Below, in pieces: positions 1-64,000 of a stretch of DNA of 64,000 nt (position 1 is the stretch's first letter; each line of letters starts with the position of its first letter). The stretch lies in the NCBI GenBank assembly GCA_038255915.1, contig JBBSKY010000002.1:13371-77370 (forward strand). Reading direction: 5' to 3'. This DNA is from Acidimicrobiales bacterium. Lineage in GTDB: Bacteria > Actinomycetota > Acidimicrobiia > Acidimicrobiales > JAUJNH01. Made by a program: the position numbers and the translations under genes. The notes under the pieces are model-generated. The model made no database searches. It was not told the origin of the DNA and was given only the letters and a program-made list of their open reading frames with translations.

Positions 1-225
1 AAGGCCTACGCCCCGGTGCAGGCGGCGGCACGGACCCGGCCGGCCAAGCGGCCCAGCTACCCCCGGGGCCAGCTACGTGAGCCGATCGGCATCCTCCGGC
101 GCATCCGGGCGATGCTCGGCATCGTCGTGGTGACGGTGCTCCTCGGCGTCGCCGCCGGCACGGCGGTCGGAGCCTTCATCTTCTTCCTGGCCTTCGCCAT
201 CCGCGACGCCATCACCGCACAGTGA
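1..225 (+). CDS. C-terminal end of a membrane protein (5' end lies outside the window)
   Basis: Frame 1 is open from base 1. The product ends in a hydrophobic helix (LGIVVVTVLLGVAAGTAVGAFIFFLAFAI). No family recognised. Confidence 0.35.
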   Translation, partial: KAYAPVQAAARTRPAKRPSYPRGQLREPIGILRRIRAMLGIVVVTVLLGVAAGTAVGAFIFFLAFAIRDAITAQ

Positions 226-228
226 GGC

Positions 229-927
229 TCAGACCGCCGGTGCGGTGACCAGGTCGGCCCTCACCACGTAGCGCTGGCGGGCCGACCCCGGGGGGTGGCA
301 GGCGAAGATGGTCAGCATGGGCGTGGCGGTGGGGTTGGCGATGTCGGTGCGGTCAGGGGTGACCACGAACGACGACGACACCCGGTAGGTGGACTGCTCG
401 CCCTTGACCGTGAGGACCACCTCGTCGCCCGCACCCAGCTGGTCGATGTTCCTGAACGGCCGGGAGTTGGTGACCCGATGGCCGGCGACCACCACGTTCC
501 CGGCCCTCCCGGGCATGGCGGTGCCGGGCCAGTGGCTGGGCCCGCGGTCGATGTTCCGCAGGGTCACCCCATGCATCAGCCGCTGGCGGACGCCGAGCTT
601 GGGGATCTCGAGGGTGCCGAGCTCGACGATCTGCTCCGGCGCATAGGAGTCGGCGGGAACGTCGATCGGTCCCACGCGGGCGGCCGGGGCGGCCGGGGCG
701 GCCGGGGCGGCCGCGACCGGTGCGGGCGAGGCCTCGAGGCGCACATCGGGCACGGCCCGGGCTCCCACGAACGCGGCCCGGAGGAGGGGCGGCCCGTCCT
801 GGCGGCCCGCCTCGAGCCCGGCGAAGGCGGCTGCGACCGCCACGGCGGTGACCGAAAAGGTCCACAACCGCCGCCCCGGAGCTCGCCGGTGGCGGGCGGG
901 CGGCAGCCGAATGCTGGCGTCGACCAC
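229..927 (-). CDS. Sortase (class E/F-like transpeptidase)
   Basis: N-terminal membrane anchor and an Ala/Pro linker. Catalytic His (VVAGHRVT), Cys (LTIFACHPPGS) and Arg (RYVVRA) occur in sortase order. Confidence 0.8.
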   Translation of the reverse strand: MVDASIRLPPARHRRAPGRRLWTFSVTAVAVAAAFAGLEAGRQDGPPLLRAAFVGARAVPDVRLEASPAPVAAAPAAPAAPAARVGPIDVPADSYAPEQIVELGTLEIPKLGVRQRLMHGVTLRNIDRGPSHWPGTAMPGRAGNVVVAGHRVTNSRPFRNIDQLGAGDEVVLTVKGEQSTYRVSSSFVVTPDRTDIANPTATPMLTIFACHPPGSARQRYVVRADLVTAPAV

Positions 928-1010
928 GGGTGGTCATCCTGGCAGAGGGAGCGTCGCTCGCACGCGCGCCCCCTGGGCTCCAGGACCGGGTCTCACTACC
1001 CTTTGGGTGA

Positions 1011-1607
1011 ATGGACGGCGACGAGCTCGAGACGCTCCGGGCCGCCGCCCTGGCCGGCCACGTAGGTGACCCCGCCACCGCCCGCCGTCTCCTCACCTCC
1101 CCCCACCCCGAGGTGCGGGTCGCGGCCCTCGGCGCCCTGACCCGGCTGGGCGACGACGTGCTCGCCCCGGCCGTGCTCGCCGCCCTGGTCGACCCGGCTC
1201 CCGGCGTGCGCCGACGAGCGGCGGAGCTGACGGCGACGATGCCCGAGATCCCGCTCGCCCGGGTCGTGGCCGCCCTCGACGACGACGAGCCCCTGGTGGC
1301 CGAGGCGGCCTGCTGGGCCCTGGGCGAGCGGGAGGACGCCGGGGCCGTCGACGCCCTGGTGCGAACCGTCGGCGACCACGCCGACGCCCTCGTGCGCGAG
1401 GCGGCGGTCGCCGCCCTGGGGGCCATCGGCCACGAGCGGGGCCTGCCCGCGGTGCTGGCCGCCACCACCGACAAGCCGGCGGTGCGGCGCCGAGCCGTGC
1501 TCGCCCTCGCCCCCTTCGAGGGCCCGGAGGTCGACGAGGCCCTCCAGCGGGCCCTCCAAGACCGGGACTGGCAGGTGCGCCAGGCGGCCGAGGACCTTCT
1601 CTCCTAG
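1011..1607 (+). CDS. HEAT-repeat (PBS-lyase-like) protein
   Basis: Repeated helical units of the type 'xPxVRxxAAxALGxxGD' (HPEVRVAALGAL, APGVRRRAAEL, VREAAVAALGAIG, VRRRAVLALA, VRQAAEDLL). Confidence 0.75.
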   Translation: MDGDELETLRAAALAGHVGDPATARRLLTSPHPEVRVAALGALTRLGDDVLAPAVLAALVDPAPGVRRRAAELTATMPEIPLARVVAALDDDEPLVAEAACWALGEREDAGAVDALVRTVGDHADALVREAAVAALGAIGHERGLPAVLAATTDKPAVRRRAVLALAPFEGPEVDEALQRALQDRDWQVRQAAEDLLS

Positions 1608-1611
1608 CTGG

Positions 1612-2622
1612 TCAGTACTTGGTGCTCGGGCCCATGAACATGACCTTGAGGGTCTCGTACGCCTCGATGCACTTGCCAGCGCCCAGGCACACGCACTCGA
1701 GCGGCGCATCGACCAGGTGGACCGGCACGTTGGTCTCCGCCTCCAGCCGCACGTCGAGGCCGCGGAGCATGCCGCCGCCTCCGACGAGGTGGATGCCCTG
1801 GGTGATGAGGTCCTGAGCCAGCTCGGGCGGAGCGTGGCCCAGGCAGCGCAGGACCGAGGCGACGATGGCGCCGACCTGCTCCTCGATGGCGTCGCGCACC
1901 TCCTCGGGCGACAGGATGACGGTCTTGGGCAGGCCGCTCATGAGGTCGCGGCCCCGCACCTCGGCCTTCACCTCGTCGTCGGTGGGGGCGGCCGAGCCGA
2001 TGGCCACCTTGATCTCCTCGGCCGTGCGCTCACCGATGGCGATCCCGTACTCGCGGCGCACGTAGGTCTGGAGGGCGGCGTCGATGTCGAAGCTGCCGAC
2101 ACGGAGGGCCTCGAGGTGGACGATACCGCCGAGGGAGATGACTGCGGTCTCCGTCGTGCCACCGCCGATGTCGACCACCATGTTGCCGAGGGGCTCGTGG
2201 ATCGGGAGGCCGGCGCCGATGGCAGCCGCCATGGGCTGCTCGATGAGCTGGCTGTCGGCAGCCCCGGCCCGGCGACTGGCCTCGATCACCGCCCGGCGCT
2301 CGACCTCGGTGATGGCCGACGGCACGCAGATCAGGACCCTGGGCCGGTTGAAGCGCGACACCCCGGCCCGCCGCAGCAGCAGGGAGATCATGCGCTGGGT
2401 GATCTCGAAGTCGGTGATGGCGCCGCCCCGCAGGGGCCGCATGGCCACGATGTAGCCCGGGGTGCGGCCGATCATCTGCCACGCCTCGTGGCCCATGGCC
2501 AGCACGTCTCGGGTCTTCTCGTTCAGGGCGATCACCGTGGGCTCGTTGAGCACGATGCCCGAGCCCTTGGCGTACACCAGGGTGTTGGCGGTGCCGAGGT
2601 CGATGGCCAGGTCCCTAGCCAA
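1612..2622 (-). CDS. mreB: Rod-shape-determining actin homologue MreB
   Basis: Full-length match to the MreB pattern (DLAIDLGTANTLVY, NEPTVIA, MRPLRGGAITDF, VVDIGGGTTE, LVGGGGMLRGLD). Confidence 0.95.
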   Translation of the reverse strand: MARDLAIDLGTANTLVYAKGSGIVLNEPTVIALNEKTRDVLAMGHEAWQMIGRTPGYIVAMRPLRGGAITDFEITQRMISLLLRRAGVSRFNRPRVLICVPSAITEVERRAVIEASRRAGAADSQLIEQPMAAAIGAGLPIHEPLGNMVVDIGGGTTETAVISLGGIVHLEALRVGSFDIDAALQTYVRREYGIAIGERTAEEIKVAIGSAAPTDDEVKAEVRGRDLMSGLPKTVILSPEEVRDAIEEQVGAIVASVLRCLGHAPPELAQDLITQGIHLVGGGGMLRGLDVRLEAETNVPVHLVDAPLECVCLGAGKCIEAYETLKVMFMGPSTKY

Positions 2623-2815
2623 GGGGTTCCCCGTCCCTCGGCCGGGTGCTCTTGCGCATCGGAGGCTGCCAGTCGGGCGCCAACGCCTCGAGCTCCCGGT
2701 TGAACTCGTCGATGCCGTCCTCCAGCGAGGACGGCCTCTGCTCGCGGTACCACAGCACCGCCATCACCACGAAGGAGATGAGGAGGGCGCCGAGGACGTA
2801 GGCGAGGACGCTCAT
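2615..2815 (-). CDS. Small single-pass membrane protein
   Basis: ATG at 2815 overlaps the moaE stop (ATGA). One TM helix (VLAYVLGALLISFVVMAVLW). The 3' end overlaps the mreB start by 8 nt. The internal start was chosen within the longer track ORF 2615..3706. Confidence 0.5.
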   Translation of the reverse strand: MSVLAYVLGALLISFVVMAVLWYREQRPSSLEDGIDEFNRELEALAPDWQPPMRKSTRPRDGEPLG

Positions 2816-3345
2816 GGCCGGCCGGACGCCACGGCAGTGGGCTCCCGCACCCCGAGGGCACCGGTGCCCCAGGCCTCGTTCCCCGGTCCCCACCGCTCGC
2901 GCTTCCAGATCGGCACGCTGGCCTTGGTGGCGTCGATGGCCAGGCGGGCGGCCGCGAACGCCTCGTCGCGGTGGGGGGCCGAGGCCACCACGACCACGGC
3001 GGCGTCGGTGACCTCGAGCGCCCCCACCCGGTGGAGGATGGCCAGGCGGCCGACGCCCGGGTGGCGGGCCCGCACCTCGGCCGCCACGGCCGCCAGCCTG
3101 GCGAGCGCGTGCTCCTCGTAGGCCTCGTACTCGAGGCCGGTGACGCCGCTGCGCCCCGCGGCGTGGTCGCGCACGGTGCCAGTGAAGGTGACCACTCCGC
3201 CGCAGATGGGGAGCACGGCCCACGCCGAAGCCTGGGCCGTCGGCAGCGGCTCGCAGGACAGGGCCAGCCAATCGGCGGCCAGGGGTGGCACCACGTGACC
3301 ATCGTACGGCCTGGCCGCCGCGAAAGGCTCCATGCCCGCGGACAC
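2812..3345 (-). CDS. moaE: Molybdopterin synthase catalytic subunit MoaE
   Basis: MoaE-like motifs: GGVVTFTGTVRD, GLEYEAYEEHA, ILHRVG, VVVASAPHRDEAF, IDATKASVPIWKRE. Confidence 0.85.
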   Translation of the reverse strand: MSAGMEPFAAARPYDGHVVPPLAADWLALSCEPLPTAQASAWAVLPICGGVVTFTGTVRDHAAGRSGVTGLEYEAYEEHALARLAAVAAEVRARHPGVGRLAILHRVGALEVTDAAVVVVASAPHRDEAFAAARLAIDATKASVPIWKRERWGPGNEAWGTGALGVREPTAVASGRP

Positions 3346-3377
3346 CTCCGGGATCGTCGCCGGTAGCGTTCGGCCTC

Positions 3378-4607
3378 GTGGACCTGGCCGGCGATGACGA
3401 TGACGCCGAGCTCGACCTGCCGCTCGGTGGGCCGGTCCATCCCGACGATCGGCTGTGGCGCCACCCCTCTGAGATCCGCTGCACCAGGGCGCCCGACATC
3501 TTCCACCTCGACGACGACCTCGACGCCTCCCGAGGTGCCGGGCCGCTCGACCCCCGCGGGCACCGTCGGTCCCGGGTCAACCTCGAACGCTGGCTTCCCG
3601 TCGTGCTGGCCGCCGGTGTCAGCGCCCTCCTCACCGCCGGCTTCCTCGGGGTGACGGGGTCTCTTGACACCAGTCTGCTGGCCAGCGGTTCGCCGGCCGC
3701 GCCCACCTCCTCGTCGGTGGCGCTCGCCGTTCACCGCGACATCGCACCGCTGGATGTGGCCGAGCTCGCCGAGCGACTCCAGCCCTCGCTGCTGGCCCTG
3801 GCCGGCGTCGCCGCCGACGGCCGCCCCTCCCGGGGATCAGCCGTGGCCATCCGAACCGGGCACGTCCTCACCGCCGCCCGTCTCGTCGTGGGCTCGCGCG
3901 AGATCCAGGTGCTGGTGCGCGGCGTAGGCCGGCGGGCCACCCTGGTCGGGTCCGACCCCGACACCGACCTGGCTGTCCTCGCCGTCGACGGCGGAGGCCT
4001 GGAGCCGGCGGCCTGGGGCCAGGCGGACGACCTCCAGCCGGGAGCCCGGGCCGTTGCCGTCAGCAGCCCGCCCGCCGCCGAGGCCGGTCCGACCGTCACC
4101 GCCGGGGTCGTCAGCGGCATCGGTCGCACCTGCACCTTCGGCGGCAGCGAGCTGCGAGGCCTCCTCCAGCTCGACCGGCCCGTGCCCGCCGAGGGAGCCG
4201 GCGGTGCCCTCCTCGACCCGGAGGGCGCCCTCCTCGGCATCACCCTGCCGGCGCCTCAGGGGGCCGCCCCCTTCGGCTACGCCGTCCCCGCCGAGGAGGC
4301 CGAGAAGGTGGCCGGCCAGCTGCTCACCCGGGGTCGGGTCGCCTACCCCTGGCTCGGGGTCGAGGGCGGCGACCGGGGCATGGACGGCGGTGCCGTCGTC
4401 CAACGGGTCCGGCCGGCCAGCCCCGCCGCCGCCGCCGGCCTCCAGGAAGGCGACGTCGTCACCTCCTTCGACGGTCGGGCCACACCCACCATGGGCGCCC
4501 TCCTCCTCCGCCTGCGCGCCCACCGCCCCGGCGAGACCGTCCGCCTCGTCCTGCTCCGCGCCGGCCGCCAGCTCGATGCGCTGGTGACGCTCGCTGAGAG
4601 GGGGTAA
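3378..4607 (+). CDS. Membrane-anchored HtrA-like (S1C) protein with PDZ domain; catalytic His and Ser are replaced, so it is predicted inactive
   Basis: GTG start chosen because the track ATG at 3285 would overlap moaE. Has a TM helix, a trypsin-fold core and a PDZ tail (PWLGVEG...PAAAAGLQEGDVV). The HtrA motifs read TGHVLTAARLV (no NxHV) and EGAGGALLD (no GNSGG). The Asp motif DTDLAVL is kept. Confidence 0.75.
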   Translation: MDLAGDDDDAELDLPLGGPVHPDDRLWRHPSEIRCTRAPDIFHLDDDLDASRGAGPLDPRGHRRSRVNLERWLPVVLAAGVSALLTAGFLGVTGSLDTSLLASGSPAAPTSSSVALAVHRDIAPLDVAELAERLQPSLLALAGVAADGRPSRGSAVAIRTGHVLTAARLVVGSREIQVLVRGVGRRATLVGSDPDTDLAVLAVDGGGLEPAAWGQADDLQPGARAVAVSSPPAAEAGPTVTAGVVSGIGRTCTFGGSELRGLLQLDRPVPAEGAGGALLDPEGALLGITLPAPQGAAPFGYAVPAEEAEKVAGQLLTRGRVAYPWLGVEGGDRGMDGGAVVQRVRPASPAAAAGLQEGDVVTSFDGRATPTMGALLLRLRAHRPGETVRLVLLRAGRQLDALVTLAERG

Positions 4608-4614
4608 AGAACCG

Positions 4615-5703
4615 TCAGCCGGCGCCGCGGGTCCGCAGGGCTCTCTTGACGAGGTGGAGGGGGGTGAGGACGAGGGCGGCGGCGAGGACGGTTGCGGCGA
4701 GCAGGAGGATCTGCTGGCGGCGGCGTGGCGGGAGGGTGGCGAGGGCTGAGCACTCGGTCGTTCCGACCAGGGCCTCCTCGGTGGTGTGGGCCGGGGTCCA
4801 GCCGAGGGCGCGCAGGCGGTCGGCGGCCACCACCCATGGGTGGATGAGGTAAGCCTCGGCCCCGGGCGGGATGGCACCGGTGCCGACGAGCCACAGCAGA
4901 CGGCGGGCAGGGCCTACCAGGCGGGCCGGCACCCGGGGCGGGGGGACCACGGCACCGGCCAGCGCCGCCGCCTCCCCCTCGGCGATCCAGCCCTTGGCGG
5001 CCACGTTCAGGGGGCCGTCGACGGGAGCGGGCGCGGTGGCGCAGGTGACGATCGCCGAAGCGACGTCCTCGACGTGCACGAACTGCACCGGGCGGTCGGT
5101 ACCGGCCACGCGTGGGCCGGCAAGGCCGCCCAGGGCCCGGGTGAGCGAGTCGCTGTCGGCGGCGCCCACCACGAGCGCTGGTCGCAGAACCGCGGCGGAC
5201 CGGCCGGGCGACCGGTCGCGCCACTCGGCCACCAGGCGCTCGGCCTCGGCCAGCTCCACCGCCCAGCCGAAGGCGGGGTCGGGCCGCACCGGCGCGTCAT
5301 CGCTGAGCGGCACGGCGTTGTCGGCCGCCGCCCCGTACACCACTGCGTTTGACAGGTGGACCAGGCGGCCCACCCCGTCGGCCTCGGCGGCGGCGAGCAC
5401 CTGCCGCAGGTCGCCGAGCCGCTCCGAGGTCGCCGCAATGTCCAACGGATCCGACCGGCCCAGCAGGGCGCGCCGCCGGGGGCCCGGGCGACCCAGCAGC
5501 GCGGGCGGTAGCGAGCCCGAGCGGTCGGGGCCAGCAGGGGGCAGCGGGCCGGCGCCGATGCAGAGCGACACCAGACAGCCGGCACCGCCCAGCGCCCCGG
5601 GAGCGTTCGGTGAGACACCGATGACCGCCGGCTCGCCGCCCAGGCCCTCGACGACGAGCGCTCCGAGCGTTGTGGTGGGACCGGTGACGGCGAAGGCAGC
5701 CAT
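4615..5703 (-). CDS. NAD-dependent epimerase/dehydratase family protein with C-terminal TM helix
   Basis: Start at ATG 5703 (MAAFAVTGPTTTLG, Rossmann-like). Contains HLSNAVVYG and FVHVEDVA motifs and a hydrophobic C-terminal segment. The upstream part of track ORF 4615..6426 is antisense to the next gene. Confidence 0.7.
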   Translation of the reverse strand: MAAFAVTGPTTTLGALVVEGLGGEPAVIGVSPNAPGALGGAGCLVSLCIGAGPLPPAGPDRSGSLPPALLGRPGPRRRALLGRSDPLDIAATSERLGDLRQVLAAAEADGVGRLVHLSNAVVYGAAADNAVPLSDDAPVRPDPAFGWAVELAEAERLVAEWRDRSPGRSAAVLRPALVVGAADSDSLTRALGGLAGPRVAGTDRPVQFVHVEDVASAIVTCATAPAPVDGPLNVAAKGWIAEGEAAALAGAVVPPPRVPARLVGPARRLLWLVGTGAIPPGAEAYLIHPWVVAADRLRALGWTPAHTTEEALVGTTECSALATLPPRRRQQILLLAATVLAAALVLTPLHLVKRALRTRGAG

Positions 5704-5715
5704 GCGGGCCTTACA

Positions 5716-6891
5716 GTGCCACGCATGTCCGTGCCCGGCCCCTTCGGCGGCTTCGGCGGCTTCGATCCCAGCTCCTTCGGCCGGATGTTCTCCGAGACCG
5801 GGCCCGTCAGCTGGGAGCTGGCCCGTTGGATGATCACCCAGGGCGGCGCCCCCGCAGCCAACGTCGACCCGCTCCGCCGCATGCGGCTCGAGGAGCTGCT
5901 TCGGGTGGCCGAGCTGCAGGTCGGCGACGTGACCGGCCTGGCCACCGCGCCCAGCGGCCGCAGCCTCTCGGTCGAGGCGGTGGCGCCGGCCGGCTGGGCC
6001 ACGGCCACCATGGACGACTACAAGGCCCTGCTGGAGCGCCTGGCCCAGGCCCTCACCCCGCCGGCCGAGGCCGCCCCGCCCAACCTCGAGCTGCCGCCGG
6101 GGGCCGAGGCGCTGGGCCCGCTGTTCGCCCAGCTGCCCAAGATCCTCGGCCCGATGATGATGGGGATGCAGTCGGGGATGCTGCTCTCCCAGCTGTCCGA
6201 GCGGGCCTTCGGGTCCTACGAGCTGCCGATCCCCCGGCCCGGCCGCACCAGCCTGCTCCTGGTGCCCCAGGCCATCGATGGCTTCGCCGCCAGCTGGAGC
6301 CTGCCCCAGGACGACGTGTCGTTGTGGGTGTGCCTGCATGAGGTGGCCCACCACGCCGTCCTGTCGCTCCCGCACGTCCAGCGGGCCGTCACCGACCTGC
6401 TCCTCCAGCACGCCGGTGGCTTCCATGCCGACGGGGTCGATCTCGAGTCGCGCTTTGGTGGCATCGACCCCAGCGACCCCAACGCCCTGCAGTCGCTGCT
6501 CGGCGACCCCGAGGCCGTGCTGGGCGCGGCCCGCTCCCCCGAGCAGGAGCAGCTACGACCCCGCATCGACGCCGTGGTAGCCGCCATCTCGGGCTACATC
6601 GACCACGTCGTCGACGTCGTCGGTCACCGCCTCCTCGGGTCGTACAGCTCGCTGACCGAGGCGCTGCGCCGCCGCCGGGTCGAGGAGAAGCCGAGCGACC
6701 GCTTTGTCGACCACCTCCTCGGCCTCGAGCTGACCGACGCCCAGTTCGCCCGCGGCCGCACGTTCGTCAACGGCGTCCTCGAGCGTGGCGGCGACGACGC
6801 CCTGGCCCGCCTGTGGTCCGACCCGGCCCACCTCCCCACCCCGGCCGAGATCGACGCCCCCGGCCTCTGGCTCGCCCGCATCGATCTCTAG
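5716..6891 (+). CDS. Zinc-dependent metalloprotease (DUF2342-type hydrolase)
   Basis: HExxH motif (LHEVAHHAV). Overall pattern is typical of the actinobacterial DUF2342 family. The start could be GTG 5716 or ATG 5725. Confidence 0.75.
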   Translation: MPRMSVPGPFGGFGGFDPSSFGRMFSETGPVSWELARWMITQGGAPAANVDPLRRMRLEELLRVAELQVGDVTGLATAPSGRSLSVEAVAPAGWATATMDDYKALLERLAQALTPPAEAAPPNLELPPGAEALGPLFAQLPKILGPMMMGMQSGMLLSQLSERAFGSYELPIPRPGRTSLLLVPQAIDGFAASWSLPQDDVSLWVCLHEVAHHAVLSLPHVQRAVTDLLLQHAGGFHADGVDLESRFGGIDPSDPNALQSLLGDPEAVLGAARSPEQEQLRPRIDAVVAAISGYIDHVVDVVGHRLLGSYSSLTEALRRRRVEEKPSDRFVDHLLGLELTDAQFARGRTFVNGVLERGGDDALARLWSDPAHLPTPAEIDAPGLWLARIDL

Positions 6892-6892
6892 C

Positions 6893-7123
6893 GTGCCCCG
6901 CGCCGGGCCCGGAAGCCGGCCGTTCTGGGAGCGCTGGCCCTCCTTCTTCCTCTCCACCGGCTGGGCGTGGCTCGTGGTGCTGTTCGACCTCCTCGACCCG
7001 GGTGATCGCGATGTCGGCGGCTGGGTCGCCCTCTCGGTGGTGATCCTGGGAACGCCGTGGTTCCTGTGGATGCGCCACCGGGGCACCCGGTGCTTGACGT
7101 CGACACAGCGGGCCTCTGGCTGA
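6893..7123 (+). CDS. Small two-helix membrane protein (hypothetical)
   Basis: In-frame GTG just after the upstream stop. Codon third positions are almost all G/C in this frame. Hydrophobic segments WAWLVVLFDLL and WVALSVVILGTPWFLW. Confidence 0.4.
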   Translation: MPRAGPGSRPFWERWPSFFLSTGWAWLVVLFDLLDPGDRDVGGWVALSVVILGTPWFLWMRHRGTRCLTSTQRASG

Positions 7124-7173
7124 CCCGCGTCGATCTGCGGAAGGGGTGGCCAGGCTGATGGCACTCTCCGCAG

Positions 7174-7656
7174 CTAGTCGAGGTCGACGATCTGGGTCCT
7201 GCGGATCCGGGCGTCAGCCAGGTCGAGCAGGGCCAGGGTGTGGTGGGGTTGGGTGCGCTTGTCGGTGGGGCTGCCGGGGTTGAGGAGGCGCTGGCCGTGG
7301 CCGCGGGTGTCCAGGGGGGCGTGGCTGTGGCCGAACACCACCAGCTGGCACGAGGCGAACCAGCGGGACAGGCGGGCCTCCCGGCCGGTGCGGGCGCCGC
7401 TGTCGTGCACCATCCCGACCCGCACGCCGGCCAGGTCGAGCTGCAGGCGCTCGGGCAGGTCGAGGCCGGTGTCGTTGTTGCCGAGGACGGCGTGGACGGG
7501 GGCCAGCTCGGCCAGGTCGTCGAGGAACCACTGCTCGAGGACGTCGCCGGCGTGAAGGATCACCTCGGCCCGGCGGAGGTGGACGAGCGCCGCGGCCGGG
7601 AGCGCCTTGCGCCCACCCCGCCGCACGTGGGTGTCGGAGACGACGACGACCCTCAC
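7174..7656 (-). CDS. YfcE-like metallophosphoesterase
   Basis: MRVVVVSDTH, HAGD, GNND, GHSH and NPGS motifs occur in the canonical order. Confidence 0.85.
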   Translation of the reverse strand: MRVVVVSDTHVRRGGRKALPAAALVHLRRAEVILHAGDVLEQWFLDDLAELAPVHAVLGNNDTGLDLPERLQLDLAGVRVGMVHDSGARTGREARLSRWFASCQLVVFGHSHAPLDTRGHGQRLLNPGSPTDKRTQPHHTLALLDLADARIRRTQIVDLD

Positions 7657-9080
7657 CGGGGCTCGTGGGGTGGCGAGGGCAGGGGCAGCTCGACGGTGGG
7701 GGCCACCGGCAGCTCGGTGGTGGCCGGGCCCGGCGACGGCGGTGGGGCCGGCGGGCGGGGTTCGGCGGGCGGGGGCGTCGCCGCCTCAGGGGCCGGCGGC
7801 CCGTCGAGCGGCGTGCGACGATCGGACCGACCCCCCGACCGGGTCTTGCGCTGGGCGATGAGCTCCAAGGCGTAGGCCACCCCGCCGCCGGCGGAGAGGA
7901 GCGCCACCACCAGGCCCCCGACAGGCCGGGAGAAGGGGATGAGGACCGGGAGCAGCGCCCCGAACACCCAGACCAGCTGGAAGCACGACTCGAAGCGGGC
8001 GAAGGCCCGGCCCTGCACGGCGTCGCCGTTGTCCCGCTGCACCAGCGAGTCGAAGGCCAGCCGGGCGGCGGCAGCGGCGACGGCCACGACGAAGGCCAGG
8101 ACCACTGCCATGGCCACCCCCTCCGACAGCCACACCACCACCCCGGTCGAGGCCACGACGATGAGCGCGCCGAGGACGATCGACTCCTCGCGCAGCACCG
8201 CCCGGATGCGGGGGGCTAGGGCCGCGCCGAGGAGCGAGCCCACGGCGCTGGCGACGACCGCGAGACCGAGCCATACGTTGGCCACCCCATCGCGCCGGAA
8301 CGAGAAGGCGATGTGGAAGGCCAGGAAGCCGACGACGCCCCGCAGCACCGCCATCGAGGTGGCAGCCCGCACGATCCCCGGGGCGAACAACCCGGCCGAG
8401 GAGGCGGGGGTCGCTCCGTCGTCCGGCGCCACACCGTCGCCGCGGCGGTCGACCAGGACCACCGAGGCGATGGCCCCGGCCCCGAAGACCACCGCAGCGA
8501 GCCGCAGCACCCATGCCGGGCCGAGGAACGGCAGCTTGAGGACGAGCACGGCGGGGGCCGCCGCGGCCAACCCGGCCAGCGAGGCCAGCACGGCCAGGCG
8601 GCTGTTGGCCCGCACCAGCTCGTCGTCGCAGCCCACCGTCGCCTTGACGAGGGCGGCCTTGGCCACCCCGTGGGCGCGGGACAGCACCAGCAGGCAGAAC
8701 ACCAATGGGAACAGGGCCAGGCTCTGCACCGCCTCGGCCGCGAACATGGCCAGCACGGCCCGCCCCCCCGCCGCCCCGAGCGCCATGCGGCGCCGGCCGC
8801 TCGCCCGCCGGTCGATGAAGGGACCGAGGAAGGGGGCCACCACGGCGAACGGCGCCATGGTGAGCACGAGCGAAAGCGCCACCTTGCCCTTGGCCTCGGT
8901 CGGGGTGAGGTTGAAGAACAAAGAGCCGGCCAGGGCCACGGTGACGCAGGCGTCGCCGGCCACCGACAGCACGTGGAGGCGGGCCAGGCGCACGAACGGC
9001 GACGCCTCGACCCCCGTGGCCGGCCCCGCCCGGGGGCGGGTGGGCGGCTGCAGCGGCCGCCAGCCGCCCGGAGCCTGCAT
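7653..9080 (-). CDS. MFS transporter with Pro-rich C-terminal tail
   Basis: About 12 hydrophobic helices and an FIDRRASGRRRM loop motif. The stop overlaps the phosphoesterase start. Confidence 0.8.
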   Translation of the reverse strand: MQAPGGWRPLQPPTRPRAGPATGVEASPFVRLARLHVLSVAGDACVTVALAGSLFFNLTPTEAKGKVALSLVLTMAPFAVVAPFLGPFIDRRASGRRRMALGAAGGRAVLAMFAAEAVQSLALFPLVFCLLVLSRAHGVAKAALVKATVGCDDELVRANSRLAVLASLAGLAAAAPAVLVLKLPFLGPAWVLRLAAVVFGAGAIASVVLVDRRGDGVAPDDGATPASSAGLFAPGIVRAATSMAVLRGVVGFLAFHIAFSFRRDGVANVWLGLAVVASAVGSLLGAALAPRIRAVLREESIVLGALIVVASTGVVVWLSEGVAMAVVLAFVVAVAAAAARLAFDSLVQRDNGDAVQGRAFARFESCFQLVWVFGALLPVLIPFSRPVGGLVVALLSAGGGVAYALELIAQRKTRSGGRSDRRTPLDGPPAPEAATPPPAEPRPPAPPPSPGPATTELPVAPTVELPLPSPPHEPR

Positions 9081-9103
9081 GACCGAGCCAAACTACCCGC
9101 CGG

Positions 9104-9180
9104 TCAGGCCCAGCACTTCCCGCTCTGCGGGCCGCTCAGGCCCAGCACTTCCCGCTCTGCGGGCCGCTCAGGCCCAGCCG
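9104..9180. repeat. 32-nt tandem repeat (2 full copies plus 1 partial) filling the oxygenase-MFS spacer
   Basis: The unit tcaggcccagcacttcccgctctgcgggccgc starts at 9104, 9136 and 9168. Each unit holds the mini-hairpin CCCGC-TCT-GCGGG. The third copy is the 3' end of the CDS 9168..9746. Confidence 0.9.
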
Positions 9181-9746
9181 CTCCCGGCGCCGCGCCGGTT
9201 GCGGCGCAGCACCACGACCCGGCGGCCCTCCGGGCCGGCCGGTCCCACCTCGTGCAGGGGGCGGGCCTCGACCCCCGCCCGGGGCCCCCGGAGCAGGGCG
9301 AGGTGGCCGGGGCCCGCGTGCCAGCGGGCCAGCTCGGTGGCCCCCTCCCGGTCGGCCACCACCCGCAGCCGGGCCGATCCGGCCAGGGTCACGACGGCCA
9401 CGAAGCCCTCGTAGAAGCTGTTGTCCCGGTGCGGGCTGATGCCCTCGCCGGGACCGTAGAGCGTGGTGGCCGCCTCGTCGGGCACCCAGTCGACACCCGC
9501 CTCCGCCGCCGCCCGCCCCAGCCGCTCGGCCAGGGCCACGAGCGCGGGCCGGCCCGCCACCGCGCTGACCGCGCCGGCGCCGGCCTGGCGGACCGGGCCG
9601 GTCTCGGGCTCCAGGGGCTCCAGGTCGAGGTCGGCCAGGTCGGTGGCGATCAGCTCTCGCTCAGCCGGGGTGACGAAGGCGTGCACGCAGGCCCAGCCGG
9701 CGCGCCCGCACTCGGCGAAGGCCCCGACCAGCGGGTCGACCGGCAC
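9168..9746 (-). CDS. 2OG-Fe(II) oxygenase superfamily (AlkB-like) protein, tentative
   Basis: HxD motif (ISPHRD), a later His (WHAGPGH) and Arg-rich C-terminal strands. The family assignment is tentative. Confidence 0.5.
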   Translation of the reverse strand: MPVDPLVGAFAECGRAGWACVHAFVTPAERELIATDLADLDLEPLEPETGPVRQAGAGAVSAVAGRPALVALAERLGRAAAEAGVDWVPDEAATTLYGPGEGISPHRDNSFYEGFVAVVTLAGSARLRVVADREGATELARWHAGPGHLALLRGPRAGVEARPLHEVGPAGPEGRRVVVLRRNRRGAGSGWA

Positions 9747-9755
9747 TGCCGAGTC

Positions 9756-10484
9756 TCAGGGGGTCGGCGCCGGCACCGGCACCGACCCGCTCTCGAACTT
9801 GTAGCCCAGGCCCCGGATGGTGGTGATGCGGCGGGGGGCGCTGGGGTCGTCCTCGATCTTGGCCCGGAGCCGCTTGACGTGGACATCGAGGGTCTTGGTG
9901 TCGCCGACGTAGTGGGGCCCCCACACCCGGTCGATCAGGGTGTCGCGGGTCAGCACCCTCCCGGCGTTCATGAGGAGCAGCTCGAGCAGCTCGAACTCCT
10001 TGAGGGGAAGGTTCACCATCTGGCCCCGGACGGACACCTCGTGGCGCTCGGGGTCGAGGCGCACGTCGCCCACCACCAGGGCGTCGCCGTGGGGCTCGGC
10101 GTCTGGGGAGAGCGGCGCCCGCCGCAGCACCGCCCGCATGCGGGCCACCAGCTCGCGCAGGCGGTACGGCTTGGTGACGTAGTCGTCGGCGCCGACCTCC
10201 AGGCCCACCACCGTGTCGATCTCGCCGCCCTTCGCCGTCACCATGATGATGGGCACCCGGCTGCGGGCCCGCAGCTCGCGGCACACGTCGAAGCCGTTGA
10301 CCTTGGGCAGCATGACGTCGAGGAGCACCAGGTCGGGGCGCACGGCATCGAAGACGGCCAGCGCCTCGGCCCCGTCGCGGGCCACCTTCACCAGGAAGCC
10401 CTCGCGCTTGAGGCCCACGACCAGGGCCTCGACGAAGGACTCCTCGTCTTCGACGATGAGCACGGTGGACTGGGGCTCAGCCAA
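9756..10484 (-). CDS. regX3: OmpR-family response regulator, RegX3/PhoP type
   Basis: VLIVEDEES, LLDVMLP, PIIMVTAK, VVGLEVGADDYVTKPY and RELVARMRAVLRR closely follow RegX3. Has a winged-helix C-terminus. Confidence 0.9.
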   Translation of the reverse strand: MAEPQSTVLIVEDEESFVEALVVGLKREGFLVKVARDGAEALAVFDAVRPDLVLLDVMLPKVNGFDVCRELRARSRVPIIMVTAKGGEIDTVVGLEVGADDYVTKPYRLRELVARMRAVLRRAPLSPDAEPHGDALVVGDVRLDPERHEVSVRGQMVNLPLKEFELLELLLMNAGRVLTRDTLIDRVWGPHYVGDTKTLDVHVKRLRAKIEDDPSAPRRITTIRGLGYKFESGSVPVPAPTP

Positions 10485-11745
10485 GGGAGACGCTCCCTGC
10501 GCAGTCGCTGCGGTCGGCGTCGAGGTGGAGCGACAGCGGGGCTGGCGCCTTGGTGGGGGGACCGGCGGGCAGGGTGAGCCTGAACGTCGAGCCCCTCCCC
10601 TCCTGGGAGGTGACGCTCACCTCCCCGCCGTGGTTGTGGGCGACGTGCCGCACGATGGACAGGCCGAGGCCGGTTCCACCGGTGTCGCGGGCCCGGGCCC
10701 GGTCGACCCGGTAGAACCGCTCGAAGACCCGCTCGAGGTCACGGGTCGGGATGCCGATCCCGTCATCCTCGACGGAGATGGTCAGGAGCGGCCCCGACGA
10801 GGCGGCGCTGACCCGCACGGCCGACCCTGCGTCGGAGTACTTCACGGCGTTCTCGAGGAGGTTGTCGAGGGCGTTGACCAGCTGGCGGCGGTCCCCCACC
10901 ACCGTGAGGGTGGGGTCGATCGTGACCACGTCGAGCTGGATGGCCTGGTGGTCGGCCATGGTGCGCACCCGCTCGACGGCGTGGTCGACGACCAAGTGGG
11001 CCGGCACCGGCTCGCGCACCGGCGACTCCTCGGCCTCGATCCGCGACAGGTCGAGCAGGTCGTCGATGATCTGGCCCAGGCGGAGCGCCTCGCGCTGCAT
11101 GCTGGCGGTGAGCCGTCGGAACTCGGCGATGTCAGACTCGTCCTCCAGGGCCTCGGACAGCAGGCTGAGGGCGCCGACGGGGGTCTTCAGCTCGTGGCCG
11201 ATGTTGGCCACGAAGTCACGCCGGACCGAGTCGAGCCGTCGCTTCTCGGTTACGTCCTCGACCATGGCCAGGGCGCCGACCACACCCTTTGCGCCCCGCA
11301 GCGGCCGGGCCGTCAGCGCCAGCATCCGCCGCGGCGGGCCCCACAGCTCGAGGGGCTCGCCCCCCTCCTGGCCGGCCAGGGCCCGGCCGAGGAGGTCGAC
11401 CAGCGTCCGCTCGACCAGGGCGTCGCCGTGCCGAGCACCGGCGTAGGCCTCGGCGTGGGCGTTGCGGAAGACGATCTCGCCGTCCTCGTCGGCCAGAACC
11501 ACGGCCTCGGTGACGTGGGAGAGGGCCACGGCGAAGCGGTTGACCCGGGCCTCGGCGGTGCGCTGGGCCACGGCGCACGCATCGACGGCCGCCTCGAGCC
11601 GGGCGAACGCATCCTCCAGCCCGTCCTCGCCGTTGGCCGCAAGGCCGTCGACCTTGGCCGCCAGCGCCTCGATCCGGGCGGCCAGGCGGCCCCTCAGCAT
11701 GGCCACGACGAGCGGATGCCGGTCACCAGCTTGGCACCGGGCCAC
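10477..11745 (-). CDS. senX3: Sensor histidine kinase, SenX3/PhoR type; no transmembrane segment seen
   Basis: H-box FVANIGHELKTP, N box NLLENAVKY, and G boxes DDGIGI and GTGLGLSIV. A PAS-like region lies upstream. The start is uncertain (11745 or ATG 11700). Confidence 0.85.
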   Translation of the reverse strand: MARCQAGDRHPLVVAMLRGRLAARIEALAAKVDGLAANGEDGLEDAFARLEAAVDACAVAQRTAEARVNRFAVALSHVTEAVVLADEDGEIVFRNAHAEAYAGARHGDALVERTLVDLLGRALAGQEGGEPLELWGPPRRMLALTARPLRGAKGVVGALAMVEDVTEKRRLDSVRRDFVANIGHELKTPVGALSLLSEALEDESDIAEFRRLTASMQREALRLGQIIDDLLDLSRIEAEESPVREPVPAHLVVDHAVERVRTMADHQAIQLDVVTIDPTLTVVGDRRQLVNALDNLLENAVKYSDAGSAVRVSAASSGPLLTISVEDDGIGIPTRDLERVFERFYRVDRARARDTGGTGLGLSIVRHVAHNHGGEVSVTSQEGRGSTFRLTLPAGPPTKAPAPLSLHLDADRSDCAGSVSLG

Positions 11746-12571
11746 AGGTCAGGGCCGCCAGCGCCTCGACGACCTCGGCGCCGGCGCTGGGCGTGTCGCC
11801 GATGCCCGTGAGCACGCTGACCGTGGCGAAGCCGAGGGGCAGCAGGGCGTTGTCGGTGCCGGGGCTCGGGTCGACCGCCGGGGGCCCGAGCTCGAGGCGG
11901 ACCGTGCCGTCGAGGCCGACGTCGACCCGCTGGCGACGGATGCCGGAGGCCGCCGACCGGCCCAGCCGGGCCGTGCGCACCCCCGCCACCTCGTCCAGGA
12001 CGCAGTTGGGGACGTTCAGGTTGAGCATGACGGGGACGGTGCCTTCCGGCGGCGGGTCGAGCCCGGCCAGCCAGCCGACAGCGACGACGGCCAGCGCCAC
12101 CGCCGTGGCCCACCGCTCCTGGCGTCCGGGCACCAGCCCGACCTCGCCCACCTGGGCCGTGGCCGCGTCGATGCTGACGGCCACCCCGGGCAGGCCCGAG
12201 TTGCCCCCGGTGAGGACGGCGCCCACGGTGCCAGAGTGGATCACCCCCTGGCCGGTGTTCCAGCCCGGGTTGACGCCGCTCACCACGGCGTCGAAGCCGG
12301 CGCCGAAGGCGTCGAGGCGCAGGGCCAGCAGCACGCACAGGGCGGGGGCGCCGTCGACGGCCCAGGCCGCGCCCTCCCAGCCGGGCCGTTCGACGGGTGC
12401 GGCCGCCACGCCCTGGCCGGGGATGATGTGGCCGATGGCCGCGCCCGAGCCGCTGCGCTCGCCGTCGGGGGCGACCACCACCACGTCGTGGCCCGCGTCG
12501 CGCAGGCCGTCCGCCAGGGCCCACAGCCCCGGCGAGGCGACCCCGTCGTCGTTGGTGACGAGGAGCTTCAT
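11723..12571 (-). CDS. surE: 5'/3'-nucleotidase SurE
   Basis: MKLLVTNDDG and SGSG motifs, then GTVGAV. The start shares one base with the pstA stop (TGATG). Confidence 0.9.
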   Translation of the reverse strand: MKLLVTNDDGVASPGLWALADGLRDAGHDVVVVAPDGERSGSGAAIGHIIPGQGVAAAPVERPGWEGAAWAVDGAPALCVLLALRLDAFGAGFDAVVSGVNPGWNTGQGVIHSGTVGAVLTGGNSGLPGVAVSIDAATAQVGEVGLVPGRQERWATAVALAVVAVGWLAGLDPPPEGTVPVMLNLNVPNCVLDEVAGVRTARLGRSAASGIRRQRVDVGLDGTVRLELGPPAVDPSPGTDNALLPLGFATVSVLTGIGDTPSAGAEVVEALAALTCGPVPSW

Positions 12572-13470
12572 CAGCGCACGGTGAACCGGGCGGCGATGAT
12601 GCGGGCGACGGTGGAGAGCGCGAGCACGAGAACGATGAGGGTAAGGGCAGCACCCCAGGCCCGGTCGATCGCTGCGGGGAAGCCGGTCCGGGCGTTGGAG
12701 AAGATCTGGGCCGACAGGGCGGTGTTCGGGTCCGACAGCGTCCAGTTGAACTGCCGCGAGGCGCCGATGGTGAACAAGAGCGGTGCCGTCTCACCGGCGG
12801 CCCGGGCCACGGCCAGCAGCGCCCCGGACGTGATCCCGGGCAGCGCCGCCGGCAGGACCACGGTGACGACCGTCCGGCTCTTCGAGGTGCCGAGGGCGTA
12901 GGCCGCGTCGCGCAGCTCGTTCGGGACCAGCTGGAGCATCCCCTCGGTGGACCGGATGACGATGGGCAGCATCAAGCTGGCCAGGGCCAGCCCGCCGGCC
13001 AACCCGGACAGCCCGTTCTCGGCCCGTGGGATGACGAAGATGGAGAAGATGAACAGGCCCATGACGATGGACGGAACGCCGGCCATCACGTTGGAGAGGA
13101 ACCGGACGAAGACGGCCAGCGGGTTCGACCCGCCGTACTCGTGCAGGTACACCGCGGCCAGGATGCCGAGGGGCACGGCGAGCAGCGTGGCGAAGCCGGT
13201 GATGACCAGGGTGCCGGCGATGGCCGGGCCGATCCCGCCGGTGGCCCGGCGCACCTGGGCCGGCAGCTCGCCGGTGAGGAAGCCGAGGTTGATCACGCCG
13301 AGGCCCTCGGAGACCACGTAGTACAGGACGAATGTCAGCGGGATGAGGGCGAAGGCGAGGCCCACGTAGATGAGGGTCGTGGCCAAGCCGTTGCGGACAC
13401 GCCGCCCGGTAGAGATGGATGAGCGGGTGATCGACGGTCTCCCGGGCGGCACCGACGTGGCTGCGGCCAC
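12571..13470 (-). CDS. pstA: Phosphate ABC transporter permease PstA
   Basis: Six TM helices. EAA-type loop (LRDAAYALGTSKSRTV). Position after pstC. Confidence 0.9.
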   Translation of the reverse strand: MAAATSVPPGRPSITRSSISTGRRVRNGLATTLIYVGLAFALIPLTFVLYYVVSEGLGVINLGFLTGELPAQVRRATGGIGPAIAGTLVITGFATLLAVPLGILAAVYLHEYGGSNPLAVFVRFLSNVMAGVPSIVMGLFIFSIFVIPRAENGLSGLAGGLALASLMLPIVIRSTEGMLQLVPNELRDAAYALGTSKSRTVVTVVLPAALPGITSGALLAVARAAGETAPLLFTIGASRQFNWTLSDPNTALSAQIFSNARTGFPAAIDRAWGAALTLIVLVLALSTVARIIAARFTVR

Positions 13471-13471
13471 C

Positions 13472-14443
13472 TCAGCCCGCCTTCCTCGCGCCTCGCGACA
13501 CGATGGCCGTGGCCGCCAGGTTGACGACGACCGTCATGGCGAAGAGCACGACACCGAGCCCGATGAGAGCCGAGCGCCAGGTCCCGGTGGCCTCGCCGAA
13601 CTCGTTAGCGATCCGAGAAGCCAGGGCATCGCCCGAGGCGAACAGCTGGGCGGAGATCTGGGTGCCGCTGCCGATCACCAGCGCAGCCGCGATGGTCTCG
13701 CCCATGGCCCGACCCAGGCCGAGCAGCACGGCGCCGATGACCCCGGCGCGTGAGTGGGGCAACACCGCGCCTCGGATCATCTCCCAGCGGGTGGCTCCGA
13801 GCGCCAGCGCCGCCTCCTTCTGGCCCCGGGGCGTGGTGTCGAACACCTCACGGGTGATCGAGGTGATGATCGGCGTGATCATCAGGGCCAGGATGAAGCC
13901 GGCGCTGAGGAAGGACTTGCCGTTGTAGGGGGCGTCGAAGGCGCGGCCGAGACCTGGGATCACCGACAGCGGCGAGCCGATGGTCTCATAGAAGCCCGGC
14001 GCCGCGACGGCGAGCACGCTGACGCCCCACAGGCCGAACACCACCGAGGGCACAGCAGCCAGCAGGTCCATCACGAAGGTGACGACCTTGCGGACGGCCT
14101 GGGGCGCCAGCTCGGTGATGAACAGGGCGATGCCGATCGATGCCGGCACCGCGAACACCAGGGCGATGAGCGAGACGAAGAAGGTGCCGTAGATGAAGGC
14201 GAGGGTCCCGAAGGCGTCCTCGTTCGGCGCCCACCGGCTGTCCGTGAGGAAGCCGAGCCCCTCCTCCCGGAACGCCGGCAGCGCTTCTTTCGTGGTGGAC
14301 CACGTGATCAGGGCCAAGATGGCGAGGACGAGCAGTCCGGCGGCTAGCGACAGGTAGCGGAAGCCGTCGTCCGCCAGCCGGGGGCCGCGGCGGACCAGCC
14401 GGCTCTTCCCGGTGGTCGGTGCGGAAGCGGTGGGTGCTGACAT
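13472..14443 (-). CDS. pstC: Phosphate ABC transporter permease PstC
   Basis: Internal ATG 14443 chosen (MSAPTASAP...). EAA loop (QKEAALALGATRWE). Multi-TM. Confidence 0.9.
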   Translation of the reverse strand: MSAPTASAPTTGKSRLVRRGPRLADDGFRYLSLAAGLLVLAILALITWSTTKEALPAFREEGLGFLTDSRWAPNEDAFGTLAFIYGTFFVSLIALVFAVPASIGIALFITELAPQAVRKVVTFVMDLLAAVPSVVFGLWGVSVLAVAAPGFYETIGSPLSVIPGLGRAFDAPYNGKSFLSAGFILALMITPIITSITREVFDTTPRGQKEAALALGATRWEMIRGAVLPHSRAGVIGAVLLGLGRAMGETIAAALVIGSGTQISAQLFASGDALASRIANEFGEATGTWRSALIGLGVVLFAMTVVVNLAATAIVSRGARKAG

Positions 14444-14459
14444 CGACTCGTGGCCGGGC

Positions 14460-15536
14460 TCAGGCCGGCACGGTGATGGCAGCGATCGCCGTCTTCGCCT
14501 TGTCCGTGAACGAGGTGGGCAGCGGTGCATAGTCGTTGTCCTTGGCCAGCTTCTGCCCGTCGCCCACCAGGTAGGTCATCCAGGCCTTCACAGCCTCACC
14601 CTTGGCCTTGTCGGGCTGGCTCTTGTAGACCAGCATCCAGGTGGGGGCGGCGATGGGATAGGCCTCGGGGTTCGCCGAGTCGAGCGGGTCGTAGGTGAAG
14701 TCAGCCTTCAGCTCGACCCCTTCGAGCGCGGCGGTGGTGCCCTCGAGCGTCGGCTCGGTCGCCTTGCCGCTCTTGTTCTTGACCTTGGCGTACTTCAGCT
14801 GCTGGGTGTTGGCGTCGGCCAGATCGACGTACCCGATGGCCCCGCCCTGGGTCTTGACGATCTGGGCAACGCCGGCGTTGCCGTTGCCGGCCTGGGTGTC
14901 GCCCGGCCACTCGACGGTGGAGCCAGACTTCAGCCTCCAGCTGGGTGCGGCCTTGACCAGGTACTTTGTGAAGTTCTCGGTGGTGCCCGAGCCGTCCGAG
15001 CGGTGGGCCACGACGATGGGGGTGGACGGGAGGGTGGCGCTGTTGTTCAGCGCCTTGATGGCCGGGTCGTCCCAGGTCTTGATGTCGCGCTGGAAGATCT
15101 TCGCCGTCGTCTCGGCGTCGAGCGTCAAGTCGTCGACCCCCGAGAGATTGTAGGAGACCGTGATGGGGGCGGCCACCGTGGGGACGTAGAGGAACTCGCC
15201 CTTGAACTTGGCCTTGTCCTCGTCCTTCACCAGCCCATCGGTGCCGGCGAAGTCGACCAGGCCTCCCTGCAGGTCGGTGCGCCCCTTGCCGGAGCCGCCG
15301 CCGCCGTAGTTCACCGTGACGCTGGACTGCTTCTTCGAGAACCCGTCGATGGCGGCGTTGTAGAACGCGGCCGGGAACGTCGCCCCCGAGCCGTTGAGCG
15401 TGGTGGCGGCCAGGTCGCCGCCTCCACCTGTTGTCGCGCCGGTGGTCACATCGTCGTCGCTGCTGCCGCAGGCGGCGAGCACCACCCCGAGGGAGATGCC
15501 GGCGGCCAGAAGTCGGATCGATCGGGAACGGGACAT
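14460..15536 (-). CDS. pstS: Phosphate-binding lipoprotein PstS (copy 1)
   Basis: ATG 15536 is preceded by GGAGG. Lipobox LAACGS. PstS motifs LNGSGATF, NYGGGGSGKG and HRSDGSGTT. Confidence 0.9.
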   Translation of the reverse strand: MSRSRSIRLLAAGISLGVVLAACGSSDDDVTTGATTGGGGDLAATTLNGSGATFPAAFYNAAIDGFSKKQSSVTVNYGGGGSGKGRTDLQGGLVDFAGTDGLVKDEDKAKFKGEFLYVPTVAAPITVSYNLSGVDDLTLDAETTAKIFQRDIKTWDDPAIKALNNSATLPSTPIVVAHRSDGSGTTENFTKYLVKAAPSWRLKSGSTVEWPGDTQAGNGNAGVAQIVKTQGGAIGYVDLADANTQQLKYAKVKNKSGKATEPTLEGTTAALEGVELKADFTYDPLDSANPEAYPIAAPTWMLVYKSQPDKAKGEAVKAWMTYLVGDGQKLAKDNDYAPLPTSFTDKAKTAIAAITVPA

Positions 15537-15604
15537 GGGTGAACAGCCTCCTACATGGTGGGTCATTGGTGAACGTACGGGGGGCGGGTGGCGGGGAACT
15601 GCCG

Positions 15605-15637
15605 CCACGGTGAACACCAGGTGAACGAGAGACGAAC
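15605..15637 (-). promoter_or_regulatory. Candidate PHO-box array (three 11-nt direct repeat units) in the divergent pstS/pstB region
   Basis: The minus strand reads GTTCGTCTCTC GTTCACCTGGT GTTCACCGTGG with exact 11-nt phasing. A GTTCAC core is typical of actinobacterial PhoP/RegX3 sites. Confidence 0.55.
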
Positions 15638-15684
15638 ATCCGGTCCCGTGGGCGCCAGGCTGCCGCTTTGGGTGTCGCCATGGT

Positions 15685-16590
15685 TTGCCGGGAGGCCGAC
15701 GGCCCGCGATGCTGGGCCTCGTGGCTCCCCCCGACGATAGCACCGCCGTCACCGCTCGCCCCGAGGTCCGCACCAAGCCGGTCACCGCCGGCGACGAGGG
15801 GAAGGGCGACGCAGCCGAGGTGTTCAAGGCCAGCAACCTCGACTTCTTTTACGGCAGCTTCCGGGCCCTGTCCGACGTCAACCTGACCGTGCGGGAGCGG
15901 GAGATCACCGCCCTCATCGGCCCGTCGGGCTGCGGGAAGAGCACGTTCCTGCGCTGCCTCAACCGGATGAACGACCTGATCCCCGGGACCAAGGTCGAGG
16001 GCTCGCTGACCTACCACGGCGAGGACCTCTACGGCCCGGGCGTCGACGCCATCGAGGTGCGGCGGCGGGTCGGCATGGTGTTCCAGAAGCCCAACCCGTT
16101 CCCGAAGTCCATCTACGACAACGTCGCCTTCGGGGCCAAGGTCAACGGCTACAAGGGCAACATGGACGACCTCGTCGAGGAGAGCCTGCGCAGCGCCGCC
16201 CTGTGGGACGAGGTGGCCAAGAAGCTGAAGCAGAGCGCCAACGGCCTGTCTGGCGGCCAGCAGCAGCGGCTGTGCATCGCCCGCACCATCGCGGTCAAGC
16301 CCGAGGTGATCCTGATGGACGAGCCCTGCTCGGCTCTCGACCCCATCGCCACCCTCCGCATCGAGGAGCTGATGGGCGAGCTGAAGAAGGACTTCACGAT
16401 CGTGATCGTGACCCACAACATGCAGCAGGCGGCCAGGGTCTCCGACGTCACCGCCTTCTTCACGGCCAAGGCCGACGAGACCACCGGCCAGCGCACCGGC
16501 CTCCTCGTCGAGGTCGCCCCCACCGAGAAGCTGTTCACCACGCCCAACGACCAGCGCACCGAGGACTACATCGCCGGCCGCTTCGGCTAG
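15685..16590 (+). CDS. pstB: Phosphate ABC transporter ATPase PstB
   Basis: Walker [10 protein letters not shown], signature LSGGQQQR, Walker B ILMDEP, plus the PstB-specific LNRMNDL. The start is uncertain (15685 or ATG 15709). Confidence 0.9.
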
Positions 16591-16657
16591 CCACGGGCGC
16601 GTCGCTTCCACTACAGGCGGAAGCCGTCATCGGCCCTGGCCTAGAGTCTGGGGCAGA

Positions 16658-17743
16658 TCAGGTCGGCACGACGAGGGTGGCGATCGCCGCCTTGGCCTTC
16701 TCGATGAACGCCGGCGGCAGCGCTGCGTAATCGTTGTCCTCGGCCACCTCCTGGGCGTCGCCCACCATGTAGGCAAGGAACGCCTTCAGTGCCTCGCCCT
16801 TGGCCTTGTCCGTCTGGGCCTTGTAGGCCAGGATCCAGGTCGGTGCCGCTATCGGGTAGGCGTCGAGGTTCGCCGAGTCGAGCGGGTCGTAGGTCAGGTC
16901 GGCCGTCAGCTCCACGCCGTCGAGGGCCTTGGTGGTGGCCTCCAGCGTCGGCTCCACTGCCTTGCCGCTCTTGTTCTTCAGATTGGCCACGGTCAGCCGC
17001 TGGGTGTTCGCCTCGGCCAGGCCGACGTAGCCGATGGCCCCGTCCTGGGTCTTCACGATCCGGGCCACGCCGGCGTTGCCGTTCCCGGCCTGGGTGTCGG
17101 CTGGCCACGCGACGGTCGAGCCGCTCTTCAGCTTCCAGCTGGGGGCCGCCTTCACCAGGTACTTGGTGAAGTTCTCGGTGGTGCCCGAGCCGTCGGAGCG
17201 GTGGGCCACCACGATGGGGGTGGACGGCAGCTTGGCCTCGGGGTTCAGCGCCTTGATGGCCGGGTCGTCCCAGGTCTTGATGTCACGCTGGAAGATCTTT
17301 GCCGTGGTCTCAGCGTCGAGGGTCAGCTCGGTGACGCCCGACAAGTTGTACGACACCGTGATGGGAGCGGCGACAGTGGGGATGTAGAGGAACTCGCCCT
17401 TGAACTTGGCCTTGTCCTCGTCCTTGACCAGGCCGTCCGAGCCGGCGAAGTCGACCAGCCCGCCCTGGAGGTCGGTCAGGCCCTTGCTCGAGCCGCCGCC
17501 GCCGTAGTTCACCGTGATGGGGGTCTGCGCCTCCTTGAAGCCGTCGATCGACGCGTCGATGAACGCCTTCGCGAACGTCGAGCCCGACCCGTTCAGCGTG
17601 GCGGCGGGAAGCACCGGCGCCTTGGCCCCGCCGCCGTCGGTTGTGACGGGGCTGGCGCTGTCGTCGCTGCTCCGGCAGGCGGTGAGACCGACCACGAGCG
17701 AGAGGCCTGCGGCGAGGAGCCGGGCGGACCTGGGGTAGGACAT
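16658..17743 (-). CDS. pstS: Phosphate-binding lipoprotein PstS (copy 2, close paralogue of copy 1)
   Basis: ATG 17743 is preceded by AGGAGG. Lipobox LTACRS. Long identical peptide runs shared with copy 1 (DEDKAKFKGEFLY, TAKIFQRDIKTWDDPAIKALN, VVAHRSDGSGTTENFTKYLVKAAPSW). Confidence 0.9.
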   Translation of the reverse strand: MSYPRSARLLAAGLSLVVGLTACRSSDDSASPVTTDGGGAKAPVLPAATLNGSGSTFAKAFIDASIDGFKEAQTPITVNYGGGGSSKGLTDLQGGLVDFAGSDGLVKDEDKAKFKGEFLYIPTVAAPITVSYNLSGVTELTLDAETTAKIFQRDIKTWDDPAIKALNPEAKLPSTPIVVAHRSDGSGTTENFTKYLVKAAPSWKLKSGSTVAWPADTQAGNGNAGVARIVKTQDGAIGYVGLAEANTQRLTVANLKNKSGKAVEPTLEATTKALDGVELTADLTYDPLDSANLDAYPIAAPTWILAYKAQTDKAKGEALKAFLAYMVGDAQEVAEDNDYAALPPAFIEKAKAAIATLVVPT

Positions 17744-17962
17744 GAAGTGCCTCCTGAGCTTGGCCACGGTGTTCCAGCCTGAACGTACGGGTTTCGCGTG
17801 GCAACGAGTTGCCCTCAAGTGAACTAGGGGTGCGCGCAGGCCGAAGAATCGGCGCCGCGGCGACTCAGGGCGGTTGCCCGGACACCGAGGACTGCATCGC
17901 CGGCCGCTTCGGCTGACGCGGAACGCGTCGCCTCGCGTCGCACCGAGATAGGGTGGGCCGCC

Positions 17963-18220
17963 ATGACAAGGGCCATCACCGTCCGCCTCGACGACGCCGA
18001 CCATGCCGCTCTCGAGGAGCAGGCCGAGCAGCTTCGGGTACGCCCCGGGACGCTGGCGCGTATCCTGGTGCACGCCGGTCTGAGCCGTGGCGACCTCACC
18101 CGCAGCGGCGAAGCTCGCGCCGCGCTCGACCGATTGGTGCAGCGGTCCCACCAGCAGGCGGCAGGCGACGCCGTGACCTCGGTGGCCGAGGCACGGGTCG
18201 CCCTCGGCCCAGACCGATGA
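17963..18220 (+). CDS. Ribbon-helix-helix antitoxin (VapB-like)
   Basis: The RHH-type N-terminus ITVRLDDADHAALEEQA. The stop overlaps the start of the PIN gene (ATGA). Confidence 0.7.
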   Translation: MTRAITVRLDDADHAALEEQAEQLRVRPGTLARILVHAGLSRGDLTRSGEARAALDRLVQRSHQQAAGDAVTSVAEARVALGPDR

Positions 18221-18642
18221 GCGTGGTCCTCGATGCCAGTGTCATCGTGGCCCTTCTCGTGGCCGACGAACGGCAACAGGCGACCCGGGCCCACCTGGAG
18301 GGCTGGCTGGACGCCGACGAGGAGCTGCACGCTCCGGCGGTGTTGCCCTACGAGGTTGCCAACGTCCTCGCCCGGCTCGTGTTCGACGGAACCTTGGGGA
18401 TCAACGACGTCACCCAGATCTGGCACGACCTGGCCTCCCTGGGCTTGTTCCTCGATCCGTTCGATCTGGCGCAGGACGGGCCGGCGGTGGCGACGATCAC
18501 GGCCCGCCTGCGACGCCGACATACCACCGATTCGACCTATGTCCGGCTGGCCCAGCGTCTCGGAACGGTCCTGTGGACGCTCGACGGAGCCCTGGCCCGC
18601 AGTGCTGCCGACGCCGGGTTCCCCGTCAAGCTCGTCGCCTGA
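18217..18642 (+). CDS. vapC: PIN-domain toxin VapC
   Basis: MSVVLDASVIVALL (first acidic residue), LPYEVANVL, and a later TTDSTYVRLA. Size is about 141 aa. Confidence 0.8.
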   Translation: MSVVLDASVIVALLVADERQQATRAHLEGWLDADEELHAPAVLPYEVANVLARLVFDGTLGINDVTQIWHDLASLGLFLDPFDLAQDGPAVATITARLRRRHTTDSTYVRLAQRLGTVLWTLDGALARSAADAGFPVKLVA

Positions 18643-18680
18643 TCGGTGCGGTCGCCCGCGAATGAACCGAGGAGCTTTCG

Positions 18681-19349
18681 TCAGCCGCTGTCGGAGTCGT
18701 TGGGCTCGAAGACGCCGCCGTTGATGAAGTGGACCCGGGCGCTGATGACCGCGGCGTGGTCGCCGAGGCGCTCGAGGAACCGGGCGACCAGGCCCGCTTC
18801 GACCAGCGGCTCGTTGGCCGCCCTGCGCAGCTCGAAGAGCTCGCGCAGCAGCGAGGCGTACAGCTCGTCCAGGCCCTGGTCGGCGGCGATCACTGTGGCG
18901 GCTGCCTGCCCATCGAGCACGCCGTAGGCCCGCACGGCGCCGGCCAGCATGCTGATCGCCTCGGCGCCCAGCTCGTGGATCAGCAGCCGGACCCGTGGGG
19001 TGAGCACGGTCTCGTCGATCCGCGAGGACCGGCGGGCGATAGAGCGGGCCAGGTCGCCGCAGCGCTCAAGCTCCTGGGCCACCCGGAGGCTGGCGACCAC
19101 CAGCCGCAGGTCGCGAGCCACCGGGGCCTGGCGCACCACGATGGCCGATACGTCCACCTCGACCCTCGCGTAGGTGGCGTCGATGAGGGCGTCGGCCGCC
19201 TCGACCTCGGCGACCCGGTGATCGTCCCCCTCGAGCAGGGCGTCGACAGCGCTGCGCACCATGCTGACCACGTCGGCCCCCATCCACTCGACGCACCGGT
19301 GCAGCTCGGCCAGCTGGTCGTGGAACTCGGTCCGCAGCTCTTCTCCCAC
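18681..19349 (-). CDS. phoU: Phosphate signalling protein PhoU
   Basis: Two PhoU repeats containing ExxxD-type motifs, RDLRLVVASLRVAQELERCGD and ARFLERLGDHA. Confidence 0.9.
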   Translation of the reverse strand: MGEELRTEFHDQLAELHRCVEWMGADVVSMVRSAVDALLEGDDHRVAEVEAADALIDATYARVEVDVSAIVVRQAPVARDLRLVVASLRVAQELERCGDLARSIARRSSRIDETVLTPRVRLLIHELGAEAISMLAGAVRAYGVLDGQAAATVIAADQGLDELYASLLRELFELRRAANEPLVEAGLVARFLERLGDHAAVISARVHFINGGVFEPNDSDSG

Positions 19350-19359
19350 GACCGCGACG

Positions 19360-19839
19360 CTAGAGCGGGGGGAGGTAGGTGGCGGTGGTGAAGTGGCGGC
19401 GCTTGCCTTCGAAGGCCCAGGTCGAGCCCTTCTGGCAGCGGGGTGAGCGGCCGAGGTCGAGGTCGTCGGACGCCTGGAGGACGTCGAGGAGGACGGGGAT
19501 CAGGTCGCCGTGGCTGCACAGGACCAGCGCCGCCTCGTCCCCGGGCGGGGTCGCTCCGGCGCGAGCCATCTTCAGCGCCCCCTCCGGCTCGCTGCCCTCG
19601 GCCAGCGCCGTGGACACCTCGAGGGTGAGCCCGAGCACCGCGGCCAAGGGCGACAGGGTCTCGATGCAGCGCAGCGACGGGCTCGAGACGAGGCGGCCGA
19701 TGGGGAAGCGGTCGCCCAGGAGGTGGACCAGGCCGGTGGCCTGGCGCCGGCCCCGCGACGAGAGCGGGCGCAGCACGTCGAGGCCGTCCCAGCCCGAGCG
19801 GGACTCGGCCTCGGCGTGGCGGACGAGCAGGAGGGTCAT
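19360..19839 (-). CDS. Histidine phosphatase family protein (SixA-like)
   Basis: The RHG-type start MTLLLVRHAEAE and a later CSHGD. ATGA overlap with the upstream NUDIX gene. Confidence 0.75.
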   Translation of the reverse strand: MTLLLVRHAEAESRSGWDGLDVLRPLSSRGRRQATGLVHLLGDRFPIGRLVSSPSLRCIETLSPLAAVLGLTLEVSTALAEGSEPEGALKMARAGATPPGDEAALVLCSHGDLIPVLLDVLQASDDLDLGRSPRCQKGSTWAFEGKRRHFTTATYLPPL

Positions 19840-20243
19840 CCCGGCCCACCGGTCACCAGGGCGGCCGGGAGGGCGTCGAGCACCTCGGCGTCTCGGGCGT
19901 AGGTGAGGCGGTGGCGGGCCGCGGGCAGCGCCAGCCAGGCCACCTCGTCGACCTCGTGGTCGAGCCGGCCGTCACCGGCCGCCACCGACATGGCCCAGTA
20001 GCGCACCACCTTGTCCCGGCCCCGGTGGTCGAGGTAGCGCTGGTTCGGCAGCTCGGGGCCCAGCACGCAGGCCAGTCCGGTCTCCTCGGCCACCTCCCGG
20101 CGGGCGCAGTCCTCGTCGTCCTCCCCCCGGTCGCACTTGCCCTTGGGCAGGCTCCAGTCGTCGTAGCGGGGCCGGTGCACGAGCAGCACCTCGAGACGGT
20201 CGTCGGCCGTGCGGCGCCAGACGGCCCCGCCGGCCGCCCGCAC
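19836..20243 (-). CDS. NUDIX hydrolase
   Basis: Nudix box GKCDRGEDDEDCARREVAEETGL. GTG start 5 nt after the CHAD gene stop; the track ORF extends further upstream over that gene. Confidence 0.8.
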   Translation of the reverse strand: MRAAGGAVWRRTADDRLEVLLVHRPRYDDWSLPKGKCDRGEDDEDCARREVAEETGLACVLGPELPNQRYLDHRGRDKVVRYWAMSVAAGDGRLDHEVDEVAWLALPAARHRLTYARDAEVLDALPAALVTGGPG

Positions 20244-20248
20244 CCGGC

Positions 20249-21826
20249 CTAGGCCAACCACTTCCGCAGCTTCTTGTCGGCGGCGGCGTCCCAGGCCCCG
20301 CGCCAGTCGGAAACGGCCTGGTCGGCCGCCCGCTGCTGCATGCCGGTGAGCAGGCCGGCGGAAAAGGCGCGGGCGGCGGCGCCGGCGCCGGTGAGACCGA
20401 CCGCCCGGGAGCGCAGCCACGCCTCGGCCACCGCCGCGTCCTGGAGGTCGCCCAGCACGCCCTGGATCTCGGCGACGGCGGCGCCGAGCCGCTTGGTCTC
20501 CTTGCCGCAGACGGAGGTCGCGGCCTCGCAGGCGTAGCGGCAGCGCTTGGCCTTCTTGCGCACCTCGTGCAGCAGCTCGATCGGGGTGTCGTCCCCGACC
20601 TGTTCGACCGCCTTGGCCAGGTGGGCCCAGGCCTTGCCGACCCGGGCGGGGACGACGTCGCTGGCCCGCAGGGAGGCGTCCCCGGTGAACGGCGGCATCC
20701 GGCTGGCGCCGACCAGCTGGTCGAGGAGGGCGGCGTAGCGGGCGGTGGCCAGGGCGTCCCCGGCCCGGGAGCGGGCCTTGGCCCGTTCAGCGTCGAGGGT
20801 GCGCAGGAGGGCGGTGGCGGCGACGGCGTCAGGCCCCGCCAGCTCGGAGGTCTGGCGCTGGAGGCGGGCCAGCAGCACATCGGCGTCACGCACCGCCCCC
20901 AGCTCGCCGGCCAGCCAGTACAGCTCGCCCCGGATGTGGGTGACCCACGCTTCGTCGAGGAGGGAGCGGAACGTGGCCAGGTCGCTGCGCAGGCGTCGGG
21001 TGGCCACCCGGGCCTGGTGGACGTCCTCGTCGTCGCCGCCCAGCCGAACGCCGGGGTCGTGGGCCACCAGGCGGAGCGTGCCGGCGGCGATGGCGGCCTG
21101 CACGGCGTCGCCGGCCGAGGACCTGGGCCCGACCCGCTCGACGGTGACGTCGGGCGGGGCCGTGGCCTGGGGCCCGAGGGCCCGGGCGATCTTCGGGGTC
21201 GGGTCGGGGGCGCCGGCGCCGGCGCCCCGCAGCCGCCCCACCACCAGCGGGAGGAGGCGCTCTCCGTCGTTGTCGCCGGGGGCCAGCTCGACCTCGAGCT
21301 CGCGGAAGCGGGCGGCCACCCGCCGGCCGTCCATCACCGACACCTCATCGTCGGCCACCTCGAGGGCGACCCGGCCGTCGGCGTCGAGGACGTTGTGACG
21401 GCGCCGCTTGGTCACCAGCCGGGCCACCGGCTCGAGGTGGCGGCCCCGGGTGGTGGCGGTGACCAGGCTGACGACCTCCGCGGGCGGAGTGCTGTCCGAA
21501 CCGGTGAAGGCCACCTCCGAGCGGCTGAGCGCCGGGCCCCCGTCGCCGGCCGCCGGCAGCTTCACCGTCCACCCCCGCTCCGATCCGTCGCTCGCCGATC
21601 GGTGGCGCAGGCTGAGACCCGAGCGGATGAGCCGCAGGTCGGCGGTGTCCCAGTAGGTGGCGCTGAGGGTGCGCTCGCCCAGGTCGACCACCGAGGGCTG
21701 GGGCGCCTCGTCGGCCTCCGCCGGGGGCGCCTCGTCGACGAGGCCGCCGACCAGGTCCGGCAGCACGAACGTGGCGTGGGCCCCGAGCTTCACCTCATGC
21801 TCAGCGACCTTGCGTGCAGGAGCCAT
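20249..21826 (-). CDS. CYTH (triphosphate tunnel) plus CHAD domain protein
   Basis: N-terminal EHEVKL...ELEVEL strand pattern of CYTH. C-terminal helical His/Arg-rich CHAD repeats (VHQARVATRRLRS, LHEVRKKAKRCRY). Confidence 0.85.
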   Translation of the reverse strand: MAPARKVAEHEVKLGAHATFVLPDLVGGLVDEAPPAEADEAPQPSVVDLGERTLSATYWDTADLRLIRSGLSLRHRSASDGSERGWTVKLPAAGDGGPALSRSEVAFTGSDSTPPAEVVSLVTATTRGRHLEPVARLVTKRRRHNVLDADGRVALEVADDEVSVMDGRRVAARFRELEVELAPGDNDGERLLPLVVGRLRGAGAGAPDPTPKIARALGPQATAPPDVTVERVGPRSSAGDAVQAAIAAGTLRLVAHDPGVRLGGDDEDVHQARVATRRLRSDLATFRSLLDEAWVTHIRGELYWLAGELGAVRDADVLLARLQRQTSELAGPDAVAATALLRTLDAERAKARSRAGDALATARYAALLDQLVGASRMPPFTGDASLRASDVVPARVGKAWAHLAKAVEQVGDDTPIELLHEVRKKAKRCRYACEAATSVCGKETKRLGAAVAEIQGVLGDLQDAAVAEAWLRSRAVGLTGAGAAARAFSAGLLTGMQQRAADQAVSDWRGAWDAAADKKLRKWLA

Positions 21827-21856
21827 CCCGCCAGTTTGCCCGATGATGGGGAGCTC

Positions 21857-24082
21857 CTACCTGCGCTGGAGCAGCGGCCCGGAGACCGTCGCCTCCTTGC
21901 GCTGGCGGCGGGCCCGGCGCTGGGTGCGCTCAGCCAGGAAGGTCTGGGTGTTGTGGCGCTGCGCCGGGTCGGCCGGCTCCACCCGCTGCCAGGTGCCGTC
22001 GGGCCCGAGGGTCCACGCCAGGCAGTCGTCGGACAGGTTCGACGCCAGCACCTCGGCCAGCCGCTTGCGGGACTCGGGCTCGTCGATCTGCACGCACACC
22101 TCGACCCGACGGTCCAGGTTCCTCGGCATCATGTCGGCCGAGCCGATGAGGTAGCGCACCGGGTGCTCCTCGCCGTCGCCGAAGGCGTAGATGCGGGAGT
22201 GCTCGAGGAAGCGGCCGACCAGCGACCGCACCCGGATGCCTTCGCTGAGGCCGGGAACCCCCGGGCGCAGGCAGCAGATCCCCCGAACGACGAGGTCGAT
22301 CTCGACGCCGGCGTTCGAGGCCCGGTACAGGGCCTCGATCACCCTCGGGTCGACCAGGCTGTTCATCTTGAACACCACCCGCCCGGGGCCGCCGTCGCGG
22401 GCCACCCCGGCCTCAGCCTCGATCAGCTCGATGATCCGGTTGCGCAGCGTCGTCGGGGCCAGGAGGATCTTGCGGTAGCGGGTCTGGCGGCTGTAGCCGG
22501 TGAGCAGGTTGAACAGGTCGGTGAGGTCGGCGCCGAGGTCGGGGTCGCTCGACAGCAGGCCGATGTCCTCGTAGGTGCGGGCCGTCTTTGAGTTGTAGTT
22601 GCCGGTGCCGATGTGGACGTAGCGGCGGATGCCGTCCGGCTCCTGGCGCACCACCAGCGCCGTCTTGGAGTGGGTCTTCAGCCCGACCAGGCCGTACACC
22701 ACGTGCACGCCGGCCTCTTCGAGGGCGCGGGCCCACGCCACGTTGGCCTGCTCGTCGAAGCGGGCCTTCAGCTCGACCAGGGCCGCCACCTGCTTGCCCC
22801 GCTCGGCCGCCCGGATCAGCGACTTCACGATCGGGCTGTCGGAGGAGGTGCGGTACAGCGTCTGCTTGATGGTCAGGACGTGGGGGTCGACCGCCGCCTG
22901 CTGGATGAACGCCTCGACCGAGGCGGCGAAGCTCTCGTAGGGGTGGTGGACCAAGACGTCCCGTTCCCGGAGCACGGCGAAGATGTCGACCGGCTCGTCG
23001 TCGTTCGAGGTCAGGCGCCGGGGGGTGGCGGGGACGTGGGGCGGGTCCTTCAGGTCGGGGCGGTCCAGGGCGTAGAGGGCGAACAGGCCCGTCAGGTCGA
23101 GGGGTCCCGGGACGTCGTAGAGGTCGTCGGGGTGCAGCTCGAGCTCGCGCACCAGCAGCTCGCGCACCTCGTCGGTCATGGACGGCTCGACCTCGACCCG
23201 GACGGCTCGACCGAAGCGGCGGCGGCGCAGCTCGATCTCGACCAGGGCCAGCAGGTCGTCGGCCTCCTCGTCCTCGAGGGTGAGATCCGCGTTGCGGGTG
23301 ACCCGGAAGGCGTGGTGCTCGACGACCTCCATCCCCGGGAAGAGGCGGTCGAGGTGGACGGCGATGAGCTGCTCGAGCGGCACGAAGGTGAAGCGGCCCT
23401 TGAGGCCGTCGTCGTCACCGCCGGGAACGGCCACGAAGCGGGGCAGAAGGGGCGGCACCTTCACCCGGGCGAAGCGGCGCTGGCCGCTGTGGGGGTCGCC
23501 CACGATGACGGCCAGGTTCAGTGACAGGTTGGAGATGTAGGGGAAGGGGTGGCTCGGGTCGACAGCCAGGGGCGTCAGCACCGGGAAGATGCGCTCGTGG
23601 AAGACCTGGTCGAGGGCCTCGCGCTGGTGTGCCCCCACGTCCTCGATCCGCACCACCTCGATACCGTGCCCGACCAGGCTGGCGCTCACCTCCCGGTCGG
23701 CCGCCACGTGGCGTTCGACCAGGCCCAGCAGCGCCGTGCGCACCTCCTGCAGCTGCTCCCCCGGGGTGCGCCCGTCGGGGCTAGGGACCCCGACGTCGGC
23801 GGCCACCTGGTCCTTCAGGCCGGCGATCCGCACCTGGAAGAACTCGTCGAGGTTGTTGGCGAAGATAGCCAGGAACTTGGCCCGCTCGAGCAGGGGCAGG
23901 TCGGGCTCTTCAGCCTGGGCCAGCACCCTGGCGTTGAAGTCGAGCCACGACACCTCGCGGTTGAGGTAGCGCTCGCCGCTCGGGCGAAGGGCCGCCTCCT
24001 GCTCGGCCCGGGGCAGGTCGGCCAGCTCGGCCGCCAGAGGCGAGAGCCGGGTGTCGAGCGTCTTCTCCTCGGTGTCCGCCAT
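21857..24082 (-). CDS. ppk: Polyphosphate kinase 1
   Basis: Full-length PPK1 pattern (YLNREVSWLDFNARVL, FLAIFANNLDEFFQVR, TGNYN, HSK...; two PLD-like C-terminal domains). Confidence 0.95.
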   Translation of the reverse strand: MADTEEKTLDTRLSPLAAELADLPRAEQEAALRPSGERYLNREVSWLDFNARVLAQAEEPDLPLLERAKFLAIFANNLDEFFQVRIAGLKDQVAADVGVPSPDGRTPGEQLQEVRTALLGLVERHVAADREVSASLVGHGIEVVRIEDVGAHQREALDQVFHERIFPVLTPLAVDPSHPFPYISNLSLNLAVIVGDPHSGQRRFARVKVPPLLPRFVAVPGGDDDGLKGRFTFVPLEQLIAVHLDRLFPGMEVVEHHAFRVTRNADLTLEDEEADDLLALVEIELRRRRFGRAVRVEVEPSMTDEVRELLVRELELHPDDLYDVPGPLDLTGLFALYALDRPDLKDPPHVPATPRRLTSNDDEPVDIFAVLRERDVLVHHPYESFAASVEAFIQQAAVDPHVLTIKQTLYRTSSDSPIVKSLIRAAERGKQVAALVELKARFDEQANVAWARALEEAGVHVVYGLVGLKTHSKTALVVRQEPDGIRRYVHIGTGNYNSKTARTYEDIGLLSSDPDLGADLTDLFNLLTGYSRQTRYRKILLAPTTLRNRIIELIEAEAGVARDGGPGRVVFKMNSLVDPRVIEALYRASNAGVEIDLVVRGICCLRPGVPGLSEGIRVRSLVGRFLEHSRIYAFGDGEEHPVRYLIGSADMMPRNLDRRVEVCVQIDEPESRKRLAEVLASNLSDDCLAWTLGPDGTWQRVEPADPAQRHNTQTFLAERTQRRARRQRKEATVSGPLLQRR

Positions 24083-24113
24083 GTCGGGCAGGCTACGCGG
24101 AGGGCCCAGCCCG

Positions 24114-24374
24114 TCAGCCCTCGGGGACCCCGAGATCCCACTCGAGGTACAGCGCCTCGCGCTCGGCGTCCTTCACGACCCGCTCTCGGTTGCGGCGGAA
24201 CTGCGGGTCGTGCGGGGGCAGCAGCAGCAGGCGAGCGTTGACCCGCTGGCGGAACTCGTCGATGGCCTTGCGGTCACCGGCGACGCCCTGCACGTCCCAG
24301 TGGGGGGCCACGGGGCCCAGGTACACGATGCGCACCTGACCACGCGGGCCCTGGTTGTCCGAGAGCATCGACAT
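24114..24374 (-). CDS. Small conserved-looking hypothetical protein
   Basis: 86 aa with balanced composition, between htrA and ppk on the same strand. No family recognised. Confidence 0.5.
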   Translation of the reverse strand: MSMLSDNQGPRGQVRIVYLGPVAPHWDVQGVAGDRKAIDEFRQRVNARLLLLPPHDPQFRRNRERVVKDAEREALYLEWDLGVPEG

Positions 24375-24385
24375 GGTGGGCGACC

Positions 24386-25687
24386 CTACCGCTGCCCGAG
24401 CTCGGCCTCCACCGCCTGGCGCTTGGAGTCCCGGACCAGATCGATCTTTAGCTTGTCACCCGGCTTCTTGGACCGGATGATCCGGCTGACGTCGGCCACC
24501 GAGCTCACCGGCTCGCCCCCCAGGGCGACGAGGACGTCGTTGGCGAGCACACCGGCCCGGTCGGCGGCCGATCCCGGCTCCACCGACTGCACGGCGGCAC
24601 CCCGGTCGACGCCCAGGCTGAGGCGGGCGGCGATGTCGGGTGTGACCGTGACGGTGCCGACGCCGAGGAAGGCGCCCGAGGTGCGGATGGGCCCGCCGCC
24701 GGCCTTGCGCAGCTCGTCGATGATCGGCTTGATGGTGTTGGCGGCGATGGCGAAGCCGATGCCCTCGGCGCCCCCCGCGGTCCCGGACGGGTCGCGCAGC
24801 ACAGCGGTGTTGATGCCGATCACCTGGCCGGTGGTGTCGACCAGCGGGCCGCCCGAGTTCCCCGGGTTGATCGCGGCGTCGGTCTGCAGCAGGCCGTCGA
24901 GGTTGCCGAGGGTGCGGCCCTTGGCGCTGATGATCCCCGTGGTGACGGTCGGCCCGCCCACCAGGGCCAGGGCGTTGCCGATGGCGACGACGTCGTCGCC
25001 CACCTCGGCGGCGTCGCTGTCACCGAGGGAGGCCGTGGGCAGCCCCGAGGCACCCTCGATCTTCAGCAGGGCCAGGTCGTTGGCGGCGTCTGAGCCGACG
25101 AGGGCGGCCCTGCGGGGCCGGGTCTCGTTGAACAGGGTGACGGTGAGATCTCCTCGACCGGCCACGACGTGGGCGTTGGTGAGCACCTCGCCGTCGGCGG
25201 AGATGATGACGCCGGTGCCGGTGCCGAGCCGGCCGCCACCGCCACGCAGCTCAACGGTGACGACGGCGGGCTCGACCTTGGCCAGCACATCCTTCACGCT
25301 CATCTGCGGGCCCGGCACCGCAGCCCCCGGCCTGGGCGTGACCGATCGGGTGACGGGGGCCGACGTGGCGGGGGGCGCGGCGGCCTTCTCCTCGGCGCCG
25401 TCGACGGCGGCGACCACGCCGCCACCGATCAGGGCGCCGGCCAGGGCGGCCACGCCCGCCACCCACACCCAGGCCCGGCTCTTCGGTCGGTCGCCGCCGT
25501 CACCAGGCGGGACGAACGATCCACCGACGGGTCCAGGAGCGGGACCTGAGGGCGGGGCCCACGGCCGGTCCGCCGGCGGGCTCCACGGCTGGGTCGGCGG
25601 AGCCGCCACGGGGCCGGGCTGCCAGCCCCCCTGCTCGGGGTGGCTGCTCGGCTTGGGCCAGCCGCTGAGATCTTCCACGTCGGTCAC
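24386..25687 (-). CDS. htrA: HtrA/DegP-family serine protease with PDZ domain (active-site residues present)
   Basis: LTNAHVV, NDLALLKI and GNSGGPLVD give an intact triad. PDZ tail. GTG 25687 chosen because it sits 10 nt after GGAGG; the track TTG at 25696 is too close to the SD. Confidence 0.9.
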   Translation of the reverse strand: MTDVEDLSGWPKPSSHPEQGGWQPGPVAAPPTQPWSPPADRPWAPPSGPAPGPVGGSFVPPGDGGDRPKSRAWVWVAGVAALAGALIGGGVVAAVDGAEEKAAAPPATSAPVTRSVTPRPGAAVPGPQMSVKDVLAKVEPAVVTVELRGGGGRLGTGTGVIISADGEVLTNAHVVAGRGDLTVTLFNETRPRRAALVGSDAANDLALLKIEGASGLPTASLGDSDAAEVGDDVVAIGNALALVGGPTVTTGIISAKGRTLGNLDGLLQTDAAINPGNSGGPLVDTTGQVIGINTAVLRDPSGTAGGAEGIGFAIAANTIKPIIDELRKAGGGPIRTSGAFLGVGTVTVTPDIAARLSLGVDRGAAVQSVEPGSAADRAGVLANDVLVALGGEPVSSVADVSRIIRSKKPGDKLKIDLVRDSKRQAVEAELGQR

Positions 25688-25729
25688 CCTTCTCAATCCT
25701 CCAGGAACCCCGGGGGTCGTCCCTCGGTC

Positions 25730-25755
25730 AACGACCTCGGGTACGAACAGGTTCC
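25730..25755 (-). promoter_or_regulatory. Candidate ECF (SigE-type) promoter for htrA
   Basis: The minus strand reads GGAAC-N17-CGTT, about 45 nt upstream of the htrA start. Confidence 0.5.
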
Positions 25756-25760
25756 AACCG

Positions 25761-25787
25761 GGAACCTTCCCACGGGGGACGTGCGTT
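25761..25787 (+). promoter_or_regulatory. Candidate ECF (SigE-type) promoter for whiB
   Basis: The plus strand reads GGAAC-N18-CGTT, followed by AGGAGG and ATG 25821. Confidence 0.45.
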
Positions 25788-25820
25788 CACCACCTGAACC
25801 CAAGCAGGAGGCAGTCGAGG

Positions 25821-26075
25821 ATGGAAACCGAGTGGATGCCCCGAGGCCGGTGCCGTGACATTCAGCCGGGCACGTTCTTCCCAAGCGACGGGGTGGGCGT
25901 CGAGGTGGCCCGCCGCGTCTGCGCCGAGTGCCCAGTCCAGGCCCCCTGTCTCGAGTACGCCCTCCTCCATCGCATCGACCACGGAGTGTGGGGCGGCGCC
26001 TCCGAACGCGAACGCCGAAGGATCCTGAGGTCCCGCCGCCTGGAGGCTGCCGCCGTGGGTGGGCCACCTACCTAG
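25821..26075 (+). CDS. whiB: WhiB-family Fe-S transcription factor
   Basis: Four Cys in WhiB spacing (RCRD...VCAECPVQAPC), GVWGG turn, basic tail. It is the terminal part of track ORF 24051..26075. Confidence 0.85.
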   Translation: METEWMPRGRCRDIQPGTFFPSDGVGVEVARRVCAECPVQAPCLEYALLHRIDHGVWGGASERERRRILRSRRLEAAAVGGPPT

Positions 26076-26098
26076 CTAGCTAGCTAGCTAGGTGGCCC
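26061..26098 (+). terminator. Long palindrome containing (CTAG)5; probable whiB terminator hairpin
   Basis: GGGCCACCTA C (CTAG)5... TAGGTGGCCC. The outer 10-bp arms are perfectly complementary and the inner CTAG run is self-complementary. The whiB stop TAG is the first TAG of the run. Confidence 0.6.
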
Positions 26099-26234
26099 GA
26101 AGCCCCCCGGGGGGGCTCGGGGGGGCGGAGCTTGCGGAGCCCCCTCGTCAGGCGGCGAGAAGGGCAGCTTGCTGCCCCGCCGTTACAAGCGTGTCAGCCA
26201 GGCCGAAGGCCTGTCCGGAAGAGGAGGGGGGTCC

Positions 26235-26260
26235 GGGGGGAGGCGCTTGCGCCTCCCCCC
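26235..26260 (-). terminator. Perfect 12-bp GC hairpin after the sigE-operon last gene
   Basis: GGGGGGAGGCGC-TT-GCGCCTCCCCCC lies 30 nt beyond the stop at 26290. A second copy of the right arm (CTTGCGCCTCCCCC) sits at 26267..26280. Confidence 0.55.
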
Positions 26261-26289
26261 GGCACACTTGCGCCTCCCCCTGGCGCGTC

Positions 26290-27249
26290 TCAGACGATCA
26301 ATCGGATGACGTGGCGGGAGGCCTGGCGGAGGCGGGCGGGGAAGGTGGGGGGCGACGGGTCGGGGATGGAGCGGGCGGCGGCCAGGACCTCCGACGGCGG
26401 CCCGTCGCCGACGACGGTGGTGGTGGTGCCCCGCTGGGACCAGGTGACCACCTGGCCACCGGCCCACGTCCAGCGCCGGCCCATGCTGCCCCGAACGGCG
26501 AGGCGTTCGCCGCCCGTGGGCAGGGCTGCCGGGTCGGCCTCGCCCAGCTGGGAGAACACCGACAGGGTGCGCACCCCGTCGCCGTAGAGGACCTGGACGG
26601 CCGGGCCCCGACGGTAGGCGCCGAGGCGGGCATAGCCCCCGGCCAGCTCGAGGGGAGCCGGGAACGGGCTCGGCACCTGGTCGAGCCGGGGCACCGGGCG
26701 GGGCTCCCGGACCGAGACCGAGCTGGTCCCCACCGTTCGCAGCCCTTCCAGCGTGATGAACTCAACGACTCGCACGGTGACCCCCCGGGCGTCGTAGACC
26801 TGTCGGCGCAGCAGCAGCCCGGTGGCGTCGTCGACGTCGGCCTGCTCGGTGACCTGCCCGTTGAGGCCGAGCAGGACCCGGGTGGTGGGCCGGCCCAGGA
26901 TCAGCGGCCCGACCTCGGCCCGCACCTGGTACTTGGCGGCGGGATCGGGGGCGGTGCGGGCGGTGCCGACCCCTCCGGTCCAGGTCAGCGCCGGTTGCTG
27001 CACGCCGACGCCCAGCTCGAGCTCGCTGCCTTTGCCCTTCACCGGCATCGACTCCTCGTGGCCGCCGCCGTCGCCGTCGACCCAGCGGATCAGCACCGAG
27101 CCGTCGAAGGCCACCGAGCTCGAGGCGGCCTGCGCCCGGCGCAGCACCTCGGCGTCGCCGCCCGCCCGGGCCGGCACGGCGGTGAGCCCGGACACGACCA
27201 GGGCCAAGGCGGCGGGGACCGCCAGGCAGGCCGCGCCCCTGGGCCTCAT
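26290..27249 (-). CDS. Secreted RseB/MucB-like (LolA-fold) protein, tentative
   Basis: ATG 27249 overlaps the anti-sigma stop (ATGA). Has a signal peptide (ACLAVPAALALVVSGLTAVPARA). The position as third gene of the sigE operon suggests the function. Confidence 0.45.
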   Translation of the reverse strand: MRPRGAACLAVPAALALVVSGLTAVPARAGGDAEVLRRAQAASSSVAFDGSVLIRWVDGDGGGHEESMPVKGKGSELELGVGVQQPALTWTGGVGTARTAPDPAAKYQVRAEVGPLILGRPTTRVLLGLNGQVTEQADVDDATGLLLRRQVYDARGVTVRVVEFITLEGLRTVGTSSVSVREPRPVPRLDQVPSPFPAPLELAGGYARLGAYRRGPAVQVLYGDGVRTLSVFSQLGEADPAALPTGGERLAVRGSMGRRWTWAGGQVVTWSQRGTTTTVVGDGPPSEVLAAARSIPDPSPPTFPARLRQASRHVIRLIV

Positions 27250-27893
27250 CGGGTGAACGAGATCGGCATGGCCGCAGGGGCCAGTCCCGACACTGCGTCC
27301 GGTCCCGGCGAGGAGGTGGAGTGCTGCGAGACGAACGACGCCACGGCCGGCCGGCTGGGGTCGGCGGGCCCCTCCCGGCCGACCAGGCCCAGCACCCCGA
27401 CGCCCGCCGCCGCCACGGCTGCGGTGGCGGCCAGGAGCTGGCGGGTGCGGGGCCGCAGCGAGGCGTGGGCGGGTCGGGCCGCCGGAGCCGGCCAGGCCCA
27501 CGCTGGGCGCAGGACGTCCCGGGGCGGGTCGATGAGCGGCAGCGCCCGCAGGGCCGTGCGGGCCCAGGCCACCTCGTCGTGCTCGGCGGCACAGGCGGGG
27601 CAGGCGGCCAGGTGGTTGTCGATCCCGGCCCGCAGGTCGATCGCCACCTCACCGTCGAGGCAGGCCGAGATCAGGTCGCCGACGTGCACCGCCGGGGTGG
27701 CCCGCAGGATCCCGGCCGGCGCCTCCAGGGACGGCAGACCGCGCACGGCCAGGCGAGATGCCTCGACCTGGTCGCGCTCGGCCCCGCAGGCGGAGCAGCC
27801 GTCGATGTGGGCGGCCACCTCCCTGGCTTCGGCCGGGGTCAGCTCCCCGTCGAGCCAGGCCGACAGCAGGTCACCGGGATGCGCCACGGTCAT
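27246..27893 (-). CDS. Membrane anti-sigma factor with two tandem zinc-binding (HxxxCxxC) anti-sigma domains
   Basis: HIDGCSAC and HLAACPAC motifs sit in two roughly 57-aa homologous segments. A TM helix (LLAATAAVAAAGVGVLGLV) follows. ATGA overlaps at both ends. Confidence 0.8.
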   Translation of the reverse strand: MTVAHPGDLLSAWLDGELTPAEAREVAAHIDGCSACGAERDQVEASRLAVRGLPSLEAPAGILRATPAVHVGDLISACLDGEVAIDLRAGIDNHLAACPACAAEHDEVAWARTALRALPLIDPPRDVLRPAWAWPAPAARPAHASLRPRTRQLLAATAAVAAAGVGVLGLVGREGPADPSRPAVASFVSQHSTSSPGPDAVSGLAPAAMPISFTR

Positions 27894-28417
27894 GATTCCC
27901 GCCCGGCCAGGGCCTCGCGCAGCAGGGAGCGGCCCCGGTGGATGCGGCTGCGGACGGTGCCCACGGGCACGCCGAGCGAGGTGGCGATCTCCTGATAGGG
28001 CAGCCCGGCGACGTCGCAGAGGACCACGGCCACCCGGAACTCGTCGGGGAGCCCGTCGAGCGCCCGCTGGACGTCGGCCGACAGGGTGGCGTCGGAGAAC
28101 GTCTCCTCGGCGGCCTTGGTGGCCGGCAGCACCCGGTCGGCGCGGTCGGGCTCCTCGGGCAGCAGGTCGGTGGGGCGGCGCTGGCGGCGCCGGACGCCGT
28201 CGAGGAAGACGTTGGTGGTGATCCGGCTCAACCAGCCCTCCAGCGACCCGGGCCGATAGGTGGCGAGGCCCCGGTGGAGCCGGAGCAACACCTCCTGCAC
28301 GAGGTCGCGTGCGTCGTCGTCCTTGCCGGTGAGCCGGTAGGCCACGGTGTAGAGGAACCGCCCGTGCGTCCGGGCCACCTCTTCCCACGTCGGTACGGAA
28401 CCACCGTCGTCAGACAA
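27890..28417 (-). CDS. sigE: ECF sigma factor SigE
   Basis: PTWEEVARTHGRFLYTVAYRLTG..DARDLVQEV...GWLSRITTNVFLD closely follows mycobacterial SigE. The region 4 helix-turn-helix motif is YQEIATSLGVPVGTVRSRIHRGR. TTG start per the track. Confidence 0.9.
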   Translation of the reverse strand: MSDDGGSVPTWEEVARTHGRFLYTVAYRLTGKDDDARDLVQEVLLRLHRGLATYRPGSLEGWLSRITTNVFLDGVRRRQRRPTDLLPEEPDRADRVLPATKAAEETFSDATLSADVQRALDGLPDEFRVAVVLCDVAGLPYQEIATSLGVPVGTVRSRIHRGRSLLREALAGRES

Positions 28418-28441
28418 CGACGGCAGCCCTCAGTCGGTTCC
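28416..28441 (-). promoter_or_regulatory. ECF-type motif overlapping the sigE start codon (possible autoregulatory promoter)
   Basis: The minus strand reads GGAAC-N17-CGTT. The last two T of CGTT are the first two bases of the TTG start. Confidence 0.3.
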
Positions 28442-28455
28442 CTCCAGGGGAACGC

Positions 28456-28728
28456 TCAGTCCCGCTTGGCCTTCTGCTCGCGCTCGACGAGGAGCGCCTC
28501 GAGCTCGGACTTGGACAGCGTGACCTTCTCGTCGCCGTTGACCTTGGCCGCCTCGAGGGCCGCCGCCGCTTCCTTGGCATCCTTCTTGTGGTCGGTCTTG
28601 GCCGACTTCTCGAACTCGGTCTTGGCTTCGCCGAGCGAGCGGGCCAGCTTGGGCAGCTTGGCGCCACCAAAGATCAGCACGACGATCAGCAGCACGATGA
28701 TGAGCTCGGGGGCGCCGATGTTCGGCAT
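28456..28728 (-). CDS. tatA: Twin-arginine translocase subunit TatA
   Basis: MPNIGAPELIIVLLIVVLIFGGAKLPKLARSLGEA (TM helix, FG hinge, amphipathic helix). GGAGG upstream of ATG 28728. Confidence 0.9.
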   Translation of the reverse strand: MPNIGAPELIIVLLIVVLIFGGAKLPKLARSLGEAKTEFEKSAKTDHKKDAKEAAAALEAAKVNGDEKVTLSKSELEALLVEREQKAKRD

Positions 28729-28797
28729 GCTGTGGCCTCCTAGGCAGGCAGTTCCAATGGATACGGTACCGCTCCCCGGGGCGGATGGCACACGCGG

Positions 28798-28828
28798 CGG
28801 GGCCCGCCAGGTGCGCTGGCGGGCCCCG
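28798..28828 (-). terminator. Perfect 13-bp stem hairpin after whiB1-like gene
   Basis: CGGGGCCCGCCAG-gtgcg-CTGGCGGGCCCCG lies 30 nt after the stop at 28858. No U-tract. Confidence 0.6.
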
Positions 28829-28857
28829 ACGGGGGAAGGTTCAGCTGTTGGGGGTGA

Positions 28858-29133
28858 TCAGGCGGTGGACACGGTGCGGCGGGAGACGGCCCGGCTGCGG
28901 CGGATGCGGCGGCGTTCCCGCTCGCTGAGACCGCCCCAGATCCCGAACTTCTCGCCGTTGGCCAGCGCGTACTCGAGGCAGTCGTCCTGCACGACGCAGC
29001 CCCGGCAGACCTCCTTGGCCTCGCGCGTCGAGGCTCCCCGCTCGGGGAAGAACAGGTCCGGGTCCACCCCCATGCAGTTGGCTCGGCTCTGCCAGTCAGG
29101 CACATCGCTTCGGAGCGTGGTGACCAGTTCCAT
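28858..29133 (-). CDS. whiB: WhiB-family Fe-S transcription factor (WhiB1-like)
   Basis: ANCMGVDPDLFFPERG...AKEVCRGCVVQDDCLEYAL...GIWGGLSERERRRIRR. Confidence 0.9.
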   Translation of the reverse strand: MELVTTLRSDVPDWQSRANCMGVDPDLFFPERGASTREAKEVCRGCVVQDDCLEYALANGEKFGIWGGLSERERRRIRRSRAVSRRTVSTA

Positions 29134-29290
29134 CGGCTTGACCTCCCTCGTGGTCCGTCAGGGGAAGCCCCCTTTAGCACCGATGTAGTTACAGCGGTGT
29201 GATTCTCTCTCACCTTCCCCTCGTTGCGCAAGTGGCAACCTCGATTTCCCCCAGCGACACGCGGAGGACACCGTTCGTAGACTCGGGCCG

Positions 29291-29539
29291 ATGCCCAACA
29301 TCGGCGCCCCTGAGCTGATCATCCTCCTGCTGATCACGGGGGTGATCGTGGCCCCGATCGTGGGCGTGTTCACGCTCATCGACATCGCTCGACGTCCGGA
29401 GGCGGCGTTCGTGGCGGCCGGCCAGAGCCGTACGACGTGGCTGGTCATCGCCGTCCTGTCGGTGGTCGTGCCCTGCGTCTGGTTCGCTTCGGTCTACTAC
29501 CTGCTCGCCGTCCGCCCGAAGCTGGCCACCCGCTCCTGA
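29291..29539 (+). CDS. DUF2516-like small membrane protein with a TatA-like N-terminus
   Basis: The pattern LIDIARRPEAAFVAAGQSRTTWLVI...YLLAVRPKL resembles DUF2516 as I recall it. The first 15 aa (MPNIGAPELIILLLI) nearly equal the TatA start. Confidence 0.6.
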   Translation: MPNIGAPELIILLLITGVIVAPIVGVFTLIDIARRPEAAFVAAGQSRTTWLVIAVLSVVVPCVWFASVYYLLAVRPKLATRS

Positions 29540-29543
29540 GCGA

Positions 29544-31562
29544 TCAGCCCGCCCGCCGACGGCTCATGGTCCGCTTCTGCTCGAGGAAGTCGACCAGCAC
29601 GTAGTCGCCGAGGGTCTCGGGCGTGGTGAAGAAGGCGCGGCCCCGGTTCAGCTCGGTCATCTTCTCCACGAAGTGGCGCAGGGCCGGGGACGCATCGAGC
29701 ATGAAGGTGTTGATGGTGATCCCCTCACGGGTGCACCGGTTGACCTCGGCCAGGGTGGCGTCGCGGGTGGCCGGGTGGGTGGGGTAGTGGAAGAAGGGGG
29801 CACCGTCGGCCTGGAGGTGGGCGGTGGGCTCGCCATCGGTGATCATGATGATCTGGCGGGTGCCCGTCTGGCGGGCCAGCAGCCGGCGGCCCAGCAGGAG
29901 GGCGTGCTGCATGTTGGTGCCGTAGACGAAGTCCCAGGACACCTCGGGCAGCTGCTCGGGCTTCAGCTCGCGGGCCACCTCGGAGAAGCCGATCAGGCCC
30001 AGGTAGTCCCGGGGGTACTGGCTCGAGATCAGGAAGTGCAGGGCCATGGCCACCTTCTTGGCCGCCAGGAAGCTGTCGCGCATCGGCATCGACAGGGACA
30101 GATCGAGCATCACCACGGTGGAGCTGCGGGTCAGGTGCTCGCTGCGCTCGACCTCGAAGTCGTCGGGGCTCAGCCGCACCGGGGTGCCCGGCCCGCCCCG
30201 CAGGACGGCGTTGCGCACGGTGCGCTGGATGTCGAGGTTGAACGGGTCGCCGAAGGCGTAGGGCTTGGTGTCGTCGGTGCGCTCGACGCCGATGCCCTGG
30301 CGGAGGGTCTCGTGGCGGCCCAGCTTGTCCTTGGCCAGCTTGGAGAACAGCTGGGAGAGGGCGTTCCGGCCGATCTTGCGCAGGCCCCGTGGGGTCAGCT
30401 CGTAGCGCCCCTCCCGCCGTTCGAGCAGGCCGGCCTCCTCGAGCTGGCGGGCCAGGGCGGCCAGCCGATCCAGGCTGGCGGTGGCGTCGTCGCCGAGCAG
30501 CTGGCGGGCCCGCTCCAGGTCGATCTGGGCCAGGGCGCCCGGGTTGGCGGCGCCCCGCAGCATCTGCTCCATCTGGTCGAGATCGCCCAGGTCCCGCATC
30601 GTTGAGGTCGCCTCGCCCATCGACAGCGGCTGGTCGCCCTCGAAGCCGTGGCCCTGGTCCCAGCCCAGTGCCGGGAACATCTGCTGCAGGTTGGCGCCCA
30701 GCCGGCTGACCTGGAACGACAGGTCCATGTCGGCCAGGAGGGCGTCGGACAGCTGCTGCAGCTGGGCCCGCTGCTCGGGCGACATCGAGTTCAGCATCTG
30801 CTGGGCGGCGGCCATCTGCTCGGCCATCTGGGCCAGCAGCTCGTCGAGGTTGGCCGGGTGGCCGGGGAAGAAGGCGCCGTGGCGGGCGAGGAACTGCTCG
30901 AACTGCTCCTGGGTGTCGGTGCCCTGCCGGCGGGCCTCGATCAGAGCGTTCAGGTCGTTGAACATGTCCTTCATGGCCTGCAGCTGGGCGGGGTCCTGGG
31001 CCGCCCGCTGCATCGACTGGGCCATCTCGCCGAACCGGGCGGCCAGCATCTGCTCCCGCAGCTCCTCGACCAGGCGGGCGAAGGCCTCCTGGGCCGCGGT
31101 CGAGGTGAAGTCGTACCGCTGCAGCCCCTGCACCCGGCCGGCCAGGTCGTCGGGCAGCAGGTCGAGCTGGAGGCGGCGCTCGGCCATGGCCGTGCCGCTG
31201 ACCTCCTGGCGCCGCTGGTCAGCGCTGGTGGCGGCCTGCTCGGCCAGCCGGTCGATCTCGGTCCGCTCAGTCGCCAGGACCTCGGCCAGCTGCTCGGCGA
31301 CCCTCTCGTACACCCCGCCGAGATCGTGCTGCTCCAGGATCTCCCGGCGCTGACGCCGCAGCTGCTCGAGCAGCTCACGCAGGCCCTGGACCCGCTCGCC
31401 GTCGGGCGTCTCGAACCCCGACTGGAGGAGCCGGCGCAGGGCCGAGCCGACGTCGCCGTGGTACAGCAGGTCGTCGGTGAGCTGGGACAGCAGCTCGTCG
31501 GCGTCGATGTCGAACCCGGCCTGGGTCCCGTCGAAGCGGGAGTAGCGGTGGCGCCACGGCAT
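29544..31562 (-). CDS. VWA-domain protein (partner of ChlI/MoxR-like ATPase)
   Basis: ATG 31562 (MPWRHRYSRFDG). Long acidic/Gln-rich helical N-region. C-terminal VWA domain with MIDAS motif VVMLDLSLSM. Confidence 0.8.
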   Translation of the reverse strand: MPWRHRYSRFDGTQAGFDIDADELLSQLTDDLLYHGDVGSALRRLLQSGFETPDGERVQGLRELLEQLRRQRREILEQHDLGGVYERVAEQLAEVLATERTEIDRLAEQAATSADQRRQEVSGTAMAERRLQLDLLPDDLAGRVQGLQRYDFTSTAAQEAFARLVEELREQMLAARFGEMAQSMQRAAQDPAQLQAMKDMFNDLNALIEARRQGTDTQEQFEQFLARHGAFFPGHPANLDELLAQMAEQMAAAQQMLNSMSPEQRAQLQQLSDALLADMDLSFQVSRLGANLQQMFPALGWDQGHGFEGDQPLSMGEATSTMRDLGDLDQMEQMLRGAANPGALAQIDLERARQLLGDDATASLDRLAALARQLEEAGLLERREGRYELTPRGLRKIGRNALSQLFSKLAKDKLGRHETLRQGIGVERTDDTKPYAFGDPFNLDIQRTVRNAVLRGGPGTPVRLSPDDFEVERSEHLTRSSTVVMLDLSLSMPMRDSFLAAKKVAMALHFLISSQYPRDYLGLIGFSEVARELKPEQLPEVSWDFVYGTNMQHALLLGRRLLARQTGTRQIIMITDGEPTAHLQADGAPFFHYPTHPATRDATLAEVNRCTREGITINTFMLDASPALRHFVEKMTELNRGRAFFTTPETLGDYVLVDFLEQKRTMSRRRAG

Positions 31563-31638
31563 GGCCGGCAACGCTAGGTCGCGACGAGGCCTGTGCGACG
31601 AACGCGTCCCGGTCCCGCCCGGCGTAGAATCGAACGAT

Positions 31639-32349
31639 GTGGACACCAGGCTGTGGTCGTCGGGCGAGGTGGCCGACCTCCTGGCCACCTCGGCGCCGTC
31701 GGTCCGCCGGACCGCCGCCTCTGCGGGGATCACCGCCAGCCTGACCCCCGGTGGGCACCGACGGTTCACCACCGGACAGGTCAGCCAGATCACCAGCCGA
31801 CTCGGCATCGTCCCCCGGGTCGACGGCCTGAGCCGTGTGGAGGTCCAGGTGCTGGCTGCGGTCGCCCGGCATCCCTTCGGTCTCGCCTCGATCCGAGCCG
31901 TCGCCCGCGCCGCAGCAGTGTCTCCGACGGCGGCAGCAAGAGCGGCGGCGTCGTTGGCGCGGCACGGCTACCTCGGCCAGGAAGAGGTCACGGTGGTCGA
32001 CCGCGGTGCGGCCCGGCCCGGCACCAGGTGGCGCCTCGTCCTCGGCGAGCCCTGGTTCGCGGTGGCCGCGCTCGTCAGCGCCACCGTGCTGCCTACCCCC
32101 CGACCCGGGCCGCGCCCCACCCGGGTCCCGCGCCGCTTCTGGCACCTGTTCTGGAACGCCGAGCCGGCCGCGCTCACCGTCGACGCCGACGGCGGGTTCA
32201 TCGCCACCCGGCTCATCCTCGGTCCCGACCTGGCCGCTCGTTCGTGGGCCCTCGGTCAGCTCCCCGCTGCCGCCCTGGGCCAGGCCGCCGGCAACCGGGC
32301 CGCCGGACCGACCCTGCGGGCGATGATCCACCGAGCGGGCGGGACATGA
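31639..32349 (+). CDS. HTH/winged-helix protein, putative AbiEi-like antitoxin
   Basis: Excisionase-type HTH (WSSGEVADLLATSAPSVRR...GGHRRF) plus a MarR-like winged helix. The stop overlaps the toxin start (ATGA). The start is uncertain: GTG 31639 is preferred over ATG 31561, which would overlap the divergent VWA start. Confidence 0.5.
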   Translation: MDTRLWSSGEVADLLATSAPSVRRTAASAGITASLTPGGHRRFTTGQVSQITSRLGIVPRVDGLSRVEVQVLAAVARHPFGLASIRAVARAAAVSPTAAARAAASLARHGYLGQEEVTVVDRGAARPGTRWRLVLGEPWFAVAALVSATVLPTPRPGPRPTRVPRRFWHLFWNAEPAALTVDADGGFIATRLILGPDLAARSWALGQLPAAALGQAAGNRAAGPTLRAMIHRAGGT

Positions 32350-33026
32350 CCGACCTGGCCGCACTGGCCGACGTCCTCCCGAAGGCCACCGCGGATGCGT
32401 GGCCCTCCGTCGCCTCGGTGGCCCCGGCCGACGCCGTCCTGATGGGAGGCACGGCCCTCGCCATCCACCTGCACCACCGGGTCAGCCGCGATCTCGACAT
32501 CTTCACAACCGTCGAGTTCGACCCGGACGAGATCGAGGCCCGCCTCAGGAGGCTCGGCCTGTTCGCCACGACGCTCAAGGGCGAGGGCACCCTGAACGGG
32601 GTGTTCAACGAGGCCAAGGTCCAGTTCCTGTGGGCCAAAGGGCAATGCACGCTGGAAGCGCCCACGCCGGTGGCCGGGCTGCCCGTCGGGTCGCTGTCCG
32701 ACCTGTTTGCCACCAAGCTCAAGGTGATCGCCGACCGCGGCGAACTGCGCGACTACTTCGACCTGATGACGATCGAGACGAAGGCCCGACGGCGGGCCGA
32801 AGAAGGACTGGCGCTCTACCTCCACCGCTACGGGATCGACGAGACGCACCCGACCGTCGACGCCATCGTCCGTGGCCTCGGGTTCCTCGATGACGTCAAC
32901 GACGACCCCTACCTGACCAGGGAGCACGGGCCCGGGATCCGCGCCTCCATCGCCAGCTACTGGGCCGCCCGCCAGCAAGAGCTGATCGCCCACCTGGACC
33001 CCGGCCATCCACCACCGAGCACGTAG
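32346..33026 (+). CDS. Nucleotidyltransferase AbiEii/AbiGii-family toxin (DUF1814)
   Basis: LMGGTALAIHLHHRVSRDLDIF signature, later KLKVIADRGELRDYFDL. Confidence 0.75.
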   Translation: MTDLAALADVLPKATADAWPSVASVAPADAVLMGGTALAIHLHHRVSRDLDIFTTVEFDPDEIEARLRRLGLFATTLKGEGTLNGVFNEAKVQFLWAKGQCTLEAPTPVAGLPVGSLSDLFATKLKVIADRGELRDYFDLMTIETKARRRAEEGLALYLHRYGIDETHPTVDAIVRGLGFLDDVNDDPYLTREHGPGIRASIASYWAARQQELIAHLDPGHPPPST

Positions 33027-33036
33027 GCCAGCCGCC

Positions 33037-34443
33037 CTACCGGGTGGTGTAGGCAGCCCTCGGGCCGGCGGAGTCCTTGTTCAGGCGCTTGGACAGGTGG
33101 AGGCCCTCGAGGACGAACTCGACGGCGCTGGCCCAGAGCCCCGGGCTCTCGGCTCCCTTGGTCAGGGTGGCCACCACCTCCTTCAGGGCGGGGAGCCCGT
33201 CGACGGCGGCGACGTAGTCGCGGGCCGGCAGGTCGTCGCCGGCGTGCAGGACCATCCCGCGGTCGAACGACAGCACGATGTCGGCGACGGCGGAGCTGGG
33301 CACCCGTTCCTTGAACACGGTGAGGACGGCGGCCTTGAGCAGGCGGTCGACCACCTCGGCGCCGGCCCGGTCCTCGAGGGCCTCGACCTCGATCTTGCCG
33401 GTGGTCGAGGCCACCAGGGCGCCCAGGTCGCTGATCCGGGGCACCGCCTGCTTCTCACCCGCCCGCAGGGCCCGGCGGGCGGCGGCGGCGCACAGAACCT
33501 CGTGGTTGGCCACGCTGAGCCGCACCGACACGCCTGAGCGCTGGTTGACCTGGGGCGACACCCGGGCCAGCTGGCTGACGGTGGCGACGATGTCGACCAT
33601 GAAGTCGGGCACCTCGACGCGCAGGCCGGCGACGTCGAAGGGCACCGCCTCCTGGCCGATCACCGCCACCTCGGTGGCCAGGTCGAGGGGGTAGTGGGTG
33701 CGGATCTGGCTGCCGAATCGGTCCTTCAGCGGCGTGATGATCCGGCCCCGGTTGGTGTAGTCCTCCGGGTTCGCCGAGGCCACCAGCAGCAGGTCGAGCG
33801 GCAATCGCACCTTGTAGCCGCGGATCTGCACGTCGCGCTCCTCGAGCACGTTGAGCAGGCCGACCTGGATGCGCTCGGCCAGGTCGGGCAGCTCGTTGAT
33901 GGCGAAGATCCCCCGGTTGGTGCGGGGCACCAGGCCGTAGTGGATGGTGAGCTCGTCGGAGAGGTAGCGGCCCTCGGCCACCTTGATCGGATCGACCTCG
34001 CCGATGAGGTCGGCGATGGCGGTGTCGGGGGTGGCCAGCTTCTCACCGAAGCGGGTGTCTCGATGGACCCACTCGATCGGCGTGGCCTCGCCGTGGGCGG
34101 CCACCAGGTCACGTGCATGGAGGCTGACGGGCGCGTAGGGGTCGTCCTGGATCTCCGAGCCGGCGACGACGGGCAGCCACTCGTCGAGCAACCCGGTGAG
34201 CGAGCGGATCATCCGGGTCTTGGCCTGGCCCCGCTCACCCAGGAAGATGAGGTCGTGGCCGGCCAGGAGGGCGTTCTCCAGCTGGGGCAGGACGGTGTCC
34301 TCATAGCCCTGCACTCCCTCGACGAGGGGCCGGCCCTCGGCCACGCGGGCAGCGGCGTTGCGCCGCACCTCCTCCTTGACGGGGACCGACGTCCACCCCG
34401 AGTCACGGAGCGCTCCAAGCGTGGACGGACGGGCTGCACCCAT
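33037..34443 (-). CDS. AAA+ ATPase of the Mg-chelatase ChlI / sigma54-interaction-domain type
   Basis: Walker A-like FLGERGQAKT, Walker B GIFAINELPDL, and NVLEERDVQIRGY...LLLVASANPEDY. Confidence 0.8.
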   Translation of the reverse strand: MGAARPSTLGALRDSGWTSVPVKEEVRRNAAARVAEGRPLVEGVQGYEDTVLPQLENALLAGHDLIFLGERGQAKTRMIRSLTGLLDEWLPVVAGSEIQDDPYAPVSLHARDLVAAHGEATPIEWVHRDTRFGEKLATPDTAIADLIGEVDPIKVAEGRYLSDELTIHYGLVPRTNRGIFAINELPDLAERIQVGLLNVLEERDVQIRGYKVRLPLDLLLVASANPEDYTNRGRIITPLKDRFGSQIRTHYPLDLATEVAVIGQEAVPFDVAGLRVEVPDFMVDIVATVSQLARVSPQVNQRSGVSVRLSVANHEVLCAAAARRALRAGEKQAVPRISDLGALVASTTGKIEVEALEDRAGAEVVDRLLKAAVLTVFKERVPSSAVADIVLSFDRGMVLHAGDDLPARDYVAAVDGLPALKEVVATLTKGAESPGLWASAVEFVLEGLHLSKRLNKDSAGPRAAYTTR

Positions 34444-34517
34444 GGCGGCGACCCTACCGCCGGGCGTTTCGCAAGCTCCGGGGCCAGGGGCCTCGCTCGG
34501 ATCCCGGCCGTAGGGCC

Positions 34518-35396
34518 TTGACCCTCGCCCCGCGCCCGCTGATCTACCCTCGCTGGGCCGTGCCAGCCTCGCCTGCAGCCACCCGCCAGGCCTACCGGGC
34601 CGCCTCGTGGGCCATGGCCGCCGTGGCGTTCGTGGCCGCCGTGATGACCTTCGCCGTGGGCCTGGCCGCCCTCACCCTCCCAGGGTCGCCCCGGGAGGCC
34701 GACGGCGAGCGGGTGACGACCGGGCCGGGGCCGTCCCGGTCAACGGTTGAGGTGCTCGCCGCCGACCAGTCCATGGTGAGCGGCACCGTCTCCAAGGTGA
34801 CGGGCACCAAGGTCGAGGCGCCGGCGCTCGCCGTCCCCCTCACGCTGAACGTGGCGCGGGGCGGCGGCACCAAGGCCGAGTTCAGCGGGGGCACGGTGGC
34901 GGGGAAGAGGGTCACGGTCACCTGGGACGGGGGACGCGGGTCGATGCCGCTCACCGGCCAGGGATCGATCGACCTGAACGGCCCGGTCGACGTCGACCTC
35001 ACCTCCAAGGGGGCGACCTACGCCCTCGACGGCCAGTCGCGACTGCTGACGCCGGGCTCCTACGGCTTCGGTGTCACGGTGGCTGTCATCCCGGCCAACG
35101 GGACCCTCGGTGCCCCGAAGGACGGTGCCCGCCTCGAGGTGCCCGACGGGTTCGCCGCCTCCCTCCTCACCAGCGACGGCGTCCGGGTCACCAAGGCGCC
35201 GGCGCCCCTCCAGCTCAAGGGACCGGGCCAGCTGGTGCTCGAGGGCGCCCTCCAGGTCACCACCCGCGACGGGATGCGCCAGGCCACCAAGATCACCTTC
35301 GGGCCGGGCGCCTTCGAGCTGAACCTCGAGCCCGAGGCCGGCGGGTACCGCATCGATCGGGCGCTGCTGCAGGGCCCGATGACCGTGGACCCCTAA
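34518..35396 (+). CDS. Membrane-anchored beta-rich hypothetical protein
   Basis: TTG start per the track. One TM helix (AMAAVAFVAAVMTFAVGLAAL), then Gly/Thr/Val-rich strands. Abuts the GH2 gene. Confidence 0.5.
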   Translation: MTLAPRPLIYPRWAVPASPAATRQAYRAASWAMAAVAFVAAVMTFAVGLAALTLPGSPREADGERVTTGPGPSRSTVEVLAADQSMVSGTVSKVTGTKVEAPALAVPLTLNVARGGGTKAEFSGGTVAGKRVTVTWDGGRGSMPLTGQGSIDLNGPVDVDLTSKGATYALDGQSRLLTPGSYGFGVTVAVIPANGTLGAPKDGARLEVPDGFAASLLTSDGVRVTKAPAPLQLKGPGQLVLEGALQVTTRDGMRQATKITFGPGAFELNLEPEAGGYRIDRALLQGPMTVDP

Positions 35397-37523
35397 GTGG
35401 AGCTCGGGGGCACCTGGCGGGCCGCGCCGGGCAGCGACGAGCTGCGCCGGCGCTTCGCCGCCCCCGACCTCGACGATCGCGACTGGTCCGACCTCCCGGT
35501 CCCCGGCCACTGGCGGTCGACGCCGGGCTTTGCGGCCTGCGACGGCCCGGTCCTGCACCGCTGCGCCTTTGAGGCCCCCCGGCCCGCCGAGGGGCGACGG
35601 TCCTTCGTCGTGCTCGAGGGCTGCTTCTACCAGGGCGACGTCTGGCTCGACGGCGCCTACCTCGGGGACACCGAGGGCTACTTCCTGCCCCACGCCTTCG
35701 AGGTCACCGAGCAGCTTCGGGCCCGCACCGACCACGTCCTGGCCGTGGAGCTCACCTGCGCCCGACCCACGAGCAAGGCGACCAAGCGCTACCTCAGCGG
35801 GGTGTTCCAGCACTCCGACTCGCTGGACCCGGAGTGGAACCCCGGGGGGATCTGGCGGCCCGTCCACCTGGTGGAGACCGGCTCGATCCGCATCGCCTCG
35901 CTGCGGGTCCGCTGCGCCGAGGCGACCGACGACCTGGCCCGGCTGCACCTCACCGCCACCCTGGACGCGGCCCGACCCGGGGCGGTCGAGCTGCGCACCA
36001 CCGTCGAGGGGACCGAGCACAGGTGGACGGGCTCGGTGACCTGGGGCATCAACGAGGTGCACTGGCAGGTCGAGGTCGCCGCCCCGCCGCTGTGGTGGCC
36101 GAAGGCGCTGAGCCCGGGCGGAGCATCGCCCACGCTGGTCGACGTGGTCGTCGAGGCCCGGCCGGCCGGCGGGGGGGCGTCGCCGCCCCCGTCCGACGTC
36201 GCCGTCCGCCGCACCGGCCTGCGCCAGGTCCGCATGCACCGCTTCATCCTCGAGGTCAACGGCGAACGGCTGTTCCTGAAGGGGGCGAACCACGGCCCCA
36301 CCCGCATGGCCCTGGGCGAGGCGACGGCGGCCGAGCTGGCAGGCGACGTGGCCCTGGCCCAGGACATCGGCCTCGACCTCCTCCGGGTGCAGGCCCACAT
36401 CAGCCGTCCCGAGCTGTACGAGGCGGCCGACCAGGCCGGGCTCCTGCTGTGGCAGGACCTCCCCCTCCAGCGCAGCTACACCCGCACCATCCGCCGCCAG
36501 GCCGTGCGCCAGGCCCAGGCTGCGGTCGACCTTCTGGCCCACCACCCGAGCATCGCCATCTGGTGCGCCCACAACGAGCCGGTGGCCCTCGACACCCGTC
36601 TGCGGCCCGAGCCGGCGGTGCGCCGCTACGTGCTGGAGCAGGTGCTGCCCAGCTGGAACAAGACGGTGCTCGACGCCGCCCTCACCCGCACCCTGGCCGC
36701 CACCGACGGCAGCCGGCCGGTGGTGGCCCACTCCGGCGTGCTGCCCCACCCGGCCTGGGGCACCGACACCCACCTGTCGCTCGGGTGGTACCACGGCCAC
36801 GAGCGCGACCTCCCCCGGATCCTGCGCCGCTACCCCGTCCTGGCCCGCTTCGTCGGCGAGTTCGGGGCCCAGGCCGTGCCCGAGTCGGCAGACTTCATGG
36901 AACCCGACCGCTGGCCCGACCTCGACTGGGACCGCCTCGGCCACCGCCACGGCCTGCAGAAGGCCGTCTTCGACCGGCGGGTGCCACCCGCCGACCACGC
37001 CACCTTCGACTCGTGGCGGGGGGCCACCCAGGAGCATCAGGCGGTGGTGCTGCGCCACCACGTCGAGGCGCTGCGCCGGCTCAAGTACCGACCCACCGGC
37101 GGCTTCTGCCAGCTCAGCCTGGCCGACGGCCACCCTTGCGTCTCCTGGTCGGTCCTCGACCACGAACGGGTGCCCAAGCTGGGCCTGGCCGCCCTGCGCG
37201 CCGCCTGCGCCCCGGTCATCGTCACCGCCGACCGCCCGGCCGCCACCTACCGCCCCGGCACCCCCGTCGCCCTCGACGTGCACGTCGTGTCGGACCTGCG
37301 CCACCCCCTCCCGGGCTGCGCCGTCCGCGCCGAAGTGTCGTGGCCCGGCGGAAGCCACCGGTGGGGCTTCACCGGCGATGTCGCCGCCGACACCGTGGCC
37401 CGCGTCGGCACCCTCTCCTTCCTGATCCCCGACGCCCCCGGCCCGCTGACCCTCTCCCTGCACCTCACCGGCCCCACCACCGCCTCGGCCACCTACGACG
37501 CGAGGATCGCGCCCGATCGGTGA
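35397..37523 (+). CDS. Glycoside hydrolase family 2 (beta-mannosidase/galactosidase-like)
   Basis: GH2 sugar-binding N-domain pattern (WSDLPVPGHW, VVLEGCFYQGDVWLDGAYLG), TIM-barrel motifs (KGANHGP, WCAHNEP, EFG). Confidence 0.8.
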   Translation: MELGGTWRAAPGSDELRRRFAAPDLDDRDWSDLPVPGHWRSTPGFAACDGPVLHRCAFEAPRPAEGRRSFVVLEGCFYQGDVWLDGAYLGDTEGYFLPHAFEVTEQLRARTDHVLAVELTCARPTSKATKRYLSGVFQHSDSLDPEWNPGGIWRPVHLVETGSIRIASLRVRCAEATDDLARLHLTATLDAARPGAVELRTTVEGTEHRWTGSVTWGINEVHWQVEVAAPPLWWPKALSPGGASPTLVDVVVEARPAGGGASPPPSDVAVRRTGLRQVRMHRFILEVNGERLFLKGANHGPTRMALGEATAAELAGDVALAQDIGLDLLRVQAHISRPELYEAADQAGLLLWQDLPLQRSYTRTIRRQAVRQAQAAVDLLAHHPSIAIWCAHNEPVALDTRLRPEPAVRRYVLEQVLPSWNKTVLDAALTRTLAATDGSRPVVAHSGVLPHPAWGTDTHLSLGWYHGHERDLPRILRRYPVLARFVGEFGAQAVPESADFMEPDRWPDLDWDRLGHRHGLQKAVFDRRVPPADHATFDSWRGATQEHQAVVLRHHVEALRRLKYRPTGGFCQLSLADGHPCVSWSVLDHERVPKLGLAALRAACAPVIVTADRPAATYRPGTPVALDVHVVSDLRHPLPGCAVRAEVSWPGGSHRWGFTGDVAADTVARVGTLSFLIPDAPGPLTLSLHLTGPTTASATYDARIAPDR

Positions 37524-37700
37524 GCGGACGGACGTCGAGGTCGTGAGGGCGCAGGAAGGGGGCCGCCGGATGAGGCCGGCGACGTTGGCTCGGGCCGATG
37601 CCGGGTCGAGCGGCCTTCGGAACCGGCCCGGATTGGTACGAGAGGCCCGACCCAGCGCACGGGTGACTGGAGGACGCCGGGGGGTCCTACGCTTCGGGTC

Positions 37701-38438
37701 GTGACCAGCACCGTCGCCCCGGCCGGGCGGGCCCGGCGGCGTGGGCTGTGGAGCACCACGATCGGCAAGAAGCTGCTGGTGGCGGTCACCGGCATCGGCT
37801 GGATCGGGTTCGTCGTCGTCCACATGATCGGGAACCTGAAGCTGTTCCTCGGGCCCGAGGGCCACGGCGACAACCGGCCCGCCCTCAACGTCTACGGCGA
37901 ATGGCTGCGCGAGCTGGGCACCCCGGCCCTGCCCCGCACCGTCCTCCTCTGGATGCTCCGCTTCGGGCTGCTCGCCATGTTCATCCTCCACGTGGTGCTG
38001 GTGGCTGTGCTGGCCCGGCGCAACCGGGCCGCCCGCCCCGAGCGCTACGTCAAGACGGCCCACGTCCAGGCCAACCCGGCGTCGCTGATGATGAAGTGGG
38101 GCGGCGTCACCATCGGGGCCTTCCTCATCTTCCACCTGGCCCACTTCACCTGGGGGGTGTCCCCCGACATCGAGTTCCGTCGGGGGGAGCCCTACGCCAA
38201 CCTCACCCAGGCCTTCTACCACCGGCCCTGGATGGGGGCGCTGTACCTGGTGGCCATGGTGGCCCTGGCCGGCCACCTGTACCACGGCATCTACTCGACG
38301 GCCCAGACCCTCGGCCTCAACCGACAGCGCCGGGAGCGGCTGATCCGCCGCATCGCCACCACGGTCGCCGCGGTCACCGTGGGCGGCAACGTCCTCATCA
38401 TCCTCGGGGCCACCCTCATCAAGAACCCGGGCTACTGA
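37701..38438 (+). CDS. sdhC: Succinate dehydrogenase cytochrome b subunit (b558-type)
   Basis: Five TM helices with conserved His residues ([28 protein letters not shown]). Precedes sdhA. Confidence 0.85.
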
Positions 38439-38439
38439 G

Positions 38440-40406
<1,967 letters not shown>

Positions 40407-40407
<1 letters not shown>

Positions 40408-41153
40408 TGCACCTGACGCTGAAGGTGTGGCGACAGGCCGACCGCCACGCCAAGGGCCGCATGGTCACCTACGAGGCCACCGACGTCTCGCCTGACATGT
40501 CGTTCCTCGAGATGCTCGACGTGGTCAACGAGCGCCTCATCCTGGCCGGGGACGACCCCATCGCCTTCGACCACGACTGCCGGGAGGGCATCTGCGGGTC
40601 GTGCGACCTGATGCTCGACGGCTACGCCCACGGGCCCCGCCGGGCCACCACCGTGTGCCAGCTCCACATGCGCACCTACGCCGACGGCGACACCATCGTC
40701 ATCGAGCCGTGGCGGGCAGCCTCGTTCCCGGTCCTGAAGGACCTCGTCGTCGACCGGGGCGCCCTCGACCGGATCGTGGCCGCTGGCGGCTTCATCTCGG
40801 TGCCGACCGGCAGCCCCCAGGACGCCAACGCCCTGCCGGTGGCCAAGGCCGACGCCGAGCGGGCCATGGACGCGGCGGCCTGCATCGGCTGCGGGGCCTG
40901 CGTCGCCGCCTGCCCCAACGGCTCGGCGTCGCTGTTCACCGGGGCCAAGCTGACCCACCTCGGCTCACTGCCCCAGGGCCAGCCGGAGCGCCACCGCCGG
41001 GCCCTGGCCATGGTCGAGCAGATGGACGCCGAGGGCTTCGGCGGCTGCACGAACATCGGCGAGTGCTCAGCGGCCTGCCCGAAGGAGATCCCGATGGATG
41101 TGATCGCCCAGATGAACGCGGATCTCCGTCGGGCCGTCCTGCGCCCGCGCTAG
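40407..41153 (+). CDS. sdhB: Succinate dehydrogenase iron-sulfur subunit
   Basis: [21 protein letters not shown] and [12 protein letters not shown] clusters. The ATG overlaps the sdhA stop. Confidence 0.95.
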
Positions 41154-41171
41154 ATGACGTGCCGGAGTGGC

Positions 41172-41612
41172 CTACCAGCCCCCGCGGCCGCCCAGCCTCT
41201 CGCCGTGGGAGATCTCCCGACGCTCCTCCATCGAGGAGCCGCCCTCAGGGGCGTTGCCGGCGGTCTCCCAACCGTCGGGCACACCGCCGTGGGGGGCGGC
41301 CAGCGCCCGCAGCTCCTCCTGCACGGCGCGCACCGACTCGTAGCTGGCCACCATGGTCTTGGAGCAGTAGCAGGTCCACTCGCCCGCCTCCTCGTCCCAG
41401 GTGACCTCGGTGTCGAAGCCGGCCTCGAGGGCGTCCTCGGCCACGTCGTCGGCTGCCGCCTCGTCGGGGACGAGGACGGCGAAGTCGACATCCATCTCCT
41501 CATCGAGGTTGGAGCCGGCGGCGACCACCTGGAAGAGGGCGTCCCCGTCGGCGTCGTCGGGGAAGCGGCGGTAGTTGCTCTTACCGTACAGGGGAGATCG
41601 TCCGCGTATCAC
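41172..41612 (-). CDS. RraB-like (regulator of ribonuclease activity B family) acidic protein
   Basis: FPDDADGDAL...MDVDFAV...EAGFDTEV...GGVPDGWET follows the RraB pattern. GTG 41612 lies 18 nt after the MMPL stop. The start is uncertain. Confidence 0.5.
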   Translation of the reverse strand: MIRGRSPLYGKSNYRRFPDDADGDALFQVVAAGSNLDEEMDVDFAVLVPDEAAADDVAEDALEAGFDTEVTWDEEAGEWTCYCSKTMVASYESVRAVQEELRALAAPHGGVPDGWETAGNAPEGGSSMEERREISHGERLGGRGGW

Positions 41613-41629
41613 AGGCGCGGACTCTAGTC

Positions 41630-43816
41630 CTAACCACCCACCGCAGGTGCAACTTCTTCGCTGGCCACGAGGGAGGTGAGCTTGGTATGCACGGCGGCAT
41701 CGCCCTCGATGTGCACATTGGGCAGGATCTTGTTGAGCCAGCCCGGCATCCACCAGTTGGCGTCGCCCAGCAGCTCCATGGTGGCGGGCACCAGGACCAT
41801 GCGCACGATGGTCGCATCCACCAGCACGGCGGTGGTCAGTCCGAGCCCGATCTGCTTGATGAAGACGTTGGGGTCGAAGATGAACACCCCGAAGACGAAG
41901 ATCATGATGGCGGCCGCTGCGGTGATGACCCGGGCGGTCTTGGCCAGGCCGTCGGCCACCGCCGCAGCGTTGTCGCCGCTGCGCAGGTACTCCTCCCGGA
42001 TGCGGCTGAGCAGGAACACCTCGTAGTCCATCGACAGGCCGAAGAGGATGGCGAACATGATCATCGGGATGAAGGCCGGGATCGGTGTCTCGGGGATGTT
42101 GAGGAGGTCGCCGAGCCAGCTGCCCTGGACGGCGTAGGACATCACCCCGTAGGCGGCGGCGATGGACAGCAGGTTCATCACGCCGGCCTTCAGGGCCACC
42201 AGCGGGGAGCGGAAGACGGTCGTGAGCAGGAGGAACGACAGGAGCACCACGGCGCCGATGAACAGCGGGAGGCGCTTGGTGATGTAACTGCTCTGGTCGA
42301 TGGAGATGGCCGTGAACCCGCCGACCAGGGCCTCGCCGCCCGAGGAGCTGAGCGCCGGGGGAAGGACGTCCGACCGCAGCCGCTCGACCAGCCGGTCGGT
42401 GCTCCTGTCCTGGGGCTTGCCGGTGGGGAAGACGTTGATGATGGCGGTGTCACCGGCCGGGTTGGGGATCACCGGCGAGACGGCGGCCACGCCGTCGGCG
42501 CCCTTCAGCTGCTCGCTGACGGCCTGGAACGTGCCAGCCCTGTCCCTGGCCCCCTGGGCGTCGACGACCACCAGCAGGGGCCCGTTGAACCCGGGCCCGA
42601 AGCCGCTGGAGAGCAGGTCGTAGGCCTTGCGGGAGGTTTCCTCCTTCGGGTTGTTGCCCTCGTCGGGGAAACCGAAGCGCAACGACAGGACCGGGGCGGT
42701 GACGATCAGCAGGACGAGGGCGGCGCCCAAGAAGGCGGCCCAGGGTCGGCGCTGGACGACCCGGCTCCAGCGGTACCAGAAGGCCCGGTCCCCCTGGGCG
42801 GCGGTCCGGCCGGTGAAGGGCACCCGCAGGCGGTCGATGTTCCTGCCGACGAAGCCGAGGATCGCCGGCAGCAGGGTGAGGGAGGCGCCGAGCATGACGA
42901 GCACGGCCAGCACGGCCGACCCGGCCACGCCCTGGAGGTAGCCGAGGCCCATGGTGAGCATGCCGACGAGCGAGATGACGACGGTGCCACCGGCGAACAG
43001 CACGGCCCGGCCGGCGGTGCCCATGGCGGTGAGCACGGCCTCGCGGGGCTCCAGCCCGGCGTCGAGCGACTGCCGGTAGCGGGTGATGATGAACAGGGCG
43101 TAGTCGATGCCGACGCCGAGACCGATCATGCCGGCCACCGTGGGCGCCCAGTCCGGGGTCTCGAGGAAACGGGAGGCGATCCCCCCGAGCGTGGCCCCGA
43201 TCCCCAGGCCGAACAGGGCGGTGATCAGCGGCAGGCCCATGGCCAGGGCCGAGCCGAAGGCCAGGAGCAGCACGAAGGCGGCGAAGATCAGTCCGATGAA
43301 CTCCGACCCGAGCGCCACCTCGGCCACCAGCGTGGTGACCTGCAGCTCCAGGCTGCCGGCCTTCTGGCCGGGCTCCACTGCTTCCAGGAACTCCTTCGGG
43401 TAGGTCGGGCTGTCGCTCAGCAGCTTGTCGTAGGTCATGTCGAAGTCGACCTGGGCGTAGGCGACGCGGCCGTCGGCCGAGACCTGGGACGCCCCCTCCG
43501 GGCTGAACGGGCTGGTGACGCCGGTCACGTGGGGTTGCCTGGCCGCGGTGGCGATGGCGTCATCGGCCGCGGCGCGAGCGGCGGGATCGTTGAGGTCGCC
43601 GGCGAAGACCAGCTTCACCGAGTCGCCCTGACGGGCCGGGAAGCGCTCGCCCAGCAGCTCGTAGGCCCGGGTCGACTCGGCCCCCGGCGTCTGGTAGTTG
43701 GCCCGGTTCTCGGCGGGCAGGGCCGTGCCGGCGCCGATCACCCCGGCGAGGAGGACGACCCAGGCCAGCAGGACCAACCGTCGGCGCCGGTAGCAGATGT
43801 CAGCGAGCTTGATCAC
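41630..43816 (-). CDS. MMPL-family (RND superfamily) membrane transporter
   Basis: Two 6-TM bundles with large loops and GIDYALF/SMDYEVFLLSRIRE motifs. GTG 43816 sits 8 nt after GGAGG and is preferred over the track TTG 43891. Confidence 0.85.
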   Translation of the reverse strand: MIKLADICYRRRRLVLLAWVVLLAGVIGAGTALPAENRANYQTPGAESTRAYELLGERFPARQGDSVKLVFAGDLNDPAARAAADDAIATAARQPHVTGVTSPFSPEGASQVSADGRVAYAQVDFDMTYDKLLSDSPTYPKEFLEAVEPGQKAGSLELQVTTLVAEVALGSEFIGLIFAAFVLLLAFGSALAMGLPLITALFGLGIGATLGGIASRFLETPDWAPTVAGMIGLGVGIDYALFIITRYRQSLDAGLEPREAVLTAMGTAGRAVLFAGGTVVISLVGMLTMGLGYLQGVAGSAVLAVLVMLGASLTLLPAILGFVGRNIDRLRVPFTGRTAAQGDRAFWYRWSRVVQRRPWAAFLGAALVLLIVTAPVLSLRFGFPDEGNNPKEETSRKAYDLLSSGFGPGFNGPLLVVVDAQGARDRAGTFQAVSEQLKGADGVAAVSPVIPNPAGDTAIINVFPTGKPQDRSTDRLVERLRSDVLPPALSSSGGEALVGGFTAISIDQSSYITKRLPLFIGAVVLLSFLLLTTVFRSPLVALKAGVMNLLSIAAAYGVMSYAVQGSWLGDLLNIPETPIPAFIPMIMFAILFGLSMDYEVFLLSRIREEYLRSGDNAAAVADGLAKTARVITAAAAIMIFVFGVFIFDPNVFIKQIGLGLTTAVLVDATIVRMVLVPATMELLGDANWWMPGWLNKILPNVHIEGDAAVHTKLTSLVASEEVAPAVGG

Positions 43817-43898
43817 GTTCAGGACCTCCCAGGCCGGTGCGGCCGACGTCGCCGCCTCCCCACCGTGGCACAGGTGCTTGAGCGGAGTCAATGGTTTT

Positions 43899-43909
43899 GT
43901 TCAGTGAAC
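43899..43909. promoter_or_regulatory. Perfect 11-bp palindrome in the MarR/MMPL divergent spacer (candidate MarR operator)
   Basis: GTTCAGTGAAC sits in an unusually AT-rich patch (atggttttgttcagtgaactcaag). Confidence 0.35.
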
Positions 43910-43930
43910 TCAAGGGGTAGGCTGGAGCCG

Positions 43931-44410
43931 ATGGACAGCGAGGGGGGCGAGGCTCCGGGTCGCGAGGCTCCGGGTCGCGAGGCGTGGCGACTCATCGCCG
44001 ACCTGCTGTTCAGCGAGGAGGCCGTCAGCCGCTTCGGCGCCGCCTGCGCAGCGACCGACCTCACCCCGCCCCTGCTGAAGGCCCTCGTCTCGCTCGAGCC
44101 CGGTGGCGCCGAGCCCATGCGGGTGTTGGCCAAGGGGTGGGGCTGCGACGCGTCGTGGGTCACCGGCATCGTCGACGGCCTCGAGGAGCGGGGCTACGTC
44201 GAGCGGCGGGTGTTGGCCACCGACCGGCGGGTGAAGGTGGTGCACCTCACCGCCCAGGGCGAGCGAGCCAAGGCCGCCGCCCTCGAGATCCTGCACGACC
44301 CGCCCCTGGGCGTCACGGCCCTCCCTGAGGCCGACCAGGTGGCGCTGCGCGACCTTCTGCGGAGGGTGCGCAGCGCCTCGTCGGCTCAGCCGGGGATGGC
44401 GGAGAGGTAG
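43931..44410 (+). CDS. MarR-family transcriptional regulator
   Basis: The winged-helix motif pattern LTPPLLKALVSL...MRVLAKGWGCDASWVTGIVDGLEERGYVERR...DRRVKVVHLTAQG. It is the terminal part of track ORF 41687..44410. Confidence 0.8.
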   Translation: MDSEGGEAPGREAPGREAWRLIADLLFSEEAVSRFGAACAATDLTPPLLKALVSLEPGGAEPMRVLAKGWGCDASWVTGIVDGLEERGYVERRVLATDRRVKVVHLTAQGERAKAAALEILHDPPLGVTALPEADQVALRDLLRRVRSASSAQPGMAER

Positions 44411-45891
44411 CGCAGCGCCGTCACCCCGGGGAGGAAAAGGTAGGCGCCGCCCCTGGTGGTGACGAAGCCGCTCATGCCCGAGACCTGTCGCCGCACGGGC
44501 TCATCGGGCACGGTGAACGGGCCGCAGGGCGCCGGATGGGCGCCGACGAGCGGGTCGATCTCCCCGTTCAGGCCGGCGAAGAACGGGTTGTTGATCCAGG
44601 TGTGCTGGATGAACTCGAAGTGCCGCTCGATGTCGGTGTTCAGGCACAGGAAGAGCAGGCCCCGCTCCTCGTCGGCCCCGTCAACCGCCTCATCTGGGGT
44701 TGCGGGAGGGAGCGGGCCGCCGTAGGGCCGGCCTCGCCGCAGGATGCGGTGGTTGCGGGAGGAGTCGAGCGTGGCCTCTGGGTTGTCTTCGGAGGAGTCA
44801 CGCGGGTTCGTCCGGCGCACGTGGGCCCCGAGGGGGCAGCGCAAGCCGTTGAGGTCGTGCTCGGCGTACCCGAAGCCGTTCGACCCGGCCTCGCCCGGGT
44901 CGCTGTCGGGCGACTGGACCAACGGCGCCCCGCTGGCCCACCGGCCCACGACCTTGGCGGCCACCTTCTCAGGGCTGAGAGGGCGGCCGTGCCCGGCGGT
45001 GGCTTCGCTGGCCTGCCCCACCGCGGCGTGGAAGGCGGGGACGTCCTGGGCCAGCTGGCGGAAGACCAGGAAGCTCCCGTTGCGGCCGAGGTCGCAGCGT
45101 CCGGAAGCCCAGCTCGCGTCGCGCAGGTCTCGGGTCAACCCGGAGCGGGGCACCGTGGGTCCCTCTGCGGGCTTGCCGAAGTTGTCGAGGTAGCCGAGCA
45201 CGATCTCACCGGGCTCGACCTCCTCGAACCGGGCCACCTCGGCGGCCGCCGCCTCCCCCACGGCATCGGCCGGGACCTCGGGATGGACCGACCGCTGCTT
45301 GCGGGGCCAGCCCTTCATCCGGGGTTGGGAGAGGCCGTCGAAGAAACCGAAGTGCTCGTGGCCTGCGATCGGGAGCAGCCGTCCCTCGATGGGCTGGCCC
45401 ACCTCGGTCAGGCCCCCGCCCGCCCCGTAGGCCGCCCGCCGTCCGGTGTGCTCGGCATCGAGCGCGTCCTCGGTCTTGGCGAACAGCATCACCAGCACGT
45501 GGATCACGCCCTCAACCTCGGTGGGGCCGCCCCACGCCCACTCCTTGGGGTCGCTGGCACCGAAGTCACCGAGCACCCGTGAGCGGTGGGGGGTGACCAT
45601 GCCCTCCTGCAGCGGCCGGGGAAAGGTGGCCAGGTCGTCCTCGGGGAGGCCGAGGCGCCGCAGCCCCTCCCAGGTGAGGGCCAGGTTGAGGCACGGGTCG
45701 TCGGTCTCCGACCGGTCGGCGGTGAACACCTGGCCGGCGACCTCGGCCAGCCAGGCCCGGGCCGCCACCGGCTCGCCGATGCGGCAGAACACGTAGCGGG
45801 CGAAGGGCAGGTTGCCGTAGGCCCGGGCCACCAGGCCCTGCATGTCGGCGGTGTTGAGCTCCTCCGTCGCGGTCAGAGGCGTCTTAGCCAC
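44386..45891 (-). CDS. DyP-type heme peroxidase (long form, 501 aa)
   Basis: DMQGLVARAY start motif, distal HFGFFDGLSQP, proximal region ILRRGRPYG, LLFLCLNTDIERHFEFIQ. GTG start overlaps the upstream gene by 19 nt (alternative ATG 45843). Confidence 0.85.
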   Translation of the reverse strand: MAKTPLTATEELNTADMQGLVARAYGNLPFARYVFCRIGEPVAARAWLAEVAGQVFTADRSETDDPCLNLALTWEGLRRLGLPEDDLATFPRPLQEGMVTPHRSRVLGDFGASDPKEWAWGGPTEVEGVIHVLVMLFAKTEDALDAEHTGRRAAYGAGGGLTEVGQPIEGRLLPIAGHEHFGFFDGLSQPRMKGWPRKQRSVHPEVPADAVGEAAAAEVARFEEVEPGEIVLGYLDNFGKPAEGPTVPRSGLTRDLRDASWASGRCDLGRNGSFLVFRQLAQDVPAFHAAVGQASEATAGHGRPLSPEKVAAKVVGRWASGAPLVQSPDSDPGEAGSNGFGYAEHDLNGLRCPLGAHVRRTNPRDSSEDNPEATLDSSRNHRILRRGRPYGGPLPPATPDEAVDGADEERGLLFLCLNTDIERHFEFIQHTWINNPFFAGLNGEIDPLVGAHPAPCGPFTVPDEPVRRQVSGMSGFVTTRGGAYLFLPGVTALRYLSAIPG

Positions 45892-47168
45892 GTCGTGGTC
45901 CCCTCGTCGTCGAGGCGGGTCAACAAGTCATCGCGGATGGCGCTGTTGTTGTCGATCGCCGTCATGGTCAGGTCGGGGTAGGCGGTGTACCAGGCGTTGG
46001 TGGCGCACTGGCTGCCCCTGGCCCACTGGCGGAAGCGGGGCCCGTCGGTCGCACCCTCCCTCAGCAGGTTGCGGGTGCGGGGGAACTCCTTGGTGTTGCT
46101 CCACACCGCGGTGAGGCCCCTGGACGCCTTGTCGATGAAGTCGCCCAGGTAGCTCTCCCAGCTGCCGTCGAAGTTCGACAGGAACAGCAGGTGGCGTCGC
46201 TCGTCGATCAGCGACCAGTGGGCGAAGTGGATGCTCGGGATGTTCCCCAGCTTCCCCTTGGTGAAGATGATCCTTGCCAGCAGGTTCAGCACGAACAGGA
46301 CCAGGGGCAACAGGGCCGCCCTGAGCATCCCGGGCTTGACGGGGATCACGCTGGACAGGTGGTTCTGGGCCAGGAGGCGGGGGCCGCCGACGCCTTCGAA
46401 CACACAGAGGTCCTCGGTCTCCTCCAGCTGCCGGATGTGGGCCGGGTCGGGCGGGGTCTGGCGCACGGGGTCGATCTTCTCCTTCACGCGGAGCACGACG
46501 TACCCCACCGCCACCACCGGTACCAGGACAGGGAGGAGCACGACGGCCGCCGCGACGACCGCCGCAGCCCGCAGCCGGTGCGTGGCCTTCTCCATCAAGG
46601 TCTCCCGGGGCGGCGGCTTCGTGGTGGCCCAGCCGAGGGTGGGCTCGTCCCGCACGAACGCCTGCACCTTGGCCCGCAGGGCGTTCGGGGTGAGTCCGTT
46701 GAGCCCGCCGGCCTCCTCCTCGGCGGCGAGGAACCCCGAGATCTGGTCATGGAGCTGCTTCTCCTGGCGGATTCGGGCCACCGACCGCCCCGTGGCCCCG
46801 ATGTGGAAGGCCCCCGGTCGCACCACCCGCTCAGCCAACCAAGCCTGGAGCTGGGCCGGCGCCGCGCTGCCCGGGTACCCGGGCGAGCCCAGGAACAGGG
46901 CGTCGAGCCCACCGCCCGCCGCCTTGCTCAACGTGGCCAGCCAAGCTGCGGTGGTTCCGTCGACGTTGCTCTCGAAGATCAGCTTGGGAGTCCTGACCTC
47001 GGGGCCGTCGGCCAGGACCAGGGACGCGAAGTGCAGCTGGTCGAACCGACCCAGGGGCAGGACGGCGTTGCTGGCCGGATCGCGGCCGATGGTGGCGAGC
47101 GTCTCGGTCAGCTCGGCCTCCCGGCCCGGCCCGACGTCGGCCACGATGGTGAGCACGCTCTGGGTCAT
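45873..47168 (-). CDS. Uncharacterised protein: two homologous lobes separated by a hydrophobic hairpin
   Basis: ATG 47168 overlaps the P450 stop (ATGA). Strong G/C third-position bias. Internal repeat of the HFA..L....L(I/L)F.SN.DG...(W/Y)L...GL motif. No family name recognised. Confidence 0.7.
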   Translation of the reverse strand: MTQSVLTIVADVGPGREAELTETLATIGRDPASNAVLPLGRFDQLHFASLVLADGPEVRTPKLIFESNVDGTTAAWLATLSKAAGGGLDALFLGSPGYPGSAAPAQLQAWLAERVVRPGAFHIGATGRSVARIRQEKQLHDQISGFLAAEEEAGGLNGLTPNALRAKVQAFVRDEPTLGWATTKPPPRETLMEKATHRLRAAAVVAAAVVLLPVLVPVVAVGYVVLRVKEKIDPVRQTPPDPAHIRQLEETEDLCVFEGVGGPRLLAQNHLSSVIPVKPGMLRAALLPLVLFVLNLLARIIFTKGKLGNIPSIHFAHWSLIDERRHLLFLSNFDGSWESYLGDFIDKASRGLTAVWSNTKEFPRTRNLLREGATDGPRFRQWARGSQCATNAWYTAYPDLTMTAIDNNSAIRDDLLTRLDDEGTTTWLRRL

Positions 47169-48484
47169 CGGCTGGCCTCCACCGTGGCGTGCGGCCCCCG
47201 CAATGCCGCTCCCTGCGGGTCGAACTCTACGATCAGGCGGTCGGGGAACGGGCCGTCGTAGCTGATCCGGCCGTCGGCGCCCTCCGCCCGGCGCAGCCCG
47301 GGGAGGCGCACCACGGCGGCGACCAGCTCGGTGACCTGGACGGCGTTGATGTGGCGGCCGAAGCAGGCGTGCAGACCGTGCCCGAAGTGGACGTACCGGT
47401 CGTCGGGCCGGTCGGGCCGCAGACGACCCGCCTGGGGGAAGGCGGCCTCGTCGAACATGGCCGAGATCGTCGCCACCATCACCTGTGAGCCGGCCCGCAC
47501 GCGTGTGGGCCCGAGTGTGGTGTCCCGGGCGCAGTGACGGACGAGGAGGGCGCCGTGGGGGCGCAAGCGCAGCGCCTCCCAGGCATAGCCCCGGACGGTG
47601 TCGAGGTCGCCGTCGAGCGCGGCCCGGCGCGCCGCCGCCAGCGCCTCGGGGTGGCGAAGCAGCTCGTCGACCACGTGGGTCACCGTCTTCGAGGTGGTCT
47701 CGAGCGCCCCGACGATCAGGCCGTTGACGCAGCGGCGGACGGCGTCGTCGTCCAGCCATGGCTCGGCCTCACCCATGGTCACCAGCCGGGTCACGACCGT
47801 GTCGGGGACGGCCTCCCCAGCCGCCAGCGCCGCTCGGGTCGTGGCGATCAGGTGCTCCATGTACGGGCGCTGCTCGGCGACAGCCAGCGACGCCGCCTCC
47901 CTGGCCCGTGGGCTGTCGTCGAGGAAGACCCCGTCGAACAGCGCCCGCATCCACCGCATGGTCGACGCCTCGTCAGGCCCCGGCGTGCCGAAGTAGTCAC
48001 CGACCACCCGGGTGGCCGCCACCCGGGCCAGACCGTTCACCACGTCGAGCCGTCCCGTGGGCCCGGCCGCCTCCAGCAGCGGGGCGGCGGCGCCGACGAC
48101 GATGGCCCTGACCCGCTCGAGGTCGTCCACCGACGCCGCCTTGAGCAGGGCCCCCGACTCACGCTCGTACACCTCGCCCCGGTCGGTCCCCAGGATGAAG
48201 GCGCCGCTCCAGCGGGCCATGCGGGCCCCGTTGACCTCGGCGATGGTGAAGTCGGTGTCCCGCCGCAGCACCTCAACAACATCCGCGTGATTCGACACGA
48301 TCACCCGCCGGCCGACGCGCAGGACCGGTGCGAAGCGGCGCAGCACGCTGAAGACCGGTCGCAGCAGAGCGGGGTTCGACAGCACAACGCCAAGCCGATC
48401 CCGCCAGCCCCGTCGCGGCCAGCCCGGTGGAAGCGTCTGAGCGATCACCTGGTCCCCCCTCCTCGAAGCAGCAGTGTTACCCAT
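47165..48484 (-). CDS. Cytochrome P450
   Basis: Cys-ligand loop FGHGLHACFGRHI, ExxR (EALRLRP), I-helix GALETTS. ATG 48484 chosen; the upstream part of track ORF 47165..49585 crosses an intergenic region and another gene's frame. Confidence 0.9.
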   Translation of the reverse strand: MGNTAASRRGDQVIAQTLPPGWPRRGWRDRLGVVLSNPALLRPVFSVLRRFAPVLRVGRRVIVSNHADVVEVLRRDTDFTIAEVNGARMARWSGAFILGTDRGEVYERESGALLKAASVDDLERVRAIVVGAAAPLLEAAGPTGRLDVVNGLARVAATRVVGDYFGTPGPDEASTMRWMRALFDGVFLDDSPRAREAASLAVAEQRPYMEHLIATTRAALAAGEAVPDTVVTRLVTMGEAEPWLDDDAVRRCVNGLIVGALETTSKTVTHVVDELLRHPEALAAARRAALDGDLDTVRGYAWEALRLRPHGALLVRHCARDTTLGPTRVRAGSQVMVATISAMFDEAAFPQAGRLRPDRPDDRYVHFGHGLHACFGRHINAVQVTELVAAVVRLPGLRRAEGADGRISYDGPFPDRLIVEFDPQGAALRGPHATVEASR

Positions 48485-48768
48485 GACGGCGCTGCTCTGC
48501 CGAGAAGAGCTGAACCGGGCTGGGTGCAACTTCGGCTCGGATCCACCCCGTGGCGCACTCGACCCTCGCTCGCTGCCCAACCGCTGCCGGGAAATCCGAA
48601 CCACCGAGCCTCCACCAAGCCCAGGCCGGGTCAGCCAGCCGCAGGTGGCGACCTCGAGCTCCGCCCCGAGAAAGCCGCTATTCTCACGAGACGACGAACT
48701 AGTTGCAGTGGGTTCGGGACGCTCGCGAACCACCCTGTTCGAGCTGCCCGGATTCGCGGGATGACGCC

Positions 48769-49638
48769 TCAGGCTCCGGCGGGCGGGGACCACGACTCGA
48801 GCCATCCGACCTCGCCGCTTGGCGAACGGGCCAGAGCGCGGCCCACCTGCCACCCCACGGGCTCGGTAGCCAGCACGGGCGCCCAGCGGATGGCCGCCAT
48901 GTCGCCGTCGGCCGTCGGCAGGCCGGACGGGTTGCGGGGCAGCGGCTCCCCGTGCTCGTGAACGACAGCGACGCCTGACGGCGACCACCCCCACGACCAA
49001 GCCACGCCTCCGCTCCGGCTCTGCGCATCCCGCTCTGCGGGGCCGCTCGGGCCCTGCGCATCCCGCTCTGCGGGGCCGCTGCCCCAGCAGTGTCGGCGGA
49101 CCGCCGGCCAGGCTTCGACGGGCAGCTCCTCGATCCGACCGCCGGAGCCGACCTGGATCTCGCCCCAGAGGCGTCCGGCCCGCCACCACCCCTCGTCCGT
49201 CTGGCAGCGCCCCCCGCCGGCGGCCGGGTCGTCCTCGAACGACAGGTCCAGGGCCAGGCCCTGGCGGCCGCCGCGCTCGTGGCCCCAGGCGTCGACAAGG
49301 TCGCCGTCCTCGAACGACACCCCCCACGACTCCAGGCCGAGGGTCCAGTGCGAGCCGGGCTGCTCGCAGGTGCAGCTGGCCCACAGGCTGCCCCGCACCT
49401 CCAGGCCGGCCGACGGCGGCGGCAGGTCGAGGTCGTCGTCGCGCACCAGCAGGTAGGGCCGGCGGCGGCCCACCAGCCCCGCCCAGTACGAGCAGCGCCG
49501 CCGGGCCGGGTGCAGGGCCAGGCGAACGAACACCCCGGCCGAGCCGTCGGGGGCGCAGGCGTCGAACGACCACCACTCCGACCACCCCGGCGGGTGCGGC
49601 GAGGGCGGCCGGTGGCGACCCTCGTCGGCGGCGTCCAC
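48769..49638 (-). CDS. Trp-rich hypothetical protein carrying an in-frame 33-nt tandem repeat
   Basis: Near-100% G/C at third positions in the tested stretch. The WWSFDA...YWAGLV...HWTLGLESWG composition looks like a genuine beta-rich protein. No family recognised. Confidence 0.6.
   Translation of the reverse strand: MDAADEGRHRPPSPHPPGWSEWWSFDACAPDGSAGVFVRLALHPARRRCSYWAGLVGRRRPYLLVRDDDLDLPPPSAGLEVRGSLWASCTCEQPGSHWTLGLESWGVSFEDGDLVDAWGHERGGRQGLALDLSFEDDPAAGGGRCQTDEGWWRAGRLWGEIQVGSGGRIEELPVEAWPAVRRHCWGSGPAERDAQGPSGPAERDAQSRSGGVAWSWGWSPSGVAVVHEHGEPLPRNPSGLPTADGDMAAIRWAPVLATEPVGWQVGRALARSPSGEVGWLESWSPPAGA
49005..49086. repeat. 33-nt tandem repeat (about 2.5 copies) inside a CDS, related to the repeat at 9104..9180
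   Basis: The unit ctgcgcatcccgctctgcggggccgctcgggcc starts at 49021 and 49054, with a degenerate copy before it. Encodes GPAERDAQxxS twice. Confidence 0.9.
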
Positions 49639-49699
49639 CGGGCCGGTCCTAGCACCTGGGGCGCCCTCGGATCGGCGGCGGCGCCCCTAACCTCGGCTT

Positions 49700-50119
49700 G
49701 TGCGCCCCTACGACAGCGGTCCGGGCCGCAAGTGGCTGTTCTTCGTCTTCGGGGCGGGGATGTTCGCCTTCCTGGCCCTGATCGGCCTCCGGCGCGACGA
49801 CCCGCTGGCCTTCGAGCTCGGTCGGCTGATCGCCGTGGCCGGCCTCGTCCTCGCTGCGGTCCGGGCCCACCGGCTGCGGGTCACCGCTGACGAGACGGGC
49901 GTGACCGTGCGGACGTGGGCCAACGCCACCTCCTACGACTGGGAGGACGTCAAGACGGTCTTCGGCACGCCCGAGCGCCCCGTGCTGGTGCTGCGCACCG
50001 GGGCCGAGGTCGTGCTGCTCGACAACTGGCACCCCGACCCGTCGTCGGTGGGAGCCGAGGTGCGCCGCCGCCTGCTGGCCAGCCAGGAGCGCTCGGGCCG
50101 CCCGGCCGACGGCTGGTAG
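49700..50119 (+). CDS. Membrane protein with PH-like C-terminal domain (hypothetical)
   Basis: GTG start, two TM helices, then LRVTADETGVTVRTWANATSYDWEDV, which resembles bacterial PH domains. Confidence 0.45.
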   Translation: MRPYDSGPGRKWLFFVFGAGMFAFLALIGLRRDDPLAFELGRLIAVAGLVLAAVRAHRLRVTADETGVTVRTWANATSYDWEDVKTVFGTPERPVLVLRTGAEVVLLDNWHPDPSSVGAEVRRRLLASQERSGRPADGW

Positions 50120-50124
50120 AACTG

Positions 50125-50508
50125 GTGCAGGTGTTCCCCTTCCTGAGCCCGGCGTGGCTCGAGCAGCTGACGGCGGCGGCCGGCGGCGGCGCAAAGGGAT
50201 CCGGTTCGGCGGTCGTGCAGCTGGTCGTCGCCGGAGGGCCGAACGGTGACGTGGCCTTCGTGCTCGACGTCGGTCCCGGGTCCTTCGGGGCCCGCCCGGG
50301 CCGCGACCCCGAGGCCGTGGTCACCCTGACCCAGTCCTGGGAGACCGCCTGGCGCATCCACCGGGGCGAGCTGTCGGCGCCCGAGGCGTTCCGGGCCGGC
50401 CTGGTCAAGGTGCGCGGCGACGCGGCCCCCCTGGTCGATCTGGCGGCCTCGCTCAGCCCCCTGGGTCCCGCAGTCGCCACGCTGAGGGAGCAGACCGTCG
50501 ATGCCTGA
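50125..50508 (+). CDS. SCP2 sterol-binding-domain protein
   Basis: FLSPAWLEQL...WRIHRGELSAPEAFRAGLVKVRGD is typical of SCP2-like domains. GTG start chosen inside track ORF 49915..50508. Confidence 0.6.
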   Translation: MQVFPFLSPAWLEQLTAAAGGGAKGSGSAVVQLVVAGGPNGDVAFVLDVGPGSFGARPGRDPEAVVTLTQSWETAWRIHRGELSAPEAFRAGLVKVRGDAAPLVDLAASLSPLGPAVATLREQTVDA

Positions 50509-51106
50509 GGAAGAGACTCCCGCCGAGCGCACGGGGATGCCCGCCGGTGCCGAAGGCACCGACTGGCGGGCCCCGGGTGGATTCCCCTGGCCGCCGGTGG
50601 TCCTGATCCTGGCCTTCGTCGTGCTCTCGACGGTGGTCATCGGCTACCGGATCACCCGCCCGGCCCCGAGCGGTCCCAAGGTCCTCACCGACCAGGCCTT
50701 CGTGGCCCAGGCCAACGAGCGGTGCCGCGTCGCCATCCCCGACCTCCGTCCCCAGGACACCAGCCGCGACTCGAGCGTGACGCCGGAGCAGATCGCCGAG
50801 GGGTCCGTCCGGGCCGCCGACGGGCTGGCCGCGCTGGCCACCGAGCTGCGGGCCCTGCCCGTCGCCGCCGAGCAGAGGCCGTTCGTCGAGGGCTGGCTCG
50901 ACGGCTGGGCCGCCTTCATCGACGCCGGCCGGCGGTACGCCCAGGCCGTCCGCACCGGCGACGTCGACGCCGCCAACGAGATCGGCCGCAGCGGCGACCC
51001 GGCCCAGAAGGACGCCGATGCCTTCGCCCGGGGCAACGGCCTCAGCTCCTGCCTCCTCCAATCGGCCATCCGAAAGCCCCGCGGCGCCAGCGGCGGCGGG
51101 TTCTAG
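50501..51106 (+). CDS. Membrane-anchored hypothetical protein
   Basis: One TM helix (PVVLILAFVVLSTVVIGY), then a helical domain. 8-nt overlap with the SCP2 gene. Confidence 0.5.
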   Translation: MPEEETPAERTGMPAGAEGTDWRAPGGFPWPPVVLILAFVVLSTVVIGYRITRPAPSGPKVLTDQAFVAQANERCRVAIPDLRPQDTSRDSSVTPEQIAEGSVRAADGLAALATELRALPVAAEQRPFVEGWLDGWAAFIDAGRRYAQAVRTGDVDAANEIGRSGDPAQKDADAFARGNGLSSCLLQSAIRKPRGASGGGF

Positions 51107-51142
51107 GCTGGCCCGGCGACACTCTCCGGCTGCCGCCGGCGC

Positions 51143-51394
51143 TCAGCGCCCAGTGGGCTCCCCGAGCTCGGTCAGGGCCGCGGCCAGCGCCGCCCGCAGC
51201 CGCCGCGCCGTGGCCGGGCTGAGGTGGGCCACGAGGCCCTGGCCGACCCGTCCCACCTCTTCGAGCGTGAGCACGACGCGCAGGTCGTTGCAGCTCTCGC
51301 AGTCGTCGGACATGCCGACGGCCCACGACGCCGGCGGTCGATCGTCGTCGTCGGCGGGGTGGTCGTCTGTGGCGTCATCGATGGACCGGCGCAC
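51143..51394 (-). CDS. Small acidic hypothetical protein
   Basis: All-G/C third positions in the checked stretch. No family recognised. Confidence 0.35.
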   Translation of the reverse strand: MRRSIDDATDDHPADDDDRPPASWAVGMSDDCESCNDLRVVLTLEEVGRVGQGLVAHLSPATARRLRAALAAALTELGEPTGR

Positions 51395-51609
51395 CCGGCC
51401 AGGCTACGCAGCGGCGTCGAGGGGCTGCTCGGCCCCGGCTCCCCGAGCGACCGGCCATGGGCTCTGGCGACCCTTTGGCCGCGGCCCGCTGGCCACGGGT
51501 TCGCCGAGCGCGTAGCGTCTCCCAACCTCGCAGCTGGGCCGGCCGTTCCGGGGGGTACGGCCGGCCCGGCGCGGCGAGCAGATCGGCCCGGCGAAGCCGG
51601 CTGGCCGCC

Positions 51610-52599
51610 TCAGCCGATCAGGCCCAGCTGCTCCACCTGGGCCCGCTCTTCGAGCAGCTCGTCGCGGGTGGCGTCCATGCGGGCCCGGCTGGCCGGGTCG
51701 ATGTCGAGGCCCGGGACGATCGAGATCCGCCCGTTCTCCGTGGTGCACGGGAAGCCGTAGACCAGGCCCTCGGGGATGCCGTAGGACCCGTCGGAGGGAA
51801 CCGCCATCGACACCCAGTCCCCCGGCGGGGTGCCCCGCACCCAGTCGCGGACGTGGTCGACCGCCGCCGAGGCCGCCGAGCCGGCGGAGGACGAGCCCCG
51901 GGCCTCGATCACCGCGGCCCCCCGCTTCTGCACCGTGGGCACGAACGTGCCCTCGACCCAGCCCGGGTCCCCGATGGCCTCGGCCACGGACCGGCCCCCC
52001 ACCTCGGCGTTGAGCAGGTCGGGGTACTGGGTGACCGAGTGGTTGCCCCAGATGGTCATCCTCTTCACCTCGCTCGGGTGGCAGCCGAGCCTGGCCGCCA
52101 CCTGGGCCTTGGCCCGGTTGTGGTCGAGGCGGGTCATGGCCGAGAAGCGGTCGGGGGCGAGGCCGGAGGCGCTGCGCAGGGCGATGAGGCAGTTGGTGTT
52201 CGCCGGGTTGCCGACCACCAGCACCTTCAGCTCGGGCTTGGCCACCGCCGCCAGGGCCCGGCCCTGGGTGGTGAAGATGGCCCCGTTGGCCTCGAGGAGG
52301 TCCTTGCGCTCCATGCCCTTGGTGCGGGGCCGGCTCCCAACCAGAAAAGCGATGTCGGCGCCGGCGAACGCCTCCTCGGCGTCGTCGGTCTGGACCACGC
52401 CGGCCAGGGCCCCGAAGGCGCAGTCCTGAAGCTCCATGCCCACGCCGGCCAGGCCGCCGAGGGCCGGGGTGATCTCGAGGAGGCGCAGCACGATCGGGGT
52501 GTCGGGGCCGAGCAGCGACCCGCTGGCCAGTCGGAAGACGAGGCTGTAGCCGATCTGGCCCGCGGCCCCGGTGACGGCGATCTGGACGGGCTCGGCCAT
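51610..52599 (-). CDS. mdh: Malate dehydrogenase
   Basis: [28 protein letters not shown] and IWGNHS motifs. ATG 52599. Confidence 0.95.
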
Positions 52600-52609
52600 G
52601 GCGCCGACG

Positions 52610-53806
<1,197 letters not shown>

Positions 53807-53838
53807 GGAGGAACGCTAGCGGGGCGGCCACGGCGCCC

Positions 53839-55479
53839 TCAGTGGCCCGGCGTCTCCCGCAGGCGCAGCCACTGGTAGCCGTAGCCGGCCAGGTCGACGC
53901 CGGTCAGGTCGGGCTTCGGCGGCTCGTACCGGTGGTCGGCGAACACCCCGACCGGATCGCCCTCCTGGTCCGGCTGGGCGCCCAGGTCGACCGTGCGCCG
54001 CTTAGCCGACAGGTTGTGCAGGGTGAGCATGGCGCCGCCGGGGGCGTCGTAGCGCAGGGCCAGCACGGCCGGGTCGCCCGTGTCGAGGGAAGTGCACGTG
54101 CCGAAGCCGAACTCAGGGCACTCACGCAGGGTGTGCAGCATCCGCTCCATCCAGGCCAGCAACGAGTCGGGGTTGCGCCGCTGGGCCTCGACGTTCACCA
54201 CCTCGTGGCCGAAGTCGCCGCCGCTGATGACGGGCCGGCGCAGCTTCTTGGCCGGCGCGGTCGAGAACCCGGCGTTGGTGCCGCCGCTCCACTGCATGGG
54301 GGTGCGGATGGCGTCGCGCTCCTTCAGACTCAGGTCGTCGCCCATGCCGATCTCCTCGCCGTAGCGCAGCACCGGGGTGCCGGGCAGGGTGCACTGCAGG
54401 CTGTAGGCCATCTCGAGGCGCCGGCGGTCGCCCCCGAGCATGGGCGCCAGCCGACGGCGGATGCCCCGCCCGTACAGCTGCATGTTCGGCTCGGGACCGA
54501 AGGCGGCGAAGCAGTCGGCCCGCTCCCGCTCGCTGAGCCGGCCCAGGTCGACCTCGTCGTGATTGCGCAGGAACGTGGCCCACTGGCAGGACTCGGGGAT
54601 GGTCGGCGCCGCCTCCAGGGCGGACACGATGGGGCCGGCATCGCCGCGGGCCATGGCCAGCAGCTGGCGCTGGTTCAGCAGGAAGTTGAACAGCATGGGC
54701 AGGCGGTCGCCCGTCCCGAAGTACTCGACCAGCTCGTCGCGCTCGGCGTTGGCCTCGGCCAGGATCACGGCGTCGCCCTGGCGCCACGACAGGTGCGCCC
54801 TGAACTCGCGCAGGTAGTCGAACTCCTTGCGGGCCTCGGGCTCGCTCGGCCGGGTGAGCTCGATGATGAACGGAGCGGCGTCCATGCGGAACCCAGAGAC
54901 GCCCAGCTGCAGCCAGAAGCCCATGATCCTGCAGACCTCGGCACGGACCTCGGGGTTGGCCATGTTGAGGTCGGGCTGGAAGTCGTGAAAGCGGTGGTAG
55001 TACCAGGCCGCCGCCTCCTCGTCGAAGGTCCAGGTCTCGGTCTGGGAGCCAGGGAAGACCATCCCCTGGCGGCGGTCCGAGGGCTCGTCGGCCGACCACA
55101 CGTACCAGTCGCGGTAAGGCGAGGCGGGGTCGGCGCGGGCCGACCGGAACCAGGGGTGCTGGTCGGAGGTGTGGTTGACGACCAGGTCGATGATGACCCG
55201 CAGCCCCCGGTTGCCGGCCTGGTGCACCAGCTCGGCGAAGTCGCCGTGGGTTCCCAGCCGGGGGTCGACCCCGTAGAAGTCGGTCACGTCGTAGCCGTCG
55301 TCGCGGTTCGGGCTGGGGTGGATCGGGTTGAGCCACAGACAGGTGACACCGAGCCGGGCCAGATAGTCGAGCCGGCTGATCAGGCCGGGCAGGTCGCCGA
55401 CGCCGTCGCCGTCGGAGTCCTGGAAGGTGTCGACGTCGAGGCAGTAGATGACGCCCTGCTTGAACCACCGCTCGTACAT
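53839..55479 (-). CDS. GH13 alpha-amylase-family enzyme (trehalose-synthase/alpha-glucosidase-like)
   Basis: DGDGVGDL, DLVVNHTS, GFRMDAA (nucleophile), ILAEANAE, FLRNHDE. Confidence 0.85.
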   Translation of the reverse strand: MYERWFKQGVIYCLDVDTFQDSDGDGVGDLPGLISRLDYLARLGVTCLWLNPIHPSPNRDDGYDVTDFYGVDPRLGTHGDFAELVHQAGNRGLRVIIDLVVNHTSDQHPWFRSARADPASPYRDWYVWSADEPSDRRQGMVFPGSQTETWTFDEEAAAWYYHRFHDFQPDLNMANPEVRAEVCRIMGFWLQLGVSGFRMDAAPFIIELTRPSEPEARKEFDYLREFRAHLSWRQGDAVILAEANAERDELVEYFGTGDRLPMLFNFLLNQRQLLAMARGDAGPIVSALEAAPTIPESCQWATFLRNHDEVDLGRLSERERADCFAAFGPEPNMQLYGRGIRRRLAPMLGGDRRRLEMAYSLQCTLPGTPVLRYGEEIGMGDDLSLKERDAIRTPMQWSGGTNAGFSTAPAKKLRRPVISGGDFGHEVVNVEAQRRNPDSLLAWMERMLHTLRECPEFGFGTCTSLDTGDPAVLALRYDAPGGAMLTLHNLSAKRRTVDLGAQPDQEGDPVGVFADHRYEPPKPDLTGVDLAGYGYQWLRLRETPGH

Positions 55480-55532
55480 GCTCCGGTCCTACCCGTCTCG
55501 CCCTCCCTGCCCACACTCCCTACCCTGGCCCG

Positions 55533-57320
55533 GTGATCCTGGTCGACCTTGCCCGGGTGGGGGCGCGCCGTCCCGATCGGCCCCTGTTCGAGGACCTCTC
55601 CCTGACGGTCAGCGCCGGCGACCGCCTGGGGGTGGTGGGCCGGAACGGAACGGGCAAGTCGACCCTGCTGCGGGTGCTGGCCGGCGTCGACCGCCCGGAG
55701 CAGGGCACCGTGCGCCAAGGGCGCAACGTACGGGTCGGGTTCCTGGGCCAGCGACCGGACCTCCCGTCCGGCGACGTGCGCTCCGTGCTCGGCTCCCAGT
55801 GGGAGGCGGCGGCCATCCTGGAGCGGGTGGGGATGGGAGGACTGGCCGAGGCCGACGTGGCCACGCTGTCGGGCGGGCAGGCCAAGCGGGTGGCGCTGGC
55901 CCGGGTGCTGGTTGACGAGGTCGACCTGCTGATCCTGGACGAGCCCACCAACCACCTCGACGTCGACGCCATCGGCTGGCTGGAGGAGCGCCTGGCCCGC
56001 TTCCGGGGCGGCCTGGTGCTGGTCACCCACGACCGCCACGTCCTCGACCGGGTCACCACCCGCATCCTCGAGCTCGACCGGGGCACGGGCTACGTGCACG
56101 ACGGCGGCTACAGCGGCTACCTGGCCGCCGCCGCCGAGCGGGCCGGGCAGGAGGCCACGGCCGAGTCGGTGCGCCGCAACCTGGCCAGGGTCGAGCTGGC
56201 CTGGCTGCGCCGGGGAGCCCCGGCCCGCACCCGCAAGCCAAAGGCCCGCATCGCTGCCGCCACGGCCATCGTCGAGGGGCGGGGCCCGGTGGTCGACCGG
56301 GTCGGCGACCTCGACCTGGCCGGCGGCGGGCACTGGGGCGGCGCCCCCCGCCTGGGGGAAAAGGTCATCGAGCTCCACGCCGTCGGGCACCGCTTCGCCG
56401 GTGGCGCCCAGCTGTTCGAGGGCCTTGACCTCGACCTCGGCCCGGGTGAGCGTCTGGGGCTGGTCGGCCCGAACGGGTCGGGCAAGTCCACCCTCCTCGA
56501 GGTCATCGCCGGTCGCCTGGCACCCTCGGCCGGGGTCGTCTCGACGGGGCCGACCGTGCGGCTCGGCTACTACGACCAGGCCGGGCGCACCCTCGACCCG
56601 GCCCTGCGGGTGCGCGAGGCCGTCGCCGGGCCCCAGGGCCAGCCCACCTGGGAGCAGGCCCGGCTGATGGAGCGGTTCTGGTTCGACGCGGATGCGCAGT
56701 GGGCCCCGATCGGCACCCTGTCCGGGGGCGAGCAGCGCCGCCTCCAGCTGCTGCTGGTGCTGGCCGAGCTGCCCAACGTCCTGCTGCTCGACGAGCCCAG
56801 CAACGACCTCGACCTCGACACCCTGCGGGCGCTGGAGGACCACCTCGACGCCTGGCCCGGCACCGTGGTGGTGGTCAGCCACGACCGCGCCTTTCTGGAG
56901 CGCACGGTGGAGGACGTGCTGGTGCTGGACGGCCAGGGCGGGGCGGCCCTGGCCCCCGGGGGCTACGCCGGCTACGCCGCCTCGCGGGCCACGACGGGCG
57001 GCCGGGGCGCCGCCCCGGCCATGGCCGGGCGACCGTTGGCCCCGGTGCCGGCAGTGGCCGCCGCGTCCGCAGCCGTCGCAGCCCCCGCAGCGGGCTCCGC
57101 CAAGCTGCGCTCCCCCAGCACCCTGCGTCGCCTCCTGGGGCTGGCCGAGCGGGAGATGGCCCAGGCCGGGGGGGAGCGGGAGCGGCTGGTGGCCGAGCTG
57201 TCGGCCGGCGGCGACCACGCCGCCCTCACCCAGTCCGCCCATCTCCTGGCCGACGCCGAGGCCCGCCTGGCCGTGGCCGAGGACCGCTGGCTCGCCCTGT
57301 CCGAGGAGCTCGGGGGCTGA
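55533..57320 (+). CDS. ABC-F family ATPase (two NBDs, no TMD)
   Basis: GRNGTGKST and GPNGSGKST Walker A motifs, two LSGG signatures, C-terminal coiled coil. GTG start. Confidence 0.9.
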   Translation: MILVDLARVGARRPDRPLFEDLSLTVSAGDRLGVVGRNGTGKSTLLRVLAGVDRPEQGTVRQGRNVRVGFLGQRPDLPSGDVRSVLGSQWEAAAILERVGMGGLAEADVATLSGGQAKRVALARVLVDEVDLLILDEPTNHLDVDAIGWLEERLARFRGGLVLVTHDRHVLDRVTTRILELDRGTGYVHDGGYSGYLAAAAERAGQEATAESVRRNLARVELAWLRRGAPARTRKPKARIAAATAIVEGRGPVVDRVGDLDLAGGGHWGGAPRLGEKVIELHAVGHRFAGGAQLFEGLDLDLGPGERLGLVGPNGSGKSTLLEVIAGRLAPSAGVVSTGPTVRLGYYDQAGRTLDPALRVREAVAGPQGQPTWEQARLMERFWFDADAQWAPIGTLSGGEQRRLQLLLVLAELPNVLLLDEPSNDLDLDTLRALEDHLDAWPGTVVVVSHDRAFLERTVEDVLVLDGQGGAALAPGGYAGYAASRATTGGRGAAPAMAGRPLAPVPAVAAASAAVAAPAAGSAKLRSPSTLRRLLGLAEREMAQAGGERERLVAELSAGGDHAALTQSAHLLADAEARLAVAEDRWLALSEELGG

Positions 57321-57399
57321 AGGCCACACCCCACGGTCTGCCGGGACTTTGGGTGCGCCCAGCGACACCTACTCCCGGCAGTTCGAGCTGTCGTGGGGT

Positions 57400-58044
57400 T
57401 CAGGCGGCCGAGAGGGGCTCGAAGTCGACGACCACGTCGGTGAAGCCGAGGCCCCGGATCAGCGACGCGATGGTTCCCCTGGCGTTGGCCTCGGCCCGCT
57501 GGCGCAGCTGGGCGTCCTCGGTGGCGGCCCGGCCCACCTTGCCCTCGGCCAGGAGCAGCAGCTGGCGATCGGGGTTGCGCTCGTCGCCCACGGCCGAGCC
57601 GAACCGGTCGAGCAGGCCCCGCTCGCGGCTGACGACCCGGCTCTCGGCCAGGTCGAGAGCCGGCTCGGCCAGGCGGACGGCCGGCACGGTCACGTGGACG
57701 GTGGCCCCTTCGACCCGCACCGAGCCCGGGCCGATGGCCGACAGGTCGACGAGGGCATCGACGCTGCCGGTGGCCGAGTAGACGACCCGGCTGCCCTTCA
57801 GCACCGAGGGCACGTACGCAGTGTCCTTCTCCAGGTCGACCAGCACCTGGTAGCGCCCCTCGGCGGCGTGGAGCTCGGCCAGGTCGGTGAGCGACTTGAG
57901 CAGGGCCGGCGAGGTGCGGTCCACCGTCTGCTCCTGCAGCGGGTTGCTGGGCCGAAGGGCCTTCAGCCCCACGACCAGGCCGAAGCCGATGGCGGCGAGA
58001 GCGGTGCACAGGACGGTGACGTGGACCAGGCTGCGACGGAGCAC
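57400..58044 (-). CDS. DUF4230-like membrane-anchored protein
   Basis: N-terminal TM helix, then the pattern LAELHAAEGRYQVLVDLEKD...VHVTVP that I recall for DUF4230. Confidence 0.55.
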   Translation of the reverse strand: MLRRSLVHVTVLCTALAAIGFGLVVGLKALRPSNPLQEQTVDRTSPALLKSLTDLAELHAAEGRYQVLVDLEKDTAYVPSVLKGSRVVYSATGSVDALVDLSAIGPGSVRVEGATVHVTVPAVRLAEPALDLAESRVVSRERGLLDRFGSAVGDERNPDRQLLLLAEGKVGRAATEDAQLRQRAEANARGTIASLIRGLGFTDVVVDFEPLSAA

Positions 58045-58105
58045 ATCGCGGAGGGTACCGGGCGCGGCGCCCCAGCGTGGACGCGCCCCCGGTCGCCCGT
58101 CGCTC

Positions 58106-58972
58106 TCAGGCGGCGACGGGGCGCAGGTCGAGGTTGGCGGCGATCTCCCTGGTGGCGGTTGACTGGTTCAGCGTGTAGAAGTGCAGCCCCGGCACCCCCT
58201 CGGCGAGGAGGGTCTGGCACAGCTCGGTGGCCACCTCGACCCCGGCCCGGCGCACGTCCTCGGGGTCCTCGCCGGCCGCCTCGATCCGGGCGACGACCTC
58301 GGGCGGCACCGCCGCCCCGGACAGCTCGGCCATCCGGGTGACGGCCTTGAGTGACAGGATGGGCATGATCCCGGCCACCACCGGCTTGGTGCAGCCGACC
58401 TGGTGCAGGTCGTCGCGCAGACGCAGGTAGTCCTCGGCCCGGAAGAACAGCTGGGTGATGGCGAAGTCGGCCTTGGCCAGCTTGGCTGCGAGGTGGCGGC
58501 GGTCGTCGGCCCGGTCAGGCGATCGGGGGTGCAGCTCGGGGTGGGCGGCCACGCCGATCGAGAACCCGCCGACGGCGTGGGCCAGGTCGACCAGCGCCTC
58601 GGCGGTGGCCAGCTCGGTCGGGGCCGAGTCGGGGTCCTTCGACGGGTCGCCGCCCAGGGCCAGCAGGTTCTCGAGGCCGGCCCGGCGGTAGCGCACCAGG
58701 ATCTCGGCCAGGTCCAGGCGGCTGTGGGCGGCGCAGGTGAGATGGGCCATCGGCGTCAGCGCCGTCGTCTTCAGCATCCCGACGACCAGGTCGTGGGTCC
58801 GCTCGCGGGTGGAGCCGCCGGCGCCGTAGGTGACCGAGACGAACGACGGGTCGAGCGGCTCCAGCTCGCGCAGAGCCCGCACCAGCTGGGCCTGGGCGGC
58901 GTCGGTCTTGGGCGGAAAGAACTCAAAGCTGACGGTGCGCCCGGCGGCGAGGAGATCGGCGACGCGTGCCAT
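58106..58972 (-). CDS. metF: Methylenetetrahydrofolate reductase
   Basis: SFEFFPPKT, SVTYGAGGSTR, HLTC and AAHPE motifs. ATG 58972. Confidence 0.9.
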   Translation of the reverse strand: MARVADLLAAGRTVSFEFFPPKTDAAQAQLVRALRELEPLDPSFVSVTYGAGGSTRERTHDLVVGMLKTTALTPMAHLTCAAHSRLDLAEILVRYRRAGLENLLALGGDPSKDPDSAPTELATAEALVDLAHAVGGFSIGVAAHPELHPRSPDRADDRRHLAAKLAKADFAITQLFFRAEDYLRLRDDLHQVGCTKPVVAGIMPILSLKAVTRMAELSGAAVPPEVVARIEAAGEDPEDVRRAGVEVATELCQTLLAEGVPGLHFYTLNQSTATREIAANLDLRPVAA

Positions 58973-59047
58973 AGCCGGGGAGCCTACGACCGCACCTAGC
59001 TGACGCTCCCACCTGCGGCCCACCGTCGGCCGAGTCTCGCCGGATGC

Positions 59048-59281
59048 TCAATGGTGCTCCTCGTCCACGGCGGTGCGCCAACGGACGAAGTCCCGCTGCC
59101 CGGCCAGGAGCATCAGGCCGCCCAGGACGGCGCCGAGGACGCCGAGTGGACGGCTCCAGGCGCCAGCGAAGCCGCCGATGGCGGCCCCCGCCAGCCCGAG
59201 GACCAGCAAGCATGGACGCCCTCGGGCCCTTCTGCGAGCCACCCGCCGCCGTCCGCTCTCCGCCGCTCTCCGGCCGCCCAC
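59048..59281 (-). CDS. Small Gly-zipper membrane protein (hypothetical)
   Basis: G/C third-position bias. Two Gly-rich helices (LLVLGLAGAAIGGFAGAW and LGVLGAVLGGLMLLAG). The start is uncertain. Confidence 0.35.
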   Translation of the reverse strand: MGGRRAAESGRRRVARRRARGRPCLLVLGLAGAAIGGFAGAWSRPLGVLGAVLGGLMLLAGQRDFVRWRTAVDEEHH

Positions 59282-59344
59282 GCCGTGCGGCGACAGCAGC
59301 TCGGGGGTCGCCGCAGGCTCTCGGGACCGACGCCGCCGGCGGGC

Positions 59345-60220
59345 TCAGCCGGGGAGCGCCTGCGCTCGCCGCTCGGCCGCCTGCACGCAGTTCACCAGCA
59401 GCATGGCCCTGGTCATCGGCCCGACCCCGCCAAGCCGGGGTGAGAGCCAGCCGGCCACTTCGGCCACGTCGTCGGCCACGTCGGACACCACCTTCTTCCC
59501 AGCGAAGGTGACCCCGGCCGCCACCACGGCCGCCCCGGGCCGCACCATCTCGGCGGTGATCAGGCCGGGGCTTCCGGCGGCGGCCACCACCACGTCGGCC
59601 TGGCGGCACAGCTCGACCAGCCGGTCGCGGGGCACCCCGGTGTGGACCACGGTGACCGCGGCGTTGGCGTGTTCGCGCTTGAGCGACAGCAGGTTGGCCA
59701 GGGGTCGGCCGATGGTGAGGCCCCGCCCGACGATCACGACATGGCGGCCGGCGATGGGCACGTCATAGGCGGCCAGGAGCCGCTGGATGCCAGCCGGCGT
59801 GCACGGCAGCGGCGCCTCGACGCCCTGCACGAGCCGGCCCAGGTTCACCGGGTGGAGCCCGTCGACGTCCTTGGCCGGGTCGACGGCCAGCATGGCCGCC
59901 TCGAAGTCGAGGTGCTTTGGGAACGGATACTGCATGAGGTAGGCGTCGATGGCGGGGTCGTCGTTGAAGCGGGCCACCACCTCGAGGACCGCCGCCTGGG
60001 TGGCGTCGGCGGGCAGGCGCACGTCCTGGCTGGCGATGCCGAGTGCCTCGCAGTCCCGATGCTTCATGGCCACGTAGCTGCCACTCGGCCCGTCGTCGCC
60101 GACCAGCAGCGTCCCCAGCCCCGGCCGGTGGCCGGCGGCCACCAGGGCGTCGACCCGCGTCTTCAGCTCCTGCTTGATCGAAGCAGCCAGCGCCTCGCCG
60201 TCGAGGACGATCGCCGCCAC
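59345..60220 (-). CDS. folD: Bifunctional methylene-THF dehydrogenase/methenyl-THF cyclohydrolase
   Basis: LDGEALAASIK, LLVGDDGPSGSYV, PAKDVDGLHP, VVIVGRGLTIGRP, GGVGPMT. GTG 60220. Confidence 0.9.
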   Translation of the reverse strand: MAAIVLDGEALAASIKQELKTRVDALVAAGHRPGLGTLLVGDDGPSGSYVAMKHRDCEALGIASQDVRLPADATQAAVLEVVARFNDDPAIDAYLMQYPFPKHLDFEAAMLAVDPAKDVDGLHPVNLGRLVQGVEAPLPCTPAGIQRLLAAYDVPIAGRHVVIVGRGLTIGRPLANLLSLKREHANAAVTVVHTGVPRDRLVELCRQADVVVAAAGSPGLITAEMVRPGAAVVAAGVTFAGKKVVSDVADDVAEVAGWLSPRLGGVGPMTRAMLLVNCVQAAERRAQALPG

Positions 60221-60222
60221 CC

Positions 60223-60710
60223 CTAGACCTCCTCGATGCCCAGCTCGGTCCGGACCTGAAGCCGCCCGTCGACCACGCGCAACGCCACGCCCAGGCTGGC
60301 CAGCAACGTCCACCCGTCGTTGCCGGCAGCCACCACAGCCCAACCCTCATCCAGCGGCCGACGCACTTCGAGGACCTTGGTGGTCTGGTCGATGTAGAGC
60401 AGCTCTTCCACCCCGACCTCGCGGTAGAAGGGAAGCTTCTCGTACGACTCGTCCTGCGGCAGCAGGATCTCAACGGCGAGAACGGCGCGGCCCTCGATAC
60501 CCCGCTGGGTGACGTCCTCAGGCCGGGCGTAGCCCAGATCAGGGACCCGATAGCTCATCATCTCGGGACCTCGGGACCGAAGATGCCCGGCTCCACGAAC
60601 CCTCGGAGCCTTCGGTCCTTCGCCTGGGACCGGAACCGGCAGTCATCCCGACGGTCGAGGCCCAACCGCCGCCGCTCCTCGATCATCTCGTCTGGGACCA
60701 CAGCCAACAC
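60223..60710 (-). pseudogene. Degraded Uma2-family (DUF820, PD-(D/E)xK) endonuclease gene
   Basis: ORF 60223..60561 encodes only the C-terminal core (YRVPDL...VEILLPQDESYEKLPFYREVGVEELLYID). An N-terminal-like piece (..EERRRLGLDRRDD...FVEPGIFGPE) lies upstream in another frame (60558..60710). Confidence 0.5.
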
Positions 60711-60961
60711 GCGAGGCGAGGCTAGAGGCCGACAGGGGGCCGGAGCCCGATCCCGAGCAGGCGCAGGTCGTCACCGCCCAGGGCCCGCTCGACGGGGGGC
60801 AGAGCTCCTGACACTCAGGCGTCGCCAATGGGGGTCAACCACCTCTACTCGACGCCCCCACAGCGACGAGCTCGACCTGCGGCGGCTTGTCGTCTCCTGC
60901 TCGCCGAGCCCCCTGGGCTGGCGCCGGTACACGGCCACCGCGGGCCCTGAAGAGGCCGATC

Positions 60962-62245
60962 TCAGGCGCGGGGCCGGCTGGCGACCCGCAGCGTCGACCC
61001 GCCGACGAGGAGGAGGAGCGCCAGGGGGAGGACACCCGCTGCATCGCCACCGGTCCGGGGCAGCTCTGACGTCGAGGTCGCTCGGGCGGAGAGGGTGGAC
61101 GACGCTACGACGCTCCGGACCGTCTGGGTCATGGCCGCCGACATACCGAACCCGTGGGCCTGGGCCGTGATCCTGTGGTCTCCGGTCTGCAGCCCTGGCG
61201 TGCTGAACGTCGCTTGGCCGTCGACCAGGGGCGCGGTGCCCATCAGCGTCGCCCCGTCGTAGAAGCTCACCATGGTTCCCGTCGAACCAGATCCCAGTAC
61301 GGAAGCGACGAAGGTGACGAGCTCACCGAGACTGGACGGACTGGCCGAAGAGACCACGGTGGTCGTCCTCGTAGGCCCACCCGGGCCCCCACCGACCGGC
61401 CCACCCGTCGCCGGCCGAGCCGTCGTGCTGCTTCTCGAGCCACCCGTCGTCGTGCTGGTCCCCGCCCCGGCCGTCGTGCTGGTCGTGGCTCCCGGGGTGC
61501 TGGTCGAGCTAGACGTCGTGCCGGTCCCACCATCGGTGGAGCTGGTGGTGGCGACGGAGCAGGCTCCGTTCTCGAGGGTGGTGGTCGTGTCGACGCAGGC
61601 GTAGACGTTGGTGATGGTCGCGGTGCACGTCACGGTGCTCGCACCGGTCTGGCCCGAGTCGTTGCACTGGTCGATCAGCACTGCCGGTGCCGAATCGCTC
61701 GCTGCGCCGGTGGTGGCCGTGCACGTGACGGTGCCGGTGTCCCCTGAACGGTTGCACTGGTCGATGGCCTGGTAGCCGCCGGTGGCGTTCGCGCCGGCGG
61801 GGGTATCTGTGCACGTTGTGGTGGGGGCGCCGTTGACCGGGTTGCACTGGTTGATGGTGGAGAGCTCCGCGGCGCTGGCCGGGGCCCCTGTGAGGTTGTT
61901 CGTGATCGTCACCGTGCACGTCAGAGTGCTGGCACCCCCGCTCGCCGACTGGTTGCACTGGTGGACCTCCGTGATGGGCGAGGTCGATGTCGTCTCGCTG
62001 GCGACACCGTTGACGCTCGTCACGATGGTGGACGCGGTGGTGGACGTGCCGTCGGCGTTGTACGTGGTGTTGTTGGTGATGGTGACAGCGCACGTCGTCG
62101 TCGTCGCCCCCTCGTTCGCCACGTCGTTGCACTGCACGATGGGCGGCCCCAGGTCCAGGGCGGAGGCCGCTCGGACACCGAACGCCGGTAGCCACAGGGC
62201 GGCGAGGAAAGCCACCGGCACCATGGCAAGAGCCGTCTTCGTCAT
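60962..62245 (-). CDS. LPXTG-anchored, Thr-rich surface protein with five Cys-pair repeats and an Ig-like domain
   Basis: Signal peptide from ATG 62245. Five xQCN...TC(T/A)xT(I)TN repeats. A Thr/Ser/Gly linker. An Ig-like segment (VTFVASV...VSFYDGATLMGTAPL..GQATF). C-terminal LPRTGG followed by a hydrophobic helix and RPRA. Confidence 0.8.
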   Translation of the reverse strand: MTKTALAMVPVAFLAALWLPAFGVRAASALDLGPPIVQCNDVANEGATTTTCAVTITNNTTYNADGTSTTASTIVTSVNGVASETTSTSPITEVHQCNQSASGGASTLTCTVTITNNLTGAPASAAELSTINQCNPVNGAPTTTCTDTPAGANATGGYQAIDQCNRSGDTGTVTCTATTGAASDSAPAVLIDQCNDSGQTGASTVTCTATITNVYACVDTTTTLENGACSVATTSSTDGGTGTTSSSTSTPGATTSTTAGAGTSTTTGGSRSSTTARPATGGPVGGGPGGPTRTTTVVSSASPSSLGELVTFVASVLGSGSTGTMVSFYDGATLMGTAPLVDGQATFSTPGLQTGDHRITAQAHGFGMSAAMTQTVRSVVASSTLSARATSTSELPRTGGDAAGVLPLALLLLVGGSTLRVASRPRA

Positions 62246-62479
62246 TCTGCTGCCGCTCCAGCGGCGACCACAACGGGTTCGCATGGGCAGCCACTTCGGC
62301 CGGAGAAAGCCTCACCTTGAGCGCTTCTGCTGACCATTGTGATCTGTTGTGAAAGCGCAGGCGGTGACGCGACAACCGCTACGGGTGTTCTCTTGGAGAT
62401 GTTGTGACAGCAATCTTTCCCTCGACCCACGGGCCGGGCCGGAGGGAGCCCGACCGGGACTTGGGCAGTGGGGGAAGAC

Positions 62480-63994
62480 TCAGTGGCGGAAGTGGCGTTC
62501 GCCGGTCAGGACCATGGCGATGCCGTGCTCGTCGGCGGCGGCGATGACCTCGTCGTCGCGAAGGCTGCCGCCGGGCTGGACGACCGAGGTGATGCCGGCG
62601 GCGGCGGCGGCGTCGAGGCCGTCGCGGAAGGGGAAGAAGGCGTCGCTGGCGCAGGCGCCGCCGGCGGCCCGGCCGGCCGCCCGCTCGGCGGCGATCTGGC
62701 CGGAGGCGAGCCGGTTCTGCTGGCCGGCGCCGATGCCGACGGCCACCCCGTCCTTCACGAACACGATGGCGTTGGACTTGACGTAGGCGCAGATGCGCCA
62801 GGCCAGCTCGAGGTCGTCGAGCTGGGAGGCGGTGGGCTCCACCTTGGTGGCCACCTTCCAGCCGGCGCGGGGGGTCTCGAAGCGGTCGGCGTCCTGCACC
62901 AGGAAGCCGCCGCCGATCCGGCGCAGCTCGAGGCGGTCGCGGTCGGGCGGCGGGGCCGACAGGACCCGCAGGTTCTTCTTCTTGCTGGTGATGAGGTCGA
63001 GGGCGTCGTCGGTGAAGGACGGGGCGATGAGCACGTCGGCCTTGGGGTTGGCCACCAGCTCCTCGGCGAGGGCCAGGCCGACGGGCCGGTTGAGGGCCAC
63101 GATGCCGCCGAAGGCCGACATGGGGTCGCACTCGAAGGCCAGGCTGTAGGCCTCCTCGATGGTGGCGGCCACCGCCGCCCCGCAGGGGTTGGCGTGCTTG
63201 ATGATGGCGGCGGCAGGCTGGTCGCCCAGGTCGTGCACCAGCTGCCAGGCGGCGTCGGCGTCGAACAGGTTGAGGTAGCTGAGGGCGATGCCGCCGTGCT
63301 GGGTGACGCCGTCCCACCAGCTGGTGCCGCCGACCTCGCGGTAGCGGGCCCCCTGCTGGTGGGGGTTCTCGCCATAGCGGAGCGGCTCGCCGGCTCGTTC
63401 GAGGGCGAGGTGCACGGTGGGCGGCAGCACCGGCTGCTCGGGGTCGGTGTCGTCGAACCAGGTGACGATGGCGGCGTCGTAGGCGGCGGTGTGGGCGAAG
63501 GCGGTGCGGGCCAGGCGGCGGCGGGTGGCCTCGGCCAGGGTGCCGTGGCCGAGGCGCAGCTCGTCGAGCACCAGGCCGTAGTCGGCCGGGTCGACGAGGA
63601 CGCCGACGTGGGCCCAGTTCTTGGCTGCGGCTCGGACCATGGTGGGGCCGCCGATGTCGATGAGCTCGATGGACGGGTCCGACCGGAAGGGGTAGAGGTT
63701 CACCACGACCAGGTCGATGAGGTCGATGCCCACACGAGCGAGGTCGGCCAGGTGTTCGGTGTTGTTGCGGTCGGCCAGGAGGCCGCCGTGCAGCTTGGGG
63801 TGGAGGGTGACCACCCGGTGGCCGAGGATCTCGGGCGAGCCCGTCACCTCCTCGACGGTGCGGTGGGCGATCCCGTGCTCGGCCAGGGCCCGAGCCGTGC
63901 CCCCGCTGGCGACGAGGTCCCAGCCGAGGTCGACGAGTCCTGCGGCGAGGGCAGGGAGGCCGGTCTTGTCGTAGGCGGAAAGCAGTGCCCTCAT
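62480..63994 (-). CDS. purH: Bifunctional AICAR transformylase / IMP cyclohydrolase
   Basis: MRALLSAYDKTG, TLHPKLHGG, IDLVVVNLYPF, KHANPCG and FFPFRDG motifs. Confidence 0.95.
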   Translation of the reverse strand: MRALLSAYDKTGLPALAAGLVDLGWDLVASGGTARALAEHGIAHRTVEEVTGSPEILGHRVVTLHPKLHGGLLADRNNTEHLADLARVGIDLIDLVVVNLYPFRSDPSIELIDIGGPTMVRAAAKNWAHVGVLVDPADYGLVLDELRLGHGTLAEATRRRLARTAFAHTAAYDAAIVTWFDDTDPEQPVLPPTVHLALERAGEPLRYGENPHQQGARYREVGGTSWWDGVTQHGGIALSYLNLFDADAAWQLVHDLGDQPAAAIIKHANPCGAAVAATIEEAYSLAFECDPMSAFGGIVALNRPVGLALAEELVANPKADVLIAPSFTDDALDLITSKKKNLRVLSAPPPDRDRLELRRIGGGFLVQDADRFETPRAGWKVATKVEPTASQLDDLELAWRICAYVKSNAIVFVKDGVAVGIGAGQQNRLASGQIAAERAAGRAAGGACASDAFFPFRDGLDAAAAAGITSVVQPGGSLRDDEVIAAADEHGIAMVLTGERHFRH

Positions 63995-64000
63995 GGACGG

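What the first reader, a model, noticed from the sequence alone, without database searches (positions are those of the whole stretch)
25730..25787. Back-to-back ECF (SigE-type) promoter motifs between htrA and whiB
Seen: the 133-nt divergent spacer has GGAAC-N17-CGTT on the minus strand (25755..25730), pointing at htrA. It has GGAAC-N18-CGTT on the plus strand (25761..25787), pointing at whiB. The two -35 elements form the inverted repeat GGTTCC-aaccg-GGAACC. Established: ECF sigma factors of the SigE group recognise GGAAC...CGTT-type promoters, and htrA is a classical SigE-regulon gene. Inference: one sigma factor, encoded 2 kb away, may fire both genes from a compact bidirectional unit. That would put a WhiB regulator under envelope-stress control.
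Basis: partly seen in the sequence, partly recalled or inferred. Interest (0 to 1): 0.55.

Follow-up and report, generated by a model that had tools for sequence, protein, structure and literature searches.

The report
Back-to-back ECF sigma promoters, htrA/whiB
Two stress-sigma-factor promoter motifs sit back to back between a protease gene and a WhiB regulator gene in an uncultured Acidimicrobiales bacterium; comparison with relatives says they are real promoters of an already well-known kind, so the finding is sound but fairly ordinary.

Summary
GGAAC-N17-CGTT lies on the minus strand (25755..25730), 42 nt before the htrA start. GGAAC-N18-CGTT lies on the plus strand (25761..25787), 33 nt before the whiB start.

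- **Chance:** the strict motif occurs only three times in 64 kb. The third copy sits directly upstream of the neighbouring ECF sigma gene. No back-to-back pair appeared in 2000 shuffles.
- **Sigma factor:** it is a clear relative of M. tuberculosis SigE (ECF14). Published sigmaE/sigmaH promoters in mycobacteria and corynebacteria read GGAAC-N17/18-cGTT.
- **Close relatives:** in seven lineages both -35 and both -10 elements are 96-100% conserved. The 5-nt gap and the distal whiB spacer vary.
- **Across Acidimicrobiia:** 62 of 80 whiB orthologues carry GGAAC-N17-CGT[C/A/T] upstream (0.3 expected). About 20 are placed for a leaderless mRNA.
- **htrA promoter:** it is lineage-restricted. The gap between the two -35 elements ranges from 3 to 42 nt, so the palindrome is incidental.

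Not shown: which sigma fires these promoters (a sigmaH-type factor could cross-read them), the inducing signal, and the transcription starts.

Verdict: a real, conserved promoter pair, a new member of a known kind, of modest interest.

The parts
25730..25755 (-). Predicted ECF-type promoter of htrA: -35 GGAAC(C) at 25755..25750, 17-nt spacer, -10 CGTT at 25733..25730. Predicted transcription start about 25719-25723.
   Evidence: Exact match. The -35 is 100% and the -10 is 96% identical across 6 related lineages. The same arrangement occurs in L063, L094, L116, L119, L152 and L167.
25761..25787 (+). Predicted ECF-type promoter of whiB: -35 (G)GGAAC(C) at 25760..25766, 18-nt spacer, -10 CGTT at 25784..25787. 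Predicted transcription start about 25794-25798.
   Evidence: Exact match. The -35 and -10 are 100% identical across 6 related lineages while the distal spacer is 46%. An orthologous GGAAC-N17-CGT[C/A/T] lies upstream of whiB in 62 of 80 distant loci.
25750..25766 (.). Inverted repeat GGTTCC-aaccg-GGAACC formed by the two -35 elements. Judged incidental.
   Evidence: The gap is fixed at 5 nt but variable in sequence in the close clade (63% identity). The gap is 3, 15, 16, 23, 32 or 42 nt in other lineages that have both promoters.
25821..26075 (+). whiB-like gene (84 aa). Shine-Dalgarno AGGAGG at 25806..25811.
   Evidence: Pfam PF02467, E = 1.1e-21. 3873 homologues, those named being mostly Acidimicrobiales. 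Closest solved structures are Streptomyces WhiB, then WhiB1.
24386..25687 (-). htrA (433 aa from GTG 25687): trypsin-like protease plus PDZ domain. Shine-Dalgarno GGAGGA at 25702..25697.
   Evidence: NCBIfam TIGR02037, E = 5.9e-80; Pfam Trypsin_2 and PDZ. The start codon is supported by the alignment of relatives.
28416..28441 (-). Third copy of the motif, GGAACC-N16-CGTT, immediately upstream of and overlapping the start of the ECF sigma gene. Presumed autoregulatory promoter.
   Evidence: GGAAC[C/T]-N16-CGTT was found upstream of sigE orthologues in 24 of 30 related loci with a detected sigE orthologue, two of the other six being cut off at or inside the sigma gene, and the -10 is always CGTT.
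27890..28417 (-). ECF sigma factor gene, SigE-like (ECF14-like).
   Evidence: NF007229 SigE at 223.9 bits (curated cut-off 265; next family 112 bits). PDB M. tuberculosis SigE at 178 bits, E = 1e-51; the stretch GTVRSRIHRGR in region 4 is identical.
27246..27893 (-). Anti-sigma factor gene with two zf-HC2 (ZAS) motifs. Its start overlaps the sigma stop codon.
   Evidence: Pfam PF13490, two matched stretches, E = 2.8e-18. Coordinates.
26290..27249 (-). Third gene of the sigma operon: a 319-aa protein with no family match and a signal-peptide-like N-terminus.
   Evidence: No Pfam or NCBIfam hit. Present at the same position in relatives L081, L083, L085 and L088.
21857..24374 (-). An 86-aa ORF and polyphosphate kinase (ppk) directly downstream of htrA on the same strand. 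Possibly co-transcribed from the htrA promoter.
   Evidence: Gaps of 11 and 31 nt. No terminator-like site found. The order is conserved in relatives. Co-transcription is inferred.
25704..25729 (+). Third GGAAC on the plus strand, inside the htrA 5' leader, followed after 17 nt by GGTC. Possible weak upstream whiB promoter, or an element of the htrA leader. Unresolved.
   Evidence: GGGAACC is conserved in 6 of 7 close lineages. The -10 position reads CGTC in L081, L084 and L088 and GGTC in the window and L094.

Best explanation
The 133-nt htrA-whiB spacer holds two independent, divergent promoters of the actinobacterial sigmaE/sigmaH type (GGAAC-N17/18-cGTT), placed back to back with their -35 elements 5 bp apart.

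When the ECF sigma factor is released from its membrane-anchored anti-sigma, which carries two ZAS motifs, RNA polymerase carrying it would do three things:
- It would transcribe its own operon from the identical motif at 28441..28416.
- It would start transcription leftward near 25721. That gives an htrA mRNA with a leader of about 33 nt, possibly continuing into the 86-aa ORF, ppk and the CHAD gene.
- It would start transcription rightward near 25796. That gives a whiB mRNA with a leader of about 25 nt and an AGGAGG ribosome-binding site.

The most likely sigma is the SigE-like factor encoded 2.1 kb away. The WhiB protein would then pass the signal on to other promoters, presumably by binding region 4 of the primary sigma factor as other Wbl proteins do.

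The whiB promoter is old and is shared across Acidimicrobiia. The htrA promoter was added in some lineages only.

Shown here: the sequence motifs, their conservation, the family of the sigma, and the gene order. Inferred: the transcription starts, which sigma acts, the inducing signal, co-transcription of ppk, and what WhiB does.
For: - **Exact motifs well above chance.** 3 matches against 0.45 expected, and a back-to-back pair in 0 of 2000 shuffles. All three lie in intergenic DNA just upstream of, and pointing at, genes of one neighbourhood.
- **Match to experimentally defined promoters.** GGAACY-N16/17-CGTT in M. smegmatis (PMC5430705) and GGAAC-N17-18-cGTT in C. glutamicum (PMC10012870).
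- **The sigma is SigE-like**, and a stretch of its region 4, GTVRSRIHRGR, is identical to that of M. tuberculosis SigE.
- **The sigma's own upstream motif is conserved.** It was found upstream of sigE orthologues in 24 of 30 related loci with a detected sigE orthologue, and two of the other six are cut off at or inside the sigma gene.
- **Phylogenetic footprint in 7 close lineages**. The -35 elements are 100% conserved and the -10 elements 96-100%. The gap is 63%, the distal whiB spacer 46% and the leaders about 60%.
- **Enrichment across the class.** In 834 kb from 80 distant loci, 62 of 102 matches to GGAAC-N17-CGT[ACT] lie within 300 nt upstream of whiB on the correct strand (0.30 expected). 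Another 19 lie upstream of sigE.
- **Leaderless placement.** In 20 loci the -10 ends 8-9 nt before the ATG and there is no ribosome-binding site. That is the geometry of a leaderless mRNA.
- **Shared extended -35.** Both the whiB and sigE promoter sets read GGGAAC[C/T].
- **Gene linkage.** whiB lies next to the sigE operon in 23 of the 80 distant loci and in the close relatives whose contigs reach that far.
- **No competing signal.** No sigma-70-like promoter and no Rfam family was found in the spacer.
Against: - There are no transcription data of any kind.
- Across the class the whiB -10 is CGTC (64%) or CGTA (31%), while the sigma's own -10 is CGTT in all 23 sequences. Another ECF sigma sharing the GGAAC -35 could therefore be the usual reader of whiB.
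- The whiB spacer in the window is N18, not the N17 found almost everywhere else.
- In C. glutamicum, sigmaH also reads every GGAAC/cGTT promoter tested (PMC10012870). Only 64 kb of this genome is visible, so a SigH-like factor cannot be excluded.
- The htrA promoter is absent from nearly all distant loci with a divergent htrA and present in only 5 of 21 such metagenome loci.
- Spacer blocks conserved in the close clade (GGGAACCTTCCCAC and GGTACGAAC) are not explained by sigma contacts alone.
Confidence: 0.65

Rival explanations
1. The motifs are real ECF promoters, but a different ECF sigma encoded elsewhere in the genome reads them mainly or also. Candidates are a SigH/SigR-type (ECF12) factor, or one that prefers a CGTC/CGTA -10. 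The neighbouring SigE-like factor would then be only one of their targets.
For: - In C. glutamicum all GGAAC/cGTT promoters were read by sigmaH as well as sigmaE, and none was sigmaE-exclusive (PMC10012870).
- M. tuberculosis sigE P3 is SigH-dependent (PMC10027907).
- Across the class the whiB -10 is CGTC or CGTA, while the sigE gene's own -10 is always CGTT.
- whiB keeps its promoter in many loci where no sigE gene is nearby.
Against: - No second ECF sigma gene lies in the 64-kb window (tblastn).
- In this clade all three promoters share GGAACC and CGTT.
- The extended -35 GGGAAC[C/T] is common to the whiB and sigE sets.
- whiB is physically linked to the sigE operon in 23 of 80 loci.
- A C at the last -35 position is the feature that sigmaE requires (PMC10012870).
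Confidence: 0.25
2. The inverted repeat GGTTCC-N5-GGAACC is the operator of a dimeric transcription factor that co-regulates the two divergent genes, and the CGTT tetramers are coincidental.
For: In the close clade the half-sites are invariant, and the gap is fixed in length but variable in sequence. That is the usual signature of a dimer-binding site.
Against: - In other lineages carrying both motifs the gap is 3, 15, 16, 23, 32 or 42 nt.
- Most whiB orthologues have only the plus-strand half together with a -10 at exactly 17 nt.
- Both CGTT elements are conserved at the correct distance.
- The same GGAAC-N17-CGTT stands alone upstream of the sigma gene.
Confidence: 0.05
3. Chance matches in GC-rich intergenic DNA with no function.
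For: The motif has only 9 specified bases. With the relaxed -10 CGTH the window count is close to chance (7 against 3.84).
Against: - No back-to-back pair in 2000 shuffles.
- 62 observed against 0.30 expected upstream of whiB orthologues.
- Motif columns are 96-100% conserved among close relatives while flanking columns are 46-63%.
Confidence: 0.02

Closest known systems
SigE/SigH-dependent promoters of Mycobacterium and Corynebacterium (ECF14 and ECF12 sigma factors)
   Same: The core elements and spacing are the same. GGAACY-N16/17-CGTT is given for M. smegmatis (PMC5430705) and GGAAC-N17-18-cGTT for C. glutamicum, where transcription starts were mapped and in vitro transcription was done (PMC10012870). 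The sigma here is most similar to M. tuberculosis SigE. Leaderless SigE-dependent transcripts are known, for example sigE P2 (PMC10027907).
   Different: The host is an uncultured Acidimicrobiales bacterium, a different class from the model actinobacteria. The sigma scores below NCBI's equivalog cut-off (223.9 against 265 bits). The anti-sigma is membrane-anchored with two ZAS motifs, whereas M. tuberculosis RseA is soluble (PMC8999054). Nothing has been tested experimentally.
The sigE-rseA-htrA-tatB locus of M. tuberculosis and sigE-cseE-tatB of C. glutamicum
   Same: An ECF sigma gene, a ZAS anti-sigma gene, htrA and a Tat component gene are linked (PMC10027907, PMC10012870; window). M. tuberculosis ppk1 is induced through SigE (PMC10027907), and here ppk lies directly behind htrA.
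   Different: Here htrA is not in the anti-sigma operon. It is a separate unit with its own ECF-type promoter, and a whiB gene lies between them on the other strand. The Tat gene is a tatA-like gene upstream of the sigma gene rather than tatB downstream. The M. tuberculosis SigE review mentions no Wbl gene.
C. glutamicum SigH control of the wbl genes whcA and whcE
   Same: An ECF sigma of the same promoter class controls WhiB-like regulator genes (PMC3489674). Several Streptomyces wbl genes lie close to sigma factor genes (PMC6282962).
   Different: That case involves SigH (ECF12) and the WhiB4 and WhiB1 classes. The WhiB here belongs to an Acidimicrobiia-wide group closest to Streptomyces WhiB and then WhiB1. 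It has a class-wide conserved promoter that is often leaderless.
E. coli sigmaE (RpoE) control of degP/htrA
   Same: An envelope protease gene is placed under an ECF sigma with a GGAAC -35 element (own knowledge; the GGAAC -35 and GTC -10 structures are cited in PMC10012870).
   Different: E. coli sigmaE is a more distant relative of this sigma than M. tuberculosis SigE is (59.9 against 178 bits). It has a different -10 (GTC/TCAAA) and a different anti-sigma system. The shared name 'SigE' does not mean orthology.
Symmetric bidirectional promoters that share one -10 region on both strands (own knowledge, not checked here)
   Same: Divergent transcription from one short stretch of DNA.
   Different: Here two complete promoters stand back to back, with predicted starts about 75 bp apart. 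The symmetry lies in the -35 elements and is not conserved in spacing.

Membership tests
Actinobacterial sigmaE/sigmaH-type (ECF14/ECF12) promoter | -35 GGAAC and -10 cGTT separated by 17 (sometimes 18) nt | tested here: met
   htrA has N17, whiB has N18 and the sigma gene has N17. The published consensus is in PMC5430705 and PMC10012870, where N18 is seen at dnaJ2.
Actinobacterial sigmaE/sigmaH-type (ECF14/ECF12) promoter | Intergenic position, pointing at a gene, with the -10 a short distance upstream of the ribosome-binding site or start codon | tested here: met
   The -10 ends 42 nt before the htrA GTG and 33 nt before the whiB ATG. Shine-Dalgarno sequences lie in between. In 20 orthologous loci the -10 ends 8-9 nt before the ATG.
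Actinobacterial sigmaE/sigmaH-type (ECF14/ECF12) promoter | A cognate ECF sigma encoded in the genome, with DNA-recognition regions like those of characterised SigE | tested here: met
   NF007229 at 223.9 bits, below the equivalog cut-off of 265. M. tuberculosis SigE at 178 bits, with the region 4 stretch GTVRSRIHRGR identical.
Actinobacterial sigmaE/sigmaH-type (ECF14/ECF12) promoter | The same motif upstream of the sigma gene itself (autoregulation, typical of ECF sigmas) | tested here: met
   28441..28416 in the window. Found upstream of sigE orthologues in 24 of 30 related loci with a detected sigE orthologue.
Actinobacterial sigmaE/sigmaH-type (ECF14/ECF12) promoter | Conservation of the -35 and -10 in orthologous intergenic regions while the spacer and flanks drift | tested here: met
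   for the close clade. for the class, where the whiB promoter is conserved. The htrA promoter is conserved only in some lineages.
Actinobacterial sigmaE/sigmaH-type (ECF14/ECF12) promoter | A mapped transcription start and dependence on the sigma in vivo or in vitro | not testable with these tools
   No transcriptome data or biochemistry are available for this uncultured organism.
Exclusive SigE (ECF14) regulon member, as opposed to SigH/other ECF | Recognition by the neighbouring sigma and not by another ECF sigma | tested here: inconclusive
   A C at the last -35 position fits the sigmaE requirement (PMC10012870), but sigmaH reads such promoters too. Across the class the whiB -10 (CGTC/CGTA) differs from the sigE gene's own -10 (CGTT). 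Only 64 kb of the genome is visible.
Palindromic operator of a dimeric transcription factor | Half-sites at a fixed distance across orthologous loci | tested here: not met
   The gap is 5 nt in the close clade but 3, 15, 16, 23, 32 or 42 nt elsewhere. Most loci have only one half.
Sigma-70-type (housekeeping) promoter | TTGACA-like and TATAAT-like hexamers 16-18 nt apart in the spacer | tested here: not met
   No such site was found in 25688..25820. This is a simple consensus scan, and actinobacterial housekeeping promoters with a weak -35 could escape it.

The most novel reading that the evidence does not exclude
Across the class Acidimicrobiia, one particular WhiB paralogue is the main conserved target of a SigE-like ECF sigma besides the sigma's own operon. 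This would be a hard-wired ECF-to-Wbl relay. It is often made as a leaderless mRNA, and whiB is kept next to ppk and frequently next to the sigma operon. In the window's clade, and in a few others, the promoter was mirrored to bring htrA, and perhaps ppk and the CHAD gene, into the same regulon. That would link envelope or redox stress, polyphosphate metabolism and Wbl-mediated reprogramming of the housekeeping holoenzyme.
Probability: 0.4. Interest if true: 0.45.

Novelty: new member of a known kind. Interest (0 to 1): 0.33.

Why it matters
If confirmed, this gives a first, testable piece of regulatory wiring for Acidimicrobiia. The class is abundant in soil, water and sludge, is poorly cultured, and has almost no experimental genetics.
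- It names a conserved ECF promoter, its probable sigma, and a conserved WhiB target.
- It extends the SigE-HtrA-Tat-polyphosphate association known from mycobacteria to a deep actinobacterial branch.
- It adds a Wbl regulator to that association.
- The motif (GGGAAC[C/T]-N16-CGT[T/C/A]) could be used to predict the regulon in complete metagenome-assembled genomes.

It does not reveal a new mechanism.

Tried and rejected
- **Relaxed motif in the window.** GGAAC-N16-18-CGTH gave only four extra hits, all N16 with CGTC and close to chance (7 against 3.84). None is offered as a regulon member.
- **ECF motif upstream of htrA in distant loci.** A relaxed pattern ([GT]GAA[CT]-N16-18-[CG]GTN) found nothing convincing apart from L063. 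A class-wide htrA promoter is rejected.
- **Sigma-70-like promoters and intrinsic terminators, 18000-29600.** Nothing in the spacer, and no terminator between htrA and ppk.
- **Rfam search of 25400-26400 at E <= 1.** Only weak miRNA-type hairpin hits outside the spacer, so there is no known RNA element.
- **Second ECF sigma in the window.** tblastn found none.
- **Palindromic operator.** Considered, then rejected on the variable gap.
- **The 319-aa third gene of the sigma operon.** I first called it 'RseB-like'. It has no Pfam or NCBIfam match, so the label was dropped.
- **A -10-like CGTA within the conserved htrA spacer block.** No GGAAC lies at the right distance from it (by eye).

Full report
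**1. The observation**

The sequence is exactly as described.
- On the minus strand, GGAAC (25755..25751) is followed after 17 nt by CGTT (25733..25730).
- On the plus strand, GGAAC (25761..25765) is followed after 18 nt by CGTT (25784..25787).
- The two -35 elements form GGTTCC-aaccg-GGAACC (25750..25766).

The whiB ATG is at 25821, preceded by AGGAGG at 25806..25811. The htrA start is the GTG at 25687, preceded by GGAGGA at 25702..25697. An alignment with relatives supports both starts. The divergent spacer is therefore 133 nt, as stated.

**2. The neighbourhood**

WhiB homologues and related loci come almost entirely from Acidimicrobiales metagenome-assembled genomes. The window is 72.6% G+C.

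On the minus strand, from high to low coordinates:
- a WhiB2-like second whiB (28859..29133);
- a tatA-like gene (28455..28727);
- an ECF sigma gene (27890..28417);
- an anti-sigma gene with two zf-HC2 motifs (27246..27893);
- a 319-aa gene with no family match (26290..27249).

whiB (25821..26075) lies on the plus strand, convergent with that operon. Then, on the minus strand again, come htrA (24386..25687), an 86-aa ORF, ppk (21857..24082), and CYTH/CHAD, NUDIX, a histidine-phosphatase-like gene and PhoU.

The sigma is SigE-like.
- Its best NCBIfam model is NF007229 'SigE' at 223.9 bits. This is below the equivalog cut-off of 265 but double the next family.
- Its best solved structure is M. 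tuberculosis SigE (178 bits, E = 1e-51, against 104 bits for SigH). The stretch GTVRSRIHRGR in region 4 is identical.
- M. tuberculosis SigE belongs to group ECF14 and SigH to ECF12 (PMC8999054).

**3. More than chance**

- GGAAC-N16-19-CGTT occurs three times in the 64 kb (0.91 expected). These are the two sites of the finding and a third at 28441..28416 (minus), directly upstream of the sigma gene.
- With N17-18 the mean over 2000 dinucleotide-preserving shuffles is 0.4455. Three or more matches occurred in 26 shuffles. A back-to-back pair occurred in none.
- With the -10 loosened to CGTH there are only four further hits, near chance.

**4. Comparative evidence**

*(a) The sigma gene's own promoter.*
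- GGAAC[C/T]-N16-CGTT lies upstream of the sigE orthologue in 24 of the 30 related loci where one was detected. Two of the remaining six (L085, L088) are cut off at or inside the sigma gene.
- In the 23 distinct N17 sequences the -10 is CGTT without exception, usually followed by G.

*(b) The whiB promoter.*
- 63 of 80 species-level loci from the genome collection carry GGAAC-N16-18-CGTN on the correct strand within 300 nt of the whiB orthologue, almost all with N17.
- In the 834 kb of those loci there are 102 matches to GGAAC-N17-CGT[ACT]. Of these, 62 lie upstream of whiB (0.30 expected from the background rate), 19 upstream of sigE, and 21 elsewhere.
- In 20 loci the -10 ends 8-9 nt before the ATG with no ribosome-binding site, the geometry of a leaderless mRNA. 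In most others it ends 20-32 nt before the ATG, with a GGAGG in between.
- In a more mixed metagenome sample, 36 of 76 loci carry the motif.

*(c) Close relatives.* Seven lineages (the window, L094, L081, L083, L085, L088, L090) have WhiB 80-94% identical and the same gene order. Mean identity to the window in each segment:

| Segment | Identity |
|---|---|
| Both -35 elements | 100% |
| whiB -10 | 100% |
| htrA -10 | 96% |
| 5-nt gap between the -35 elements | 63% |
| Distal whiB spacer | 46% |
| Two leaders | about 60% |

*(d) The htrA promoter is patchy.* Among about 25 distant loci with a divergent htrA, only L063 has it. In the metagenome set, 5 of 21 such loci have it.

*(e) The gap varies.* Where both promoters exist, the gap between the -35 elements is:
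- 5 nt in the window's clade and L094;
- 3 nt in L102;
- 15 nt in L116 and L118;
- 16 nt in L063, L100 and L119;
- 23 nt in L113;
- 32 nt in L167;
- 42 nt in L152.

The palindrome is therefore a by-product of two promoters lying back to back, not a conserved unit.

**5. What it most likely is and how it works**

These are two separate ECF-type promoters. Their form matches the experimentally defined sigmaE/sigmaH promoters of mycobacteria (GGAACY-N16/17-CGTT, PMC5430705). It also matches those of C. glutamicum (GGAAC-N17-18-cGTT, with mapped starts and in vitro transcription; one proven N18 case, dnaJ2; PMC10012870).

Taking the last base of the -10 as about position -10, as the leaderless orthologues imply, the starts fall near 25721 (minus) and 25796 (plus). 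That is about 75 bp apart.

The most economical reading is that the neighbouring SigE-like factor, once freed from its anti-sigma, fires its own operon, whiB and htrA together.

The htrA transcript may continue into ppk. The intergenic gaps are 11 and 31 nt and no terminator-like site was found. [quoted passage not shown]

The two -35 centres are about 10 bp apart, one helical turn. Whether two holoenzymes can occupy the pair at once is unknown.

**6. Weak points and rivals**

- *Which sigma acts is not shown.* In C. glutamicum every GGAAC/cGTT promoter tested was also read by sigmaH, and none was sigmaE-exclusive (PMC10012870). M. tuberculosis sigE P3 is SigH-dependent (PMC10027907).
- *The -10 elements differ across the class.* The whiB -10 is CGTC (64%) or CGTA (31%), whereas the sigma's own is always CGTT. 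This could mean a suboptimal target site, or a different sigma with the same -35. In the window's clade all three promoters read GGAACC...CGTT, but whiB has N18.
- *The signal is unknown.* The anti-sigma has two redox-type ZAS motifs and, by eye, one membrane segment. 'Envelope stress' is an assumption.
- *The operator rival fails* on the variable gap.
- *The chance rival fails* on conservation.

**7. Relation to what is known**

- The locus recalls M. tuberculosis sigE-rseA-htrA-tatB and C. glutamicum sigE-cseE-tatB (PMC10027907, PMC10012870). It differs in three ways: htrA is a separate unit, the Tat gene lies upstream, and a whiB gene is inserted.
- Control of wbl genes by an ECF sigma is known: C. 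glutamicum SigH controls whcA and whcE (PMC3489674). Wbl genes near sigma genes have been noted in Streptomyces (PMC6282962).
- The M. tuberculosis SigE review does not mention any Wbl.
- The WhiB here is closest to Streptomyces WhiB (64 bits) and then WhiB1 (52 bits) among solved structures. It is distinct from the WhiB2-like gene 3 kb away (44% identity).
- E. coli sigmaE control of degP is only an analogy. E. coli sigmaE scores 59.9 bits against this sigma, compared with 178 bits for M. tuberculosis SigE.

**8. Verdict**

The sigma's identity, the signal and the transcription starts remain untested.

It is a new member of a known kind. The most useful new point is that the ECF-type whiB promoter is conserved across Acidimicrobiia and is often leaderless. 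Interest is modest.

Noticed in passing
window 26051-26098: A perfect palindrome of about 48 nt containing (CTAG)5 overlaps the whiB stop codon (TAG 26073-26075). It is the only run of three or more CTAG units in the window, and none of the 173 related loci has one. CTAG is about five-fold under-represented in the window (29 against 158 expected). It could be a terminator hairpin, a recent insertion or an assembly oddity.
   Followed up: partly
window 27246-27893 (minus): The anti-sigma factor has two zf-HC2 (ZAS) motifs in tandem (HIDGCSAC and HLAACPAC) and, by eye, one transmembrane segment. M. tuberculosis RseA is a soluble protein with a single ZAS motif.
   Followed up: partly
window 28376-28441 (minus): The CGTT of the sigma-gene promoter (28419..28416) overlaps TTG 28417, the only possible upstream start codon. 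The next in-frame start, GTG 28378, would remove the conserved PTWEEV segment that aligns with M. tuberculosis SigE. Transcripts from the tatA promoter and from this promoter may therefore give different sigma isoforms, as described for M. tuberculosis sigE P1-P3. Unresolved.
   Followed up: partly
window 28859-29133 (minus): A second whiB gene (MELVTTLRSDVPDWQSRANC...), which by eye resembles the Streptomyces WhiB / WhiB2 type, lies upstream of the tatA-like gene. It is present at the same place in relatives L083, L090, L092 and L093. No ECF motif was seen upstream of it.
   Followed up: partly
window 18681-25687 (minus): htrA, an 86-aa ORF, ppk, CYTH/CHAD, NUDIX, a histidine-phosphatase-like gene and PhoU lie on one strand. 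The gaps measured between the first genes are 11-31 nt, and no terminator-like site was found. This may be a long polyphosphate and phosphate operon behind the htrA promoter. A divergent ppk next to whiB is conserved in many distant loci that lack htrA.
   Followed up: partly
window 25703-25729 (plus): A third GGGAACC lies inside the htrA 5' leader and is conserved in 6 of 7 close lineages. After 17 nt it is followed by GGTC (window, L094) or CGTC (L081, L084, L088). It may be a weak second whiB promoter running across the htrA promoter, or an element of the htrA leader.
   Followed up: partly
window 25740-25748 and 25760-25773: Two spacer blocks are conserved in the close clade well beyond the core elements: GGTACGAAC in the htrA spacer, and GGGAACCTTCCCAC, which contains the small palindrome GGGAA-nn-TTCCC, at the whiB -35. 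They are not conserved in distant lineages. They may mark an extra regulator, or simply reflect limited divergence.
   Followed up: no
L019 7482-7507, L024 7490-7515, L021 7056-7081, L037 7137-7162: In some distant loci GGAAC-N17-CGTT lies inside or just beyond the sigE coding region rather than upstream of it. This recalls the internal P3 promoter of M. tuberculosis sigE.
   Followed up: no
window 26212-26285: A long hairpin-forming inverted repeat lies just downstream of the 319-aa gene. It is picked up only as weak, spurious miRNA-precursor matches. It may be a terminator.
   Followed up: no
window 3540-4601 (plus): A second HtrA-like protease gene (29% identity to the htrA of the finding) lies elsewhere in the window.
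   Followed up: no
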